NCBI GenBank assembly: GCA_051008875.1
Contig: JBPCXC010000144.1
Coordinates: 1-40,366 of the forward strand
DNA: 40,366 nucleotides
Direction: 5' to 3'
From: a bacterium
GTDB lineage: Bacteria > Pseudomonadota > Gammaproteobacteria > Arenicellales > Poriferihabitantaceae
The notes under the pieces were generated by a model. That model saw nothing but the letters and a program-made list of their open reading frames with translations, did no database searches and was not told where the DNA came from. The translations under genes were made by a program, and so were the position numbers. Shown piece after piece: positions 1-40,366 of the stretch; position 1 is the first letter of the stretch, and each line of letters starts with the position of its first letter.

Positions 1-2
1 GT

Positions 3-578
3 TCGGATGAGTATCGCGATGGGCGTGCCGATTCGTTGAATCGGTGGAGCGAGCGGATTGGCGGGGGGATGGCGGCAAAGTTCGGGGCGGCGGCGTTGTT
101 TCCGTTCGGCGGGCCGCCGTATCGGCCGTTCCTGCGCTGGGCGAAGAAGGCGGAGGCGTTGCGCAATTCGCAGATCGGGATGTTGATGCATCCGCGCTTC
201 GGGCTGTGGCATGCGTATCGGTTCGCACTGGCGTTCGCCGAGGCGGTGGACGGCGTTCCGCCGAGCGAAGTCGGCGCCGACCTGTGCGCCGCGTGCGCGC
301 CGAAGCCGTGCTTGTCGGCTTGCCCGGTGGGAGCGTTCAGTGCGCGCGGCTACGATGTGCAATCCTGCTTCCGTTATCTCGAAGCCAACCCGGATTCGCG
401 ATGCATGGCCGAAGGCTGCCAAGCCCGCGTCGCTTGTCCGCAAGGCGCCGAGCATCGCTATCAGCGCGACCATGCGGCTTTCCACATGCGCGCGTTCGTG
501 GTCTCGATGGCGGCGCAAGAGTTCCCCGAGAACCCGCATGTTGCCGCGCGCGACGGCGCGGCGACGCACCGAAAATAA
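3..578 (+). CDS. 4Fe-4S ferredoxin-like protein, 5' end probably lies outside the window
   Basis: The frame is open from nt 3, and the listed start at 36 is a TTG. Cys motifs fit an Fe-S protein (CAACAPKPCLSACPVGAF, then CMAEGCQARVACP). TAA stop at 576-578. Confidence 0.5.
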   Translation, partial: SDEYRDGRADSLNRWSERIGGGMAAKFGAAALFPFGGPPYRPFLRWAKKAEALRNSQIGMLMHPRFGLWHAYRFALAFAEAVDGVPPSEVGADLCAACAPKPCLSACPVGAFSARGYDVQSCFRYLEANPDSRCMAEGCQARVACPQGAEHRYQRDHAAFHMRAFVVSMAAQEFPENPHVAARDGAATHRK

Positions 579-727
579 TCTCCGCCGCGCGCAATCCAAC
601 GTTGCTCGGACGCCGTCCATCGTGGTTTAGAATCGCCGCTTTTTAAGCGACCGCGCACGAAGCAAGCCCGCACGCATCGCCGCCAACCGACGATTCGACT
701 TAAACCCACCCGACTCACATCCCGACC

Positions 728-2752
728 ATGCCCTACCAACTAGGCATCGACACTGGCGGTACCTACACCGACGCCGCGTTGATCGACGCCGAGCGCAATG
801 TCGTCGCCAAGAACAAGAGCCTGACCACGCGCTACGACTTGACCATCGGCATCGGCAACGCGCTCGAGGATTTGCCGGCGCGCGCGCTCGAGGCGGTCAA
901 CTTGGTAGCGTTGTCCACCACCTTGTCGACCAACTCGGTGGTCGAGGGACGCGGCGCGCCGGTCTCGATCTTGCTGCCCGGATACAACGCGCAGCAGATC
1001 GAGAAGAGCGGGCTCGGCGAAATCCTCGAGCGCGAGTTCATCGTCCCGCTCGCCGGTGGCCACGACGCGATCGGCGCTGAACTCGCGCCGTTGGATCTCG
1101 ACTTGGCGGCGCGCAAGATCGCCGAGCAGCAGGACTTGGTCTCGGCGTTCGCGGTCTCGGCCTTGTTCGCCACGCGCAACCCGGCGCACGAAGTCGCGCT
1201 GCGGCAACTGATCATCGAGCGCAGCGGCAAGCCGGTCGCCTGCGGCCACGAACTCGCCACCAGCCTCGGCGCGCCGCGCCGCGCGCTGACCGCGGCGTTG
1301 AACGCGCGCATGATTCTGCACATCCAAACCTTGATCGAATCGGTCGAGGCGATCCTGCGCCGACGCAACATCGCCGCGCCGTTGATGATCGTTAAGGGCG
1401 ACGGCTCGCTGGTCAACGCGCGCACCGCATTGCGCCAGCCGGTGGCGACCGTGCTGTCGGGTCCGGCGGCGAGCGTCATCGGCGCGTGCGCGCTGTCAGG
1501 CCGACGCGACGCCATCGTGGTCGACATGGGCGGCACCACCACCGACATCGCCGTGGTCGCCAACGGCAAGCCCGAACTATGCGCCGATGGCGCGCGCATC
1601 GGCGACTGGCAGCCGATGGTCGAAGCCATCCGCGTGTTCTCGGTCGGCCTCGGCGGCGACAGCGAAGTGCGCTTCAAGGGCGAACTCGCATTGTCCGGCC
1701 GACGCGTGGTGCCGATGAGTCTGTTAGCGCATCAATACCCGCAGGTGACCGCGCGGCTCGAGCAGCAGTTGCGCGAGTCGCCGAACCCGCGCCACAATCG
1801 ATTCGCGCTGCGCCTGCAGCGCAACGACGCGCTGCTGCGCCGGTTGAGCGAGACCGAGTCGCGCGCTTGGGACGCGCTCGCCGACGGGCCGATCGAACTC
1901 GATCGACTGGCCGAATCGGATCGCCCGCGACTGCGCGCGCTGGCGCGGCTGGAGCGCATGGGGCTTGCGATCTACAGCGGCTTCACGCCGTCCGACGCGA
2001 CCCATGTGCTCGGCCTGAGCGATCATTGGGACGCGCACGCGGCGACGCTGGCGGCGCGGATTTGGGCGCGGCAGATGCGCCGGTTGTACGGCTGCGGCGA
2101 CTGGGCGGAGGGCGATGCGGTCGCGCCGTGCCGGCAGGTGTTCGCGCTGGTGGTGCGCGAGATTAGTCGCACGCTGATCGAAGCCGGCTTGCATCAGCAC
2201 GACAAGTTGCGCGATTCGACCGCGCGCAACTTGACTCGCTTGCTCGGCGACATCGTGTTGGGCGACTCCAAGACCGCCGACGCATCGCCGGCGTTGTTCC
2301 AGGTCGAGTTCGCGAAGCGCTATCCGATCGTCGCCGTCGGCGGTCCGGCGCGCGACTACTTCCCCGAAGTCGCGCGGCTGTTGCGGGTCGAGTTGGATCA
2401 GCCGCCGAACGCCGAGATCGCCAACGCGGTCGGTGCCGCGCTCGGCGCGGTGGTGCAGACCGCGCACGTCACCGTGACCCAGCCGCAGTTCGGCGTGTTC
2501 TATTTGTTCCACAGCCGCCAGCCGATGGTGTTCGAGCAACTCGAACTCGCGCTCGACAAGGCGGTCGAGATCGCCGAGCGTGAAGCGACCGGCTTGGCGA
2601 AATCAGCCGGCGCCGCCGCGGTCGAAACGCGCATCGAGCGCAGCGACAATCACATCAAGCACGACATAGACGGCGAGTTGTTCGTCAGCGCGACCATCAC
2701 CGCGGTCGCCACCGGCCGACCGGACGTGCCGGAGCAGTCGCGCGTCGCGTAA
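728..2752 (+). CDS. hydantoinase/oxoprolinase-family protein (HyuA-like)
   Basis: 674 aa. The N-terminus GIDTGGTYTDAALID and the internal DMGGTTTDIAVV are the ATPase signatures of the Hydant_A_N/Hydantoinase_A family. Confidence 0.85.
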   Translation: MPYQLGIDTGGTYTDAALIDAERNVVAKNKSLTTRYDLTIGIGNALEDLPARALEAVNLVALSTTLSTNSVVEGRGAPVSILLPGYNAQQIEKSGLGEILEREFIVPLAGGHDAIGAELAPLDLDLAARKIAEQQDLVSAFAVSALFATRNPAHEVALRQLIIERSGKPVACGHELATSLGAPRRALTAALNARMILHIQTLIESVEAILRRRNIAAPLMIVKGDGSLVNARTALRQPVATVLSGPAASVIGACALSGRRDAIVVDMGGTTTDIAVVANGKPELCADGARIGDWQPMVEAIRVFSVGLGGDSEVRFKGELALSGRRVVPMSLLAHQYPQVTARLEQQLRESPNPRHNRFALRLQRNDALLRRLSETESRAWDALADGPIELDRLAESDRPRLRALARLERMGLAIYSGFTPSDATHVLGLSDHWDAHAATLAARIWARQMRRLYGCGDWAEGDAVAPCRQVFALVVREISRTLIEAGLHQHDKLRDSTARNLTRLLGDIVLGDSKTADASPALFQVEFAKRYPIVAVGGPARDYFPEVARLLRVELDQPPNAEIANAVGAALGAVVQTAHVTVTQPQFGVFYLFHSRQPMVFEQLELALDKAVEIAEREATGLAKSAGAAAVETRIERSDNHIKHDIDGELFVSATITAVATGRPDVPEQSRVA

Positions 2753-2796
2753 GTCGCGCGCTCGCGCGGGCGGCGCGTTCGCGTTTCGCGCGCGCG

Positions 2797-4878
2797 CTAA
2801 ATCTCCACATACTCGCGCTTGAACGGCACCGCGTCGGGGTCGATATCCTCGCCGAACTCGCGCGCGAAGCGATGGCCTTCGTACACCGCCGCGGCGATGG
2901 TTCCGGGCGCGAGGCAGTCGCCGATGCGCGATACCGACAACCGCGGCGACGTCGCGTTCGACTCGCGCGTCGCATCGAGGCGCGTGCGCAACGCCCGATA
3001 CAACGACTCGCGCGGGCGGCGCGCGGTCACCAGCACCGTGGTGGTCGCCTCCACCGCATGCGGCGCGTCGGCGCCGACATGGCGCAACTCGACTCGTCCG
3101 TCGCGGATGCAGTTCAGTTTGTGCTTCTCGATCAAAGTCACGCCGAGCGCGCGCAGCCGCCGCTCGATGTGTCCCTGCTCCAGCGTGTTGCGCGTCCACG
3201 CCGAGACCTCGGCGGCCGGCGTCGCCAGCGTCACGCGCGCGCCGGCGGCGACGAGTCGCTCGGCGATCACGCCGCCCATGTAATAGTGGTCGTCGTCGTA
3301 GATCAACGCATCGCCGACGACGGTCTCGCCCGCCATCACATCGTCCGGCGTGATCACGCGCACGCTATCGTCGCTTGCCATCGGCGCGCGGCGCGCGCGG
3401 CCGACGCCGTTGCGCACCCAGGTCGCGCCGACCGCGACGACGATGTGCGCGGCGCCGAGTTCTTCGGCGAAAGCGATGGCTTGCGCGGCGTCGAGTTCGC
3501 TGTGCGCGAAGCATTCCACCGCCGGCAGTCGGCGCAGTTGGCCGAGGCGATAGTCGGCGACTCGCCGCCAAGTGCTCAAGCCGGGCAGGCGACTTTCGCG
3601 CAACGTTCGTCCGCCGAACTCGTCCGCCGACTCGGCCAGGGTGACGCGGCAGCCGCGCCGGCCGAGCGACATCGCCGCCTCCAAGCCGGCCGCGCCGCCG
3701 CCGATGATCAGCACGCATTGTTCGCCGCGCGCGGCGGGGATTTTCTCGGGATGCCAGTCGCGCCGATGCTCTTCGCCCATGGTCGGATTCTGCGTGCAGC
3801 GGATCGGGCGCGCGGTCATGTCGCCGGAGACGCAGATGTTGCAGCCGATGCATTCGCGGATGTCGTCGCCACGGCCGGTTTCGATCTTGCGCGGCAGGAA
3901 CGGGTCGGCGATCGACGGCCGCGCAGCGCCGATCAGGTCGAGCACGCCGCGCTTGATCTGCGACGCCATCGCGTCCGGCGAGGTGAAGCGCCCGACGCCG
4001 ACCACCGGCTTGCCGGTGACTTGCTTGACGAACGCGGTGTATGGCTCTTGGAATCCTTCCTCGCCGAATCTCGCGCTGAGCGAATCGTTCGCCCAGTCGC
4101 TGATGTTGACGTCCCACAAGTCCGGCAACTCGGCCAGCATCTCGACCACTTCGCGTCCTTCGCGCTGCGCGCTGACGCCTTCGTCGCCGGCGAGTTCGTC
4201 CACCGCGAAACGCAACGCGACGCCGCAGCGGTCGCCGACCGCGTCCTTGGTGTCCTGCAATAACTCGCGCAGGAATCGCACGCGGTTCTCCAGACTGCCG
4301 CCGTATTCATCGCTGCGTTGATTGCGTCGGCGCGAGATGAAGTGGAACGGCAGCGCCAAGTCGTGCGCGGCGTACACATAGACGATGTCGAAGCCGATGT
4401 CGCGCGCGCGCAACGCCGCGGTGCGATGCCAGCGACGCACCGCGGCGATGTCGCGGCGAGTCATCGCGTAGGCTTGCGCCGGCTCGTCGGTGTCGAACAT
4501 CATCGCCGACACGCCCATCGCCGGCAGGCGGCTGTACAAGTTCGCCGAAGCGTGACCGTTGTGGGTAATCTCGATCGCGGCGAGCGCGCCGTGCTCATGC
4601 ACCGCGTCGGCCATCAACCGCAGCCGCTCCATGTCGCCGTCGTCCCACAAACGCCCCTCGACATACGGCGACCACTCCGAACTCGGATGGATCTCGACCT
4701 CCTGCGTCGACACCACGCCCCAGCCGCCTTCGGCCTTGAGCGCGCGCTGGCGCGCCTCGCCGCGCGGATAGAGATGCCCCATGCCGTTGCAATGCGGCAC
4801 TTGATAGAAGCGATTGCGCGTGGTCACCGGACCGATCTGCACCGGCTCGAAAAGAATGTCGTAGCGAGGATCGCGCAT
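2797..4878 (-). CDS. FMN/4Fe-4S/ADP-binding flavoprotein oxidoreductase of the trimethylamine/dimethylamine dehydrogenase - 2,4-dienoyl-CoA reductase family
   Basis: 693 aa. It has an OYE-like N-terminal barrel (FEPVQIGPVTTRNRFYQVPH), the Cys cluster CIGCNICVSGD...IRCTQNP, and then a Rossmann motif VLIIGGGAAGLEAA. Confidence 0.85.
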   Translation of the reverse strand: MRDPRYDILFEPVQIGPVTTRNRFYQVPHCNGMGHLYPRGEARQRALKAEGGWGVVSTQEVEIHPSSEWSPYVEGRLWDDGDMERLRLMADAVHEHGALAAIEITHNGHASANLYSRLPAMGVSAMMFDTDEPAQAYAMTRRDIAAVRRWHRTAALRARDIGFDIVYVYAAHDLALPFHFISRRRNQRSDEYGGSLENRVRFLRELLQDTKDAVGDRCGVALRFAVDELAGDEGVSAQREGREVVEMLAELPDLWDVNISDWANDSLSARFGEEGFQEPYTAFVKQVTGKPVVGVGRFTSPDAMASQIKRGVLDLIGAARPSIADPFLPRKIETGRGDDIRECIGCNICVSGDMTARPIRCTQNPTMGEEHRRDWHPEKIPAARGEQCVLIIGGGAAGLEAAMSLGRRGCRVTLAESADEFGGRTLRESRLPGLSTWRRVADYRLGQLRRLPAVECFAHSELDAAQAIAFAEELGAAHIVVAVGATWVRNGVGRARRAPMASDDSVRVITPDDVMAGETVVGDALIYDDDHYYMGGVIAERLVAAGARVTLATPAAEVSAWTRNTLEQGHIERRLRALGVTLIEKHKLNCIRDGRVELRHVGADAPHAVEATTTVLVTARRPRESLYRALRTRLDATRESNATSPRLSVSRIGDCLAPGTIAAAVYEGHRFAREFGEDIDPDAVPFKREYVEI

Positions 4879-4903
4879 AGTCGTCTCCGGATCGTGCGGC
4901 GGA

Positions 4904-6361
4904 TTACAAGTACCAGTCGGCTTCGGTTGGGTTCAAGTCGGATTCGCGTTCGTGTTTGTGTTTATGTTCGCGTTCATGTTCGCGTTCGCGTTCAGATTGC
5001 GCGCGCAAGAACGCTTGGTATTCAAGCGACTTGCAATGGCTGTATGCGTCCAAGTATTTTTGACCGAAGTAGTCGCGCAAAATCGCGCCGCGGCGGCATG
5101 CCTCGAACGCGCGCGGCGGGTCGAACGGCAGGTGCGGATGCAACTGTGCGCCGGCGTTTCCGGCGACCGGCGCGTCGGGCGCGAGCGATTCGCGGATGCC
5201 GTGGTGGATGCCGGCGAGCAACGCCGCCAGAGTCAGATACGGATTGGCGTCGGCGCCGGCGACGCGATGCTCGATGCGCCGCGCGCGCGCCGCGCTTTCG
5301 GCATCGCCCGCGCACGCCGGCACGCGCATCGCCACCGAACGATTCTCATGTCCCCAACTCGGGCCGACCGGCACATAACTATCGGGCACGAAGCGCCGAT
5401 ACGAGTTGATGTTCGGCGCGAAGATCGCCATCGCCTCGGCCATGCTCCGCTGCAGACCGCCGATCGCATGCAGCATCAAGTCGCCGACGCCGTCGCGCGC
5501 GCGTCGCGTGTCGTCGAACGCGTTGTCGGCGAACACGTTGTCGCCGCGTTGGTCGAGCAGGCTGATGTGCAAATGCAGACCGCTGCCGGCGTGTTCGGCG
5601 TACGGCTTCGCCATGAAGGTCGCGCGCATCGCATGCTTGCGCGCGACGCGCTGCACCGCACGGCGGAACATCACGCATTGATCGGCGGCTTCGAGCGGAC
5701 GGTCGCTGTGATGCAAATTAATCTCGAACTGCCCGGGCGCATACTCCGCCGAGATCGCGCCGGTCGCCACGCCCTGCTGCGCGCACGCGTCGCGCACTTC
5801 GTGCAGGTAGTCGCCGAAATCATCCACGCAATCAACGCTGTACACCTGCGTCGCGTCGGCGCGCCGGCGCCCGTCCGGAGTCGGCGGCGGACGCAGGCGT
5901 CCATCGTCGCGCGCCTCGTCGAGCAGATAGAACTCCAACTCGAACGCCACCACCGGACGCAGATTAAGTTCGCCGAAGCGATCGATCACGCGCGCGAGCA
6001 CGTTGCGCGGATCGAACGCATACGGCGGACGCGCGCCCGCGCCGCGCATGGTCAGCATCACCTGCGCGCCGCGCCGTCGCGCCCACGGCACCGGCGCGAG
6101 CGTGCCGCCGATCGGCGTCGCCACCTCGTCGGGATCGCCGTCGGAGAACCCGATGCCCTGCGGGTCGAGCGAATCGCCGGTCACCGCAAGCAGGAACGAC
6201 GAGCCGGGCATCATCACCCCCTCGCCGAAAACCTTCGGCGCCATCTCGATCGGATAGCGCTTGCCGCGCATCACGCACGACAAGTCGCACAAGAACGCAT
6301 CGAGATACTGCGTGTCGGGATGCTGTTGCAAATACGCGTCGAGTGGAGCGTCGGCGTTCAA
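4904..6361 (-). CDS. glutamine synthetase-family ligase (gamma-glutamyl-amine synthetase/PuuA-like)
   Basis: 485 aa with GS catalytic-domain motifs (FELEFYL, EYAPGQFEINL, MAKPY..GSGLHLHISL, NRSVAMRVP). The only in-frame start is a TTG at 6359-6361. The C-terminus carries an unusual His/Glu/Arg/Lys tail. Confidence 0.85.
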   Translation of the reverse strand: MNADAPLDAYLQQHPDTQYLDAFLCDLSCVMRGKRYPIEMAPKVFGEGVMMPGSSFLLAVTGDSLDPQGIGFSDGDPDEVATPIGGTLAPVPWARRRGAQVMLTMRGAGARPPYAFDPRNVLARVIDRFGELNLRPVVAFELEFYLLDEARDDGRLRPPPTPDGRRRADATQVYSVDCVDDFGDYLHEVRDACAQQGVATGAISAEYAPGQFEINLHHSDRPLEAADQCVMFRRAVQRVARKHAMRATFMAKPYAEHAGSGLHLHISLLDQRGDNVFADNAFDDTRRARDGVGDLMLHAIGGLQRSMAEAMAIFAPNINSYRRFVPDSYVPVGPSWGHENRSVAMRVPACAGDAESAARARRIEHRVAGADANPYLTLAALLAGIHHGIRESLAPDAPVAGNAGAQLHPHLPFDPPRAFEACRRGAILRDYFGQKYLDAYSHCKSLEYQAFLRAQSEREREHEREHKHKHERESDLNPTEADWYL

Positions 6362-6366
6362 ATCAG
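6358..6366. repeat. left copy of the 9-bp direct repeat TCAAATCAG bracketing the type II R-M cassette
   Basis: Identical 9-mer at 8115-8123. This copy contains the TTG start of the GS-family gene and sits exactly where GC content drops. Confidence 0.5.
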
Positions 6367-6415
6367 GTGATTTTTTGATTGGCTATTGGGTGCTCAGTGG
6401 AGCAGTCGCATCGGT

Positions 6416-7150
6416 TTAGTTGTTTTTATGTCCAAGATGTTTCCGTAGCACATTCTTTACATATGCTGGCATCTCTTTTTCTACCTTGATGGCTTTTTCC
6501 TTTAACTTTTCATATTCAACGATTTCTTCCCCGGACCAAAGGAGATCAAGCCGCCGAATTTCGCGCATTGCGATGTGGCTATACGATTCCGGATAAGCCC
6601 AGTAACACAATAAACAGACGGCGCTATCTTTTTTGGCCCAGTTGTCGCAATTTTCGCAACTCCATGATTTTGCTCGATTTGCGGAAGCGCAAAGTAGCAT
6701 GTATTCGTTGGTATCATCAGATAGATTTACAGCGTCACCGGCAATCTGGAATGGGATTCTGTGATCTATCTGCAGTTCCCGCTCCGGAAATGGTTCAAGA
6801 TATATGTTGCAGCGTTGTCCTTGTTTTTTAATCAGAGAGGCCTTTAGTTTGGACGAAAAAGCCGTTCTACCCGATAACTGTGCGGCGCGCACTTCTGACA
6901 AATTCCCAAACTTGTAAGCAGCTATTCTTCTGCCGTCCGAACCGGTAACACGGAAGGTTTTTAAAGGAATCCCGTTTTCCCGAACATCCCGTATGGCGCG
7001 TGGCGGGTGGTTATAGCCATATGTATCCTTAAGTTCTTCAGTCGTAATCTGCCCATGCTTGAGTATATGCTTGATTACTGTCTTAGGCCGCTTCCCTTGC
7101 ACATTGTTCAGCAGAACCAAAAAGTCCGGATGTAGTTTTTGGTTTTTCAT
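6416..7150 (-). CDS. HNH-family endonuclease, putative type II restriction enzyme
   Basis: 244 aa. HNH core QIDHRIPF...NEYMLLCASANRAKSWSCENC with flanking Cys pairs. AT-rich codon usage. Overlaps the upstream MTase gene by 4 nt (ATGA). Confidence 0.7.
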   Translation of the reverse strand: MKNQKLHPDFLVLLNNVQGKRPKTVIKHILKHGQITTEELKDTYGYNHPPRAIRDVRENGIPLKTFRVTGSDGRRIAAYKFGNLSEVRAAQLSGRTAFSSKLKASLIKKQGQRCNIYLEPFPERELQIDHRIPFQIAGDAVNLSDDTNEYMLLCASANRAKSWSCENCDNWAKKDSAVCLLCYWAYPESYSHIAMREIRRLDLLWSGEEIVEYEKLKEKAIKVEKEMPAYVKNVLRKHLGHKNN

Positions 7151-8076
7151 GCAAATACGCTTTCTTGTTGAGCGAGTCGTGTCTTTTTTGGAATTCTACT
7201 TTTTTCATTATTCAAACGATCAACCAAAGCCGGAGATAAATATAATGATTCGATTGTTTCATCAGTGTTTCCCAGCAAAGTCGATTGGCTTGATCTGCCC
7301 GCATTTATATACAGGTGTGTTAGAGAAAGCGTGCGCGGCAATTTCTTGCCATGTGATTTGTTCCCCGTTTGTCCGTCATAACTAACGATGTAGGAAATGT
7401 CTTTTCGATTCATTTCTTGAAGCGCGACAACAAATTCATCATAGGGTAGTCCACTCAAATAGCGATGGTCTCGCGTAAAAGATGTACCCTGATAGGGCGG
7501 GTCGAGATATATCAAATCGGTCTTCTCGGCTTTGGCGATGACTTCTCGAAAATCAACCGCGGACAGCGTGGTCTTGCCGGAAAGCAAGGCGGATACAGCG
7601 ATAATTTGCCTACGCATGGCGGCTGGCCGCATTCCGGAGCGGCGGTTGTCCGGGCTTTGATTGAATGAACCCGATGAACTGTATCGGACCGAACCCTTTA
7701 CGATACGCGCCAACAGATAGAGAAAATGATGCGGTTGATGCGACGCGTTGAATTGATCGCGTATGTCAAGGAAGTACTCTTTTTTGCGAGGGTGTTGTTC
7801 ATTCCACAACTTTTCATAAGATTGGGTTAGCTCTATAGGGCGATCTAATATTTCCCGCCAAAGCGCAATTAACGGCGCATTTAAGTCGTTCAGAATAACC
7901 CTTCGCGCAAGTCCACGCGCCAAGGCAGCGATAGAAACTGCGCTGGCACCGCAAAAAGGTTCAACCAAGCATTCAACATCGTGCGGGAAATGCGGGAGAA
8001 TGTGTCTTGCAATCTCTCGTTTGCTCCCTTGATAGGGAAATGGGTGTGGCGCCTGGGTGTCACTTGGCATTTTCAT
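7147..8076 (-). CDS. Dam-class (D12, alpha) N6-adenine DNA methyltransferase
   Basis: 309 aa. SAM motif VEPFCGASAV near the N-terminus and catalytic DPPYQG later, which is the alpha-class order. PYQGSKR start typical of MethyltransfD12. Confidence 0.85.
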   Translation of the reverse strand: MKMPSDTQAPHPFPYQGSKREIARHILPHFPHDVECLVEPFCGASAVSIAALARGLARRVILNDLNAPLIALWREILDRPIELTQSYEKLWNEQHPRKKEYFLDIRDQFNASHQPHHFLYLLARIVKGSVRYSSSGSFNQSPDNRRSGMRPAAMRRQIIAVSALLSGKTTLSAVDFREVIAKAEKTDLIYLDPPYQGTSFTRDHRYLSGLPYDEFVVALQEMNRKDISYIVSYDGQTGNKSHGKKLPRTLSLTHLYINAGRSSQSTLLGNTDETIESLYLSPALVDRLNNEKSRIPKKTRLAQQESVFA

Positions 8077-8114
8077 GTAATTATTCTACCGCAATTGCCA
8101 CTGTTAATCGCAAG

Positions 8115-8123
8115 TCAAATCAG
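8115..8123. repeat. right copy of the 9-bp direct repeat TCAAATCAG
   Basis: Identical to 6358-6366. This copy contains the TGA stop of the EamA gene (8120-8122). Confidence 0.5.
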
Positions 8124-9007
8124 CGATGGCGCATCATCCTGTACTCCCGTCGCGCGATGAACACGCCGCTGGTGACGACGATCGCGGCGCCGAGCAGGGT
8201 TGGCGGGTCGAGCACTTCGCCGTAGACGAAGAAGCCGATGATTATCGCCCACACCAGGATGAAGTAGTTGAACGGCTGCAGCACCACCGCCGGCGCGAGT
8301 TCGAGCGCCTTGACCAGCAGCAGGTGGCCGATGATCGAGGTGATGCTGATCAGCCCGAGTCCGAGCGCGGCGTCGGTGGTCATCGGCCGCCAGTTGAACG
8401 GCGCCAGCAGCATCGAGCCGGCGAAGCCGATCACGCCCATGTACAGCAGCGAGGTCTCGAACGAGTCGTGGCGCGCGACCTTGCGCGTCAGCAAGTTGTA
8501 CAGCGCGAACATGAACGCCGCGAGCAGCGCGATCGGTGCCGCCGGATTGAACGCCGCGGCGTCGGGGCGCAGGATGATCAGCGTGCCGACGAAGCCGCAC
8601 AGCACCGCGAGCCATCGCCGCCAGCCGACCGTCTCGCCGAGCAGCGGCACCGACAGCGCGGTGATGATCAGCGGGAAGCAGACGAACAGCGAATGCATCT
8701 CGGCCAGCCCGAGGAACTGGATGGTGTAGGCGAAGACGATGATCTCGCCGGCGACCAGCAGCCCGCGGAACACTTGCAGCCCGGGCCGGTGCGAACGCCA
8801 CGCCGCCTTGATGCCGCAGCGGCGCGCGACATAGATCAACGCGAACAAGGTGAAAAAGAAGAACCGCACCGCGACGATCTGCGACGCCGACAAGGTCTGG
8901 ATCAAATGCTTGGTCAGCGCATCCTGCGAAGCGAAGAACAAAGTCGCGCCAAGCAGCATGACGATCGCCGCGGTGGTCGTTCTCGGAACGCCGATGGATG
9001 GATTCAT
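8120..9007 (-). CDS. EamA/DMT-family transporter
   Basis: About 10 hydrophobic segments in two EamA-like halves, with host-like high GC. I prefer the ATG at 9005-9007 (MNPSIGVPRTTTAAIVMLL...) over the Arg/Pro-rich extension to 9070. Confidence 0.8.
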   Translation of the reverse strand: MNPSIGVPRTTTAAIVMLLGATLFFASQDALTKHLIQTLSASQIVAVRFFFFTLFALIYVARRCGIKAAWRSHRPGLQVFRGLLVAGEIIVFAYTIQFLGLAEMHSLFVCFPLIITALSVPLLGETVGWRRWLAVLCGFVGTLIILRPDAAAFNPAAPIALLAAFMFALYNLLTRKVARHDSFETSLLYMGVIGFAGSMLLAPFNWRPMTTDAALGLGLISITSIIGHLLLVKALELAPAVVLQPFNYFILVWAIIIGFFVYGEVLDPPTLLGAAIVVTSGVFIARREYRMMRHR

Positions 9008-9081
9008 GTGCGTTGATGGTGGTGGCGGCAAACGCCGACGATGCGGCAGGCGGGCGGCGCAGTTTAGCACGCGGGCGACGA

Positions 9082-9110
9082 TTGATTGGGCCAGCGTTTT
9101 TCTATATATT
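9082..9110 (+). promoter_or_regulatory. sigma70-like promoter candidate for the res-mod operon
   Basis: TTGATT (9082-9087), 17-nt spacer, TATATT (9105-9110), about 120 nt upstream of the res ATG and at the point where the sequence turns AT-rich. Confidence 0.4.
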
Positions 9111-9150
9111 CACCGCCCGATTCGGTGATCAACCACTAACGAGGCGAAAT

Positions 9151-9216
9151 ATGCGTGTTGTAGATGTTGTTATGAATAATGTTGCGCGGGCGGCTGTATG
9201 CGCGCATGGAATCTAG
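9151..9216 (+). CDS. 21-codon upstream ORF in the res leader (MRVVDVVMNNVARAAVCAHGI)
   Basis: ATG preceded by GAGG with a 6-nt spacer. This is the only good Shine-Dalgarno in the leader. The TAG stop lies 13 nt before the res ATG at 9230. No recognisable family. Confidence 0.25.
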   Translation: MRVVDVVMNNVARAAVCAHGI

Positions 9217-9229
9217 CGCGCGCGCGATT

Positions 9230-12200
9230 ATGAGTACCGACCTGGACAAGTTCTTTGAGCGTCCAATTCTTAACTCGCCATACGAGTGCCCGACGCAGCA
9301 CTGGGAGTTGGACGAGGATCGGCAGCCGACCAATAAGATTCTGGAGACGCGGCGCCCGGCGGATTTCATCACGCCGATTCCAGCGCCGAGACAAGTTCGG
9401 CGCGCAAACCAAACAAACTTGCCGGCTGATGAGGATGACGGACTTCTCGCACAACAAGAGTACGCAACTACCATCATCAACGAAGTTCGTGGTGCAGTAG
9501 ATGCATGGCGTAAGTTTCCGAATCCGAACGACTGGGGCGTTACGCCAACCACCACGAAACTTTTAGAACATTGGCGCGGGCATCGTTTCAGCAACCTGCG
9601 CCCGTTCTTTTGTCAAATCGAAGCCGTTGAAATTGCTATTTGGCTGACCGAAGTTGCGCCGAAGTTTGGCGAAAACGGCGATAAATTCATCAAGTATCTC
9701 GCCAACGCCAACCAAGAATCTAACCCCGACTTGAGTCGCCTCGCGTTAAAACTCGCTACTGGCGCGGGCAAGACCACAGTGATGGCGATGTTGATTGCGT
9801 GGCAAACGCTGAACGCTGTCCGCAATCCGAACAACAAGTCGTTCACGAAAGGTTTTTTAGTGGTTACGCCCGGCATCACCATCCGCGATCGCCTACGCGT
9901 GCTGAAACCCAACGACCCAGATAGTTATTTAGTGAGTCGCGAACTCGTTCCGTCAGGCATGCTCCGCGAATTGCATGAAGCCAGAATCGTCATCACCAAC
10001 TATCACGCGTTCAAGTTGCGTGAAACAATCAAACTCGCAAAAGGGAGTCGGCAATTACTGCAAGGCCAGCGTGGCGAAGAAATCAAGACGCTGGAAACCG
10101 AAGGTCAGATGCTGAAGCGCGTTATGCCCGAACTGGAGAAAATGAAAAATATCATGGTGCTGAACGACGAAGCACATCACTGCTATCGTGAAAAACTGGC
10201 GGATAGGACGGAAAGGAAATTAGTAGAAGATGAGAAAACGGAAGCCAAGAAAAACACGGACGCCGCGCGTGTTTGGATTACTGGCTTGGAAACGGTGCAA
10301 CGCAAGTTGAAAACCAGTCGCGTATTCGATCTTTCCGCAACCCCATTTTTCCTGCGTGGCTCTGGCTACGCCGAAGGCACATTGTTCCCGTGGACGATGA
10401 GCGACTTTTCGCTGATGGATGCGATTGAAAGCGGCATCGTCAAACTGCCGCGCGTGCCAGTGTCGGACAATGTGCCCGACGAAGACATACCGAAATTCCG
10501 CAACCTGTGGACTCACATTCGCGAGCACATGCCGCGGAAAGGGCGCAGAACTGGCGGCGCTCTTGACCCGCTGAGTCTCCCGACAGAACTGCAAGGTGCG
10601 CTCGAAGCATTGTACGGGCATTACGAAAAAGTGTATCAACAATGGCAAGAAGTGGGCATCAAAGTGCCGCCTTGTTTTGTATTGGTATGCAACAACACCG
10701 CAACATCCAAGTTGTTGTATGATTACATTTCCGGATTCCATTCTACCAACGAAGATGGTTCCGTCAAATTCAACAACGGTCGACTGAAACTCTTTCGCAA
10801 TTTCGATGACGAAGGCAAACCGCTGCCGCGACCGCGCACGTTGCTAATCGACAGCGAACAACTCGAATCCGGCGAAGCACTCGATAAAAACTTTCGCGCA
10901 GCGGCGAGTGCGGAAATTGAACATTTCCGTAGCGATGTACGCAAACGCGGCGATCACAAACTCGCCGAAAATTTAAGCGACGAGGATTTGTTGCGCGAAG
11001 TAATGAACACGGTCGGCAAAGAAGATCGCCTCGGCGGTGAGACGCGTTGTGTGGTTTCTGTTTCGATGCTTACCGAAGGCTGGGACGCCAACACCGTTAC
11101 GCACATTCTTGGTGTGCGCGCGTTCGGCACGCAGTTGTTGTGCGAACAAGTCGTTGGTCGTGCGTTGCGCCGACTATCGTACAAACCAAACGACGACGGA
11201 CTTTTGAGCGTTGAATACGCCGATGTTTTCGGCATTCCCTTTGACTTCACCGCTCGCCCCGGTGGCGGCAGTCACAGCCCGCCAGAAAACACAATTCACG
11301 TACAAGCCATATCCCCAGACCGAGATGCCAGTGAGATTACATTTCCGCGCGTCGCTGGATACCGCGTGGATCTTCCCGAAGACCACATAAAGACCAAGTT
11401 CGACAAAGATTCCACTTACAAACTTACGCCAAAAACAGTTGCACCGACCAAAACGCGCAACGAAGGCATCATCGGCGAAGGCGTCAATCTCAGTCTTGAT
11501 TACCTTGAAAAAGTTCGTTTGGCGGAAGTGGCGTTCTACCTCACCCGACATCTGGTCGAAAAGAAATGGCGCAAACCGAACGAAGCCCCGCGCGCGCATC
11601 TGTTTGGTCAGTTGCTACGCATAACGCAGTATTGGCTCGAACATCATCTTATTTGCCAAGGCGGAACCAAGCCAGCGCAACTACTTTATCTACAACTCGC
11701 CGATGCCGCTTGCGAGCGTATCACCCGCGGCATCGTTACGCACTTCGAAAACGAACGCCCGGTCAAAGCGACACTCGATGCATATAATCCAATCGGTTCA
11801 ACGCGGTATGTCAATTTCCGTACATCAAAATCACATTACCGAACCGACCCGCGCCGTTGCCACATAAACTATGTGGTGTGCGACAGCAGTTGGGAGTCAG
11901 AGTTTTGTCGCATCGTTGAATCGCATCCGCGGGTGCGCGCGTATGTGAAAAACCAAAACTTAGGACTGGAAGTTCCATACCGTTACCGCTCCATATCGCG
12001 CAAATATTTTCCGGATTTTATCGTGCGCCTTGACGACGGCAATGGCGAAGATGATTTGCTGAACTTGATCGTCGAAATCAAAGGTTATCGCGGTGAAGAT
12101 GCCGAAGAGAAAAAATCCACAATGGATGCGTACTGGGTGCCCGGTGTGAACAATCTTAAAGAACACGGTCGCTGGGCTTTCGCCGAGTTCACAGAAGTTT

Positions 12201-12292
12201 TTGAAATGGAGGATGACTTTGAAGCGAAAATCACCGAGCAAATCGAACAAGCGATTGCCGCTGAAACCAACACCCATGAACAAGAGAACTGA
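9230..12292 (+). CDS. res: type III restriction enzyme Res subunit (SF2 helicase + C-terminal PD-(D/E)xK nuclease)
   Basis: Walker A KLATGAGKTTVMA, DEAH box VLNDEAHHCY, motif VI MLTEGWDANTVTHILGVRAF..VGRALRR, and a C-terminal nuclease-like segment YFPDFIVRL...LIVEIKGY. I chose the start at MSTDLDKFFERPILNSPYE; the ORF is open from 9179. Confidence 0.85.
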   Translation: MSTDLDKFFERPILNSPYECPTQHWELDEDRQPTNKILETRRPADFITPIPAPRQVRRANQTNLPADEDDGLLAQQEYATTIINEVRGAVDAWRKFPNPNDWGVTPTTTKLLEHWRGHRFSNLRPFFCQIEAVEIAIWLTEVAPKFGENGDKFIKYLANANQESNPDLSRLALKLATGAGKTTVMAMLIAWQTLNAVRNPNNKSFTKGFLVVTPGITIRDRLRVLKPNDPDSYLVSRELVPSGMLRELHEARIVITNYHAFKLRETIKLAKGSRQLLQGQRGEEIKTLETEGQMLKRVMPELEKMKNIMVLNDEAHHCYREKLADRTERKLVEDEKTEAKKNTDAARVWITGLETVQRKLKTSRVFDLSATPFFLRGSGYAEGTLFPWTMSDFSLMDAIESGIVKLPRVPVSDNVPDEDIPKFRNLWTHIREHMPRKGRRTGGALDPLSLPTELQGALEALYGHYEKVYQQWQEVGIKVPPCFVLVCNNTATSKLLYDYISGFHSTNEDGSVKFNNGRLKLFRNFDDEGKPLPRPRTLLIDSEQLESGEALDKNFRAAASAEIEHFRSDVRKRGDHKLAENLSDEDLLREVMNTVGKEDRLGGETRCVVSVSMLTEGWDANTVTHILGVRAFGTQLLCEQVVGRALRRLSYKPNDDGLLSVEYADVFGIPFDFTARPGGGSHSPPENTIHVQAISPDRDASEITFPRVAGYRVDLPEDHIKTKFDKDSTYKLTPKTVAPTKTRNEGIIGEGVNLSLDYLEKVRLAEVAFYLTRHLVEKKWRKPNEAPRAHLFGQLLRITQYWLEHHLICQGGTKPAQLLYLQLADAACERITRGIVTHFENERPVKATLDAYNPIGSTRYVNFRTSKSHYRTDPRRCHINYVVCDSSWESEFCRIVESHPRVRAYVKNQNLGLEVPYRYRSISRKYFPDFIVRLDDGNGEDDLLNLIVEIKGYRGEDAEEKKSTMDAYWVPGVNNLKEHGRWAFAEFTEVFEMEDDFEAKITEQIEQAIAAETNTHEQEN

Positions 12293-12294
12293 AC

Positions 12295-15021
12295 ATGCCG
12301 ACCCGCAAAAAGAGTAAGTCCAAGGCGAAGAAAGTAACCGCGCTGACGCACGATAAAGCATCGCGCAAGAACATTCCAACTGCGGAGCATCAGGCGCTTG
12401 TGGATGAGCGCGATCAGCATCCGATTCGCGTCGCCTACGAACGGCGCAACCGCGATCTTGACCCGCAACTGGTGTGGCGCGAGAAGGATCAGCAGGATGC
12501 GTCCGATTTGGTGGTGCAAGCGCCGCCGCTGTTCATCCAAGAGAAAGTGCATCCGAAAGTGCTGATTGACGACTTGGTGCGCGAGAGCGCACGCACCGAA
12601 CCGTCGGATCAAGTTGACTTGTTTTCAGATTTCAACGGCTTGCCGGACGGAGATGCGCGAACCGAGTTCTACCAGCACGATGCGAACTGGTCGAACCGGA
12701 TGATTCTCGGCGATAGTCTGCAAGTTATGGCGTCGCTGGCGGAGCGCGAGGGATTGCGCGGCAAAGTTCAGTGTATCTATATCGATCCGCCGTATGGCAT
12801 CAAATTCAACTCAAATTTTCAGTGGTCGACGACGAGTCGCGATGTCAAGGATGGAAAAGGCGAGCACATCACGCGCGAGCCGGAGCAAGTAAAGGCGTTC
12901 CGGGATACTTGGCGTGATGGGGTTCATAGTTATCTCGCTTATATGCGAGATCGGTTGATTGTTGGGCGCGACTTACTTGCCGAATCCGGATCCATATTTG
13001 TGCAGATTGGTGATGAGAATGTACACCGCATTCGCACGTTGATGGACGAAGTGTTTGGGGATGAAAATTTTGTTTCTCAGATACATTTTGCGACAACCAG
13101 TGGATTTTCTACCGCGAAGCTTAGTCGCATAGGCGATTATTTGCTTTGGTATGCCCGCGATAAAGAGGCTGTTAAATACAGAACACTTTTTGTCTCGAAA
13201 GGAAATATCGGAAGTGGTCTCGAATCGTATAAATACTTGCGTCTGCAAAATGGTGTACAGCGATCGATGACGAAAGAGGAGCGCGATGAGAAGGTTCCGC
13301 TTCCCGATGGATGCAAAGCGTTTCGTTATAGCGATATGCAAAGTAAAGGAGCTGCCTCGCAGGATGCTCCAGTTGAATTTCGGAATCAAATTTATCGGCC
13401 GCTCAAAAGCAGCCACTGGAAGGCAAATTGGCCCAAGGGGATCGAGCGACTTAAATTTTCTGGGCGCATCGACGCAGCCGGTAGTCGACTCGCTTACATT
13501 CGCTTTGCTGGTGATTACCCCGTTCAACAAATTGTTAATTCTTGGATGGACACCGGCTTTGGTTATTCAGCGACAGATAAACAATATGTTGTGCAAACCC
13601 ACGAACGTGTCGTCCGACGATGTGTTCTTATGTCTACCGATCCCGGTGACCTTGTCCTCGATCCAACCGGCGGCTCCGGCACTGCCGCATACGTCGCTGA
13701 GCAGTGGGGTCGTCGTTGGATCACGATTGATACTTCGCGTGTTGCGCTCGCACTCGCTCGCGCGCGAATTATGGGCGCGCGCTACCCGTACTACAAACTC
13801 GCAGGCGATACGGTGCAAGAGGGCTTTGACTACGAACGCGTCCCGCACATCACGCTCAAATTCATCGCCAACAACGCCGAGATTGATGTCATCTACGAAG
13901 AACATCAACAGCGACTCGAACCGTTGCGCGCGAAGTTGAACAATGCGCTTAAGGAAAAGTGGGAGGAGTGGGAAATTCCACGCGATGCCGATAATGCTTG
14001 GTCAAGCGAGGCGCGCAAAACACACGCCGCGTGGTGGGAAGGGCGCATCGCGCGACAAAAAGAAATTGATGCGAACATCGCGAAGAAGGCCGATTTAGAG
14101 ACACTTTACGACAAACCGCATGAAGACAAAACGAAGGTGCGCGTTGCGGGTCCGTTCACCGTGGATAGTCTTTCGCCACACCGTATGCTCGTTACAGATG
14201 AAACAAACAACAAAGCAGCCGAAGACAATGCCGAGTACAACAAGACGCGTAACTTCACTGCCATAATTTTGGAAAACTTAAAAACGGCTGGCGTGCAACA
14301 AGCGAATAAGGAAGACAAAATCGAATTCACTTCATTGGAGCCGTGGTGCGGGGATATGGTGTGCGCAGAGGGTCGTTATGTAAAAACTAGTAAGGGCGAC
14401 GCGGAAATACGCGCCGCTATTTTTATCGGTCCCGAGTTCGGCACCGTCTCACGCACCGACTTAGTAGCCGCCGCCAAAGAAGCCGCCGAAGCGGGATTTG
14501 ATGTATTGATTGCTTGCGCGTTCAACTACGAGGCGCACGCCACCGAAATCGAAAAATTGGGGCGTATGCAAGTGTTGAAAGCGCGCATGAACGCCGACTT
14601 GCACATGGCGGGCGACTTGAAAGCCACCGACAAAGGCAACTTGTTCGTAATCTTCGGTGAACCCGACATCGAAATCCAACCCGCCGATGACGGTCAGTTC
14701 AAAGTCAAACTAAACGGCGTGGACGTGTATCACCCGAACAGCGGAGAAATCCGCAGCGACGACACCGACGGCATCGCTTGCTGGTTCATCGACACCAACT
14801 ACAACGAAGAAAGCTTCTTCGTCCGCCACGCCTATTTCCTCGGCGCCGGCGATCCATACAAATCTCTAAAAACCACCCTAAAAGCCGAAATCAACAAAGA
14901 AGCATGGGAAACCTTGAAAAGCGACACCTCGCGCCCATTTCCCAAACCTGAAACGGGCCGAATCGCCGTAAAAGTAATCAACCACCTCGGCGACGAGGTG
15001 ATGAAGGTGTTTCGGGTTTGA
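12295..15021 (+). CDS. mod: type III Mod-like N6-adenine/N4-cytosine DNA methyltransferase (beta class) with a roughly 400-aa C-terminal extension
   Basis: 908 aa. IYIDPPYGIKFNSNF (motif IV) precedes DPTGGSGTAAYVAEQWGRRWITID (motif I), which is the beta-class order. The ATG lies 2 nt after the res TGA. Confidence 0.85.
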   Translation: MPTRKKSKSKAKKVTALTHDKASRKNIPTAEHQALVDERDQHPIRVAYERRNRDLDPQLVWREKDQQDASDLVVQAPPLFIQEKVHPKVLIDDLVRESARTEPSDQVDLFSDFNGLPDGDARTEFYQHDANWSNRMILGDSLQVMASLAEREGLRGKVQCIYIDPPYGIKFNSNFQWSTTSRDVKDGKGEHITREPEQVKAFRDTWRDGVHSYLAYMRDRLIVGRDLLAESGSIFVQIGDENVHRIRTLMDEVFGDENFVSQIHFATTSGFSTAKLSRIGDYLLWYARDKEAVKYRTLFVSKGNIGSGLESYKYLRLQNGVQRSMTKEERDEKVPLPDGCKAFRYSDMQSKGAASQDAPVEFRNQIYRPLKSSHWKANWPKGIERLKFSGRIDAAGSRLAYIRFAGDYPVQQIVNSWMDTGFGYSATDKQYVVQTHERVVRRCVLMSTDPGDLVLDPTGGSGTAAYVAEQWGRRWITIDTSRVALALARARIMGARYPYYKLAGDTVQEGFDYERVPHITLKFIANNAEIDVIYEEHQQRLEPLRAKLNNALKEKWEEWEIPRDADNAWSSEARKTHAAWWEGRIARQKEIDANIAKKADLETLYDKPHEDKTKVRVAGPFTVDSLSPHRMLVTDETNNKAAEDNAEYNKTRNFTAIILENLKTAGVQQANKEDKIEFTSLEPWCGDMVCAEGRYVKTSKGDAEIRAAIFIGPEFGTVSRTDLVAAAKEAAEAGFDVLIACAFNYEAHATEIEKLGRMQVLKARMNADLHMAGDLKATDKGNLFVIFGEPDIEIQPADDGQFKVKLNGVDVYHPNSGEIRSDDTDGIACWFIDTNYNEESFFVRHAYFLGAGDPYKSLKTTLKAEINKEAWETLKSDTSRPFPKPETGRIAVKVINHLGDEVMKVFRV

Positions 15022-15043
15022 TGAATTAATAAAGGAATCGAAG

Positions 15044-15145
15044 ATGAATTTGCCGAATGAAACGAAAGCGCACGTCAAAGAACTTATTGACCATGCTGTT
15101 GGCGAATATAAGCGGGAGTATATGCAGCCCCCAAAACGGACTTGA
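15044..15145 (+). CDS. 33-codon ORF (MNLPNETKAHVKELIDHAVGEYKREYMQPPKRT), possibly the 5' stump of a third island gene
   Basis: AAGGA lies 7 nt upstream of the ATG. The ORF is AT-rich like the island and ends where GC rises again. Its stop lies inside the -35 of the ABC operon promoter candidate. Confidence 0.2.
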   Translation: MNLPNETKAHVKELIDHAVGEYKREYMQPPKRT

Positions 15146-15170
15146 ATCATCCCGCGTCGGTTTGTATAGT
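15142..15170 (+). promoter_or_regulatory. sigma70-like promoter candidate for the ABC transporter operon
   Basis: TTGAAT (15142-15147), 17-nt spacer, TATAGT (15165-15170). An AGGTGG Shine-Dalgarno at 15201-15206 precedes the ATG at 15211. Confidence 0.45.
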
Positions 15171-15210
15171 GAGCGGTCATGCAGTGTCCGATTATCTAAG
15201 AGGTGGAAAA

Positions 15211-16824
15211 ATGAGTGCTTTGAAATTTAGTTTGTATCGAGTCGCGTTGGCGGCGGTGGTTTCGGTTTCAGTTTTGTTGTTAGCGACGCCAGCGTCGGCG
15301 AAGGCGTTTCGGTTTGCGTTTCAAGCCGATGCGTTGTCGCTTGATCCGCATAGTTTGAACGAGACCTTCACGCTCAGCTTGCTGGGCAATGTGTATGAAG
15401 GGCTGACGCATTACGACGGCGATCTGCAGGTCAAGCCGGCGTTGGCGACTTCGTGGGAGAATCTTTCGCCGACCAAGTTGCGCTTCAAGTTGCGCCGCGG
15501 CGTGGTCTTCCACAACGGCAATCCGTTCACCGCCGACGATGTGATCTTCTCTTGGCGGCGGATGCTCGGCGAGGGCTCGGATCAAAAAGCGCGCGCCGCG
15601 TTGATCGGCGACATCGTCAAGATCGACGATCACACCATCGAGGTCAGCACGCCGCAGCCGACGCCGACGCTGACTCAGGAGATGGTGTATATGTATGTGA
15701 TGGACAAGGAATGGGCCGAGGCGAACAACTCGGTCAATCCGGCGAGCCCGAAGGACGCCGGGCGCGACAACGCCTACGCGACCACCAACGAGAACGGCAC
15801 CGGGCCGTTCACCGTGGTCTCGCGCCAGCCCGATGTGAAGACCGTGATGCGGCGCTTCGACCGCTATTGGGGCGATGTGCCCGGCAATGTCGACGAAGTC
15901 GAGTTCACGCCGATCGCGCAAGCCGCGACTCGAGTCGCGGCGCTGCTCTCGGGGCAGATCGATCTCGCCTATCCGGTGCCGGTGCAGGACTGGAATCGCC
16001 TCGACTCCGCCGACGGCGTGCGCGCGCTGACCGGTCCCGAGGCGCGCACCATCTTCCTCGGCATGGACCAGTTCCGCGACGAGTTGCTGTACTCCGACGT
16101 GCGCGGCGACAACCCGCTGAAGGACGCGCGCGTGCGCCAGGCGTTCGCGCATGCGATCAACTTAGGAGCGATCAAGGCGACCATCATGCGCGGCGCGTCG
16201 ACGCCGAGCGGGGTGATGTGGGCGCCGCAGATCAGCGGCTACAACGCCGCCGCCAACATTCCGTATCGGTATGATCTCGCCGCCGCCAAGCGCTTGCTCG
16301 CCGACGCCGGCTACGCCGACGGCTTCGAGTTGGGCATGGACTGCCCGAACAACCGCTATGTCAACGACGAGAAAATCTGCCAGGCGGTGGCGTCGATGCT
16401 GGCGAAGATCGGCGTGCGCATCAACCTGCTGGCGCAGCCGAAGTCGAAGTACTTCGCCAAGGTGCTGGCGCAGGGCGGCTACGACACCAGTTTCTATCTG
16501 CTCGGCTGGACCCCCGGCAGCATCGACGTGCACAACGTGTTCCTCAACTTGATCGCGTGCCAGAACGCCGACGCCAAGCGCGGGCAGTTCAACATCGGCA
16601 ACTACTGCAACGCCGAGGTCGATCGCCTCACCGACCGCATCGGCGAAGAGACCGACGTCGCCAAACGCCGCGCGTTGATCGACGCGGCGACGCGCATCGT
16701 GCGCGACGAGTTCGCCTATCTGCCGATCCACCAGCAGCCGCTGTCGTGGGGCGTGCGCGAAGGCGTGTCGGTGGTGCAGCGCGCCGACAACGTGCTCGAC
16801 TTCCGCAGCGTCGCGGTGAAGTAA
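15211..16824 (+). CDS. ABC transporter substrate-binding protein, family 5 (peptide/nickel/opine type)
   Basis: Signal peptide MSALKFSLYRVALAAVVSVSVLLLATPASA, followed by an SBP_bac_5-like body. I chose the start with a Shine-Dalgarno rather than the ORF start at 15142. Confidence 0.85.
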   Translation: MSALKFSLYRVALAAVVSVSVLLLATPASAKAFRFAFQADALSLDPHSLNETFTLSLLGNVYEGLTHYDGDLQVKPALATSWENLSPTKLRFKLRRGVVFHNGNPFTADDVIFSWRRMLGEGSDQKARAALIGDIVKIDDHTIEVSTPQPTPTLTQEMVYMYVMDKEWAEANNSVNPASPKDAGRDNAYATTNENGTGPFTVVSRQPDVKTVMRRFDRYWGDVPGNVDEVEFTPIAQAATRVAALLSGQIDLAYPVPVQDWNRLDSADGVRALTGPEARTIFLGMDQFRDELLYSDVRGDNPLKDARVRQAFAHAINLGAIKATIMRGASTPSGVMWAPQISGYNAAANIPYRYDLAAAKRLLADAGYADGFELGMDCPNNRYVNDEKICQAVASMLAKIGVRINLLAQPKSKYFAKVLAQGGYDTSFYLLGWTPGSIDVHNVFLNLIACQNADAKRGQFNIGNYCNAEVDRLTDRIGEETDVAKRRALIDAATRIVRDEFAYLPIHQQPLSWGVREGVSVVQRADNVLDFRSVAVK

Positions 16825-16885
16825 CGCCGACGCGGCGGCGGCGGCTTCCCCGCATCGCGCCGCCGTCGTTCGCCGACTTAAGCCG

Positions 16886-17851
16886 ATGCTTGTTTTCATC
16901 GCGCGGCGATTGCTGCAGGCGGTCGGCGTGATGCTGACGGTCGGGCTGATCGCCTTCGCGCTGTTCCAGTTCGTCGGCGACCCGATCAACAACATGGTCG
17001 GGCAGGACACCTCGCTGGCCGAGCGCGAGGCGTTGAAAGAGAGCCTCGGACTGAACGACAGCGTGCTGGTGCAGTTCGGCCACTTCATCGGCAACGCCGC
17101 GCAAGGCGAGTTCGGCAACTCCTATCGTCTGCGCCGGCCGGTCGCCGAGTTGATCAAAGAGCGATTCCCGGCGACCATGGAGTTGTCGTTGGTGTCGGCG
17201 GTGTTGGCGTTGCTGATCGGGATTCCGATGGGCGTTTATACCGCGATCAAACGCAACAGTGTACTCAGCCGAAGTTTCATGACGCTGTCATTGCTCGGCG
17301 TTTCAGTGCCGACTTTTTTGATCGGCATTTTCCTGATTTTGATCTTCGGCGTGCTACTGCGTTGGCTGCCGACTTTCGGTCGCGGCGAAGTGGTCGTTAT
17401 CGGCGCGTGGAGCAGCGGCTTTTTCACCGTCAGCGGACTGAAGTCGCTGATCATGCCGGCGATCACCTTGGCGGTGTTTCAGATGACGCTGATCGTCCGC
17501 CTGGTGCGCGCCGAGATGCTCGAAGTATTGCGCGCCGACTACATCAAGTTCGCGCACGCCCGCGGACTGAGCGCGCGCGCGGTCAACTTCGCGCACGCGC
17601 TGAAGAACACGTTGGTGCCGGTAATCACCGTCATCGGCTTGCAGATCGGATCGATCATCGCGTTCGCGATCATCACCGAGAGCGTGTTCCAATGGCCCGG
17701 CATGGGCTTGCTGTTCATCCAGGCGATCCACGAAGTCGATATTCCGGTGATGGCGGCGTATCTGATGTTAATCGGTTTGGTGTTCGTGCTGATTAACTTG
17801 ACCGTGGACATTTTGTACTACGTCATCGACCCGCGCCTGCGACGGCGATGA
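16886..17851 (+). CDS. ABC transporter permease (DppB/OppB-like)
   Basis: 321 aa. N-terminus MLVFIARRLLQAVGVMLTV and an EAA-type loop (YIKFAHARGLSARAV) typical of binding-protein-dependent permeases. Confidence 0.85.
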   Translation: MLVFIARRLLQAVGVMLTVGLIAFALFQFVGDPINNMVGQDTSLAEREALKESLGLNDSVLVQFGHFIGNAAQGEFGNSYRLRRPVAELIKERFPATMELSLVSAVLALLIGIPMGVYTAIKRNSVLSRSFMTLSLLGVSVPTFLIGIFLILIFGVLLRWLPTFGRGEVVVIGAWSSGFFTVSGLKSLIMPAITLAVFQMTLIVRLVRAEMLEVLRADYIKFAHARGLSARAVNFAHALKNTLVPVITVIGLQIGSIIAFAIITESVFQWPGMGLLFIQAIHEVDIPVMAAYLMLIGLVFVLINLTVDILYYVIDPRLRRR

Positions 17852-18804
17852 CGATGAACGCCGCGCCCGAGTCCGCGCCGTCGAGTCGTCCGCAGTCGGC
17901 GTGGTCGCGGATTGCGGATAGCGACTTGTGGTGGGACTTCAAGCGTTCGCCGAGCGTGATCGTCGCCGCCGCGATTACCGTGTTGATGATTCTTTCGTCG
18001 CTGTTCGCGCCGTATGTCGCGCCGCATGATCCGTTCGACATGAGCGGCATCGACTTGCTCGACGCGCTCAAGCCGCCGGCGTGGTCGCGCGGCGGCGAGA
18101 TCGGTTACTTGCTCGGCACCGACGACCAAGGACGCGACGTCTTATCAACGATTCTGCACGGCAGTCGCGTGTCGTTGTTGGTCGGATTCCTGTCGGTGCT
18201 GATGGCGATGATCATCGGCGTCGCGGTCGGGCTGATCGCCGGATACGCCGGCGGCTGGATCGACTCGGTGCTGATGCGCATCGCCGACGTGCAGTTGTCG
18301 TTCCCGGCGATCCTGGTCGCGCTGCTGATCGACGGCGTCGCGCGCGGACTGCTGCCGCGCGGCGCGCACGAGGAGGTCGCGGTGATCGTCTTGATCGTCG
18401 CCATCGGCTTGAGTTTCTGGGTGCAGTTCGCGCGCACCGTGCGCGGCTCGACCATGGTCGAGCGCACCAAGGAATACGTGCAGTCGGCGCAAGTCATCGG
18501 CCTGCCCGACGCGCTGATCTTGACGCGCCACATCCTGCCGAACGTGATGGGTCCGGTGCTGGTCATCGCCACCATCCAACTCGCGCTCGCCATCATCATC
18601 GAAGCCACGCTGAGTTTCCTCGGCGTCGGCGTGCCGCCGACCTCGCCGTCGCTCGGCACGTTGATTCGCATCGGCAACGACTATCTGTTCTCCGGCGAAT
18701 GGTGGATCACCGCGTTCCCCGGACTGGCGTTGATCATCTTGGTTCTCGCGGTCAACTTGCTCGGCGACTGGCTGCGCGACGCGCTCAATCCGAAGTTGCG
18801 TTGA
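17848..18804 (+). CDS. ABC transporter permease (DppC/OppC-like)
   Basis: 318 aa. ATGA overlap with the preceding permease. Motifs LGTDDQGRDVLS and YVQSAQVIGLPD are typical of the family. Confidence 0.85.
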   Translation: MTMNAAPESAPSSRPQSAWSRIADSDLWWDFKRSPSVIVAAAITVLMILSSLFAPYVAPHDPFDMSGIDLLDALKPPAWSRGGEIGYLLGTDDQGRDVLSTILHGSRVSLLVGFLSVLMAMIIGVAVGLIAGYAGGWIDSVLMRIADVQLSFPAILVALLIDGVARGLLPRGAHEEVAVIVLIVAIGLSFWVQFARTVRGSTMVERTKEYVQSAQVIGLPDALILTRHILPNVMGPVLVIATIQLALAIIIEATLSFLGVGVPPTSPSLGTLIRIGNDYLFSGEWWITAFPGLALIILVLAVNLLGDWLRDALNPKLR

Positions 18805-18806
18805 CG

Positions 18807-20618
18807 ATGATGATGATGACGAAAGCGGAAACGAAAACGGAAACGGAGTCGCGCGCGTCGTCGTCGGCGCCGTCGCAAACGTTGCTCGACATCCGCGCGA
18901 TGCGGGTCGAGTTCCCCAGCCGCCGCGGCGTCGTCGTCGCCGCCGACGGCGTCACGCTGCGCTTGGAACAAGGCGAGATCCTCGGCGTGGTCGGCGAGTC
19001 CGGCGCCGGCAAGTCCACCATCGCCAACGCCGTCATCGGCCTGCTCGACCCGCCCGGTCGACTCGCCGCCGGCGAGATCCGCCTGCGCGGCGCGCGCATC
19101 GACAACCTCGGACTGGCCGCGCTGCGCAAGATTCGCGGGCGGCGCATCGGCATGATCTTCCAAGACCCGCTGACTTCGCTCGACCCGCTGAAGACCATCG
19201 AGGATCAGTTGACCGAGACCATCGTCATGCATCTCGCTCTGTCCGAGTCGGCCGCGGCGGCGCGCGCGGTGGCGTTGCTCGACAGCGTCGGCATCGCCGA
19301 TGCGGCGACGCGCATCAAGCAGTATCCGCACCAGTTCTCCGGCGGCATGCGCCAGCGCGTGGTCATCGCGCTGAGTTTGTGCGCCGAGCCGGAGGTGCTG
19401 CTGGCGGACGAGCCGACCACCGCGCTCGATGTTTCGATCCAGTCGCAGATTCTCGACCTGATGCGGACGATGGTGCGCGAGCGCGGGCTCGGCATGATCC
19501 TGATCACCCACGACATGGGCGTGATCGCGCAGATCGCCGACCGCGTCGCGGTGATGTATCGCGGCGAAGTTGTCGAGACCGGCGCCGCGGCGAAAGTGCT
19601 CGGCGATCCGGATCATCCCTATACCCGCAGTTTGATCTCGGCGGTGCCGCGGGTCGATCGCAAGACCGAGCGTTTTCCATTGGTCGAGTACATCGAAGCC
19701 GCCGCGCCACCGCGTAAGTTAGACATCCGCAATCACTATCTCGGACAAAGCCGAAGTTTCGATGATGACGACGACGACAACGACGACGACGACAACACCA
19801 TCGTCGCGGTCGAAAACTTGCGACTGCGATTCGCCACCGCCGCGTCGCTGTTCAAGTCCAAGCGGCGTTATGTTGATGCGGTCGACGACGTGTCGTTCGA
19901 CATCCGCCGCGGCGAGGTGTTCGGCTTGGTCGGCGAATCGGGCTCGGGCAAGTCAACCGTGGCGCGGCTGATCTGCGGCATCCACGCGCCGCTGTCGGGA
20001 CGCATCCGCATCAACGGCAACGCCCTCGACGCGCGCGGTCCGCGCAAGGCGCTCAACCGACTGCGCCGGCAGATGCAGATGGTGTTCCAGGATCCGTTCT
20101 CGTCGCTCAACGGCCGCATGCGCGTGTTCGACATCGTCGCCGAGCCGATCCGCTTCCACCGACTCGCGCGCGCCGCGAGCATCCACGGCATCGTGCTCGA
20201 TCTGCTCGACTACGTCGGCCTCGGCGCGCGCGCCGCGCACAAGTTCCCGCACGAGTTCTCCGGCGGCCAGCGCCAGCGCATCTCGATCGCCCGCGCGCTC
20301 GCCACGCGCCCGCGATTCCTGATCTGCGACGAGCCGACCTCGGCGTTGGACGTCTCCATCCAAGCGCAGATTCTGAATCTGCTCAAGGACTTGCAGCACG
20401 AACTCGGGCTGAGCATGCTGTTCATCAGCCACGACCTGCCGGTCATCCGCCAGATGTGCGACCGCGTCGGCGTGATGAAGTCCGGGCGGCTGTGCGAACT
20501 GCGCGAGACCGAGGCGCTGTTCACCGAACCGCGGCACGAATACACCCGCCACCTGCTCGAATTGATGCCGCGTTTCGATATACTCTCCGCGCGAAAACCA
20601 AGCGGAGATACGCCATGA
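18807..20618 (+). CDS. fused double ATPase subunit of the peptide-type ABC transporter (DppD-DppF-like)
   Basis: Two full nucleotide-binding domains: GESGAGKST / FSGGMRQR / LLADEPTTALD and GESGSGKST / FSGGQRQR / LICDEPTSALD. The start is in the ATG run at 18807-18818; the ORF upstream of that overlaps the permease and is Arg-rich noise. Confidence 0.85.
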   Translation: MMMMTKAETKTETESRASSSAPSQTLLDIRAMRVEFPSRRGVVVAADGVTLRLEQGEILGVVGESGAGKSTIANAVIGLLDPPGRLAAGEIRLRGARIDNLGLAALRKIRGRRIGMIFQDPLTSLDPLKTIEDQLTETIVMHLALSESAAAARAVALLDSVGIADAATRIKQYPHQFSGGMRQRVVIALSLCAEPEVLLADEPTTALDVSIQSQILDLMRTMVRERGLGMILITHDMGVIAQIADRVAVMYRGEVVETGAAAKVLGDPDHPYTRSLISAVPRVDRKTERFPLVEYIEAAAPPRKLDIRNHYLGQSRSFDDDDDDNDDDDNTIVAVENLRLRFATAASLFKSKRRYVDAVDDVSFDIRRGEVFGLVGESGSGKSTVARLICGIHAPLSGRIRINGNALDARGPRKALNRLRRQMQMVFQDPFSSLNGRMRVFDIVAEPIRFHRLARAASIHGIVLDLLDYVGLGARAAHKFPHEFSGGQRQRISIARALATRPRFLICDEPTSALDVSIQAQILNLLKDLQHELGLSMLFISHDLPVIRQMCDRVGVMKSGRLCELRETEALFTEPRHEYTRHLLELMPRFDILSARKPSGDTP

Positions 20619-21796
20619 CCACACTGTTCGCCGGCGGCGCGTTGTTCGACGGCAAAGGCGCGATGCTCGACGGCATGGCGATGCTGGTCGAGGACGGCCG
20701 CATCGCGCGCCTCGCGCCGAAGGATGAGTTCGACGGCTACGCCGGCGCGGTGGTCGACACCGCCGGCGCCACCGTGCTGCCGGGGCTGACCGACTGCCAC
20801 GTGCATCTTTGCTATCAAGGCAGCGCCGACCCGGTGGCGACGTTGTCGAAGCAGTCCGACGCCGACATCGCCGTCATCGCGTTGCGCAACGCGCAGCATT
20901 CATTGCGCCGCGGCATCACCGGCCTGCGCGACTGCGGCGGCAAGAACTATCTCGAGTTCGCCGCGCGCGACGCCATCCGCAAAGGCTTGTTCGTCGGTCC
21001 GACGATCCACGCCGCGGGAAGGATGATCTGCATGACCGGCGGGCACGGCAACCAGCACGGCCGCGTCGCCGACGGCCGCGACGAGGTGGTCAAGGCGGTG
21101 CGCGAGCAGATCCACGCCAACTGCGACTTGATCAAGATCATGGCGACCGGCGGCGTGATGACTCCCGGCGTCAATCCCGAGGACGCGCATTACAGCGCCG
21201 AGGAAATCGCCGCCGGCATCGCCGAGTCGCGCCGCTTCGGCAAGCGCAGCGCGAGCCACGCGCAAGGCACCGAAGGCATCTTGAACGCCGTGCGCGGCGG
21301 CATCGACTCGATCGAGCACGGCATCTTCATGGACGACGACTGCGTGCGCGAGATGATCGCCGGCGGCATCTATCTGGTGCCGACCATCTCGGCGATCCAG
21401 AACATCCTGCGCCACGCCGACGCCGGCATCCCCGACTACGTGGTCGCCAAGACGCGCCGCGTCGAGCAAGTGCATCGCGACTCGCTGCGCGCCTATTACC
21501 AAGCCGGCGGCAAGATCGCGATGGGCACCGACGCCGGCACGCCGTTCAACCTGCACGGCGACAACGCGCGCGAACTCGCCTACATGGTGGACTACGGCAT
21601 GTCGGCGCAAGACGCGCTGGCGGCGGCGTGCTTCGGCGGCGCCGACTTGATGGGCGACGGCGGCCGCGGCGTGCTCGCCGAAGGCGCGGCGGCGGACTTG
21701 CTCGTGGTCAACGCCGACCCGCTCGCCGACATCGCCATGGCCGCCGACCGCGCCAACCACCGCGCGGTGTACAAGGACGGCGTGCTGGTCGAATAA
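20615..21796 (+). CDS. metal-dependent amidohydrolase (Amidohydro_1 family)
   Basis: About 393 aa. GLTDCHVHL metal-binding motif, then later SASHAQG and DSIEHG. ATGA overlap with the ATPase stop. The start MTTLFAGGALFDG is typical of the family. Confidence 0.8.
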   Translation: MTTLFAGGALFDGKGAMLDGMAMLVEDGRIARLAPKDEFDGYAGAVVDTAGATVLPGLTDCHVHLCYQGSADPVATLSKQSDADIAVIALRNAQHSLRRGITGLRDCGGKNYLEFAARDAIRKGLFVGPTIHAAGRMICMTGGHGNQHGRVADGRDEVVKAVREQIHANCDLIKIMATGGVMTPGVNPEDAHYSAEEIAAGIAESRRFGKRSASHAQGTEGILNAVRGGIDSIEHGIFMDDDCVREMIAGGIYLVPTISAIQNILRHADAGIPDYVVAKTRRVEQVHRDSLRAYYQAGGKIAMGTDAGTPFNLHGDNARELAYMVDYGMSAQDALAAACFGGADLMGDGGRGVLAEGAAADLLVVNADPLADIAMAADRANHRAVYKDGVLVE

Positions 21797-21835
21797 GGAC
21801 TACGCATCCGCGCACGCACCGCCCTCGCCGCCATT

Positions 21836-22228
21836 GCGCGCATCATCCCGATACGCGCCCTGCGGACTTAGCTAACGCTCGCAAAAAAACGCTCCGAGCG
21901 TTTTTCCCGCAACAATCTCCCTCCGCCGTCTTTGCGCGTATCATCTTGATGCGCGCCCTTCGGGCTTTGCTTGCGCTCGCGAAAAACGCTCCGTGCGTTT
22001 TTTTGCGCGTATCGTCCCTGATACTCGCCCTTCGGGCTCGCTTGCGCTCGCGAAAAAACGCTCCCGGCGTTTTTTTCCCGCAACAATCTTCCCCCTTCCG
22101 TCTTTGCGCGTATCATCCTGATACTTGCCCTTCGGGCTCGCTACCGCTCGCGAAAAAACGCTCCCGGCGTTTTTTTCCCGTAAAAACCTCCCCCCGCCGT
22201 CATTCCCGCAGTCTTTAAGCGGGAATCC
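21836..22228 (+). repeat. four head-to-tail copies (about 98, 71, 101 and 123 nt) of a mosaic REP-like unit
   Basis: Units start at 21836, 21934, 22005 and 22106 with GCGCG(T/C)ATC-N5/6-GATAC. They continue with GCCCTTCGGGC, CGCTCGCGAAAAAACGCTCCCGGCGTTTTTTTCCCG and an optional CAACAATCT..CCGTCTTT tail. Confidence 0.8.
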
Positions 22229-22376
22229 ACACTCGCGCAAGCGAGTGAGGCAGCCCGAAGGCTTGCTTGCTTTTGATGCGGGCGGGATCGCGTGGTTTGT
22301 TCGCACCACCGCGCCAGTTCGAACATTGCCATCCATGGCGACTGGATTCCCCGCATCCTAAGCGGGAATGACGGCG
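22195..22376. repeat. 182-bp MITE-like element bounded by inverted copies of a CGCCGTCATTCCCGC-N9-GCGGGAATCC module
   Basis: 22195-22228 and the reverse complement of 22344-22376 share a perfect outer 15-mer CGCCGTCATTCCCGC and the inner GCGGG(G)AATCC arm. Each arm is itself a hairpin. Confidence 0.6.
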
Positions 22377-22449
22377 AAAAGTGGCTCGCTTCGTTCGCGT
22401 AATAACGGCGCGTAAGCCACGCGCAAGTTTCGCGTCGAAGAGTTTCGCG

Positions 22450-23646
22450 TCAAGTCGTCAGCGCGCGTTGCAGCGCGGCGCGGGCGTGGTGGGATTGCAG
22501 CGCGAGTTCGATCAGGCGGTCGATCAACGCGTCGTACCGCACGCCGCTGGCCGCCCACAGCCGCGGATACATGCTGATCGGGGTGAAGCCGGGCAGGGTG
22601 TTGATTTCGTTCAAGGTGACCGCGAAGGTCTCGCGGTGGACGAAGAAGTCGACGCGCGCGAGGCCGGCGCCGTCGATCTCGGCGAAGGCGCGCAGCGCGA
22701 GTTCGCGCACGCGCTCGGCGACCGCGGCGGGCAGGTCGGCGGGCACGATCAACTCGGATTTGTCGTCGATGTACTTGGTGGCGTAGTCGTAGAACTCGGC
22801 GCCGGGAATGATCTCGCCGACCACCGACGCGCGCACGCCGTCGTTCGCATCGCCTTGCGCGTCGCTTCGCGCGCCGTCGTTCGCGTCGCTTTGCGACAGC
22901 GCGTTGCCGAGCACCGCGCATTCGATTTCGCGGCAGTTCTCCATCGCCTGCTCGATCACGATCTTGTTGTCGAAGCGCAGCGCGTGGTTGATCGCATCGG
23001 CGAGTTCGTCTTCGCCGCCGACCTTGCCGACGCCGACGCTGGAGCCGGAGTTGGCCGGCTTGACGAACAACGGATAGGCGATTTCGCGCGCGGCGCGGGC
23101 GATCACTGCTTGCGGCTGCGCGCGCCATTGCGCGGCGGTGACTTCGATGTGCGCGGCTTGCGGGATGCCGGCGGCGGCGAAGATTTTCTTGGCGAGGATC
23201 TTGTCCATCGCCACCGCCGAGGCGGCGACGCCGCAGCCGACATACGGGATGCCGGCCATCTCGAACACGCCTTGGATCGCGCCGTCCTCGCCGAAGGTGC
23301 CGTGCAGCGCCGGGAAGACGACGTCGATCTTCGGCAGCGTCGCGCGCGTCGTTTTCGGTGGCGTTGCCGTCGTCGCCGGTGCGAGGTTGCCGTGCGCGTG
23401 CAGGTCGAGGGTGATGCACTCGGTTGCGGTGTTGGCGTCGTCGCCGATGGACTTCACGCCGCCGTCGGCGATCAAGCGGTCGAAACTCTCGGCGAGATGC
23501 CAGTGGCCGAGTTTGTCGATGCCGATCAGACTGACGTTGTATTTTTCGCGATCGATCGCGTTGAGGATCGAGCGCGCCGAGGTCACCGAGACTTCGTGCT
23601 CGCACGATCGCCCGCCGAACAGCAAGGCGAGGTTGGTTTTTTTCAT
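22450..23646 (-). CDS. ddl: D-alanine--D-alanine ligase
   Basis: 398 aa. LLFGGRSCEHEVSVTSA, ALHGTFGEDGAIQG, PLFVKPANSGSSVG and LARVDFF...LNEINTLPGFT are classic Ddl motifs. The ATG lies 6 nt after the nuoN stop. Confidence 0.9.
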   Translation of the reverse strand: MKKTNLALLFGGRSCEHEVSVTSARSILNAIDREKYNVSLIGIDKLGHWHLAESFDRLIADGGVKSIGDDANTATECITLDLHAHGNLAPATTATPPKTTRATLPKIDVVFPALHGTFGEDGAIQGVFEMAGIPYVGCGVAASAVAMDKILAKKIFAAAGIPQAAHIEVTAAQWRAQPQAVIARAAREIAYPLFVKPANSGSSVGVGKVGGEDELADAINHALRFDNKIVIEQAMENCREIECAVLGNALSQSDANDGARSDAQGDANDGVRASVVGEIIPGAEFYDYATKYIDDKSELIVPADLPAAVAERVRELALRAFAEIDGAGLARVDFFVHRETFAVTLNEINTLPGFTPISMYPRLWAASGVRYDALIDRLIELALQSHHARAALQRALTT

Positions 23647-23652
23647 CGCGCG

Positions 23653-25170
23653 CTAGACCGCGAAGCGGCGGATGACTTCGCCGCACAGCGCGATCAGGCC
23701 GTTGATCCACGGCAGGATGGCGATGATCGCGAGCGCGTTGAGCGACAGCAGCAGCCGCGCGTCGAGCGCCGCGACCCATCCGCGCGCGGCGACGGCGTCG
23801 TCTTGCGTCGCGCGGTCGTCTTGCGCCGCGTCGTCGTCGGGCGAGTCGAAGTACATCAACTTGATCACGCGCAAGTAGTAGAACGCGCCGATCACCGCGA
23901 GCAGCACCGCGATCACCGCGGCCCACGCCAACCCTGCGTCGATCAAAGATTGAATGACCGCGAGTTTGGCGAAGAAGCCGGCGGTCGGCGGGATGCCGGC
24001 CATCGACAGCATCAAGATCAGCAGCGCGAGCGCGCTCCACGGGCGGCGTGCGCTCAGTCCTTTGAGGTCTTCTAAGCGATCGGACTCATGCGCGCGCTCG
24101 GCGAGGCAGAGGATCGCGCCGAATGCGCCGAGGCTCATGACCGCGTAGATCAGCACATAGAACAGCGCGGCGCTGTAGCCGCCCGCGCCGCCGGCGGCCA
24201 TCGCGAACAAGAAGAAGCCGATGTGCGAGATGCTTGAATACGCCAGCATGCGCTTCAAGTTGCTCTGCGCGATGGCGATGATGTTGCCGCAGGCGACCGA
24301 TAGAATCGCGAGCAGCAGCAGCATCTGCTGCCACATGCCGAACAGGTCGTCGAGTCCGCCGACCAGCAGGCGCATCATCAGCGCGAACGCGGCGACCTTC
24401 GGCGCGGCGCCGATGAACGCGGTGGTCGAGGTCGGCGCGCCGTGATACACGTCCGGCACCCACATGTGGAACGGCACCGCGCCGAGTTTGAACGCCGCCG
24501 CGGCGACCACGAACACCACCGCCAGCGCGACCGCCGGACTGTCGCGCTCGGCGCCGACCGCGGCGGCGATGGCGGACAACTCGAGCGAGCCGGACAAGCC
24601 GTACAGCAGCGACATGCCGTACAACAGCATGCTCGACGCCAGCGCGCCGAGGATGAAGTACTTCATCGCCGCCTCGGCGGCGAGTCGGTCGTCGCGGTAA
24701 TACGCGATCATCGCGTACAAGCACAGCGACATCAGTTCGAGTCCGAGGTATAGCGTGAGCAGATGGTTGGCCGAGATCATCACCATCATGCCGACCACCG
24801 CGAACAAGCCGAGCACGTAGTACTCGTTGGTGAAGATGCCGCGGTCTTGGTTGTATCTTCGGCCGTAGGCGAACGCGCCGGCGGACAGCAGGCAGACCGC
24901 GATCTTCAGCAGCCGCGACATCGGGTCGTTGATGAACAGGTTGTTGAACGCGCGCGTGGTGTCGGCGCCGAAGGTGGCGATCAGCAGCAGCGCGGTCAGC
25001 AGCAGCGCGGCGATGCCGAGTGCGTGGCCGGGCGCGTTGGCGCGCTGGTCGCCGCGTTCGTCATTGCGTTGGCGGCGATAGACGCCGACCAGCAGGATCG
25101 CGCAAGTGGCGGCGGCGAGGCATATCTCCGGCAGCGCGGCGGCGGTCTTGAGCGAGGCGAAGGTGATCAT
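23653..25170 (-). CDS. nuoN: NADH-quinone oxidoreductase subunit N
   Basis: 505-aa antiporter-like membrane protein in the last position of a nuoA-N series (..SISHIGFFLF.., ..PFHMWVPDVY..). Confidence 0.9.
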   Translation of the reverse strand: MITFASLKTAAALPEICLAAATCAILLVGVYRRQRNDERGDQRANAPGHALGIAALLLTALLLIATFGADTTRAFNNLFINDPMSRLLKIAVCLLSAGAFAYGRRYNQDRGIFTNEYYVLGLFAVVGMMVMISANHLLTLYLGLELMSLCLYAMIAYYRDDRLAAEAAMKYFILGALASSMLLYGMSLLYGLSGSLELSAIAAAVGAERDSPAVALAVVFVVAAAAFKLGAVPFHMWVPDVYHGAPTSTTAFIGAAPKVAAFALMMRLLVGGLDDLFGMWQQMLLLLAILSVACGNIIAIAQSNLKRMLAYSSISHIGFFLFAMAAGGAGGYSAALFYVLIYAVMSLGAFGAILCLAERAHESDRLEDLKGLSARRPWSALALLILMLSMAGIPPTAGFFAKLAVIQSLIDAGLAWAAVIAVLLAVIGAFYYLRVIKLMYFDSPDDDAAQDDRATQDDAVAARGWVAALDARLLLSLNALAIIAILPWINGLIALCGEVIRRFAV

Positions 25171-25185
25171 GATGACGGCTTCGAT

Positions 25186-26670
25186 CTAAGGAATCTTCGA
25201 CGCGGCGGTGTGCGCCAGCAGGTTTTCGATGGTGGCGTGCATGACTTCGAGGATCGGGTTCGGCCACACGCCGACCAGCAGCACCATCGCCGCGAGGATC
25301 GACATGAACAAAACTTCGCGGCGGTCGAGGTCGGCGAGCGCGGCGACTTGCTCCGACGCGACCGCGCCGTAGATCACGCGCTTGATCATCCACAGCGTGT
25401 ACGCGGCGCCGAAGATTAAGGTCAGCGCGGCGGCGGCGGCGAACCACGCGTTCACTTGGAACGCGCCGAGGATGACCAGGAACTCGCCGACGAAGCCGGA
25501 GGTGCCCGGCAGTCCGGCGTTCGCCATCGCGAACAACACCATGAACGCGGCGAACACCGGCATCGGCGTCGCCACGCCGCCGTAGGATTCGATCATGCGC
25601 GAATGCATGCGGTCGTACAGCACGCCGACGCACAGGAACAACGCGCCGGAGATGAAGCCGTGCGAGATCATCTGCAGCATCGCGCCTTCGACGCCGTGCG
25701 CGTTGAACAGGAACAAGCCGAGGGTGACGAAGCCCATGTGCGAGATCGACGAATACGCGATCAGTTTCTTCATGTCGCGCTGCGCCAGCGCGACCAGCGC
25801 GATATAGACCACCGCGATCAGCGACAGCGCGATCATCAGCCAGGCGAGTTCGCGGCTGGCGTCGGGGGTGATCGGCAGATTGAATCTCAGGAAGCCGTAG
25901 CCGCCCATCTTCAGCATGATCGCGGCGAGGATGACCGAGCCGCCGGTCGGCGCTTCGACATGCGCGTCCGGCAGCCAGGTGTGCACCGGAAACATCGGCA
26001 CCTTGACCGCGAAGGCGGCGAAGAAGGCGAGGAAGATCAGCACTTGCGGTTGAAGTGCGAGCGGCAACGCGTGGTAGTCGAGGATGCTGAAACTGCCGCC
26101 GCTTTGCGCGCGCAAGTACAACAGCGCGACCAGCATCAGCAGCGAGCCGAGCAAGGTGTACAGGAAGAACTTGATGGTCGCGTAGATGCGATTCGGCCCG
26201 CCCCAGATGCCGATGATCAGGAACATCGGAATCAGCATCGCCTCCCAGAACACATAGAACAGCACCGCGTCGAGCGCGGCGAACACGCCGATCATCAAGC
26301 CTTCCATGATCAAGAACGCCGCCATGTACTGCGCCGCGCGCACGGTGATGGACTTCCATCCGGCGATGACCACGATCACGGTCAGCAGCACGGTCAACAG
26401 AATCAGCGGCATCGAAATGCCGTCCACGCCGAGCGCGTAGTCGATGTTGAAGGCATCGATCCAACGCGCCTGCTCGGTGAACTGCATGGTCGCCACGGCG
26501 GAGTTGAACTCGGTGTACAACGGCACCGCGAGCAGCATCTCGGCGAGCGAGAATCCGAGCGCGAGTCGACGCGCCAGTTCGGCGCGCCGGTCGCCGACGC
26601 CGAGGATCAGCACGCCGGCGAGGATCGGCAGCCAGATGAGTACGCTGAGCAGCGCGCCTTCTATGGTCAT
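25186..26670 (-). CDS. nuoM: NADH-quinone oxidoreductase subunit M
   Basis: 494 aa from MTIEGALLSVLIWLPILAG (ATG at 26668-26670). Motifs FPVHTWLPDAHVEAPT and SSISHMGFV. The upstream ORF extension is Arg-rich noise overlapping nuoL. Confidence 0.9.
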   Translation of the reverse strand: MTIEGALLSVLIWLPILAGVLILGVGDRRAELARRLALGFSLAEMLLAVPLYTEFNSAVATMQFTEQARWIDAFNIDYALGVDGISMPLILLTVLLTVIVVIAGWKSITVRAAQYMAAFLIMEGLMIGVFAALDAVLFYVFWEAMLIPMFLIIGIWGGPNRIYATIKFFLYTLLGSLLMLVALLYLRAQSGGSFSILDYHALPLALQPQVLIFLAFFAAFAVKVPMFPVHTWLPDAHVEAPTGGSVILAAIMLKMGGYGFLRFNLPITPDASRELAWLMIALSLIAVVYIALVALAQRDMKKLIAYSSISHMGFVTLGLFLFNAHGVEGAMLQMISHGFISGALFLCVGVLYDRMHSRMIESYGGVATPMPVFAAFMVLFAMANAGLPGTSGFVGEFLVILGAFQVNAWFAAAAALTLIFGAAYTLWMIKRVIYGAVASEQVAALADLDRREVLFMSILAAMVLLVGVWPNPILEVMHATIENLLAHTAASKIP

Positions 26671-26690
26671 CGTCGTCGTCAGCGTCGTCG

Positions 26691-28654
<1,964 letters not shown>

Positions 28655-28658
<4 letters not shown>

Positions 28659-28960
28659 CCCTTGAGCGAGTCCAACTCGTCGACGTTGATGGTGCGGCGG
28701 CTGCGGAACAGCACGATCAAGATCGCTAGGCCGATCGCCGACTCGGCGGCGGCGACGGTGAGGATGAAGAACACGAACACCTGCCCGGCGGCGTCGCCGA
28801 GGAAGTGCGAGAAGGCGACGAAGTTGATGTTGACCGCGAGCAGCAGCAACTCGATCGCCATCAGCAGGATGACCACGTTCTTGCGGTTGAGGAAGATGCC
28901 GACCACGCTGATGGCGAACAGGATCGCGCCGAGGGCGAGGTAATGCGACAGCGGGATCAT
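28655..28960 (-). CDS. nuoK: NADH-quinone oxidoreductase subunit K
   Basis: 101 aa, three transmembrane segments, with ..[10 protein letters not shown].. and [17 protein letters not shown] overlap with nuoJ and a 4-nt overlap with nuoL. Confidence 0.9.
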
Positions 28961-29640
28961 GTCGCCGGACCTCCGGCGCCGCCGACGTCGCGATTCGTTT
29001 CGACGCCGTCGTTACGATTCGCTTCGCCGTCGTCGTCGCCCTCTTCACCCGCCGACTTCATCTTAACGATGCGCAGGCGATCCTCGCGTCGCGCCATGAC
29101 TTGGCTAGCCGGATCGATGCGTTTGGTGTCGGTGCGCGGGCGCATGGTCAGCGCGATCGCGGCGATGATCGCCACCAGCAGGATCAGCGCGGCGATCTCG
29201 AACGGATAGACGTAGTCGGTGTACAACTGCTCGCCGAGCACGCGCGTGTTGCTGTGGCCGTCGGCGCGCAGCGGCGGGTTGGTGAAGCGCTGCGGCGAGA
29301 ACGCGCGCGCCAGCAGCAGCGCGATCTCGACCGCCAGCAGCACCGCGACCACGCTGCCGACCGGCAGATAGCGGGTGAAGCCGGCGCGCATCTCGGCGAG
29401 GTTGATGTCGAGCATCATCACCACGAACAGGAACAACACCATCACCGCGCCGACATACACCAGCACCAGCACGATGGCGAGGAACTCGGCCTCCAATGTG
29501 ATCCACACGCAAGCCGCGCTGAAGAACGCCAGCACCAGGAACAGCGCGGCCTTGACCGGATTGCGGATCAGCACCACCATCGCCGCCGCCAGCACCAGCG
29601 TCGCGCTGAAGAAATAGAATGCGAACTGCAGGAAGGTCAT
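28957..29640 (-). CDS. nuoJ: NADH-quinone oxidoreductase subunit J
   Basis: 227 aa with an N-terminal membrane core typical of NuoJ ([32 protein letters not shown]), plus an acidic/Gly-rich C-terminal tail. Confidence 0.85.
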
Positions 29641-29684
29641 GCCGACGACTTAAGTTGCGAGGCGAACGGTGGCGAAGCGCGCGG

Positions 29685-30176
29685 TCACCGATACGGCGCG
29701 TCTTGTCGGCGCGCGTCGGCGATCTCGGCTTCGTAGCGGTCGCCGATCTCGAGCAGCCCTTGCTTGTCGATCCAACGCTCGTCGTTGCGCTCCATGTGGA
29801 ACTCGTGGATGTCGGTCAGCACGATCGAGTCGACCGGGCACGCCTCCTCGCAGAAGCCGCAGTAGATGCACTTGAACAGATCGATGTCGTAGCGCGTGGT
29901 GCGGCGCGTGCCGTCGGCGCGCTCCTCGGAGTCGATCGTGATCGCCAGCGCCGGGCAGACCGCCTCACACAACTTGCACGCGATGCAGCGCTCCTCGCCG
30001 TTGGCGTAGCGGCGCAGCGCGTGCAGCCCGCGAAACCGCGGCGACTTCGGCGTCTTCTCCTGCGGATACAGGATCGTGATCTTGCGGCTGAACAACCGCC
30101 GCCCGGTGAGGAACATGCCGCGGCGCAACTCCGCCAGGGTGAAGGTTCGGTACAGCCGCTTGAAGTCGATGCGCAT
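29685..30176 (-). CDS. nuoI: NADH-quinone oxidoreductase subunit I
   Basis: 163 aa from [12 protein letters not shown] (ATG at 30174-30176). Two 4Fe-4S motifs, [12 protein letters not shown] and [12 protein letters not shown]. Confidence 0.9.
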
Positions 30177-30226
30177 GTCAGCCTCGGTCGTATCGTTCGT
30201 CGTGTCGTTGGTGGTGTCGCGCGCGC

Positions 30227-31276
30227 TTACGCGAAGAACGCGCCGAACGGAGTGTGGAACTTCGCCACGCCGATGACGACGATCCACACCAGCGTGATCG
30301 GGATCAGCACCTTCCAGCCGAGGCGCATGATTTGATCATAGCGGTAGCGCGGGAAGGTCGCGCGGAACCACAGGAAGAAAAACGCGACCAGCGAAGTCTT
30401 GATGCCGAACCACAGCAGCGGCGGGATCCAAGTGAACGGCGCGACCGGCGCCGGCGGCAGCCAGCCGCCGAGGAACATCAGCACGGTGAGCGCGGCGATC
30501 AGGATCATGTTGGCGTATTCGGCGAGGAAGAACACCGCGAACGCCATGCCGGAATACTCGACGTGGAAGCCGGCGACGATCTCCGACTCGCCCTCGGCGA
30601 CGTCGAACGGCGAGCGGTTGGTCTCGGCCACGCCGGCGATGAAATAGACCACGAACAGCGGCAGCAGCGGCAGCCAATACCATTGCAGCGCGCCGCCGGA
30701 CTGGTTCAGCACGATCTCGCGCAGGTTGAGGCTGCCGGCGACCATCAGCACGCCGACCAGGGCGAAGCCCATGGCGATCTCATACGCCACGATCTGCGCC
30801 GCCGAGCGCATCGCGCCGAGGAACGCGTACTTCGAGTTCGACGCCCAGCCGGCGACGATCACGCCATACACGCCCATCGAGGTCAGCGCGAGGATGTACA
30901 GCAGACTGGCGTCGATGTCGGCGAGCACCAGTTGGTCGCTGAACGGCACCACCGCCCACGCCGCCAGCGCCGGCGCGATCGCCAGCATCGGCGCCATCAG
31001 GAACAAGCCGCGGTTGGCGCGGTCGGGGACGATGACCTCCTTCATCAGCAACTTGAGCGCGTCGGCGATCGGCTGCAGCCAGCCGCGCGGACCGACTCGG
31101 TTGGGACCGACGCGCACTTGCATGTAGCCGATCAACTTGCGCTCGGCGAAGGTGAAATACGCGACGCACAGCATCAGCGGCGCGACGATGGCGACGATCT
31201 TCGCCAGCGTCCACAGCGCGAACTGCAGGGCGTGCGGCAGCCACGCGGTGAGGTTGAAGAACAGTTCGCGAATCAT
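30227..31276 (-). CDS. nuoH: NADH-quinone oxidoreductase subunit H
   Basis: 349 aa. Motifs [19 protein letters not shown] and [30 protein letters not shown] overlap with the nuoG stop. Confidence 0.9.
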
Positions 31277-33715
31277 CGCGCGCGCTCCAGCGTGACCGCG
31301 CCGTGCGCGCCGAGCGGCGCGGTCTGCGCGTGGCCGGCGGGGACATAGACGCAGCCATGCGGCACGCGCGCGTCGGCGCGCAACGCCAAGCGCGCGACGC
31401 CGTCGTCGTCGTCGCCGGCGCCGTTGCGCACCACAACTTCGTCGCCGTCGGCGAGTCCGAGGCGGTCGATCATCGCCTGTCGCATGCGCGCGGTCGGCGG
31501 CGGATTGTCGGCGGTGCGCTGCAACGCCGACGCGTTGCGCACGATCATGTCGCCGCGATACATCGGCACATCGAGGAGTCGGCGGACGGCGTCGTCGTTG
31601 TCGTTATCGTTGTCGCCGCGCGGCGATGGAATCGACCACGCTTCATCGTCGTCGCCGTCGTCGGTCGCGTCGAGCGCGATCTCGTCGGTGACTTCGCGCA
31701 GCGACACTTGGTCGAAGCCGGGCAAGTCGAGGAAGTTGCCGAGCACGCGCAGGATCTTCCAGCCCGGACGCGACTCGCCGCGCGGCGAGGCCGCCGCCAT
31801 CGCTTGCTGCGCGCGGCCTTCGCAGTTGATGTAGGTGCCGGCGGTCTCGGCGAACGCCGCCATCGGCAACAGCACCTCGGCGCGCGCGACGGCGGCGTCC
31901 GGCGGCGGTCGATACGCGGCGATGCGCACCGCCAACTCGGCGTCGCGCAGCGCGCGCGCGCACGAAGCGCCGTCGATGCCGTCGAGTTCGGGCTCGGTCG
32001 CGAGCAGCAAGTACGCGCGCCGCGGCTCGGCGATCATCGCCGCCGCATCGCGTCCGCGGCGCGACGAATCGCTCGCGCGCGGCAGGCAGTTCGCGCGCCA
32101 TGCGGCGACGCCGTTGCCCGGCGGCAAGACGCATAAGCGCGCGCCGGTCGCGCCGCGAATCCAGCGCGCAATCGCGCGCAGCACGCTGGCGTCCGGATGC
32201 TGCTGCGCCAACGCGCCGAGGACGATGATCGCGCCGTCGCCGGCGTCGATTAAGTCGCGCGCGATCGCGTGGTGATGATCGTGTTCGTCGTCACCGTTCA
32301 CCCATCGGCGAATGTCGTCGGGCAGTTCGTGGTCGCGCGCGCCGGCGACGGCGGCGGCGACCGCGGCGAGATGCGCCGGCAACTCGGCGCCCGCCGCCAA
32401 CGTGCGCGCGGCGAAGTTCTGCTCATACGCGAGCGGGTTGATGCAGTGCACGCGCGCGCCGGAGTCGTGACTCATCGGTCGCGTCGCCGCGCGCAGTCGC
32501 AACGCCAGCAGCGGTTGTTCTTTGCGCAAGTTCGAGCCGACCAATAACGCGGCGCGCACGCGATCGTAGTCGGCGATCGGCAACTCCGATCCGGGCCGCG
32601 CTTGCGCAAAACCGTCGTCGCGGAAGTCGCATTGCTGCAGGCGGTGATCGATGTTGTCGCAGCCGAGCGCGCGCGCGAGTTTCTGCAGCAAGTGGTATTC
32701 CTCCAGCGTCGCGCAGCCGCCGGCCAAAACGCCGAGTTGGTCGTCGCCGCCGGACTCGATCGCCGCGCGCAAGCCGTCGCGCGCGCGCGCCAGCGCGCTC
32801 TCCCACGACGCTTGTTTCCATTCGCCGTTGTCGCAAATCATCGGCGCAGTCAGGCGTCGTTCGCTGTTGATCGATTCGTAACTATAGCGGTCGCGGTCGG
32901 CCAGCCAGCATTGATTGACTTGTTCGTTGTCGCGCGGCAGCACGCGCTCGACGCGGTCGCGCAAGGTTTGGATCGCGAGGTTCGCGCCGACGCAGTCGTG
33001 CGGGCTTACGCCGCGATGACTCGCCAGTTCCCACGCGCGCGCGGCGAAGCGATACGGCTTGGAAGTGAGCGCGCCGACCGGGCACAGGTCGATCATGTTG
33101 CCGGACACTTCGGAGTCGACCGAGCGGTTGAGGAAGGTGGCGATGTGCGCCGCCTCGCCGCGTCCGGGCATGCCCATTTCCATCGCGCCGGCGATCTCCT
33201 CGCCGAAGCGGACGCAGCGGGTGCAGTGGATGCAGCGAGTCATCTCGGTCGCCACCAGCGGTCCGATGTCGTGGCTCGCGACCGCGCGTTTGCGTTCGCG
33301 AAAGCGCGAGTCTTCGCTGCCGTAGCCCATCGCTTGATCCTGCAGCGGACATTCGCCGCCTTGGTCGCACACCGGGCAGTCGAGCGGGTGGTTGATCAGC
33401 AGGAACTCGAGCGTGCCTTGCTGCGCTTCGCGCGCGAGTTCGGAATGGGTGCGCACCACCATGCCGTCGGCGACCGGCGTGGCGCACGCCGGCAGCGGCT
33501 TCGGCGCCTTCTCGACATCGACCAGGCACATGCGGCAGTTGGCCGCGATCGACAACGTATGGTGATAGCAGAATCGCGGGATGTAGATGCCGGCGCGATC
33601 GGTCGCCGCGATCAACATCTCGCCGGGCACGGCTTCGATGCGCCGGCCGTTGACTTCGATGGCGACGGACGCCTTCGGCAGCGCGGACTCGTTCGGCGCA
33701 GACTTGGTCGTCGCG

Positions 33716-33726
<11 letters not shown>
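31273..33726 (-). CDS. nuoG: NADH-quinone oxidoreductase subunit G
   Basis: 817 aa. Motifs [46 protein letters not shown] and [10 protein letters not shown]. Contains an acidic low-complexity insertion near the C-terminus. Confidence 0.9.
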
Positions 33727-35037
<1,311 letters not shown>

Positions 35038-35041
<4 letters not shown>

Positions 35042-35544
35042 GCGCGCTCTCCTTCTTGCGACGGTGACGACGACGGCGACAGGCTGGCGATGATCTCATC
35101 GACTCGCTGCGGCGTCAGGTCTTCGTGATAGTCGCGGCCGATCTGCATCATCGGCGCGTTGGCGCAGGCGGCGAGGCATTCGACTTCCTTCAGCGTGAAC
35201 CGACCGTCCGGCGTGGTCTCGCCGAAGTCGATGCCGAGTTTGCGCTTCAGGTGCGCGACGATCTCGTCGCAGCCGCGCAGCATGCACGAGATGTTGGTGC
35301 ACACGTTGATCTTGTGCGCGCCGACCGGCGCCAAGTCGTACATCGAATAGAACGTGGCGACTTCGTACGCGCGCACCGACGGCACGCCGATCACCTCGGC
35401 GACGCGCTCGATCAACGCGCCGCCGAGCCAGCCGTGCTCGTCCTGCGCGATGCGCAACGCCGCCAGCAACGCCGACTGCCGTCGCTGCGTCGGATACTTC
35501 GCGCATTCGCGCTCGATCTCGGCGAGGGATTCGTTAGACAACAT
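35038..35544 (-). CDS. nuoE: NADH-quinone oxidoreductase subunit E
   Basis: 168 aa from [18 protein letters not shown] (ATG at 35542-35544). 2Fe-2S motifs [11 protein letters not shown] and [16 protein letters not shown]. The ORF extension to 35613 runs into a repeat copy. Confidence 0.85.
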
Positions 35545-35600
35545 GATGGTTAAGAAAACGCAACGAGCGAGCGAGGTGGTGCATGGCGAAAAGAAAAAGA

Positions 35601-35722
35601 GATTCCCGCTCAACAGACTGCGGGAATGACGGCGGGGAGGTGGTCGCGGGAAAAAATCGCCGGGAGCGATTTTTCGCGAGCGTCAGCGAGCCCGAAGGGC
35701 GCGTATCAGGGACGATACGCGC
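35601..35722 (-). repeat. complete copy of the mosaic REP-like unit inside the nuoD-nuoE spacer
   Basis: The reverse complement reads GCGCGTATCGTCCCTGATACGCGCCCTTCGGGCTCGCTGACGCTCGCGAAAAATCGCTCCCGGCGATTTTTTCCCGCGACCACCTCCCCGCCGTCATTCCCGCAGTCTGTTGAGCGGGAATC. It is collinear with unit 4 at 22106-22228. Degenerate fragments follow at about 35723-35740 and 35840-35870. Confidence 0.8.
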
Positions 35723-35922
35723 AATGACGGCGGGCGGCGATGCGGAGGTGACCGCGGGTGGTGACGGCGGCGCAACGCGCATCGCGACCATCCAAATCCC
35801 TAGCGCAGGATTTTTTTCGTCAGGCAAGGCGCGCAACGAGGGAGCGAGGGCGCGTATAAATATACGCAACCGAGCGCGCGAGGCGGCGCAACGCCGCATG
35901 GCGGAAAAAAGACCAGCGGACA

Positions 35923-37176
35923 TCAGCGATCAATCTCTCCGAACACGATGTCTTGCGAGCCGATGATGGCGACCATGTCGGCGAGCATGTGGCCGCGGGT
36001 CATTTCGTCGAGCGCGGCCAAGTGGGCGAAGCCGGGCGCGCGGATTTTGCAGCGATAGGGTTTGTTGGCGCCGTCGGAAATGAGGTAGATGCCGAACTCG
36101 CCCTTGGGATGCTCGATCGCGGCGTATGCTTCGCCGGCGGGGATGCAGTAGCCTTCGGTGAACAACTTGAAGTGGTGGATCAGCGCTTCCATGTCGCCCT
36201 TCATCTGTTCGCGCGGCGGCGGCGCGAGTTTGCCGTGGTCGGCCATGATCTCGCCGGGGTTGGCGCGCAGCCAGTCGATGCATTGGCGGACGATGCGGTT
36301 GGACTGGCGCATCTCCTCGACGCGCACCAGGTAGCGGTCGTAGCTATCGCCGTTGACGCCGACCGGGATGTCGAAGTCCATTTCGCGATAGGCCGCGTAC
36401 GGCTGCTTCTTGCGCAAGTCCCATTCGACCCCGGAGCCGCGCAGCATCGGTCCGGAGAAGCCGAGCGCCATCGCGCGCTCCGGCTCGACCACGCCGATGC
36501 CGACGGTGCGCTGCTTCCAGATGCGGTTGTCCGACAGCAGCGTTTCGTATTCGTCCACGCAGCCGGGGAATCGCTCGGTGAAGGCTTCGATGAAGTCGAG
36601 CAGCGAGCCTTCGCGGTCGCGGTTTCGCTCGCGCGTTTCGGCTTGCGAGAAGCGCGCGTTGACCGCGTGTTGCGGCATCGCGTCGGGCAGATCGCGATAG
36701 ACTCCGCCGGGGCGATAGTAGGTGGCGTGCATGCGCGCGCCGCTGACCGCCTCGTAGCAGTCCATCAAGTCCTCGCGCTCGCGGAAGCAGTACAGGAACA
36801 CCGTCATCGCGCCGATGTCGAGCGCGTGCGCGCCGAGCCACAGGCAGTGATTCAAGATGCGCGTGATCTCGTCGAACATCACGCGGATGTACTGCGCGCG
36901 CAACGGCGGCGCGACGCCGATCATCTTCTCGATGGCGAGCACATAGGCGTGCTCGTTGCACATCATCGATACATAGTCGAGCCGATCCATATAGCCGATG
37001 CTCTGGTTGTACGGCTTCGACTCCGCCAGTTTCTCGGTGGCGCGATGCAGCAGCCCGATGTGCGGATCGCAACGCTCGATGACCTCGCCGTCCATCTCCA
37101 TGATCACGCGCAGCACGCCATGCGCGGCCGGATGCTGCGGACCGAAGTTCATCGTGTAGTTGCGGATTTCAGCCAT
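35923..37176 (-). CDS. nuoD: NADH-quinone oxidoreductase subunit D
   Basis: 417 aa. Motifs [29 protein letters not shown] and a C-terminal DIVFGEIDR. Confidence 0.9.
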
Positions 37177-37181
37177 CGTGC

Positions 37182-37874
37182 TCAGCCATCGCGCGCGTCG
37201 TCTTCGCCGCCATTCGTCGTCGGGCGATTGGCGGCGCCGAACGCATCCTCGCCGATCGTGCGCGGCACCAGTGTGCGCGGCTCGATCGTGACCGGTTGAT
37301 AGATGACTCGTCCTTGTGCCTCGTCGTAGCGCATTTCGACTTCGCCGGACAGCGGGAAGTCCTTGCGGAACGGGTGGCCGATGAAGCCGTAGTCGGTCAG
37401 CAGCCGGCGCAGGTCGGGATGGCCGTCGAACAGGATGCCGAACAAGTCGAACGCCTCGCGCTCATACCAGTTCGCCGCCGGCCACACCTCGGTCACCGAG
37501 GCGAACGACGGCGCGTCGTCGTCGCTCGACACGCGCAGCCGCAGCCGCACGTTGCGCTGCAGCGACAACAGATGATAGACCACCGCGAAACGCGTGCCAT
37601 CCTGCACCGGCTTCGCCGCCACCACCGACTCCGCCGACGGTCCGCCGATGCCGGTCTCGATCGCCTCCGACTCGCCCCACGCACCATAGTCCACGCCGCA
37701 CAGATCGATCAACGACGCGAAGCGCAGATCGGGATCGTCGCGCAATGCAACGCAGACTTCGACGATCCGCGAAGGCTCGATCTCGCACGCGACCTCGCCG
37801 AGCGCGATCGTGCGCGAAATCAACGCATCGCCGAGCAAGCCGGGCAAGCGGTCGTTGAGTTGGGATGGACTCAT
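37182..37874 (-). CDS. nuoC: NADH-quinone oxidoreductase subunit C
   Basis: 230 aa. [29 protein letters not shown] and [10 protein letters not shown] are classic 30-kDa subunit motifs. Confidence 0.9.
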
Positions 37875-37900
37875 GCGTCGATTGAATCGCGCCGGTTGAA

Positions 37901-38458
37901 TCAGGATTCGCGGCCGAGCGTGATTCGGCGCAACACATCATGCCGGTCCAGCCAGCGGTGCTTGGCGACCGCGGCGACATGGACGAGCGCCAAAGTCAGC
38001 ATGCCGTATGCCGCCCATTTATGCACCAAGGCGAGCGTGTCCTCCAAGTTGACGCCGAACATCGTTTCGCGCGGCGCGAACACCGTCGGCATCGACACGC
38101 CGAACCAGTTGACGCCGTGACCGCCGAAATCGGTCTCCGCCCAGCCGACGGCGATGATGAACGCCGGCAGCAAATACAAACCGAGATGACCGAGGGCGGC
38201 GCCGACTTGCTCCGCGCGCGGGATTTCCGGCGGCAACGACGGCGCGGAATGACGCAGCCGAAACGCGATGCGAAACACCAGCAACAACAGCAAAGTTACG
38301 CCGACCGAAATGTGCAGACTAAACAACAACTCCTCCAGCGGCGAGTCGTCCTCGACCCAAGTCGTCATCGTATAACCGCAACTCCACATGAACGCGAAGC
38401 CGAGCGCCATCAGCCAGTGCAGAGCGCGCAGCGAAATGTGATAGCGACCGGCGTCCAT
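37901..38458 (-). CDS. cytochrome b561-family di-haem membrane protein (CybB-like)
   Basis: 185 aa, four predicted transmembrane helices. Conserved His positions lie in [26 protein letters not shown] and [10 protein letters not shown], the pattern of prokaryotic cytochrome b561 (Ni_hydr_CYTB family). Confidence 0.75.
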
Positions 38459-38469
38459 TTCGATCGCGG

Positions 38470-38553
38470 CTACGCGGCGCGCGCGATGATTTGCGCGAGC
38501 AACGCATCGCCGAGCCAGTCGGGCAAGCGGTCGTTAATCTCGGTTGCGTTCAT
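38470..38553 (-). pseudogene. 27-codon fossil duplicate of the nuoC 5' end (MNATEINDRLPDWLGDALLAQIIARAA*)
   Basis: An ungapped alignment anchored on the two ATGs (38553 vs 37874) gives 56/73 identical nt by hand count, with a 33/35 core (CAACGCATCGCCGAGC.AG.CGGGCAAGCGGTCGTT). The reading frame is the same and ends in TAG 11 nt before the cytochrome b561 ATG. Confidence 0.7.
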
Positions 38554-38558
38554 GGCGG

Positions 38559-38993
38559 TCACGGGTGTTCGGCGTATTGTTCCATTTCGGTTTTGCAGTC
38601 GGCGCCATACGCGTCGAGTTCGATTACGTTTCGGTCGGGGTCGCGGATAAAGACCGCCGACATGCCGCCGAAACTGAATGCGCCGGTCAGCGCGATGCCT
38701 TTGGATTCGAGCGTTGCCTTGGCGTCGTCGAGGTCGGCGACGGTCATGGCGAAGTGCGTGATGCCGGTGTGTTTTTCGTTCGCGTCCATTAAGATGTTGG
38801 TGTCGAAATTTCCGTTCGCAGGTCCGAGCAAGTTCAAAACCACGCCGCTTGGATGACGCATAACAATCGGATGTCCTTGTTCAAACCCGTCGCTGTGTTC
38901 GTAGGCGAACCCGAGCGACCGGTAAAAATCGATGGAGCGAGTTTTTTCCCGTATGCGGATGCCGATGTGATTTACCGACCGAATGTTCAGCAT
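38559..38993 (-). CDS. VOC-superfamily (glyoxalase/bleomycin-resistance/dioxygenase fold) protein
   Basis: 144 aa. VNHIGIRIREKTRSIDFYRSLGF, ITHFAMTVADLDDA and FIRDPDRNVIELD are typical paired beta-alpha-beta-beta-beta VOC motifs. The ATG overlaps the nuoB TAA by 1 nt. GC is lower than in the flanking nuo genes by eye. Confidence 0.75.
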   Translation of the reverse strand: MLNIRSVNHIGIRIREKTRSIDFYRSLGFAYEHSDGFEQGHPIVMRHPSGVVLNLLGPANGNFDTNILMDANEKHTGITHFAMTVADLDDAKATLESKGIALTGAFSFGGMSAVFIRDPDRNVIELDAYGADCKTEMEQYAEHP

Positions 38994-39481
38994 TATGAAT
39001 TCGCCGCCCGCGCGATCGTGTTGGTCTTCTTGATCTTCTGCTGCAACTGCAGGATTCCGTAGATCAGCGCTTCGGCGGTCGGCGGGCAGCCGGGGACGTA
39101 CACATCCACCGGCACGATGCGGTCACAGCCGCGCACCACCGAGTAGGAGTAGTGGTAGTAGCCGCCGCCGTTGGCGCACGAGCCCATCGAGATGACCCAG
39201 CGCGGCTCGGCCATCTGGTCGTACACGCGGCGCAGCGCCGGCGCCATCTTGTTGGTCAAGGTGCCGGCGACGATCATCACGTCGGACTGGCGCGGGCTCG
39301 GGCGGAACATCACGCCGAAGCGGTCGAGGTCGTAGCGCGACGCGCCGGCCTGCATCATCTCGACCGCGCAGCAGGCGAGGCCGAACGACATCGGCCACAT
39401 CGAGCCGGTGCGCGCCCAGTTGATCAGTTCGTCCAGCCGCGCGGTGGCGAAGCCTTCGCGCAAGGTGCCTTCAAGCGCCAT
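38993..39481 (-). CDS. nuoB: NADH-quinone oxidoreductase subunit B
   Basis: 162 aa. Motifs [55 protein letters not shown]. Confidence 0.9.
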
Positions 39482-39485
39482 CGAA

Positions 39486-39842
39486 TCACTCCCACTCGAG
39501 CGCGCCCTTCTTCCATTCGTAGATGAACCCCACCACCAGCACGGCGAGGAAGATCATCATCGCCCAGAAGCCGAACGCGCCGATTTCATCCAGCGCGATC
39601 GCCCACGGGAACAGGAACGCGATCTCGAGATCGAAAATAATGAACAGGATCGCCACCAAGTAGTAGCGAACGTCGAACTTCATGCGCGAATCCTCGAACG
39701 CCTCGAAGCCGCATTCATACGGCGACAACTTGTCGTCATACGGATTGCTCGGCGCCAACGCCTTGCCGGCGGCGATCGCCACCGCGCCGATGCCGAGGCC
39801 GACCGCGATGAACAGCAGGATCGGGAAATAGTCGGTCAGCAT
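39486..39842 (-). CDS. nuoA: NADH-quinone oxidoreductase subunit A
   Basis: 118 aa from [15 protein letters not shown] (ATG at 39840-39842). Motifs [12 protein letters not shown] and [12 protein letters not shown]. The upstream ORF extension is unlikely to be coding. Confidence 0.9.
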
Positions 39843-39971
39843 GGTCGGCGGTGGTTGGGGATGCGGATTCGGTTTGCGTCGGCTCAAAGCGACTCGCTTA
39901 GCAAGCGGGTGTCGCACGGACGACGACAAACGCCCAGCGCGGACGACGGCTTCGATTCGCGACGTCGGTGG

Positions 39972-40000
39972 ATTCTATTGGCCGCCGCCGCTTGCGTCAA
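39972..40000 (-). promoter_or_regulatory. sigma70-like promoter candidate for the nuo operon
   Basis: The minus strand reads TTGACG (40000-39995), a 17-nt spacer, then TAGAAT (39977-39972), about 130 nt upstream of the nuoA ATG. Confidence 0.5.
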
Positions 40001-40097
40001 GGATTCGGGCGCACCGATTGCGCCGCGCGCCGCGGAAGTGAGCGCGCCCTTCGGACGCGCTACGCTAACGGAATAAACGCGCCGCCACCAGCGGTGC

Positions 40098-40211
40098 CAT
40101 TCCCGCAAAAACCATCCCCCGCCGTCATTCCCGCAGTTTGTTGAGCGGGAATCCATCGCTCGCGGCAGCGAGTGAGGCAGGGCGAAGCCCTGCTGGCTTT
40201 TGATGCGAGCG
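40098..40211 (+). repeat. partial copy of the mosaic repeat (CATTCCCGC hairpin module plus the GAGTGAGGCAG..GCTTTTGATGCG module)
   Basis: 40120-40154 CGCCGTCATTCCCGCAGTTTGTTGAGCGGGAATCC and the following ..GCGAGTGAGGCAGGGCGAAGCCCTGCTGGCTTTTGATGCGAGCG are collinear with 22195-22280. Confidence 0.75.
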
Positions 40212-40314
40212 AAAATCTCTTTTCGCCTTTCAGCATACCCCGCGCTCACCCTTCGCCATCACCAAAAGAAAGCAAGCCGTTGGCTTGCATCACTTGCTTG
40301 CGCAAGTGTGGATT

Positions 40315-40366
40315 GTTCGTATCGTCCCTGATACTCACCCTACGGGCTCGCTTCGCTCGCGAAAAA
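40315..40366 (+). repeat. 5' part of another REP-like unit, cut by the window end
   Basis: GTTCGTATCGTCCCTGATACTCACCCTACGGGCTCGCTTCGCTCGCGAAAAA matches the start of units 3 and 4 at 22005 and 22106. Confidence 0.7.

What the first reader, a model, noticed from the sequence alone, without database searches (positions are those of the whole stretch)
6358..8123. Type II R-M cassette inserted exactly at the EamA-stop / GS-start junction and bracketed by a 9-bp direct repeat
Seen in sequence: an AT-rich 1.75-kb block (35% GC at 6421-6480 versus 72% at 6001-6060 by hand count) encodes only a Dam-class MTase and an HNH nuclease, which overlap by ATGA. The block is flanked by TCAAATCAG at 6358-6366 and 8115-8123. 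Removing the block and one repeat copy rebuilds, on the minus strand, ..CAT CGC TGA T TTG AAC GCC... That is the EamA stop followed one base later by the TTG start of the GS-family gene, a tightly coupled junction. As a rough estimate, a 9-mer shared by two ~50-nt windows is expected by chance about 1% of the time (about 2500 position pairs / 4^9). No integrase, transposase or terminal inverted repeats are visible. Established knowledge: R-M gene pairs have been described as mobile units that insert with target duplication. Other observations: the GS gene now lacks a Shine-Dalgarno and an ATG. I found no terminator after the nuclease gene, so GS and the downstream flavoprotein are probably transcribed through the cassette. 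-10-like hexamers (TAGAAT at 8083-8088, ATAATT) abut the MTase ATG, which hints at a leaderless or near-leaderless transcript.
Basis: partly seen in the sequence, partly recalled or inferred. Interest (0 to 1): 0.6.

Follow-up and report, generated by a model that had tools for sequence, protein, structure and literature searches.

The report
Restriction-modification cassette inserted between two genes
A foreign 1.75-kb pair of restriction-modification genes sits exactly between a transporter gene's stop and the next gene's start, flanked by a 9-base duplication; it is a clean new example of a known way in which these defence genes move.

Summary
TCAAATCAG occurs at 6358-6366 and 8115-8123. 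It brackets a 1748-bp block (6367-8114) of 46% GC and 45% GC3, against 65-66% GC and 81-90% GC3 in the flanking host genes. The block carries only a Dam-family MTase (7147-8076) and a 244-aa winged-helix plus HNH-like nuclease (6416-7150), overlapping by ATGA.

Four same-genus genomes and one from another genus have EamA directly followed by the GS-family gene. Two of them show an ATGA stop/start overlap at the homologous position. The R-M pair was not found in 11 of 11 other genus genomes searched, so this is a lineage-specific horizontal insertion.

It cannot be proved, because the nearest relatives share only about 70% protein identity, none carries the 9-mer, and no same-species DNA was found. 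The cassette has no terminal inverted repeats, no attC, no second copy and no recombinase.

New here:
- Two genus relatives carry a different MTase-Mrr fusion at the same junction, so the site is a hotspot.
- A second R-M island is inserted on the other side of EamA.
- Many relatives of the cassette look like integron cassettes.

This is a new member of a kind already described (PMC2853133).

The parts
4904..6361 (-). Host glutamine-synthetase-family gene (485 aa, TTG start at 6361-6359). Its start codon lies inside the left repeat copy.
   Evidence: Pfam Gln-synt_C 2.2e-94. The N-terminus aligns with relatives from residue 1-8. G011 has ATG at the same position, and G003 uses TTG.
6358..6366 (.). 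Direct repeat copy 1 (TCAAATCAG; CTGATTTGA on the coding strand). It holds the GS TTG start and a duplicated TGA.
6367..6415 (-). 49-nt non-coding 3' end of the cassette. It has no terminator, no attC-like hairpin and no inverted-repeat partner.
6416..7150 (-). Putative restriction endonuclease, 244 aa. It has an N-terminal winged helix (residues about 8-93) and a C-terminal HNH-like region (D129-H130, N158, C154/C165/C168/C179/C182).
   Evidence: Pfam HTH_39 3e-5 and HNH 0.03, sub-threshold. The motif residues are invariant or at least 90% conserved in 32 homologues. AF2 is confident only for the residues 8-93. A plasmid homologue is annotated 'HNH endonuclease signature motif containing protein' next to a Dam MTase.
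7147..8076 (-). Dam-family (D12 class) N6-adenine DNA methyltransferase, 309 aa. It overlaps the nuclease gene by ATGA.
   Evidence: Pfam PF02086 1.2e-37. TIGR00571 scores 125.1 bits against a cut-off of 114.85. EPFCGASA and DPPYQG are invariant among homologues, and the N-terminus is full length.
8077..8114 (-). 38-nt non-coding 5' end of the cassette. It holds -10-like boxes (TAGAAT 8088-8083, AATAAT 8085-8080) abutting the MTase ATG, with no Shine-Dalgarno. A leaderless or near-leaderless promoter is likely.
   Evidence: Promoter-like hit TTAACA-16-AATAAT at 8107-8080 on the minus strand. The same -10 box sits 6-8 nt before the ATG in L030, L032, L033, L037, L039, L046, L048, L049 and L054.
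8115..8123 (.). Direct repeat copy 2 (TCAAATCAG). It holds the EamA TGA stop (8122-8120).
8120..9070 (-). Host EamA-family transporter gene. The likely true start is the ATG at 9007. It is now flanked by R-M insertions on both sides.
   Evidence: Pfam EamA 1.1e-23. Protein identity with genus relatives is 61-76%.

Best explanation
A compact foreign type II restriction-modification unit (Dam-family MTase followed by a winged-helix/HNH-like nuclease, 1748 bp, carrying its own -10 box) entered this lineage by horizontal transfer. It was inserted into the tightly coupled stop/start junction of a conserved EamA-GS-flavoprotein gene string.

The insertion duplicated 9 bp of the target (CTGATTTGA on the coding strand). 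EamA therefore kept its TGA in the upstream copy, and the GS-family gene kept its TTG in the downstream copy. The cassette points the same way as the operon and has no terminator, so GS and the flavoprotein are now probably transcribed through it. The MTase is probably made from a leaderless transcript.

Shown: foreign origin; exact placement; intact genes; empty sites in relatives; absence of transposon ends, attC and extra copies.

Inferred: that the repeat is a target duplication; the mechanism (a staggered break with fill-in, or a microhomology-guided join, by an unidentified enzyme acting in trans); read-through; and leaderless expression.
For: - Placement and composition.
- Empty junctions: G011, G008, G006, G002 and G023 have empty EamA/GS junctions. 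G011 (CATTCGATGAACGCC) and G008 have ATGA coupling at the position homologous to the rebuilt CATCGCTGATTTGAACGCC.
- Distribution: the pair was not found in 11 of 11 other genus genomes and occurs in 1 of 60 relatives. It is single copy in its own genome.
- Family: about 5,900 homologues, with at most 77% identity to this copy, spread over many phyla and small plasmids, with the MTase gene directly upstream of the nuclease gene in every locus inspected.
Both repeat copies abut the GC step.
- Motifs are intact.
- No terminator.
- Conserved -10 box 6-8 nt before the ATG.
- The kind is described: repeats spanning start or stop codons, and R-M insertion into operon-like structures (PMC2853133, read).
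Against: - No relative carries the single-copy 9-mer, and no same-species genome or contig exists in the collections searched. The ancestral junction is therefore reconstructed, not observed.
- No terminal inverted repeats were found: 12% of shuffles align the two ends as well. No known transposase type fits.
- Across 78 family loci, flanking repeats of 9 bp or more are only modestly enriched (10 against 3 in a reversed control). Two of those are long repeats of host origin. Target duplication is therefore not a demonstrated family habit.
- The neighbouring R-M island has no flanking repeat of 7 bp or more.
The assembly was not checked.
Confidence: 0.7

Rival explanations
1. The cassette is a real horizontal insertion, but the 9-bp repeat is coincidental. 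The DNA entered by illegitimate or blunt end-joining, or by replacement of earlier junction DNA through flanking homology, without target duplication.
For: - 9- to 11-bp exact repeats are common in this 2.1-kb region.
- 5.8% of equally spaced zone pairs elsewhere in the window share a 9-mer.
- The adjacent R-M island inserted without any repeat.
- The junction is variable in the genus: a 280-nt AT-rich spacer in G002 and a different R-M gene in G003 and G007. Replacement of earlier inserted DNA is therefore conceivable.
Against: - The 5.8% background comes from GC-rich low-complexity DNA, whereas this 9-mer is AT-rich and unique.
- The repeat contains exactly the stop and start codons and abuts the GC steps.
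- The rebuilt junction resembles the ATGA-coupled junctions of G011 and G008.
Confidence: 0.18
2. The unit is an integron gene cassette placed at a non-integron (secondary) site by an integron integrase acting in trans.
For: - Many relatives of this R-M pair are bounded by GTTAG/GTTAA on both sides and end in a conserved imperfect hairpin with bulged bases, like attC. 80% of cells are paired, against 30-51% when the partners are slid, with 5 compensatory pairs.
- The window's cassette is similarly compact, promoter-proximal and co-directional with the operon.
- The same 9-mer lies in the attC-like site of L075, just before GTTAG.
- Defence systems carried as integron cassettes are documented (bioRxiv 10.1101/2024.07.02.601686, listed).
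Against: - The window's 3' end has no attC-like hairpin, either as it stands or as a closed circle (z = -0.88 and -1.36).
- There is no GTTRRRY core at either boundary.
- Integrase crossover would duplicate about 3 bases, not 9.
- No integron integrase scores over the cut-off in the 87%-complete assembly.
Confidence: 0.07
3. The block is an assembly chimera in a metagenome-assembled genome (367 contigs), or it is ancestral to the genus and was lost elsewhere.
For: The genome is a fragmented MAG, and reads could not be checked.
Against: - A chimera would not restore both flanking genes in frame with a 9-bp overlap, which is far below assembler k-mer sizes.
- Ancestral presence is contradicted by GC3 of 45% against 81-90%, and by the pair not being found in all 11 other genus genomes searched.
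Confidence: 0.04

Closest known systems
R-M gene complexes as mobile units inserted with target duplication (Furuta, Abe and Kobayashi, Nucleic Acids Res 2010; PMC2853133)
   Same: - An R-M pair alone, with no linked mobility gene, flanked by direct repeats, and with empty sites in related genomes.
- That paper notes that the repeats often span a start or stop codon and leave the target gene intact.
- It also reports a type II R-M inserted into an operon-like structure.
   Different: - Their recombinase-free class has long, variable duplications (tens to hundreds of bp).
- Their short 8-bp duplications came with 26-65-bp terminal inverted repeats. Here the repeat is 9 bp and there are no inverted repeats.
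- Here the empty site is known only from distant species.
Integron gene cassettes carrying defence systems (sedentary chromosomal integrons; bioRxiv 10.1101/2024.07.02.601686)
   Same: - A compact unit that points the same way as the host genes.
- Relatives of this very R-M pair have GTTAG boundaries and an attC-like 3' hairpin.
   Different: The window's copy has no attC, no core site and no integrase in the assembly, and it has a 9-bp rather than roughly 3-bp repeat.
Orthodox type II R-M systems with a Dam-class (alpha, D12) MTase and an HNH (beta-beta-alpha-Me) nuclease, for example the NlaIII group (named from my own knowledge, not compared here)
   Same: - Separate M and R genes that overlap.
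- A Dam-family MTase above NCBIfam's cut-off.
- A D-H...N...N plus Cys4 pattern in the nuclease.
   Different: - No sequence comparison with any characterised enzyme was possible (no REBASE, no PDB hit).
- The N-terminal winged helix (HTH_39) has no characterised counterpart that I could test.
- The recognition sequence is unknown.

Membership tests
Type II restriction-modification system | Adjacent, separate MTase and endonuclease genes | tested here: met
   7147-8076 and 6416-7150 overlap by ATGA. In every related locus inspected the MTase gene lies directly upstream of the nuclease gene, with the two frames overlapping in the loci; MTase was not detected in 1 of the 80 surveyed loci.
Type II restriction-modification system | MTase with SAM-binding (FxGxG) and catalytic (DPPY) motifs | tested here: met
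   EPFCGASA and DPPYQG are invariant in the alignment. PF02086 1.2e-37.
Type II restriction-modification system | Partner protein is a nuclease | tested here: inconclusive
   Pfam HNH E = 0.03, 14.9 bits against a cut-off of 21.4. D129, H130, N158 and the cysteines are conserved. There is no PDB hit, and the AF2 model of residues 92-210 is below pLDDT 50.
Type II restriction-modification system | Sequence-specific methylation and cleavage | not testable with these tools
Dam family (D12 class) N6-adenine MTase | Score above the curated family cut-off | tested here: met
   TIGR00571 scores 125.1 bits against a cut-off of 114.85. It is not the E. coli Dam equivalog (NF008152: 64.7 against 441).
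R-M unit inserted with target duplication (PMC2853133) | Direct repeats immediately flanking the R-M genes | tested here: met
   9 bp at 6358-6366 and 8115-8123, both abutting the GC step; 0.56% by chance.
R-M unit inserted with target duplication (PMC2853133) | Empty site in a related genome carrying one copy of the repeat | tested here: inconclusive
   Empty junctions exist in G011, G008, G006, G002 and G023, but the sequence has diverged and none has the 9-mer. No same-species DNA was found.
DNA transposon or MITE-like non-autonomous element | Terminal inverted repeats | tested here: not met
   The best end-to-end alignment scores 14, and 12% of shuffles match it. 9 of 30 positions are identical when the ends are anchored.
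DNA transposon or MITE-like non-autonomous element | More than one copy, or repeated ends, in the genome | tested here: not met
   Only the self match in 2.08 Mb of a genome that is 87% complete.
Integron gene cassette | attC site (imperfect hairpin with bulged bases) at the 3' end | tested here: not met
   In the window, folds are -6.3 and -8.1 kcal/mol over 85 nt, with z = -0.88 and -1.36. The feature is met in relatives L075-L105.
Integron gene cassette | GTTRRRY core at both boundaries | tested here: not met
   There is no GTT between the nuclease stop and the GS start on the coding strand. Relatives such as L036 have GTTAAGT and GTTAGGC.
Integron gene cassette | Integron integrase available in the genome | tested here: not met
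   The best TIGR02249 hit scores 79.7 bits against a cut-off of 265. The assembly is 87% complete.

The most novel reading that the evidence does not exclude
This very widespread Dam + wHTH/HNH pair would be a self-contained 'minimal mobile cassette'. It normally travels as an integron-type cassette. It could also enter stop/start junctions of host operons with no attC, inverted repeats or resident recombinase, by a short (9-bp) target duplication or microhomology route. The EamA/GS junction of this sponge-symbiont genus would be a recurrent landing site for unrelated R-M genes that exploit operon read-through.
Probability: 0.15. Interest if true: 0.65.

Novelty: new member of a known kind. 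Interest (0 to 1): 0.38.

Why it matters
This is a tidy natural example of how a defence gene pair can be wedged into a translationally coupled operon junction without destroying either neighbour. It comes from an uncultured, probably sponge-associated lineage; the nearest named relative is Candidatus Spongiihabitans.

Three things suggest that certain operon junctions act as defence-gene landing pads without nearby recombinase genes:
- A different R-M gene sits at the same junction in two sister species.
- A second R-M island lies on the other side of the same 950-bp host gene.
- Near-relatives of the cassette occur across many phyla of sponge symbionts.

The cassette also separates GS from the upstream stop codon it was coupled to. 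This is a testable case of a selfish insertion changing host operon expression.

Tried and rejected
- Terminal inverted repeats: none.
- Second copies, or repeated ends, in the own genome: none.
- Conserved non-coding ends shared with the closest cassettes: none.
- attC in the window, folded as it stands and as a closed circle: not significant.
- Integron integrase in the own genome: below the cut-off.
- Flanking repeat for the neighbouring island: none of 7 bp or more.
- Family-wide test for short flanking repeats: weak (10 of 78 loci against 3 of 78 in the control).
- Similarity of the G002 spacer to either insert: none.
- PDB sequence search for the nuclease: nothing.
- AF2 model of the nuclease domain: too poor for a fold search.
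- Same-species empty site: none of the 120 best GS homologues listed is above 71% identity. Two metagenome scans found nothing, one for the predicted empty junction and one for the same-species GS N-terminus.
- Site counts for GATC, CATG and others in the cassette say nothing about specificity for a recent arrival.
Full report
**1. What is in the sequence**

TCAAATCAG occurs at 6358-6366 and 8115-8123, and the match does not extend further on either side. Between the copies lie 1748 bp (6367-8114) of 45.9% GC. The flanking host genes are 66.2% and 65.0% GC. GC3 is 45% in both cassette genes and 81-90% in the GS, EamA and flavoprotein genes.

All genes here are on the minus strand:
- EamA transporter, 8120-9070.
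- D12/Dam MTase, 7147-8076 (PF02086 1.2e-37; TIGR00571 125 bits, above the 114.85 cut-off).
- A 244-aa protein, 6416-7150, overlapping the MTase by ATGA.
- A glutamine-synthetase-family gene, 4904-6361, starting with TTG.
- An OYE-type flavoprotein, 2797-4878.

The 244-aa protein has a confident N-terminal winged helix (HTH_39 3e-5; AF2 pLDDT 80-92 for residues 11-80). Its HNH match is sub-threshold (E = 0.03). D129-H130, N158 and a cysteine cluster are invariant or nearly so in 32 homologues. 'HNH nuclease' is therefore likely but not shown. There was no PDB hit, and the AF2 model of the C-terminal half is unusable.

**2. Is it an insertion?**

Yes.
- In four same-genus genomes (G011, G008, G006, G002) and one from another genus (G023), EamA is directly followed by the GS gene.
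- The EamA-GS-flavoprotein order recurs in G011, G002, G003 and G007.
- In G011 the junction reads CATTCGATGAACGCC, with the EamA TGA overlapping the GS ATG. G008 has the same ATGA coupling.
- Removing the block and one repeat copy from the window gives CATCGCTGATTTGAACGCC. That is the same architecture with a 1-nt spacer and a TTG start.
- The nuclease was not found in any of the 11 other genus genomes searched. It occurs in 1 of 60 relatives, where it sits in a larger low-GC island.
- The cassette is single copy in its own 2.08-Mb assembly.

Ancestral presence with loss elsewhere, and host-like codon usage, are both excluded.

**3. Is the 9-bp repeat a target duplication?**

The insert must lie between the EamA stop and the GS start and must contain both cassette genes. 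This leaves two zones of 64 and 54 nt for its ends. Only 0.56% of 200,000 shuffles of those zones share a 9-mer. A control on real GC-rich host DNA at the same spacing gives 5.8%, but that reflects low-complexity GC repeats, unlike this AT-rich 9-mer. The 9-mer occurs four more times in the genome. Both copies abut the GC step, and together they hold exactly one stop and one start codon.

Against this:
- No relative has the 9-mer. The relatives share only 55-76% protein identity in these two genes, so that is uninformative.
- None of the 120 best GS homologues listed, from a search of 5.8 billion proteins, exceeds 71% identity.
- Two metagenome scans found nothing. One was for the predicted empty junction with free wobble bases. 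The other was for the same-species GS N-terminus.

I put a true target duplication at about 0.7-0.75.

**4. Mechanism**

- There are no terminal inverted repeats: 12% of shuffles align the two ends equally well.
- The ends are not repeated elsewhere in the genome.
- No non-coding ends are shared with the closest cassettes.

A survey of 80 related loci from GTDB species genomes gave flanking repeats of 9 bp or more in 10 of 78, against 3 of 78 in a reversed-sequence control. Two of these are long repeats:
- 88 bp at 94% identity in L082. This is itself a palindromic, MITE-like unit.
- 117 bp at 87% identity in L035.

The two long repeats are unrelated to each other. Target duplication is therefore not a demonstrated habit of this family.

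The survey did reveal something else. Many relatives are built like integron cassettes. This holds for a cyanobacterial subgroup (L071-L105) and also for Poribacteria and gammaproteobacterial loci (L036, L039, L043, L094). Their features are:
- A GTTAG/GTTAA core 25-115 nt before the MTase ATG.
- A second core after a conserved imperfect hairpin that follows the nuclease stop. In L079 it reads CACTACGTTGGTGCGGACGGCA...TGCCGCCGCACAACTTCACC|GTTAG, with two bulged bases.

On eight sequences, 80% of cells pair in my hand-drawn structure, against 30-51% when the partners are slid. Five pairs show compensatory changes, and 0 of 500 shuffles reach the covariation score.

The window's cassette does not share this. 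It has no GTT core at either boundary. Its 3' end has no significant hairpin, either as it stands or closed into a circle (z = -0.88 and -1.36). No integron integrase scores over the cut-off in the assembly. An integrase crossover would also duplicate about 3 bases rather than 9.

My best reading is a one-off integration of a minimal fragment, with a 9-bp staggered-break fill-in or a microhomology join. The enzyme responsible is unknown.

**5. Expression**

- No terminator-like site or stable structure lies between the nuclease stop and the GS TTG. Read-through into GS and the flavoprotein gene is therefore plausible, but it is inferred.
- The insertion did not cost GS its Shine-Dalgarno or ATG. 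The TTG is part of the repeat, G003 also starts with TTG, and none of the relatives' junctions read shows a Shine-Dalgarno.
- What was lost is the stop/start coupling with EamA.
- The MTase ATG is preceded by TAGAAT-AATTAC with no Shine-Dalgarno. A TAnAAT box 6-8 nt before the ATG recurs in about ten of the 27 closest loci. This supports a leaderless transcript as a family trait, by comparison only.

**6. Context**

- In G003 and G007 the same EamA/GS junction holds a different foreign gene, pointing the same way. It is a 487-500-aa N6_N4 MTase fused to an Mrr-type nuclease domain, at about 55-58% GC.
- The two copies are 78-84% identical in DNA, except for a central stretch that does not align.
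- G002 has a 280-nt AT-rich spacer at the junction.
- On the other side of EamA, 9103-15143 is a second insertion. It carries a BPTD_3080-family restriction enzyme (1303 bits) and a 908-aa MTase, at 52% GC. G002 has the SBP gene next to EamA. This island has no flanking repeat of 7 bp or more.

**7. Comparison with known systems**

The R-M family has about 5,900 homologues. The closest, at 70-77% identity, come mainly from sponge-associated or symbiont MAGs (Latescibacterota, Poribacteria, Thiosymbion, Nitrospinales, Dehalococcoidia). More distant members sit on 5-7-kb plasmids of Aeromonas and Hymenobacter.

Furuta et al. 2010 (PMC2853133) already describe:
- R-M units flanked by repeats, with empty sites in relatives.
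- Repeats that span start or stop codons and so leave the target gene intact.
- Insertion into operon-like structures.
- 8-bp duplications, though in their cases these came with inverted repeats.

**8. Verdict**

This is a new member of a known kind and of moderate interest. The hotspot and the integron-like relatives are the most useful additions.

Noticed in passing
L075, L079, L081, L083, L092, L095, L096, L105 (about 80 nt after the nuclease stop), and L036, L039, L043, L094: Relatives of this R-M pair are bounded by GTTAG/GTTAA on both sides. They end in a conserved imperfect hairpin with two bulged bases, like an integron attC. Compensatory changes keep the stem: 80% of cells pair, against 30-51% when the partners are slid. 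The family seems to travel largely as integron-type cassettes.
   Followed up: partly
L013:2324-3859 (G003) and L014:2393-3895 (G007): The same EamA/GS junction in two sister species holds a different foreign gene pointing the same way: an N6_N4 MTase fused to an Mrr_cat nuclease domain. The two copies are 78-84% identical in DNA, except for a central stretch of about 220 nt that does not align, perhaps a swapped recognition domain.
   Followed up: partly
window 9103-15143: A second R-M island lies on the other side of EamA, at 52% GC. It carries a BPTD_3080-family restriction enzyme (9179-12292) and a 908-aa MTase (12295-15021). G002 has the SBP gene directly next to EamA, so this is also an insertion. 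It has no flanking repeat of 7 bp or more.
   Followed up: partly
L075:4788-4796: The exact 9-mer CTGATTTGA lies in the attC-like site of a Microcoleus cassette, three bases before its GTTAG core. Sister cassettes have CACAACTTC there. It occurs only five times outside the window's own DNA in all 108 loci. This is probably chance (roughly 3-10%), but it sits at the equivalent 3' boundary.
   Followed up: partly
L082:2937-3024 and 4767-4852; L035:2934-3050 and 4797-4913: Two family members have the M+R pair bracketed by long direct repeats: 88 bp at 94% identity and 117 bp at 87%. The L082 unit is itself palindromic (MITE- or REP-like).
   Followed up: no
window 8077-8088, and the same position in L030, L032, L033, L037, L039, L046, L048, L049, L054: A TAnAAT box sits 6-8 nt before the MTase ATG, with no Shine-Dalgarno, in many family members. 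This points to a leaderless MTase mRNA as a family trait.
   Followed up: partly
L006:1209-1490 and 2929-3123 (G002): G002 has a 280-nt AT-rich spacer with a small ORF between EamA and GS. It also has a duplicated fragment of the GS C-terminus (58% identical over 65 aa) just after GS.
   Followed up: no
The closest relatives of the cassette (70-77% identity) come from several phyla of sponge-associated or symbiont MAGs. The host's nearest named relative is Candidatus Spongiihabitans. This suggests exchange of the R-M pair across phyla within sponge microbiomes.
   Followed up: no

What the first reader, a model, noticed from the sequence alone, without database searches (positions are those of the whole stretch)
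37875..38995. Complex I operon carries two non-nuo cargo genes (VOC-fold protein and cytochrome b561) between nuoB and nuoC
Seen in sequence: the minus-strand order is nuoA, nuoB, VOC (144 aa), a 27-codon nuoC-like stub, cytochrome b561 (185 aa), nuoC, nuoD and onward. The junctions leave no room for separate promoters or terminators. The VOC ATG overlaps the nuoB TAA by one base (TAATG, 38991-38995). The stub ATG is 5 nt after the VOC TGA. The cytochrome ATG is 11 nt after the stub TAG. The nuoC ATG is 26 nt after the cytochrome TGA. The VOC gene is visibly less GC-rich than its nuo neighbours. Established knowledge: nuoB and nuoC are normally adjacent. Extra URFs inside nqo/nuo clusters are known in Paracoccus and Rhodobacter, but I do not recognise this gene pair or this position. 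E. coli CybB, of the same cytochrome b561 family, has been reported to act as a membrane superoxide:quinone oxidoreductase, and complex I is a major source of reactive oxygen species. Inference: this may be a detoxification or electron-overflow module hard-wired into complex I expression, and possibly an accessory subunit pair.
Basis: partly seen in the sequence, partly recalled or inferred. Interest (0 to 1): 0.75.

Follow-up and report, generated by a model that had tools for sequence, protein, structure and literature searches.

The report
Swappable guest genes inside complex I operon
Two unrelated genes do sit between nuoB and nuoC in this sponge-symbiont genome, but they look like passengers in a gene slot that differs from strain to strain, not new parts of complex I.

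Summary
The minus-strand order is nuoA, nuoB, VOC (144 aa), a 27-codon nuoC-like stub, cytochrome b561 (185 aa), nuoC, nuoD, with spacers of -1, 5, 11 and 26 nt.

The contig belongs to Ca. Poriferihabitaceae, a family of sponge-symbiotic Gammaproteobacteria. In 154 loci outside this clade, nuoB and nuoC are adjacent. Inside it, 9 of 10 readable junctions carry co-oriented cargo, and the cargo differs every time: DNA methyltransferases, GmrSD, NYN, HTH and membrane proteins, or VOC. Four co-existing strains of one species carry four different sets.

- **VOC:** shared with one other species and under strong purifying selection (Ka/Ks 0.04).
- **Cytochrome b561:** found only in this organism. [quoted passage not shown] It has the E. 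coli CybB fold and quinone site but lacks all five cationic superoxide-collecting residues.

The most likely reading is promoter-less passengers expressed by nuo read-through, not an accessory subunit pair. The lineage-wide cargo slot inside an essential operon is the more interesting result.

The parts
39972..40000 (-). Candidate sigma-70-type promoter of the nuo operon (TTGACG, 17 nt, TAGAAT), about 130 nt upstream of the nuoA ATG
   Evidence: Consensus scan, 10 of 12 matches. This is a prediction only.
39486..39842 (-). nuoA (118 aa from the ATG; the ORF extends to a TTG at 39929)
   Evidence: PF00507, E 4.4e-41. 86-92% identical to nuoA of the clade relatives.
38993..39481 (-). nuoB (162 aa)
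   Evidence: PF01058, E 1.2e-28. 92-96% identical to the clade relatives.
38559..38993 (-). VOC-fold cargo gene (144 aa). It is the older guest, shared with one other species in the same position directly upstream of nuoC.
   Evidence: PF00903 and PF13669. 88-89% identical orthologues lie between nuoB and nuoC in L001, L168, L173 and L174. Ka/Ks is 0.039. GC3 is 0.70 against 0.85-0.94 for the nuo genes. Invariant residues include H9, H41, H47, H80, E125 and H143. The fold is a generic VOC fold.
38470..38553 (-). nuoC 5' stub (27 codons plus stop). It is the original start of nuoC, cut off by the cytochrome insertion, and it forms the upstream copy of a long target duplication.
   Evidence: It keeps the same GTGACCGCCATGAAC junction with VOC that precedes intact nuoC in L001, L173 and L174. 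It forms a direct repeat with the nuoC 5' end. A 2-nt indel followed by a TAG ends the frame.
38475..38554 (.). Direct repeat, upstream copy (D17)
   Evidence: 80 nt, 76% identical to 37796-37875, spacing 679 nt.
37901..38458 (-). Cytochrome b561 cargo gene (185 aa). It is a four-helix di-haem protein of the CybB fold, the younger guest, and is known only from this organism.
   Evidence: PF01292, E 2e-22. Haem-ligand His residues H14, H49, H146 and H160 are invariant among 25 homologues. AF2 pLDDT is 90.3, and the best PDB match is 5OC0 with TM 0.82/0.87. The closest homologue is 66% identical. It is absent from the 13 other clade loci.
37796..37875 (.). Direct repeat, downstream copy (the 5' end of functional nuoC)
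   Evidence: D17.
37182..37874 (-). nuoC (230 aa), intact. Its immediate upstream 26 nt differ from the ancestral VOC-nuoC junction.
   Evidence: PF00329, E 1.5e-45. 67-78% identical to the clade relatives.
35923..37176 (-). nuoD (417 aa)
   Evidence: PF00346, E 1.2e-118.
35548..35922 (-). Unusually long nuoD-nuoE spacer. It carries a REP/MITE-like element at 35601-35725, a second non-nuo insertion in this operon.
   Evidence: Copies of the same element lie at 21820-22195 and 40117-40353. The RNA fold has z = -3.4 and includes a hairpin followed by a U-run.
35038..35547 (-). nuoE
   Evidence: 70-81% identical to nuoE of the relatives by tblastn.
33716..35041 (-). nuoF. nuoG to nuoN follow without further insertions down to 23653.

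Best explanation
The window comes from a sponge-symbiotic gammaproteobacterium of the family Ca. Poriferihabitaceae. In this clade the spaces between nuoB, nuoC, nuoD, nuoE and nuoF, and above all the nuoB|nuoC junction, act as a permissive and fast-turning-over landing site. Promoter-less foreign genes sit there in the nuo orientation.

**The two guests arrived in separate events**
- VOC came first. It has foreign, lower-GC composition, is fixed directly upstream of nuoC in two species, and is kept by strong purifying selection.
- The cytochrome b561 came later, and only in this lineage. The incoming DNA joined inside the first ~30 codons of nuoC, and an intact nuoC 5' end was regenerated downstream. 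This left the old 5' end as a frameshifted 27-codon stub.
- That pattern is the signature of 'insertion with long target duplication'. It is equally the expected outcome of homology-facilitated illegitimate recombination or of Campbell-type integration of a circle carrying a nuoC 5' fragment.

**How the genes are probably expressed and used**
- Both genes are most likely transcribed by read-through from the nuo promoter. Translation probably depends on coupling or re-initiation, because the spacers are -1 to 26 nt with no evident Shine-Dalgarno sequence (read by eye), promoter or terminator.
- They probably act as free-standing proteins. VOC would be a metal-dependent enzyme of unknown substrate.
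- The cytochrome would be a quinone-pool-linked di-haem protein. Its acidic periplasmic face suggests a cationic or protein partner rather than superoxide.

**Shown:** anatomy, family membership, the duplication, the comparative distribution and selection on VOC.

**Inferred:** co-transcription, the recombination route and the biochemical roles.
For: **1. Lineage-specific slot.**
- Of 157 loci from the genome and metagenome scans that hold both nuoB and nuoC, the median gap is 8 nt.
- Only L001 and L007, the closest relatives, exceed 300 nt.

**2. Variable cargo inside the clade.**

| Locus | Between nuoB and nuoC |
|---|---|
| L173 | VOC only |
| L001 | HARE-HTH + lipoprotein + VOC |
| L168 | 196-aa unknown + VOC |
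| L174 | GmrSD remnant + nuoC stub + VOC |
| L169 | GmrSD, 604 aa |
| L172 | methyltransferase + nuoB 3' stub + two small ORFs |
| L175 | methyltransferase + nuoC stub + NYN |
| L007 | 97-aa membrane protein |
| L008 | nothing |

- Every cargo gene called between nuo genes in those tables is co-oriented with nuo.
- More cargo sits at nuoC|nuoD, nuoD|nuoE and nuoE|nuoF.

**3. Strain-level turnover.** L001, L168, L173 and L174 come from one sample. Their NuoD and VOC are 99-100% identical, yet they carry four different cargo sets.

**4. Recurrent long duplications of the flanking nuo gene ends.**
- Window: 61-80 nt at 76-82%.
- L174: 98-121 nt at 90-94%.
- L175: 49 nt at 82%.
- L172: 69 nt of the nuoB 3' end at 91%, plus a 125-nt repeat at 96%.
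- No integrase or transposase was called in any of these slots.
- This mode of insertion is documented for restriction-modification genes (PMC2853133).

**5. The stub is the ancestral start of nuoC.** It has the same junction with VOC as in L001, L173 and L174.

**6. VOC is functional.** Ka/Ks is 0.039, as low as nuoB at 0.040.

**7. The cytochrome is intact.** It keeps all 38 positions that are invariant across the 25-sequence alignment.

**8. The junctions are real and unstructured.** They show no structure or promoter signal, and a second assembly reproduces them.
Against: - Co-transcription and translation have not been measured. Promoters could lie inside upstream coding sequence, and the promoter scan covers sigma-70-type sites only.
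- VOC has held one fixed position next to nuoC in two species under strong constraint. That is compatible with some functional tie to complex I expression.
- A quinone-reactive cytochrome next to a quinone reductase is a suggestive pairing.
- Only about 10 kb around nuo was seen in the relatives. I cannot tell whether nuo is special or whether every operon in these genomes is invaded in the same way.
- At 76-82% identity the window repeat is too diverged to say whether it arose in place or came in with donor DNA.
- The Logan contig may derive from the same reads as the MAG. It is an independent assembly, not independent data.
Confidence: 0.7

Rival explanations
1. VOC and cytochrome b561 form a purpose-built detoxification or electron-overflow module, or an accessory subunit pair, selected to be made in step with complex I. 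The cytochrome would return electrons from complex-I-derived superoxide to the quinone pool, as CybB does.
For: - The packing is tight and terminator-free.
- The cytochrome has the CybB fold, with TM 0.82/0.87 to 5OC0.
- It keeps the cytoplasmic quinone-site residues as R63, R67, H91, H160 and H167.
- VOC is conserved next to nuoC in two species with Ka/Ks 0.04.
Against: - The pair occurs only in this organism, and the cytochrome is missing from all 13 other clade loci.
- The same slot holds unrelated defence and miscellaneous genes in sister lineages and strains.
- More distant VOC homologues (69%) and the closest cytochrome homologues (66%) lie outside nuo operons.
- None of the five cationic residues that collect superoxide in CybB is kept, and the periplasmic loops carry net charges of -5 and -4.
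- Superoxide from complex I forms at the flavin on the cytoplasmic side (established knowledge). The CybB superoxide site faces the periplasm (PMC11869295).
- VOC lacks the second Glu ligand of glyoxalase I, having an invariant N54 by my manual comparison with E. coli GloA, and reaches no equivalog cut-off.
Confidence: 0.12
2. The arrangement is an assembly chimera. Two strains or two loci were joined at the repeated nuoC 5' sequence.
For: - The contig is a metagenome-assembled sequence.
- Several strains with different cargo co-exist in related samples.
- The Logan contig diverges from the window in its last 80 nt, inside nuoD.
Against: - A second assembler gives an identical sequence across the VOC-stub, stub-cytochrome, cytochrome-nuoC and nuoC-nuoD junctions.
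- The two repeat copies are only 76-82% identical and differ by an indel, so they share no long exact k-mer at which a chimera could form.
- The stub-to-cytochrome join does not lie in repeated sequence.
- Stub-bearing architectures recur in independent assemblies from other samples (L172, L174, L175).
Confidence: 0.03
3. The inserts are decaying junk. They are non-functional remnants of past insertions that are tolerated only because they do not block nuo transcription.
For: - The stub itself is a dead fragment.
- L174 carries a visibly degraded GmrSD.
- Turnover in the slot is fast.
Against: - VOC has Ka/Ks 0.039 across a synonymous divergence of about 1.5.
- Both ORFs are full-length and keep every position that is invariant in their family alignments, including the metal and haem ligands.
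- The cytochrome model is confident, at pLDDT 90.
Confidence: 0.05

Closest known systems
Insertion with long target duplication, described for restriction-modification genes (Nobusato et al. 2000; Furuta, Abe and Kobayashi 2010, PMC2853133)
   Same: - The insert is flanked by direct repeats longer than 30 bp that derive from the target sequence.
- No transposase or integrase is present.
- An 'empty' site exists in close relatives.
- In sister loci (L172, L174, L175) the cargo really is restriction-modification or type IV restriction genes.
   Different: - The target here lies inside an essential, highly conserved respiratory operon. The event regenerated an intact 5' end for an essential gene and left a translatable stub.
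- The window's cargo is a cytochrome, not a restriction-modification gene.
- The repeats have diverged to 76-82% identity.
Defence or cargo hotspots flanked by core genes, and the sequential-displacement arrays of Vibrio cholerae type VI secretion auxiliary clusters (PMC5361080)
   Same: - One site between conserved genes holds different cargo in different strains.
- The cargo is enriched in defence genes.
- By my recollection of PMC5361080 (only its listing and abstract start were seen), stubs of the flanking gene are left behind by successive insertions that use flanking homology.
   Different: Known hotspots lie between transcription units or at the end of a cluster. Here the slots are intercistronic positions inside one operon. 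The cargo is uniformly co-oriented and appears to have no promoter or terminator of its own.
Unidentified reading frames (URFs) in the nqo/nuo clusters of Paracoccus denitrificans and Rhodobacter capsulatus (my own knowledge; not retrieved from the paper library)
   Same: Non-subunit ORFs are embedded in a complex I operon and co-oriented with it.
   Different: As I recall, those URFs sit at other junctions (after nqo2, nqo1, nqo3 and nqo9) and are stable features of the species. They are not VOC or cytochrome b561 genes. No strain-level turnover or flanking-gene stubs have been described for them.
E. coli CybB, the membrane superoxide oxidase (PDB 5OC0; PMC11869295)
   Same: - Both belong to Pfam family PF01292.
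- Both have four helices and four haem-ligand histidines.
- The predicted fold matches, with TM 0.82/0.87 and rmsd 2.7 A.
- The cytoplasmic quinone-site residues are conserved.
   Different: - Identity is only 24%.
- The score is 48.9 bits against the equivalog cut-off of 170.
- All five periplasmic cationic residues are replaced, and the loops are acidic across the whole 25-member subfamily.
VOC-fold proteins carried as integron cassettes (PDB 3EY7, 3EY8, 3GHJ)
   Same: They are small single-domain VOC proteins that travel as promoter-less mobile cargo. They rank among the structural matches.
   Different: Identity is only 18-21%. No attC site or integrase was seen here (attC was not searched for specifically). 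This VOC belongs to a large, highly conserved family with about 2500 hits and 73% mean column identity.

Membership tests
Prokaryotic cytochrome b561 (Pfam PF01292, Ni_hydr_CYTB) | Profile match above the curated cut-off | tested here: met
   80.3 bits against a cut-off of 30.1, E 2e-22, covering residues 5-180.
Prokaryotic cytochrome b561 (Pfam PF01292, Ni_hydr_CYTB) | Four transmembrane helices carrying two pairs of haem-ligand histidines | tested here: met
   The AF2 model has helices at 8-33, 40-69, 81-111 and 138-169. H14, H49, H146 and H160 are invariant in 25 homologues and align with the CybB ligands, one of them with a one-residue shift. Haem binding itself was not measured.
CybB-type superoxide:quinone oxidoreductase (SOO) | Equivalog-level sequence match (NCBIfam NF008566 / PRK11513) | tested here: not met
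   48.9 bits against a cut-off of 170. Identity to 5OC0 is 24%.
CybB-type superoxide:quinone oxidoreductase (SOO) | Periplasmic cationic cluster that collects superoxide (R30, R35, R38, R108, K134; PMC11869295) | tested here: not met
   The aligned positions are a gap, E36, S39, H114 and A143. Loop 1 has net charge -5 and loop 3 has -4. Across 25 subfamily members the loops are acidic, and of the four aligned positions only one member has a Lys (at the R35 position).
CybB-type superoxide:quinone oxidoreductase (SOO) | Cytoplasmic quinone site (H87, H151, H158 with R59, R63) | tested here: met
   The equivalents H91, H160, H167, R63 and R67 are invariant in the subfamily.
CybB-type superoxide:quinone oxidoreductase (SOO) | Superoxide-dependent haem reduction and quinone reduction activity | not testable with these tools
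   This needs purified protein and a xanthine oxidase/hypoxanthine assay.
VOC superfamily (Pfam PF00903 / PF13669) | Profile match above the cut-off and a paired beta-alpha-beta-beta-beta fold | tested here: met
   39.6 bits against a cut-off of 20.6. The AF2 model has two beta-alpha-beta-beta-beta modules at pLDDT 77.6. Foldseek gives 205 PDB matches at E <= 0.001, and every one of the top 50 is a VOC-fold protein.
Glyoxalase I (lactoylglutathione lyase) | Equivalog score and the His/Glu/His/Glu metal ligands | tested here: not met
   TIGR00068 gives 33.5 bits against a cut-off of 120, and NF050074 gives 22.6 against 165. H9, H80 and E125 are present, but the position of the second Glu is an invariant Asn (N54), by my manual comparison with E. 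coli GloA.
Methylmalonyl-CoA epimerase | Equivalog score | tested here: not met
   TIGR03081 gives 32.4 bits against a cut-off of 114.95. The best PDB sequence match, 6XBR, has E 0.0037.
Complex I subunit or accessory subunit | Conserved co-occurrence with the nuo genes across related genomes | tested here: not met
   The cytochrome is present in 0 of 13 other clade loci. VOC is present in 5 of 10 readable nuoB|nuoC junctions, representing two species. Neither is found in the 154 loci outside the clade.
Complex I subunit or accessory subunit | Physical association with the complex | not testable with these tools
   This needs BN-PAGE or complexome profiling, or a structure.
Insertion with long target duplication | The insert is bracketed by direct repeats longer than 30 bp that derive from the target | tested here: met
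   38475-38554 against 37796-37875: 80 nt at 76% identity, with a core of 61 nt at 82% that lies far above shuffles.
Insertion with long target duplication | An uninterrupted ('empty') target exists in a close relative | tested here: met
   L001, L168, L173 and L174 have VOC directly followed by intact nuoC, with the same GTGACCGCCATGAAC junction.
Insertion with long target duplication | No transposase, integrase or other mobile-element gene in the insert | tested here: met
   The only ORF in the insert is the cytochrome. None was called in the slots of the relatives.
Integron cassette array | An IntI integrase with attI, and attC sites bounding each cassette | not tested
   No integrase domain appeared in any locus table, but attC sites were not searched for. 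The repeats found are copies of nuo gene ends, not attC-like palindromes.

The most novel reading that the evidence does not exclude
In Ca. Poriferihabitaceae the complex I operon doubles as an integrase-free cassette rack. Promoter-less genes, mostly defence genes, are captured at intercistronic junctions by recombination that uses the conserved ends of the nuo genes as attachment sequences. The 5' end of nuoC is used most often.

Each capture leaves a flanking-gene stub and pushes older cargo away from nuoC. Recombination between a stub and the intact gene end could release a circle of cargo plus a nuoC 5' fragment. Such a circle could re-integrate in another strain.

The operon's strong constitutive transcription would supply expression. 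Under this reading an essential operon would serve as a population-level exchange platform for accessory genes.
Probability: 0.3. Interest if true: 0.8.

Novelty: new variant of a known kind. Interest (0 to 1): 0.6.

Why it matters
For complex I biology the result is mostly negative. This is not a new subunit pair or a dedicated ROS module, and that saves a misdirected biochemical effort.

For genome evolution it is a clean natural example of something unexpected. An essential, deeply conserved operon tolerates repeated gene insertion at its intercistronic junctions and appears to transmit that cargo. The content varies at strain level and is enriched in restriction-modification and related defence genes.

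- **Mechanism.** The flanking-gene stubs are molecular scars that let the order and mechanism of insertions be read directly. They extend 'insertion with long target duplication' from restriction-modification genes to other cargo and to targets inside an operon.
- **Symbiont biology.** The pattern offers a testable explanation for how uncultivated sponge symbionts, known for large defence repertoires, express newly acquired promoter-less genes.
- **A cytochrome subfamily.** About 140 database members share the CybB fold and quinone site but have an acidic periplasmic face, which implies a partner other than superoxide.

Tried and rejected
- **JGI metagenome scan with NuoC.** It returned only distant relatives, at most 59% identity. 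It added controls but no clade members.
- **NCBIfam scan.** Neither cargo protein reached any equivalog cut-off, so no specific function can be assigned.
- **Foldseek on the VOC model.** It returned only generic VOC folds (FosA, glyoxalases, integron cassette proteins) at 17-23% identity, with no functional discrimination.
- **PDB sequence search for VOC.** The best match was a marginal one to methylmalonyl-CoA epimerase, at E 0.004.
- **PADLOC and Pfam on the small unknown cargo ORFs of the relatives.** No hits, apart from a HARE-HTH match just below its cut-off.
- **Rfam on the whole window.** No hits.
- **Origin of the stub.** I asked whether the stub matches a relative's nuoC better than the window's own, which would indicate a donor allele. 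The result is inconclusive: 75% to its own nuoC over 92 nt against 79% over 63 nt to L174 and L168. The L174 stub, by contrast, is clearly an in-genome duplicate at 90%.
- **Possible in-frame NuoC-cytochrome fusion.** Codons 32-36 of nuoC resemble the cytochrome's first five codons in 13 of 18 nt (my reading of the alignment). The frames differ and the evidence is at chance level, so I kept this only as a remark.
- **Literature searches.** Searches for cytochrome b561 or cargo genes inside nuo operons, and for sponge-symbiont nuo insertions, found nothing on point.
- **Paracoccus and Rhodobacter URFs.** The URF literature could not be retrieved from the library, so that comparison rests on my own knowledge.
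Full report
**1.

On the minus strand the ORFs run as follows:

| Gene | Coordinates | Length |
|---|---|---|
| nuoA | 39486-39842 | 118 aa |
| nuoB | 38993-39481 | 162 aa |
| VOC ORF | 38559-38993 | 144 aa |
| nuoC-like stub | 38470-38553 | 27 codons |
| cytochrome ORF | 37901-38458 | 185 aa |
| nuoC | 37182-37874 | 230 aa |
| nuoD | 35923-37176 | 417 aa |

- Pfam places the 144-aa protein in Glyoxalase/VOC (PF00903, 39.6 bits against a cut-off of 20.6). It places the 185-aa protein in prokaryotic cytochrome b561 (PF01292, 80.3 bits against 30.1). The flanking genes match the expected complex I families.
- VOC is compositionally distinct, with GC3 0.70 against 0.85-0.94 for the nuo genes. The cytochrome is close to the host at 0.81.
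- Between nuoB and nuoC there is no promoter-like site and no convincing terminator. RNA folds of the junction regions are no more stable than shuffled sequence, with z-scores of -0.03, -1.0 and +0.35.
- A candidate promoter (TTGACG, 17 nt, TAGAAT) lies about 130 nt upstream of nuoA.
- A Logan contig from run SRR33949963 is identical to the window from the middle of VOC to the start of nuoD. A second assembler therefore reproduces those junctions.

**2. What the stub is**

The 27-codon ORF resembles the start of nuoC. It forms an 80-nt direct repeat at 76% identity with the 5' end of the functional gene. The 61-nt core is 82% identical and scores 67, against 15.5 +/- 2.4 for shuffles.

In the closest VOC-bearing relatives, VOC is followed directly by intact nuoC. 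The junction there reads GTGACCGCCATGAAC, the same sequence that joins VOC to the stub in the window.

The stub is therefore the original start of nuoC. The cytochrome gene entered within the first ~30 codons of nuoC, and a second, intact 5' end now precedes the rest of the gene. A 2-nt indel and a TAG close the stub's frame.

This is the signature described as 'insertion with long target duplication'. That class has repeats longer than 30 bp derived from the target, no mobile-element genes, and an empty site in relatives (PMC2853133). Homology-facilitated illegitimate recombination would give the same product. So would Campbell-type integration of a circle carrying a nuoC 5' fragment. I cannot tell these routes apart.

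**3. Whose genome this is, and how unusual the arrangement is**

The best NuoC matches in species-representative genomes are Ca. Poriferihabitaceae MAGs. This family belongs to the Arenicellales (Gammaproteobacteria) and consists of sponge symbionts.

Across 157 loci from the genome and metagenome scans that hold both nuoB and nuoC, the median gap is 8 nt. Only the two loci nearest to the window exceed 300 nt. The largest gap outside the clade is 195 nt. Adjacency of nuoB and nuoC is thus the rule, and the exception is specific to this lineage.

**4. The slot is hypervariable inside the clade**

I followed NuoC homologues of 64-71% identity to their contigs and added the earlier loci.

| Locus | Content between nuoB and nuoC |
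|---|---|
| window | VOC, nuoC stub, cytochrome b561 |
| L173 | VOC |
| L001 | HARE-HTH protein, lipoprotein, VOC |
| L168 | 196-aa unknown, VOC |
| L174 | degraded GmrSD, 45-codon nuoC stub, VOC |
| L169 | GmrSD type IV restriction enzyme, 604 aa |
| L172 | N6/N4 methyltransferase, nuoB 3' stub, two small ORFs |
| L175 | methyltransferase, nuoC stub, NYN nuclease |
| L007 | 97-aa membrane protein |
| L008 | nothing |

- In L170, three tandem methyltransferase genes directly precede nuoC (nuoB is not in the locus).
- Every cargo gene called between nuo genes in those locus tables is on the nuo strand.
- More cargo sits at other junctions:
  - nuoC|nuoD in L174 and L175;
  - nuoD|nuoE in L172 and L175, a 1.7-kb insert of unclear coding in L007, and a REP-type element in the window;
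  - nuoE|nuoF in L167, L168 and L174.
- nuoA and nuoB are always adjacent.
- PADLOC confirms the defence character of the GmrSD and methyltransferase genes.
- L001, L168, L173 and L174 come from one metagenome. Their NuoD and VOC are 99-100% identical, so they are co-existing strains of one species, yet they carry four different cargo sets.
- Long duplications of flanking nuo gene ends recur:
  - 98-121 nt at 90-94% in L174;
  - 49 nt at 82% in L175;
  - 69 nt of the nuoB 3' end at 91%, plus a 125-nt repeat at 96%, in L172.
- The same cargo families recur in different lineages. The methyltransferases are 58-72% identical and the GmrSD genes 66%. This fits either old residence with differential loss or exchange through the conserved flanks.

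**5. The two guests in the window**

*VOC*
- It belongs to a large and very conserved family, with about 2500 database hits and 73% mean column identity. H9, H41, H47, H80, E125 and H143 are invariant.
- More distant members at 69% identity lie outside nuo operons, next to bolA and secA.
- Between the window and the other VOC-bearing species, VOC has Ka 0.057, Ks 1.46 and Ka/Ks 0.039. That is as constrained as nuoB at 0.040. It is therefore a working gene that has sat next to nuoC since about the split of the two species.
- Its chemistry cannot be assigned. No equivalog cut-off is reached. The position of the second glyoxalase I Glu ligand is an invariant Asn by my manual comparison with E. 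coli GloA. The predicted structure matches only generic VOC folds.

*Cytochrome b561*
- Its nearest database relative is 66% identical, and the named top hits are mostly marine Alphaproteobacteria. That nearest relative lies outside any nuo operon. None of the 13 other clade loci has the gene.
- It is intact and retains every position that is invariant across the 25-sequence alignment, including the four haem-ligand histidines.
- The AF2 model (pLDDT 90.3) superposes on E. coli CybB (5OC0) with TM 0.82/0.87.
- The cytoplasmic quinone-site residues of CybB (R59, R63, H87, H151, H158) are conserved as R63, R67, H91, H160 and H167.
- The five periplasmic cationic residues shown to collect superoxide in CybB (R30, R35, R38, R108, K134; PMC11869295) correspond to a gap, E36, S39, H114 and A143.
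- The two periplasmic loops carry net charges of -5 and -4, and they are acidic throughout the subfamily.
- The protein most likely still exchanges electrons with the quinone pool. It is unlikely to harvest superoxide the way CybB does.

**6. Most likely explanation**

The two genes are passengers in a permissive, fast-evolving cargo slot of the nuo operon. They were acquired in two steps, VOC first and the cytochrome later.

[quoted passage not shown] Both genes are probably expressed by read-through from the nuo promoter.

Nothing in the comparative data supports a dedicated complex I module or an accessory subunit pair.

- **Shown:** anatomy, family membership, the duplication, the phyletic pattern, selection on VOC and agreement between two assemblies.
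- **Inferred:** co-transcription, translational coupling, the recombination route and the biochemical roles.

**7. Rival explanations**

- *A functional complex I module.* This keeps some weight (about 0.12), because VOC holds a fixed, constrained position beside nuoC and the cytochrome is quinone-reactive.
- *An assembly chimera.* This is unlikely (about 0.03). The repeat copies are too diverged to mislead an assembler, and a second assembly agrees.
- *Decaying junk.* This is unlikely for the two ORFs (about 0.05), although it is true of the stub.

**8. Novelty**

Extra ORFs in complex I operons are known from Paracoccus and Rhodobacter (my own knowledge). Long-target-duplication insertion and core-gene-flanked defence hotspots are also known (PMC2853133; PMC5361080).

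The new element is the combination. Several intercistronic junctions of one essential operon serve as strain-variable cargo sites. The cargo is co-oriented and lacks its own promoters. Scars of successive insertions remain readable.

I found no report of this in the searchable literature. The finding as originally framed is of modest interest. The lineage-wide pattern it led to is worth following up.

Noticed in passing
window 35548-35922 (element at 35601-35725); also 21820-22195 and 40117-40353: A composite REP/MITE-like repeat family sits in the 377-nt nuoD-nuoE spacer. Several tandem copies lie downstream of the ddl gene that follows nuoN, and another lies upstream of nuoA. It includes an ATTCCCGC...GCGGGAAT hairpin and a hairpin followed by a U-run. 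In the nuo sense it folds far better than shuffled sequence (z = -3.4) and looks terminator-like, so it could attenuate transcription between nuoD and nuoE.
   Followed up: partly
L001, L168, L173, L174 (all from ENA sample ERZ28747376): Four contigs from one metagenome have 99-100% identical NuoD and VOC but four different cargo sets in the nuo operon. This indicates strain-level turnover within a single symbiont population.
   Followed up: yes
L172:1936-2004 / 3913-3981, 3723-3847 / 4850-4974, 3657-3692 / 3848-3883: The nuoB|nuoC slot holds nested direct repeats: a nuoB 3' copy (69 nt, 91%), a 125-nt repeat (96%), and a 36-nt repeat that appears to contain the nuoC start. This suggests several successive duplicative insertions in one slot.
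   Followed up: partly
L170:1-3504; L172:2029-3684; L175:2688-4301; L169:1627-3441; L174:3476-4405: The same cargo families recur at the same slot in different lineages. These are N6/N4 DNA methyltransferases (58-72% identical, three in tandem in L170) and GmrSD (66%). They are more diverged than NuoD (88-94%).
   Followed up: partly
L008, L009, L170, L171 downstream of nuoD: In three lineages no nuoE is found within 2.2-2.7 kb after nuoD. A glutamine-synthetase-like gene and Rieske-type genes follow instead. Either the insert is very large or the operon is split at nuoD|nuoE.
   Followed up: no
window 37182-37874 and NuoC of all clade loci: NuoC evolves much faster than its neighbours in this clade. 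It is 67-83% identical between lineages against 88-94% for NuoD, with Ka/Ks 0.17-0.22 against 0.04-0.09 for nuoA, nuoB and nuoD; nuoE and nuoF are intermediate at 0.14-0.22. It also has a variable insertion around residues 65-95. Repeated rebuilding of its 5' end may contribute.
   Followed up: partly
window 6416-8076 and 9179-15021: The contig holds further restriction-modification genes outside the nuo operon. One group is a D12 adenine methyltransferase with an adjacent 244-aa unknown ORF. The other is a ResIII helicase-type gene followed by a 908-aa N6/N4 methyltransferase. This fits a defence-rich symbiont genome.
   Followed up: no
window 22450-23646: A D-Ala-D-Ala ligase gene begins 7 nt after the nuoN stop on the same strand. 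It may be one more co-transcribed passenger at the 3' end of the operon, or simply the ordinary neighbouring gene.
   Followed up: no
cytochrome b561 subfamily (alignment A3; P0002-P0119): A well-populated subfamily (144 hits, 53-67% identical, the named ones mostly marine Alphaproteobacteria) has the CybB fold and quinone site. It also has invariant extra histidines (H91, H114, H167, H173) and acidic periplasmic loops, which implies a periplasmic partner other than superoxide.
   Followed up: partly
window 38441-38470 against 37766-37795: Weak homology between the stub copy and nuoC seems to run on to the cytochrome's first five codons (ATG GAC GCC GGT CGC against nuoC ATC GAC CCC GCG CGC in L001). 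The cytochrome's start codon may therefore have been recruited from nuoC-derived sequence. The support is 13 of 18 nt, which does not exclude chance.
   Followed up: partly
L174:2100-2744: The nuoB ORF of this strain is called at 214 aa because it reads through into the inserted low-GC DNA. This shows that cargo insertion can alter the C-terminus of a core subunit.
   Followed up: no

Follow-up and report, generated by a model that had tools for sequence, protein, structure and literature searches.

The 40,366-nucleotide stretch of DNA analyzed here (the window), from a bacterium resembling sponge symbionts, contains a nuo operon for respiratory complex I in which the start of nuoC occurs twice, and the question is how the second copy came to lie in front of a cytochrome b561 gene. 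All genes of the operon are on the minus strand. A promoter-like site (TTGACG-17-TAGAAT) is located upstream of nuoA (39486–39842), and nuoA is followed by nuoB (38993–39481; 162 amino acids; Pfam PF01058, 1.2e-28; taken from the ORF list). The stop codon of nuoB overlaps the start codon (TAATG) of a VOC/glyoxalase-family gene (38559–38993; 144 amino acids; Pfam PF00903/PF13669). Next comes the short ORF under study, which is called the stub below (38470–38553). It runs from an ATG to a TAG, is 27 codons plus stop in length, and encodes MNATEINDRLPDWLGDALLAQIIARAA. An 11-nt spacer without a Shine-Dalgarno (SD) sequence (CCGCGATCGAA, 38459–38469) separates the stub stop from the ATG of the cytochrome b561 gene (37901–38458; 185 amino acids; Pfam PF01292, 2e-22). 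This gene is separated by a 26-nt spacer, also without an SD (37875–37900), from the ATG of a full-length nuoC (37182–37874; 230 amino acids; Pfam PF00329, 1.5e-45). The operon continues with nuoD (35923–37176), nuoE (about 35038–35544), and nuoF (33716–35041). Farther downstream on the same strand, ORFs of the size and order expected for nuoG–N occur without visible insertions, as judged by ORF positions.

A sequence-only reading of the locus had described a gapless match between the stub (38481–38553) and the 5′ end of nuoC (37802–37874), both on the minus strand, with identity at 56 of 73 nucleotides, and alignment reproduced this match exactly. The core of the match, counted by hand as 33/35, was computed to be 34/36 (AACGACCGCTTGCCCG(A/G)CT(G/T)GCTCGGCGATGCGTTG). 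The ORFs and the alignment also bore out that the stub and the nuoC segment each begin at an ATG and have a common reading frame, and that the stub closes after 27 codons at a TAG (38470–38472) located 11 nt upstream of the cytochrome b561 ATG (38456–38458). This ATG indeed lacks an SD, with a predicted anti-SD duplex of +0.1 kcal/mol. An independent repeat search found an 80-nt direct repeat of 76% identity (37796–37875 and 38475–38554), whose copy in nuoC takes up the 5′ 79 nt of the gene (37796–37874). The Smith-Waterman score of stub against nuoC was 33.5, as compared to 9.8 ± 1.2 (maximum 14.5) for 500 dinucleotide shuffles (z = 19). This is well above shuffled controls and rules out chance similarity. 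The nuoC 5′ end is the sole other site in the window that resembles the stub, and the nuoC part of the stub matches NuoC N-termini in tblastn with an E value of 7e-14. The similarity is significant and is confined to part of nuoC, as for a truncated remnant. The stub is a real recombination scar and not a gene; the scar is of a known general kind, in an unusual place.

To ask which of the two nuoC starts occupies the original position is to ask what the locus looks like in relatives. Three sister genomes were available (L081, L177, and L178), all ENA contigs from the metagenome ERZ28747376. The gene order in L081 is nuoA-nuoB-(two small ORFs)-VOC-nuoC-nuoD. VOC is likewise followed by nuoC in L177 and L178, and the cytochrome gene is absent from all three sister loci. 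The VOC stop in each of these is followed by the 15-mer GTGACCGCCATGAAC, whose GTG overlaps the VOC TGA and whose ATG is the start of the real nuoC; in the window the same 15-mer (38548–38562) follows VOC, and its ATG is the start of the stub. Because this junction is identical in L081, L177, and L178, the stub can be identified as the nuoC start in its ancestral position, still joined to the end of VOC. The copy whose surroundings are new is the complete nuoC downstream, which follows the cytochrome stop and the 26-nt spacer. Hence the earlier description of the stub as a fossil duplicate is right in that it is a copy of the nuoC start, and wrong in that it is no stray duplicate, since the GTGACCGCCATGAAC junction shows it to hold the ancestral place.

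The VOC gene itself is 89% identical in amino acids and 81% identical in nucleotides to VOC of L081. NuoB has 93% amino acid identity with its L081 counterpart, and nuoA, nuoB, nuoD, and nuoF are 83–87% identical to those of L081 at the nucleotide level. VOC is therefore as diverged from L081 as the nuo genes are, and the VOC-nuoC arrangement predates the split of the lineages. VOC is thus the older cargo, and the cytochrome is an addition, or belongs to another allele. A recent import of VOC and stub from an L081-like donor was considered and found to be unsupported, with nuoB, VOC, nuoD, and nuoF being uniformly 81–87% identical to L081 in nucleotides. The GC content at third codon positions (GC3) is 0.84–0.93 in the nuo genes, with nuoB having the highest value of the operon (0.93); it is 0.81 in the cytochrome gene and has risen to 0.70 in VOC from 0.55 in the VOC of L081. 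The closest relatives of the nuoC gene among 185,579 species genomes are in sponge-associated MAGs of Candidatus Poriferihabitaceae, at about 70% amino acid identity. Neither VOC nor cytochrome b561 was found near nuoC in 80 retrieved loci, with flanks of up to 5 kb on each side.

The stub is clearly derived from nuoC over codons 1–21 (38491–38553), as judged by nucleotide identity to nuoC genes and by tblastn, and the homology probably ends at about codon 22–24. From codon 23 onward, the stub reads ATC GCG CGC GCC GCG TAG (I A R A A stop; 38470–38487). Resident nuoC has ATC GCG CTC GGC GAG GTC (IALGEV) at the same place. The stub differs from it in the three codons CTC GGC GAG, in each case at the second position, and there is no similarity beyond. 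The 3′ end of resident nuoB reads ACG ATC GCG CGG GCG GCG AAT TCA TAA (TIARAANS stop), from which the stub tail departs twice, each time at a third codon position. In this clade, NuoB terminates in TIAR plus zero to two residues: TIARSA in L001, TIAREA in a second stub described below, and TIAR in most others. In a six-frame translation of the window, the pattern of IA followed by R and a stop within three codons has a frequency of about 1%. In addition, an 11-nt sequence, CACGATCGCGC, was seen by direct reading to be shared in the same codon phase by nuoC (codons 21–25, 37802–37812) and the 3′ end of nuoB (codons N-T-I-A-R, 39010–39020). Only the ATCGCGC core of it is kept in the stub, where the preceding codon is ATC and not ACG.

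The match of IARAA-stop to a NuoB ending, along with the in-phase CACGATCGCGC, leads us to read the stub as an in-frame nuoC′::nuoB′ chimera. This reading was made post hoc, and the nuoB side would comprise only five to six codons; we think it somewhat more probable than not that it is correct. The nucleotide fit of the tail is barely different for the two genes (13/15 for nuoB, 12/15 for nuoC), and the tail DNA (ATCGCGCGCGCCGCG) is of low complexity, with similar strings occurring all over the GC-rich window. If the stub is such a chimera, its TAG and the 11-nt spacer would have come from another version of the locus, in which they formed the junction between nuoB and the cytochrome gene. The stub had previously been taken for a 27-codon copy of nuoC ending at the TAG. 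This is so for codons 1–21, whereas the closing codons and the TAG are probably the end of nuoB. The similarity counted earlier through ATCGCGC concerns sequence that is common to nuoC and nuoB.

A second stub occurs in L094, a 1.94-Mb ENA contig with the order nuoB, N6_N4 methyltransferase, 39-amino acid ORF, two small ORFs, and nuoC. The 39-amino acid ORF (2372–2491) consists of 18 nuoC codons and the last 21 nuoB codons and is unmistakably a nuoC′::nuoB′ chimera. Its nuoC part is 93% identical over 27 nt to nuoC of that locus, and its nuoB part is 91% identical over 69 nt to the 3′ end of that locus's nuoB. The two parts are joined at an in-phase microhomology, GCGCTGA, which encodes D-A-L-I in nuoC and E-A-L-I in nuoB. 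The nuoC start of this stub is MNQS, as in the L081 group and L093, while the resident nuoC starts with MTNRTH; similarly, its nuoB tail ends in TIAREA, as opposed to TIARIASPK in the resident gene. Since the ends of the stub differ from both resident nuoC and resident nuoB, two different alleles were joined. The chimera is located between one block of cargo (the N6_N4 methyltransferase) and another (the two small ORFs), and its stop codon lies 7 nt before the ATG of the next cargo gene. We infer for the window the same event as in L094, where the nuoB part is longer. Self-BLAST detected no stubs in L001–L003, L081, L090, L092, L093, L177, or L178. A candidate stub in L029, flagged by tblastn, proved to be a triosephosphate isomerase gene.

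The divergence of the stub also bears on its origin. Over codons 1–21, the stub is identical to resident nuoC at 48 of 63 nucleotides, and to nuoC of L178, L177, L081, and L090 at 50, 49, 47, and 47 of 63, respectively. Thus, the stub is no nearer to resident nuoC than to the orthologues (47–50/63); resident nuoC and L178 nuoC are identical at 55 of 63 positions over the same codons. Amino acid replacements in the stub are mostly conservative (Q5E, L6I, I19L, and S20A), as among functional NuoC N-termini. The sole radical change, L13W, hits a conserved position. This pattern fits an allele that may once have been functional in another lineage. The stub and resident nuoC have AAC at codon 7 and TTG at codon 10 in common, as against the L081 group, which is a weak grouping. 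The idea that gene conversion had preserved a 36-nt core was dropped, as the core is 33/36 identical to L178 and 34/36 identical between the two copies in the window. No recombination breakpoint was seen in NuoC by sliding identity against six relatives.

We propose that two alternative versions of the interval between nuoB and nuoC became stacked through microhomology-mediated recombination, and we assign this a probability of about 0.6. The two versions would have been nuoB-VOC-nuoC and nuoB-cytochrome b561-nuoC. A single illegitimate join would have connected the nuoC 5′ end of one version to the nuoB 3′ end of the other, guided by the microhomology between nuoC and nuoB (ATCGCGC within CACGATCGCGC). 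As the microhomology preserves the codon phase, the reading frame of the chimera would extend to the nuoB stop. The product would have the order VOC, stub (about 22 nuoC codons passing into the last five to six nuoB codons and a stop), 11 nt, cytochrome b561, and complete nuoC. A plausible route is homology-facilitated illegitimate recombination (HFIR) once DNA of a related symbiont had been taken up. Either the VOC version or the cytochrome version could have been the resident one, with the other incoming. An allele of the form nuoB-cytochrome b561-nuoC, or a cytochrome b561 gene beside nuo, was sought in 80 genome_contigs nuoC loci, in the contexts of three homologues, and in 80 JGI metagenome loci and was found in none of them. 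A metagenome scan with a single protein for such an allele gave nothing.

The sequence-only reading had considered the stub to be the scar of the event that placed the cytochrome b561 gene here, by either insertion into nuoC with target duplication or recombination with another nuo locus. The scar stands, and of the two routes recombination is the better fit and target duplication is not upheld. Recombination with another nuo version is favored by the length of the repeat (about 80 nt) and its identity of only 76%, by the lack of a transposase or terminal inverted repeats, by the stub being no closer to resident nuoC than to the orthologues, and by the unambiguous scar of this kind in L094. 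A transposon-type target duplication, which would be 2–14 bp and identical, was rejected on the length and identity of the repeat and the lack of a transposase and of inverted repeats. Between the two repeat copies, the cytochrome b561 gene is the only gene, and no flanking inverted repeats were seen.

A different kind of duplication, within the lineage, has to be taken more seriously. The cytochrome gene would have entered the 5′ end of resident nuoC with duplication of 80–100 nt, either through a Campbell-type single crossover with a small circular DNA that bore a 5′ fragment of nuoC or by template switching during replication, and the upstream copy would have drifted as a pseudogene, with its last codons and stop being decayed nuoC or DNA of the insert. 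Direct repeats do flank the insert, the AAC and TTG codons group the stub with resident nuoC, the tail nucleotides match nuoC nearly as closely as they match nuoB, and the JGI loci searched did not yield the donor allele that stacking requires. However, drift from resident nuoC is hard to reconcile with a stub that is equally distant from the orthologues and that, at about 24% divergence, has acquired no frameshift or internal stop and mostly conservative replacements. Such drift would also have had to produce three second-position changes that spell a NuoB ending, with a stop at the place expected for NuoB, and the analogue in L094 is clearly a chimera of two alleles. We consider duplication within the lineage unlikely, though it is the foremost competitor to stacking in our estimation. 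An error of assembly, in which coexisting VOC-nuoC and cytochrome b561-nuoC variants were misjoined through their shared nuoC 5′ sequence, might be suspected because one metagenome (ERZ28747376) holds sister variants that differ in cargo (L081, L177, and L178). It is contradicted by an independent Logan assembly from another run (L085, SRR33949963), which has the VOC 3′ end, stub, cytochrome, and nuoC in the same order and is 100% identical over the 751 nt aligned (37850–38600 in the window, comprising the VOC 3′ end, the stub, the cytochrome gene, and the first 25 nt of nuoC). Furthermore, the longest exact runs common to the two repeat copies are 16 nt, which is too short to mislead an assembler using k = 31, and with 17 mismatches to the nuoC start over 73 positions the stub is no collapsed repeat. 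An assembly chimera is therefore ruled out for practical purposes.

Whether the stub has been put to use is a separate matter, compatible with either origin. The start context of the stub is the one that drives nuoC in the sister genomes, so the stub is probably translated. Ribosomes that load at the old nuoC start would be released at the former nuoB stop, with 11 nt left to the cytochrome ATG, and the relic may passively keep a translational relay running from VOC through the stub to cytochrome b561. Termination-reinitiation at the cytochrome ATG is plausible from this geometry. The interval between stub and cytochrome b561 was scanned for promoter-like and terminator-like sites and none was found, from which the cytochrome gene is probably cotranscribed with the operon. 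It had been suggested that the stub was kept by selection as a translated leader ORF, with ribosomes arriving from VOC reinitiating at cytochrome b561. In line with this, the start context is that of an essential gene in the sister genomes, the ORF is open, in frame, and closes 11 nt before an SD-less ATG with no promoter- or terminator-like site between, and the stub of L094 likewise ends 7 nt before the next cargo ATG. The arrangement of a stop 11 nt from a start without an SD is that of a leader ORF, yet the missing SD says little, as an SD scan found none at nuoA, nuoC, and nuoD either (nuoB and nuoF have one). The open frame is explained by the in-phase microhomology alone, and 27 codons without a stop are unremarkable in GC-rich DNA. 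The only other copies of the stub are from the same strain (L085 and L086) and hence give no signal of conservation. The RNA fold of the 156-nt region around the stub is ordinary as compared to shuffles (z = +0.79), and the stub region has no match to Rfam families; a structured RNA or riboswitch at the stub was discarded on these two results. Selection for a leader function appears doubtful to us, and more so than duplication within the lineage.

The cytochrome b561 gene, the second cargo, is apparently intact. The predicted protein scores 80.3 bits against a Pfam cut-off of 30.1 bits and covers profile positions 1–177 of 179. The residues invariant in the family are present, including the histidines. 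It aligns over its whole length with the structure of Escherichia coli CybB (5OC0; E = 9e-11). The score against NF008566, the CybB equivalog, is 48.9 bits and falls below the 170-bit cut-off. A comparison with 5.8 billion proteins gave best homologues of 66% identity, several of them with alphaproteobacterial names. Neither nuo genes nor VOC were found near cytochrome homologues in three contexts looked up or in 80 JGI loci. E. coli CybB is a superoxide:ubiquinone oxidoreductase, which oxidizes superoxide and reduces quinone (PMC11869295). The cytochrome of the window resembles CybB in belonging to PF01292 and in its full-length alignment with 5OC0, but unlike an equivalog it is only distantly related. 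By analogy, the position of a CybB-like cytochrome directly in front of nuoC is suggestive, and a functional link is possible; it is speculation that the cargo has CybB-like activity and is linked functionally to complex I.

More noteworthy than the stub is the site at which it lies. In 82 loci that hold both nuoB and nuoC, the median distance between the TIAR motif of NuoB and nuoC codon 1 is 25 nt, and 75 of these loci have at most 150 nt there. A gap of more than 300 nt occurs only in L001, L081, L093, L094, L177, and L178, all of which belong to the sponge-symbiont clade. The nuoB–nuoC interval holds VOC and cytochrome b561 in the window, a 97-amino acid membrane ORF in L001, two small ORFs (orf85 and orf124) and VOC in L081, a 196-amino acid ORF (orf196) and VOC in L178, GmrSD in L093, and a methyltransferase, the second stub, and two ORFs in L094. 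Three methyltransferase paralogues lie in front of nuoC in L090, and L002 has nothing in the interval. Other junctions of the operon are occupied as well: nuoC–nuoD in L177, nuoD–nuoE in L094 (an Eco57I-type methyltransferase), the position after nuoE in L178 (a C5 methylase and a NOV_C protein), and nuoE–nuoF in L092. Every cargo gene points in the same direction as the nuo operon.

The stub matters mainly as a view of foreign genes piling up between nuoB and nuoC in this group of bacteria. It is a by-product that records a mechanism: together with L094, it indicates that cargo is added in series inside a respiratory operon, with no visible mobile-element machinery. This would explain how an operon of the nuo type gains foreign genes, such as those for restriction-modification and defense, while both flanking genes stay functional. 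Short chimeric ORFs built of neighboring gene ends provide a signature for annotators. A broader view is that in gammaproteobacteria resembling sponge symbionts, nuo junctions act as landing pads, at which cargo (methyltransferases, GmrSD, VOC, and cytochrome b561) has been stacked repeatedly through in-phase microhomology of nuoC 5′ and nuoB 3′ ends, with the chimeric mini-ORFs being retained as ribosome relays. If true, the mini-ORFs would preserve translational coupling along the operon. Taken as a whole, this broader view is a long shot, and we place it below even a selected leader.

Features of the locus have counterparts in known systems. Translational coupling by termination-reinitiation occurs between adjacent genes of operons, with trpB-trpA being the textbook case. 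As in coupling of that type, an upstream stop is located within about 10 nt of an SD-less start. Unlike in trpB-trpA, the upstream ORF here is a functionless chimera of two gene ends, and a dependence of cytochrome translation on it is hypothetical. The proposed join has a counterpart in HFIR, which is described for natural transformation as using microhomologies of 3–10 bp (de Vries & Wackernagel 2002; Prudhomme et al. 2002; PMC6382021). In that description, foreign DNA is added beside an anchor of homologous sequence, its other end is joined through a microhomology of 3–10 bp, and truncated gene fragments are left behind (PMC6382021). The junction in L094 (GCGCTGA) is clearly at a short microhomology, and the proposed junction in the window (ATCGCGC/CACGATCGCGC) would be as well. 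Unlike in HFIR as so described, both joins would be between neighboring genes of one operon (nuoC 5′ to nuoB 3′), and two versions of one locus appear to have been stacked, rather than an unrelated fragment inserted. HFIR would here involve a putative donor, recipient, and homologous anchor, in symbionts of putative competence.

Genes foreign to complex I within such operons also have precedents. The nqo/nuo operons of Paracoccus denitrificans and Rhodobacter capsulatus have been known since the 1990s to be interspersed with unidentified reading frames. As in these, genes unrelated to complex I subunits lie between nuo genes and would be cotranscribed with them. However, the reading frames in Paracoccus and Rhodobacter are fixed in their species, whereas the cargo described here varies between close relatives, includes restriction-modification and defense genes, and has left visible scars of stacking. 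The variation in cargo recalls minimal mobile elements (Saunders & Snyder 2002; Snyder et al. 2007), which are defined by different cassettes occupying the space between conserved flanking genes (PMC3082526). The same holds here, in that two conserved genes, nuoB and nuoC, bracket different whole-gene cassettes in each genome and no integrase or transposase is present. The nuoB–nuoC site differs from minimal mobile elements in being located inside the operon for an essential-type respiratory enzyme and in having all of its cargo co-oriented with that operon. It differs as well in that its cassettes are stacked, not swapped, leaving behind chimeric remnants of the flanking genes.

The VOC gene lies between nuoB and the stub (the 27-codon remnant of a nuoC start) in the window, and directly before nuoC in the L081 group (three sister genomes from one metagenome, which have no cytochrome b561 gene here). 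Its GC3 is clearly below that of its nuo neighbors in both genomes (0.70 vs. 0.84–0.93 in the window, VOC at 38559–38993; and 0.55 vs. 0.74–0.83 in L081, VOC at 6028–6462). Despite its low GC3, the gene is as old as the split between the window and L081 lineages and is therefore an old acquisition that has been incompletely ameliorated. VOC homologs of ~70% identity occupy unrelated contexts elsewhere, such as the SecA-BolA-VOC arrangement in loci L082 and L083.

At the junction of VOC and stub, the window (38553–38570; ..CCCGTGACCGCCATG) lacks 7 nt that are present in the L081 group (..CCCGGATGAAGTGACCGCCATG; L081 6445–6475). As a result of this absence, the VOC stop in the window is now the TGA within GTGACC. 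This TGA shares bases with a GTG that is in frame with the stub, forming a GTGA start/stop overlap. Close homologs of the cytochrome b561 gene (55–65% identical) cluster in a few metagenome projects among the JGI loci L097–L176, namely MKWU01 (many contigs), Ga0209543, Ga0209544, and Ga0209754; no nuo genes were found beside the homologs in these loci within the retrieved flanks of up to 2.5 kb on each side.

We compared cargo across the nuo loci L001, L081, L090, L092, L093, L094, L177, and L178 of relatives and window positions 37875–38993. Cargo at nuo operon junctions differs in nearly every genome of this sponge-symbiont-like clade, and all of it is co-oriented. In the nuo loci of the closest relatives it occurs at nuoB|nuoC, nuoC|nuoD, nuoD|nuoE, and nuoE|nuoF, and at a position after nuoE. 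Among the cargo genes are methyltransferases of the N6_N4 and Eco57I types, a C5 methylase with a NOV_C protein, GmrSD, Gln-synt_C, VOC, cytochrome b561, and small lipoprotein-like ORFs. Of 82 loci in total, 75 have at most 150 nt between nuoB and nuoC.

Locus L090 carries three N6_N4 methyltransferase paralogs in tandem directly upstream of nuoC (1–3505). The first gene is cut by the locus end, with 546 nt of its 3' end present, and over these 546 nt it matches the 3' end of the third gene at 99.6% identity. The 33 nt preceding the nuoC ATG recur at the boundary of the first and second genes. This recurrence and the near identity of the 3' ends point to a recent tandem duplication of the cargo.

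Locus L094 (2157–2383 and 3326–3474) has a 150-nt repeat in two copies of 96% identity, one after the methyltransferase gene and the other immediately upstream of the real nuoC. A 36-nt direct repeat (CGGCATATTTCAG..ACGCATGAAYCAATCC) flanks the first copy on both sides; it is made up of the methyltransferase 3' end and the first four to five nuoC codons, which amounts to a second, shorter nuoC-start stub. The repeat region had no match in Rfam and a fold z-score of −1.6.

The nuoD|nuoE spacer of the window (35565–35725) and the region upstream of nuoA (40040–40352) have REP-like hairpin modules in common, with the copies inverted relative to each other. One module contains GTCATTCCCGCAGTNTGTTGAGCGGGAATC (35601–35630, minus strand; 40124–40153, plus strand), and a second is 41 nt long and 88% complementary between the sites. 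These modules enlarge the nuoD-nuoE spacer to ~375 nt. Also upstream of nuoA, a σ70-like match (TTGACG-17-TAGAAT, 10/12; 39972–40000, minus strand) may be the promoter of the entire nuo operon, including its cargo.
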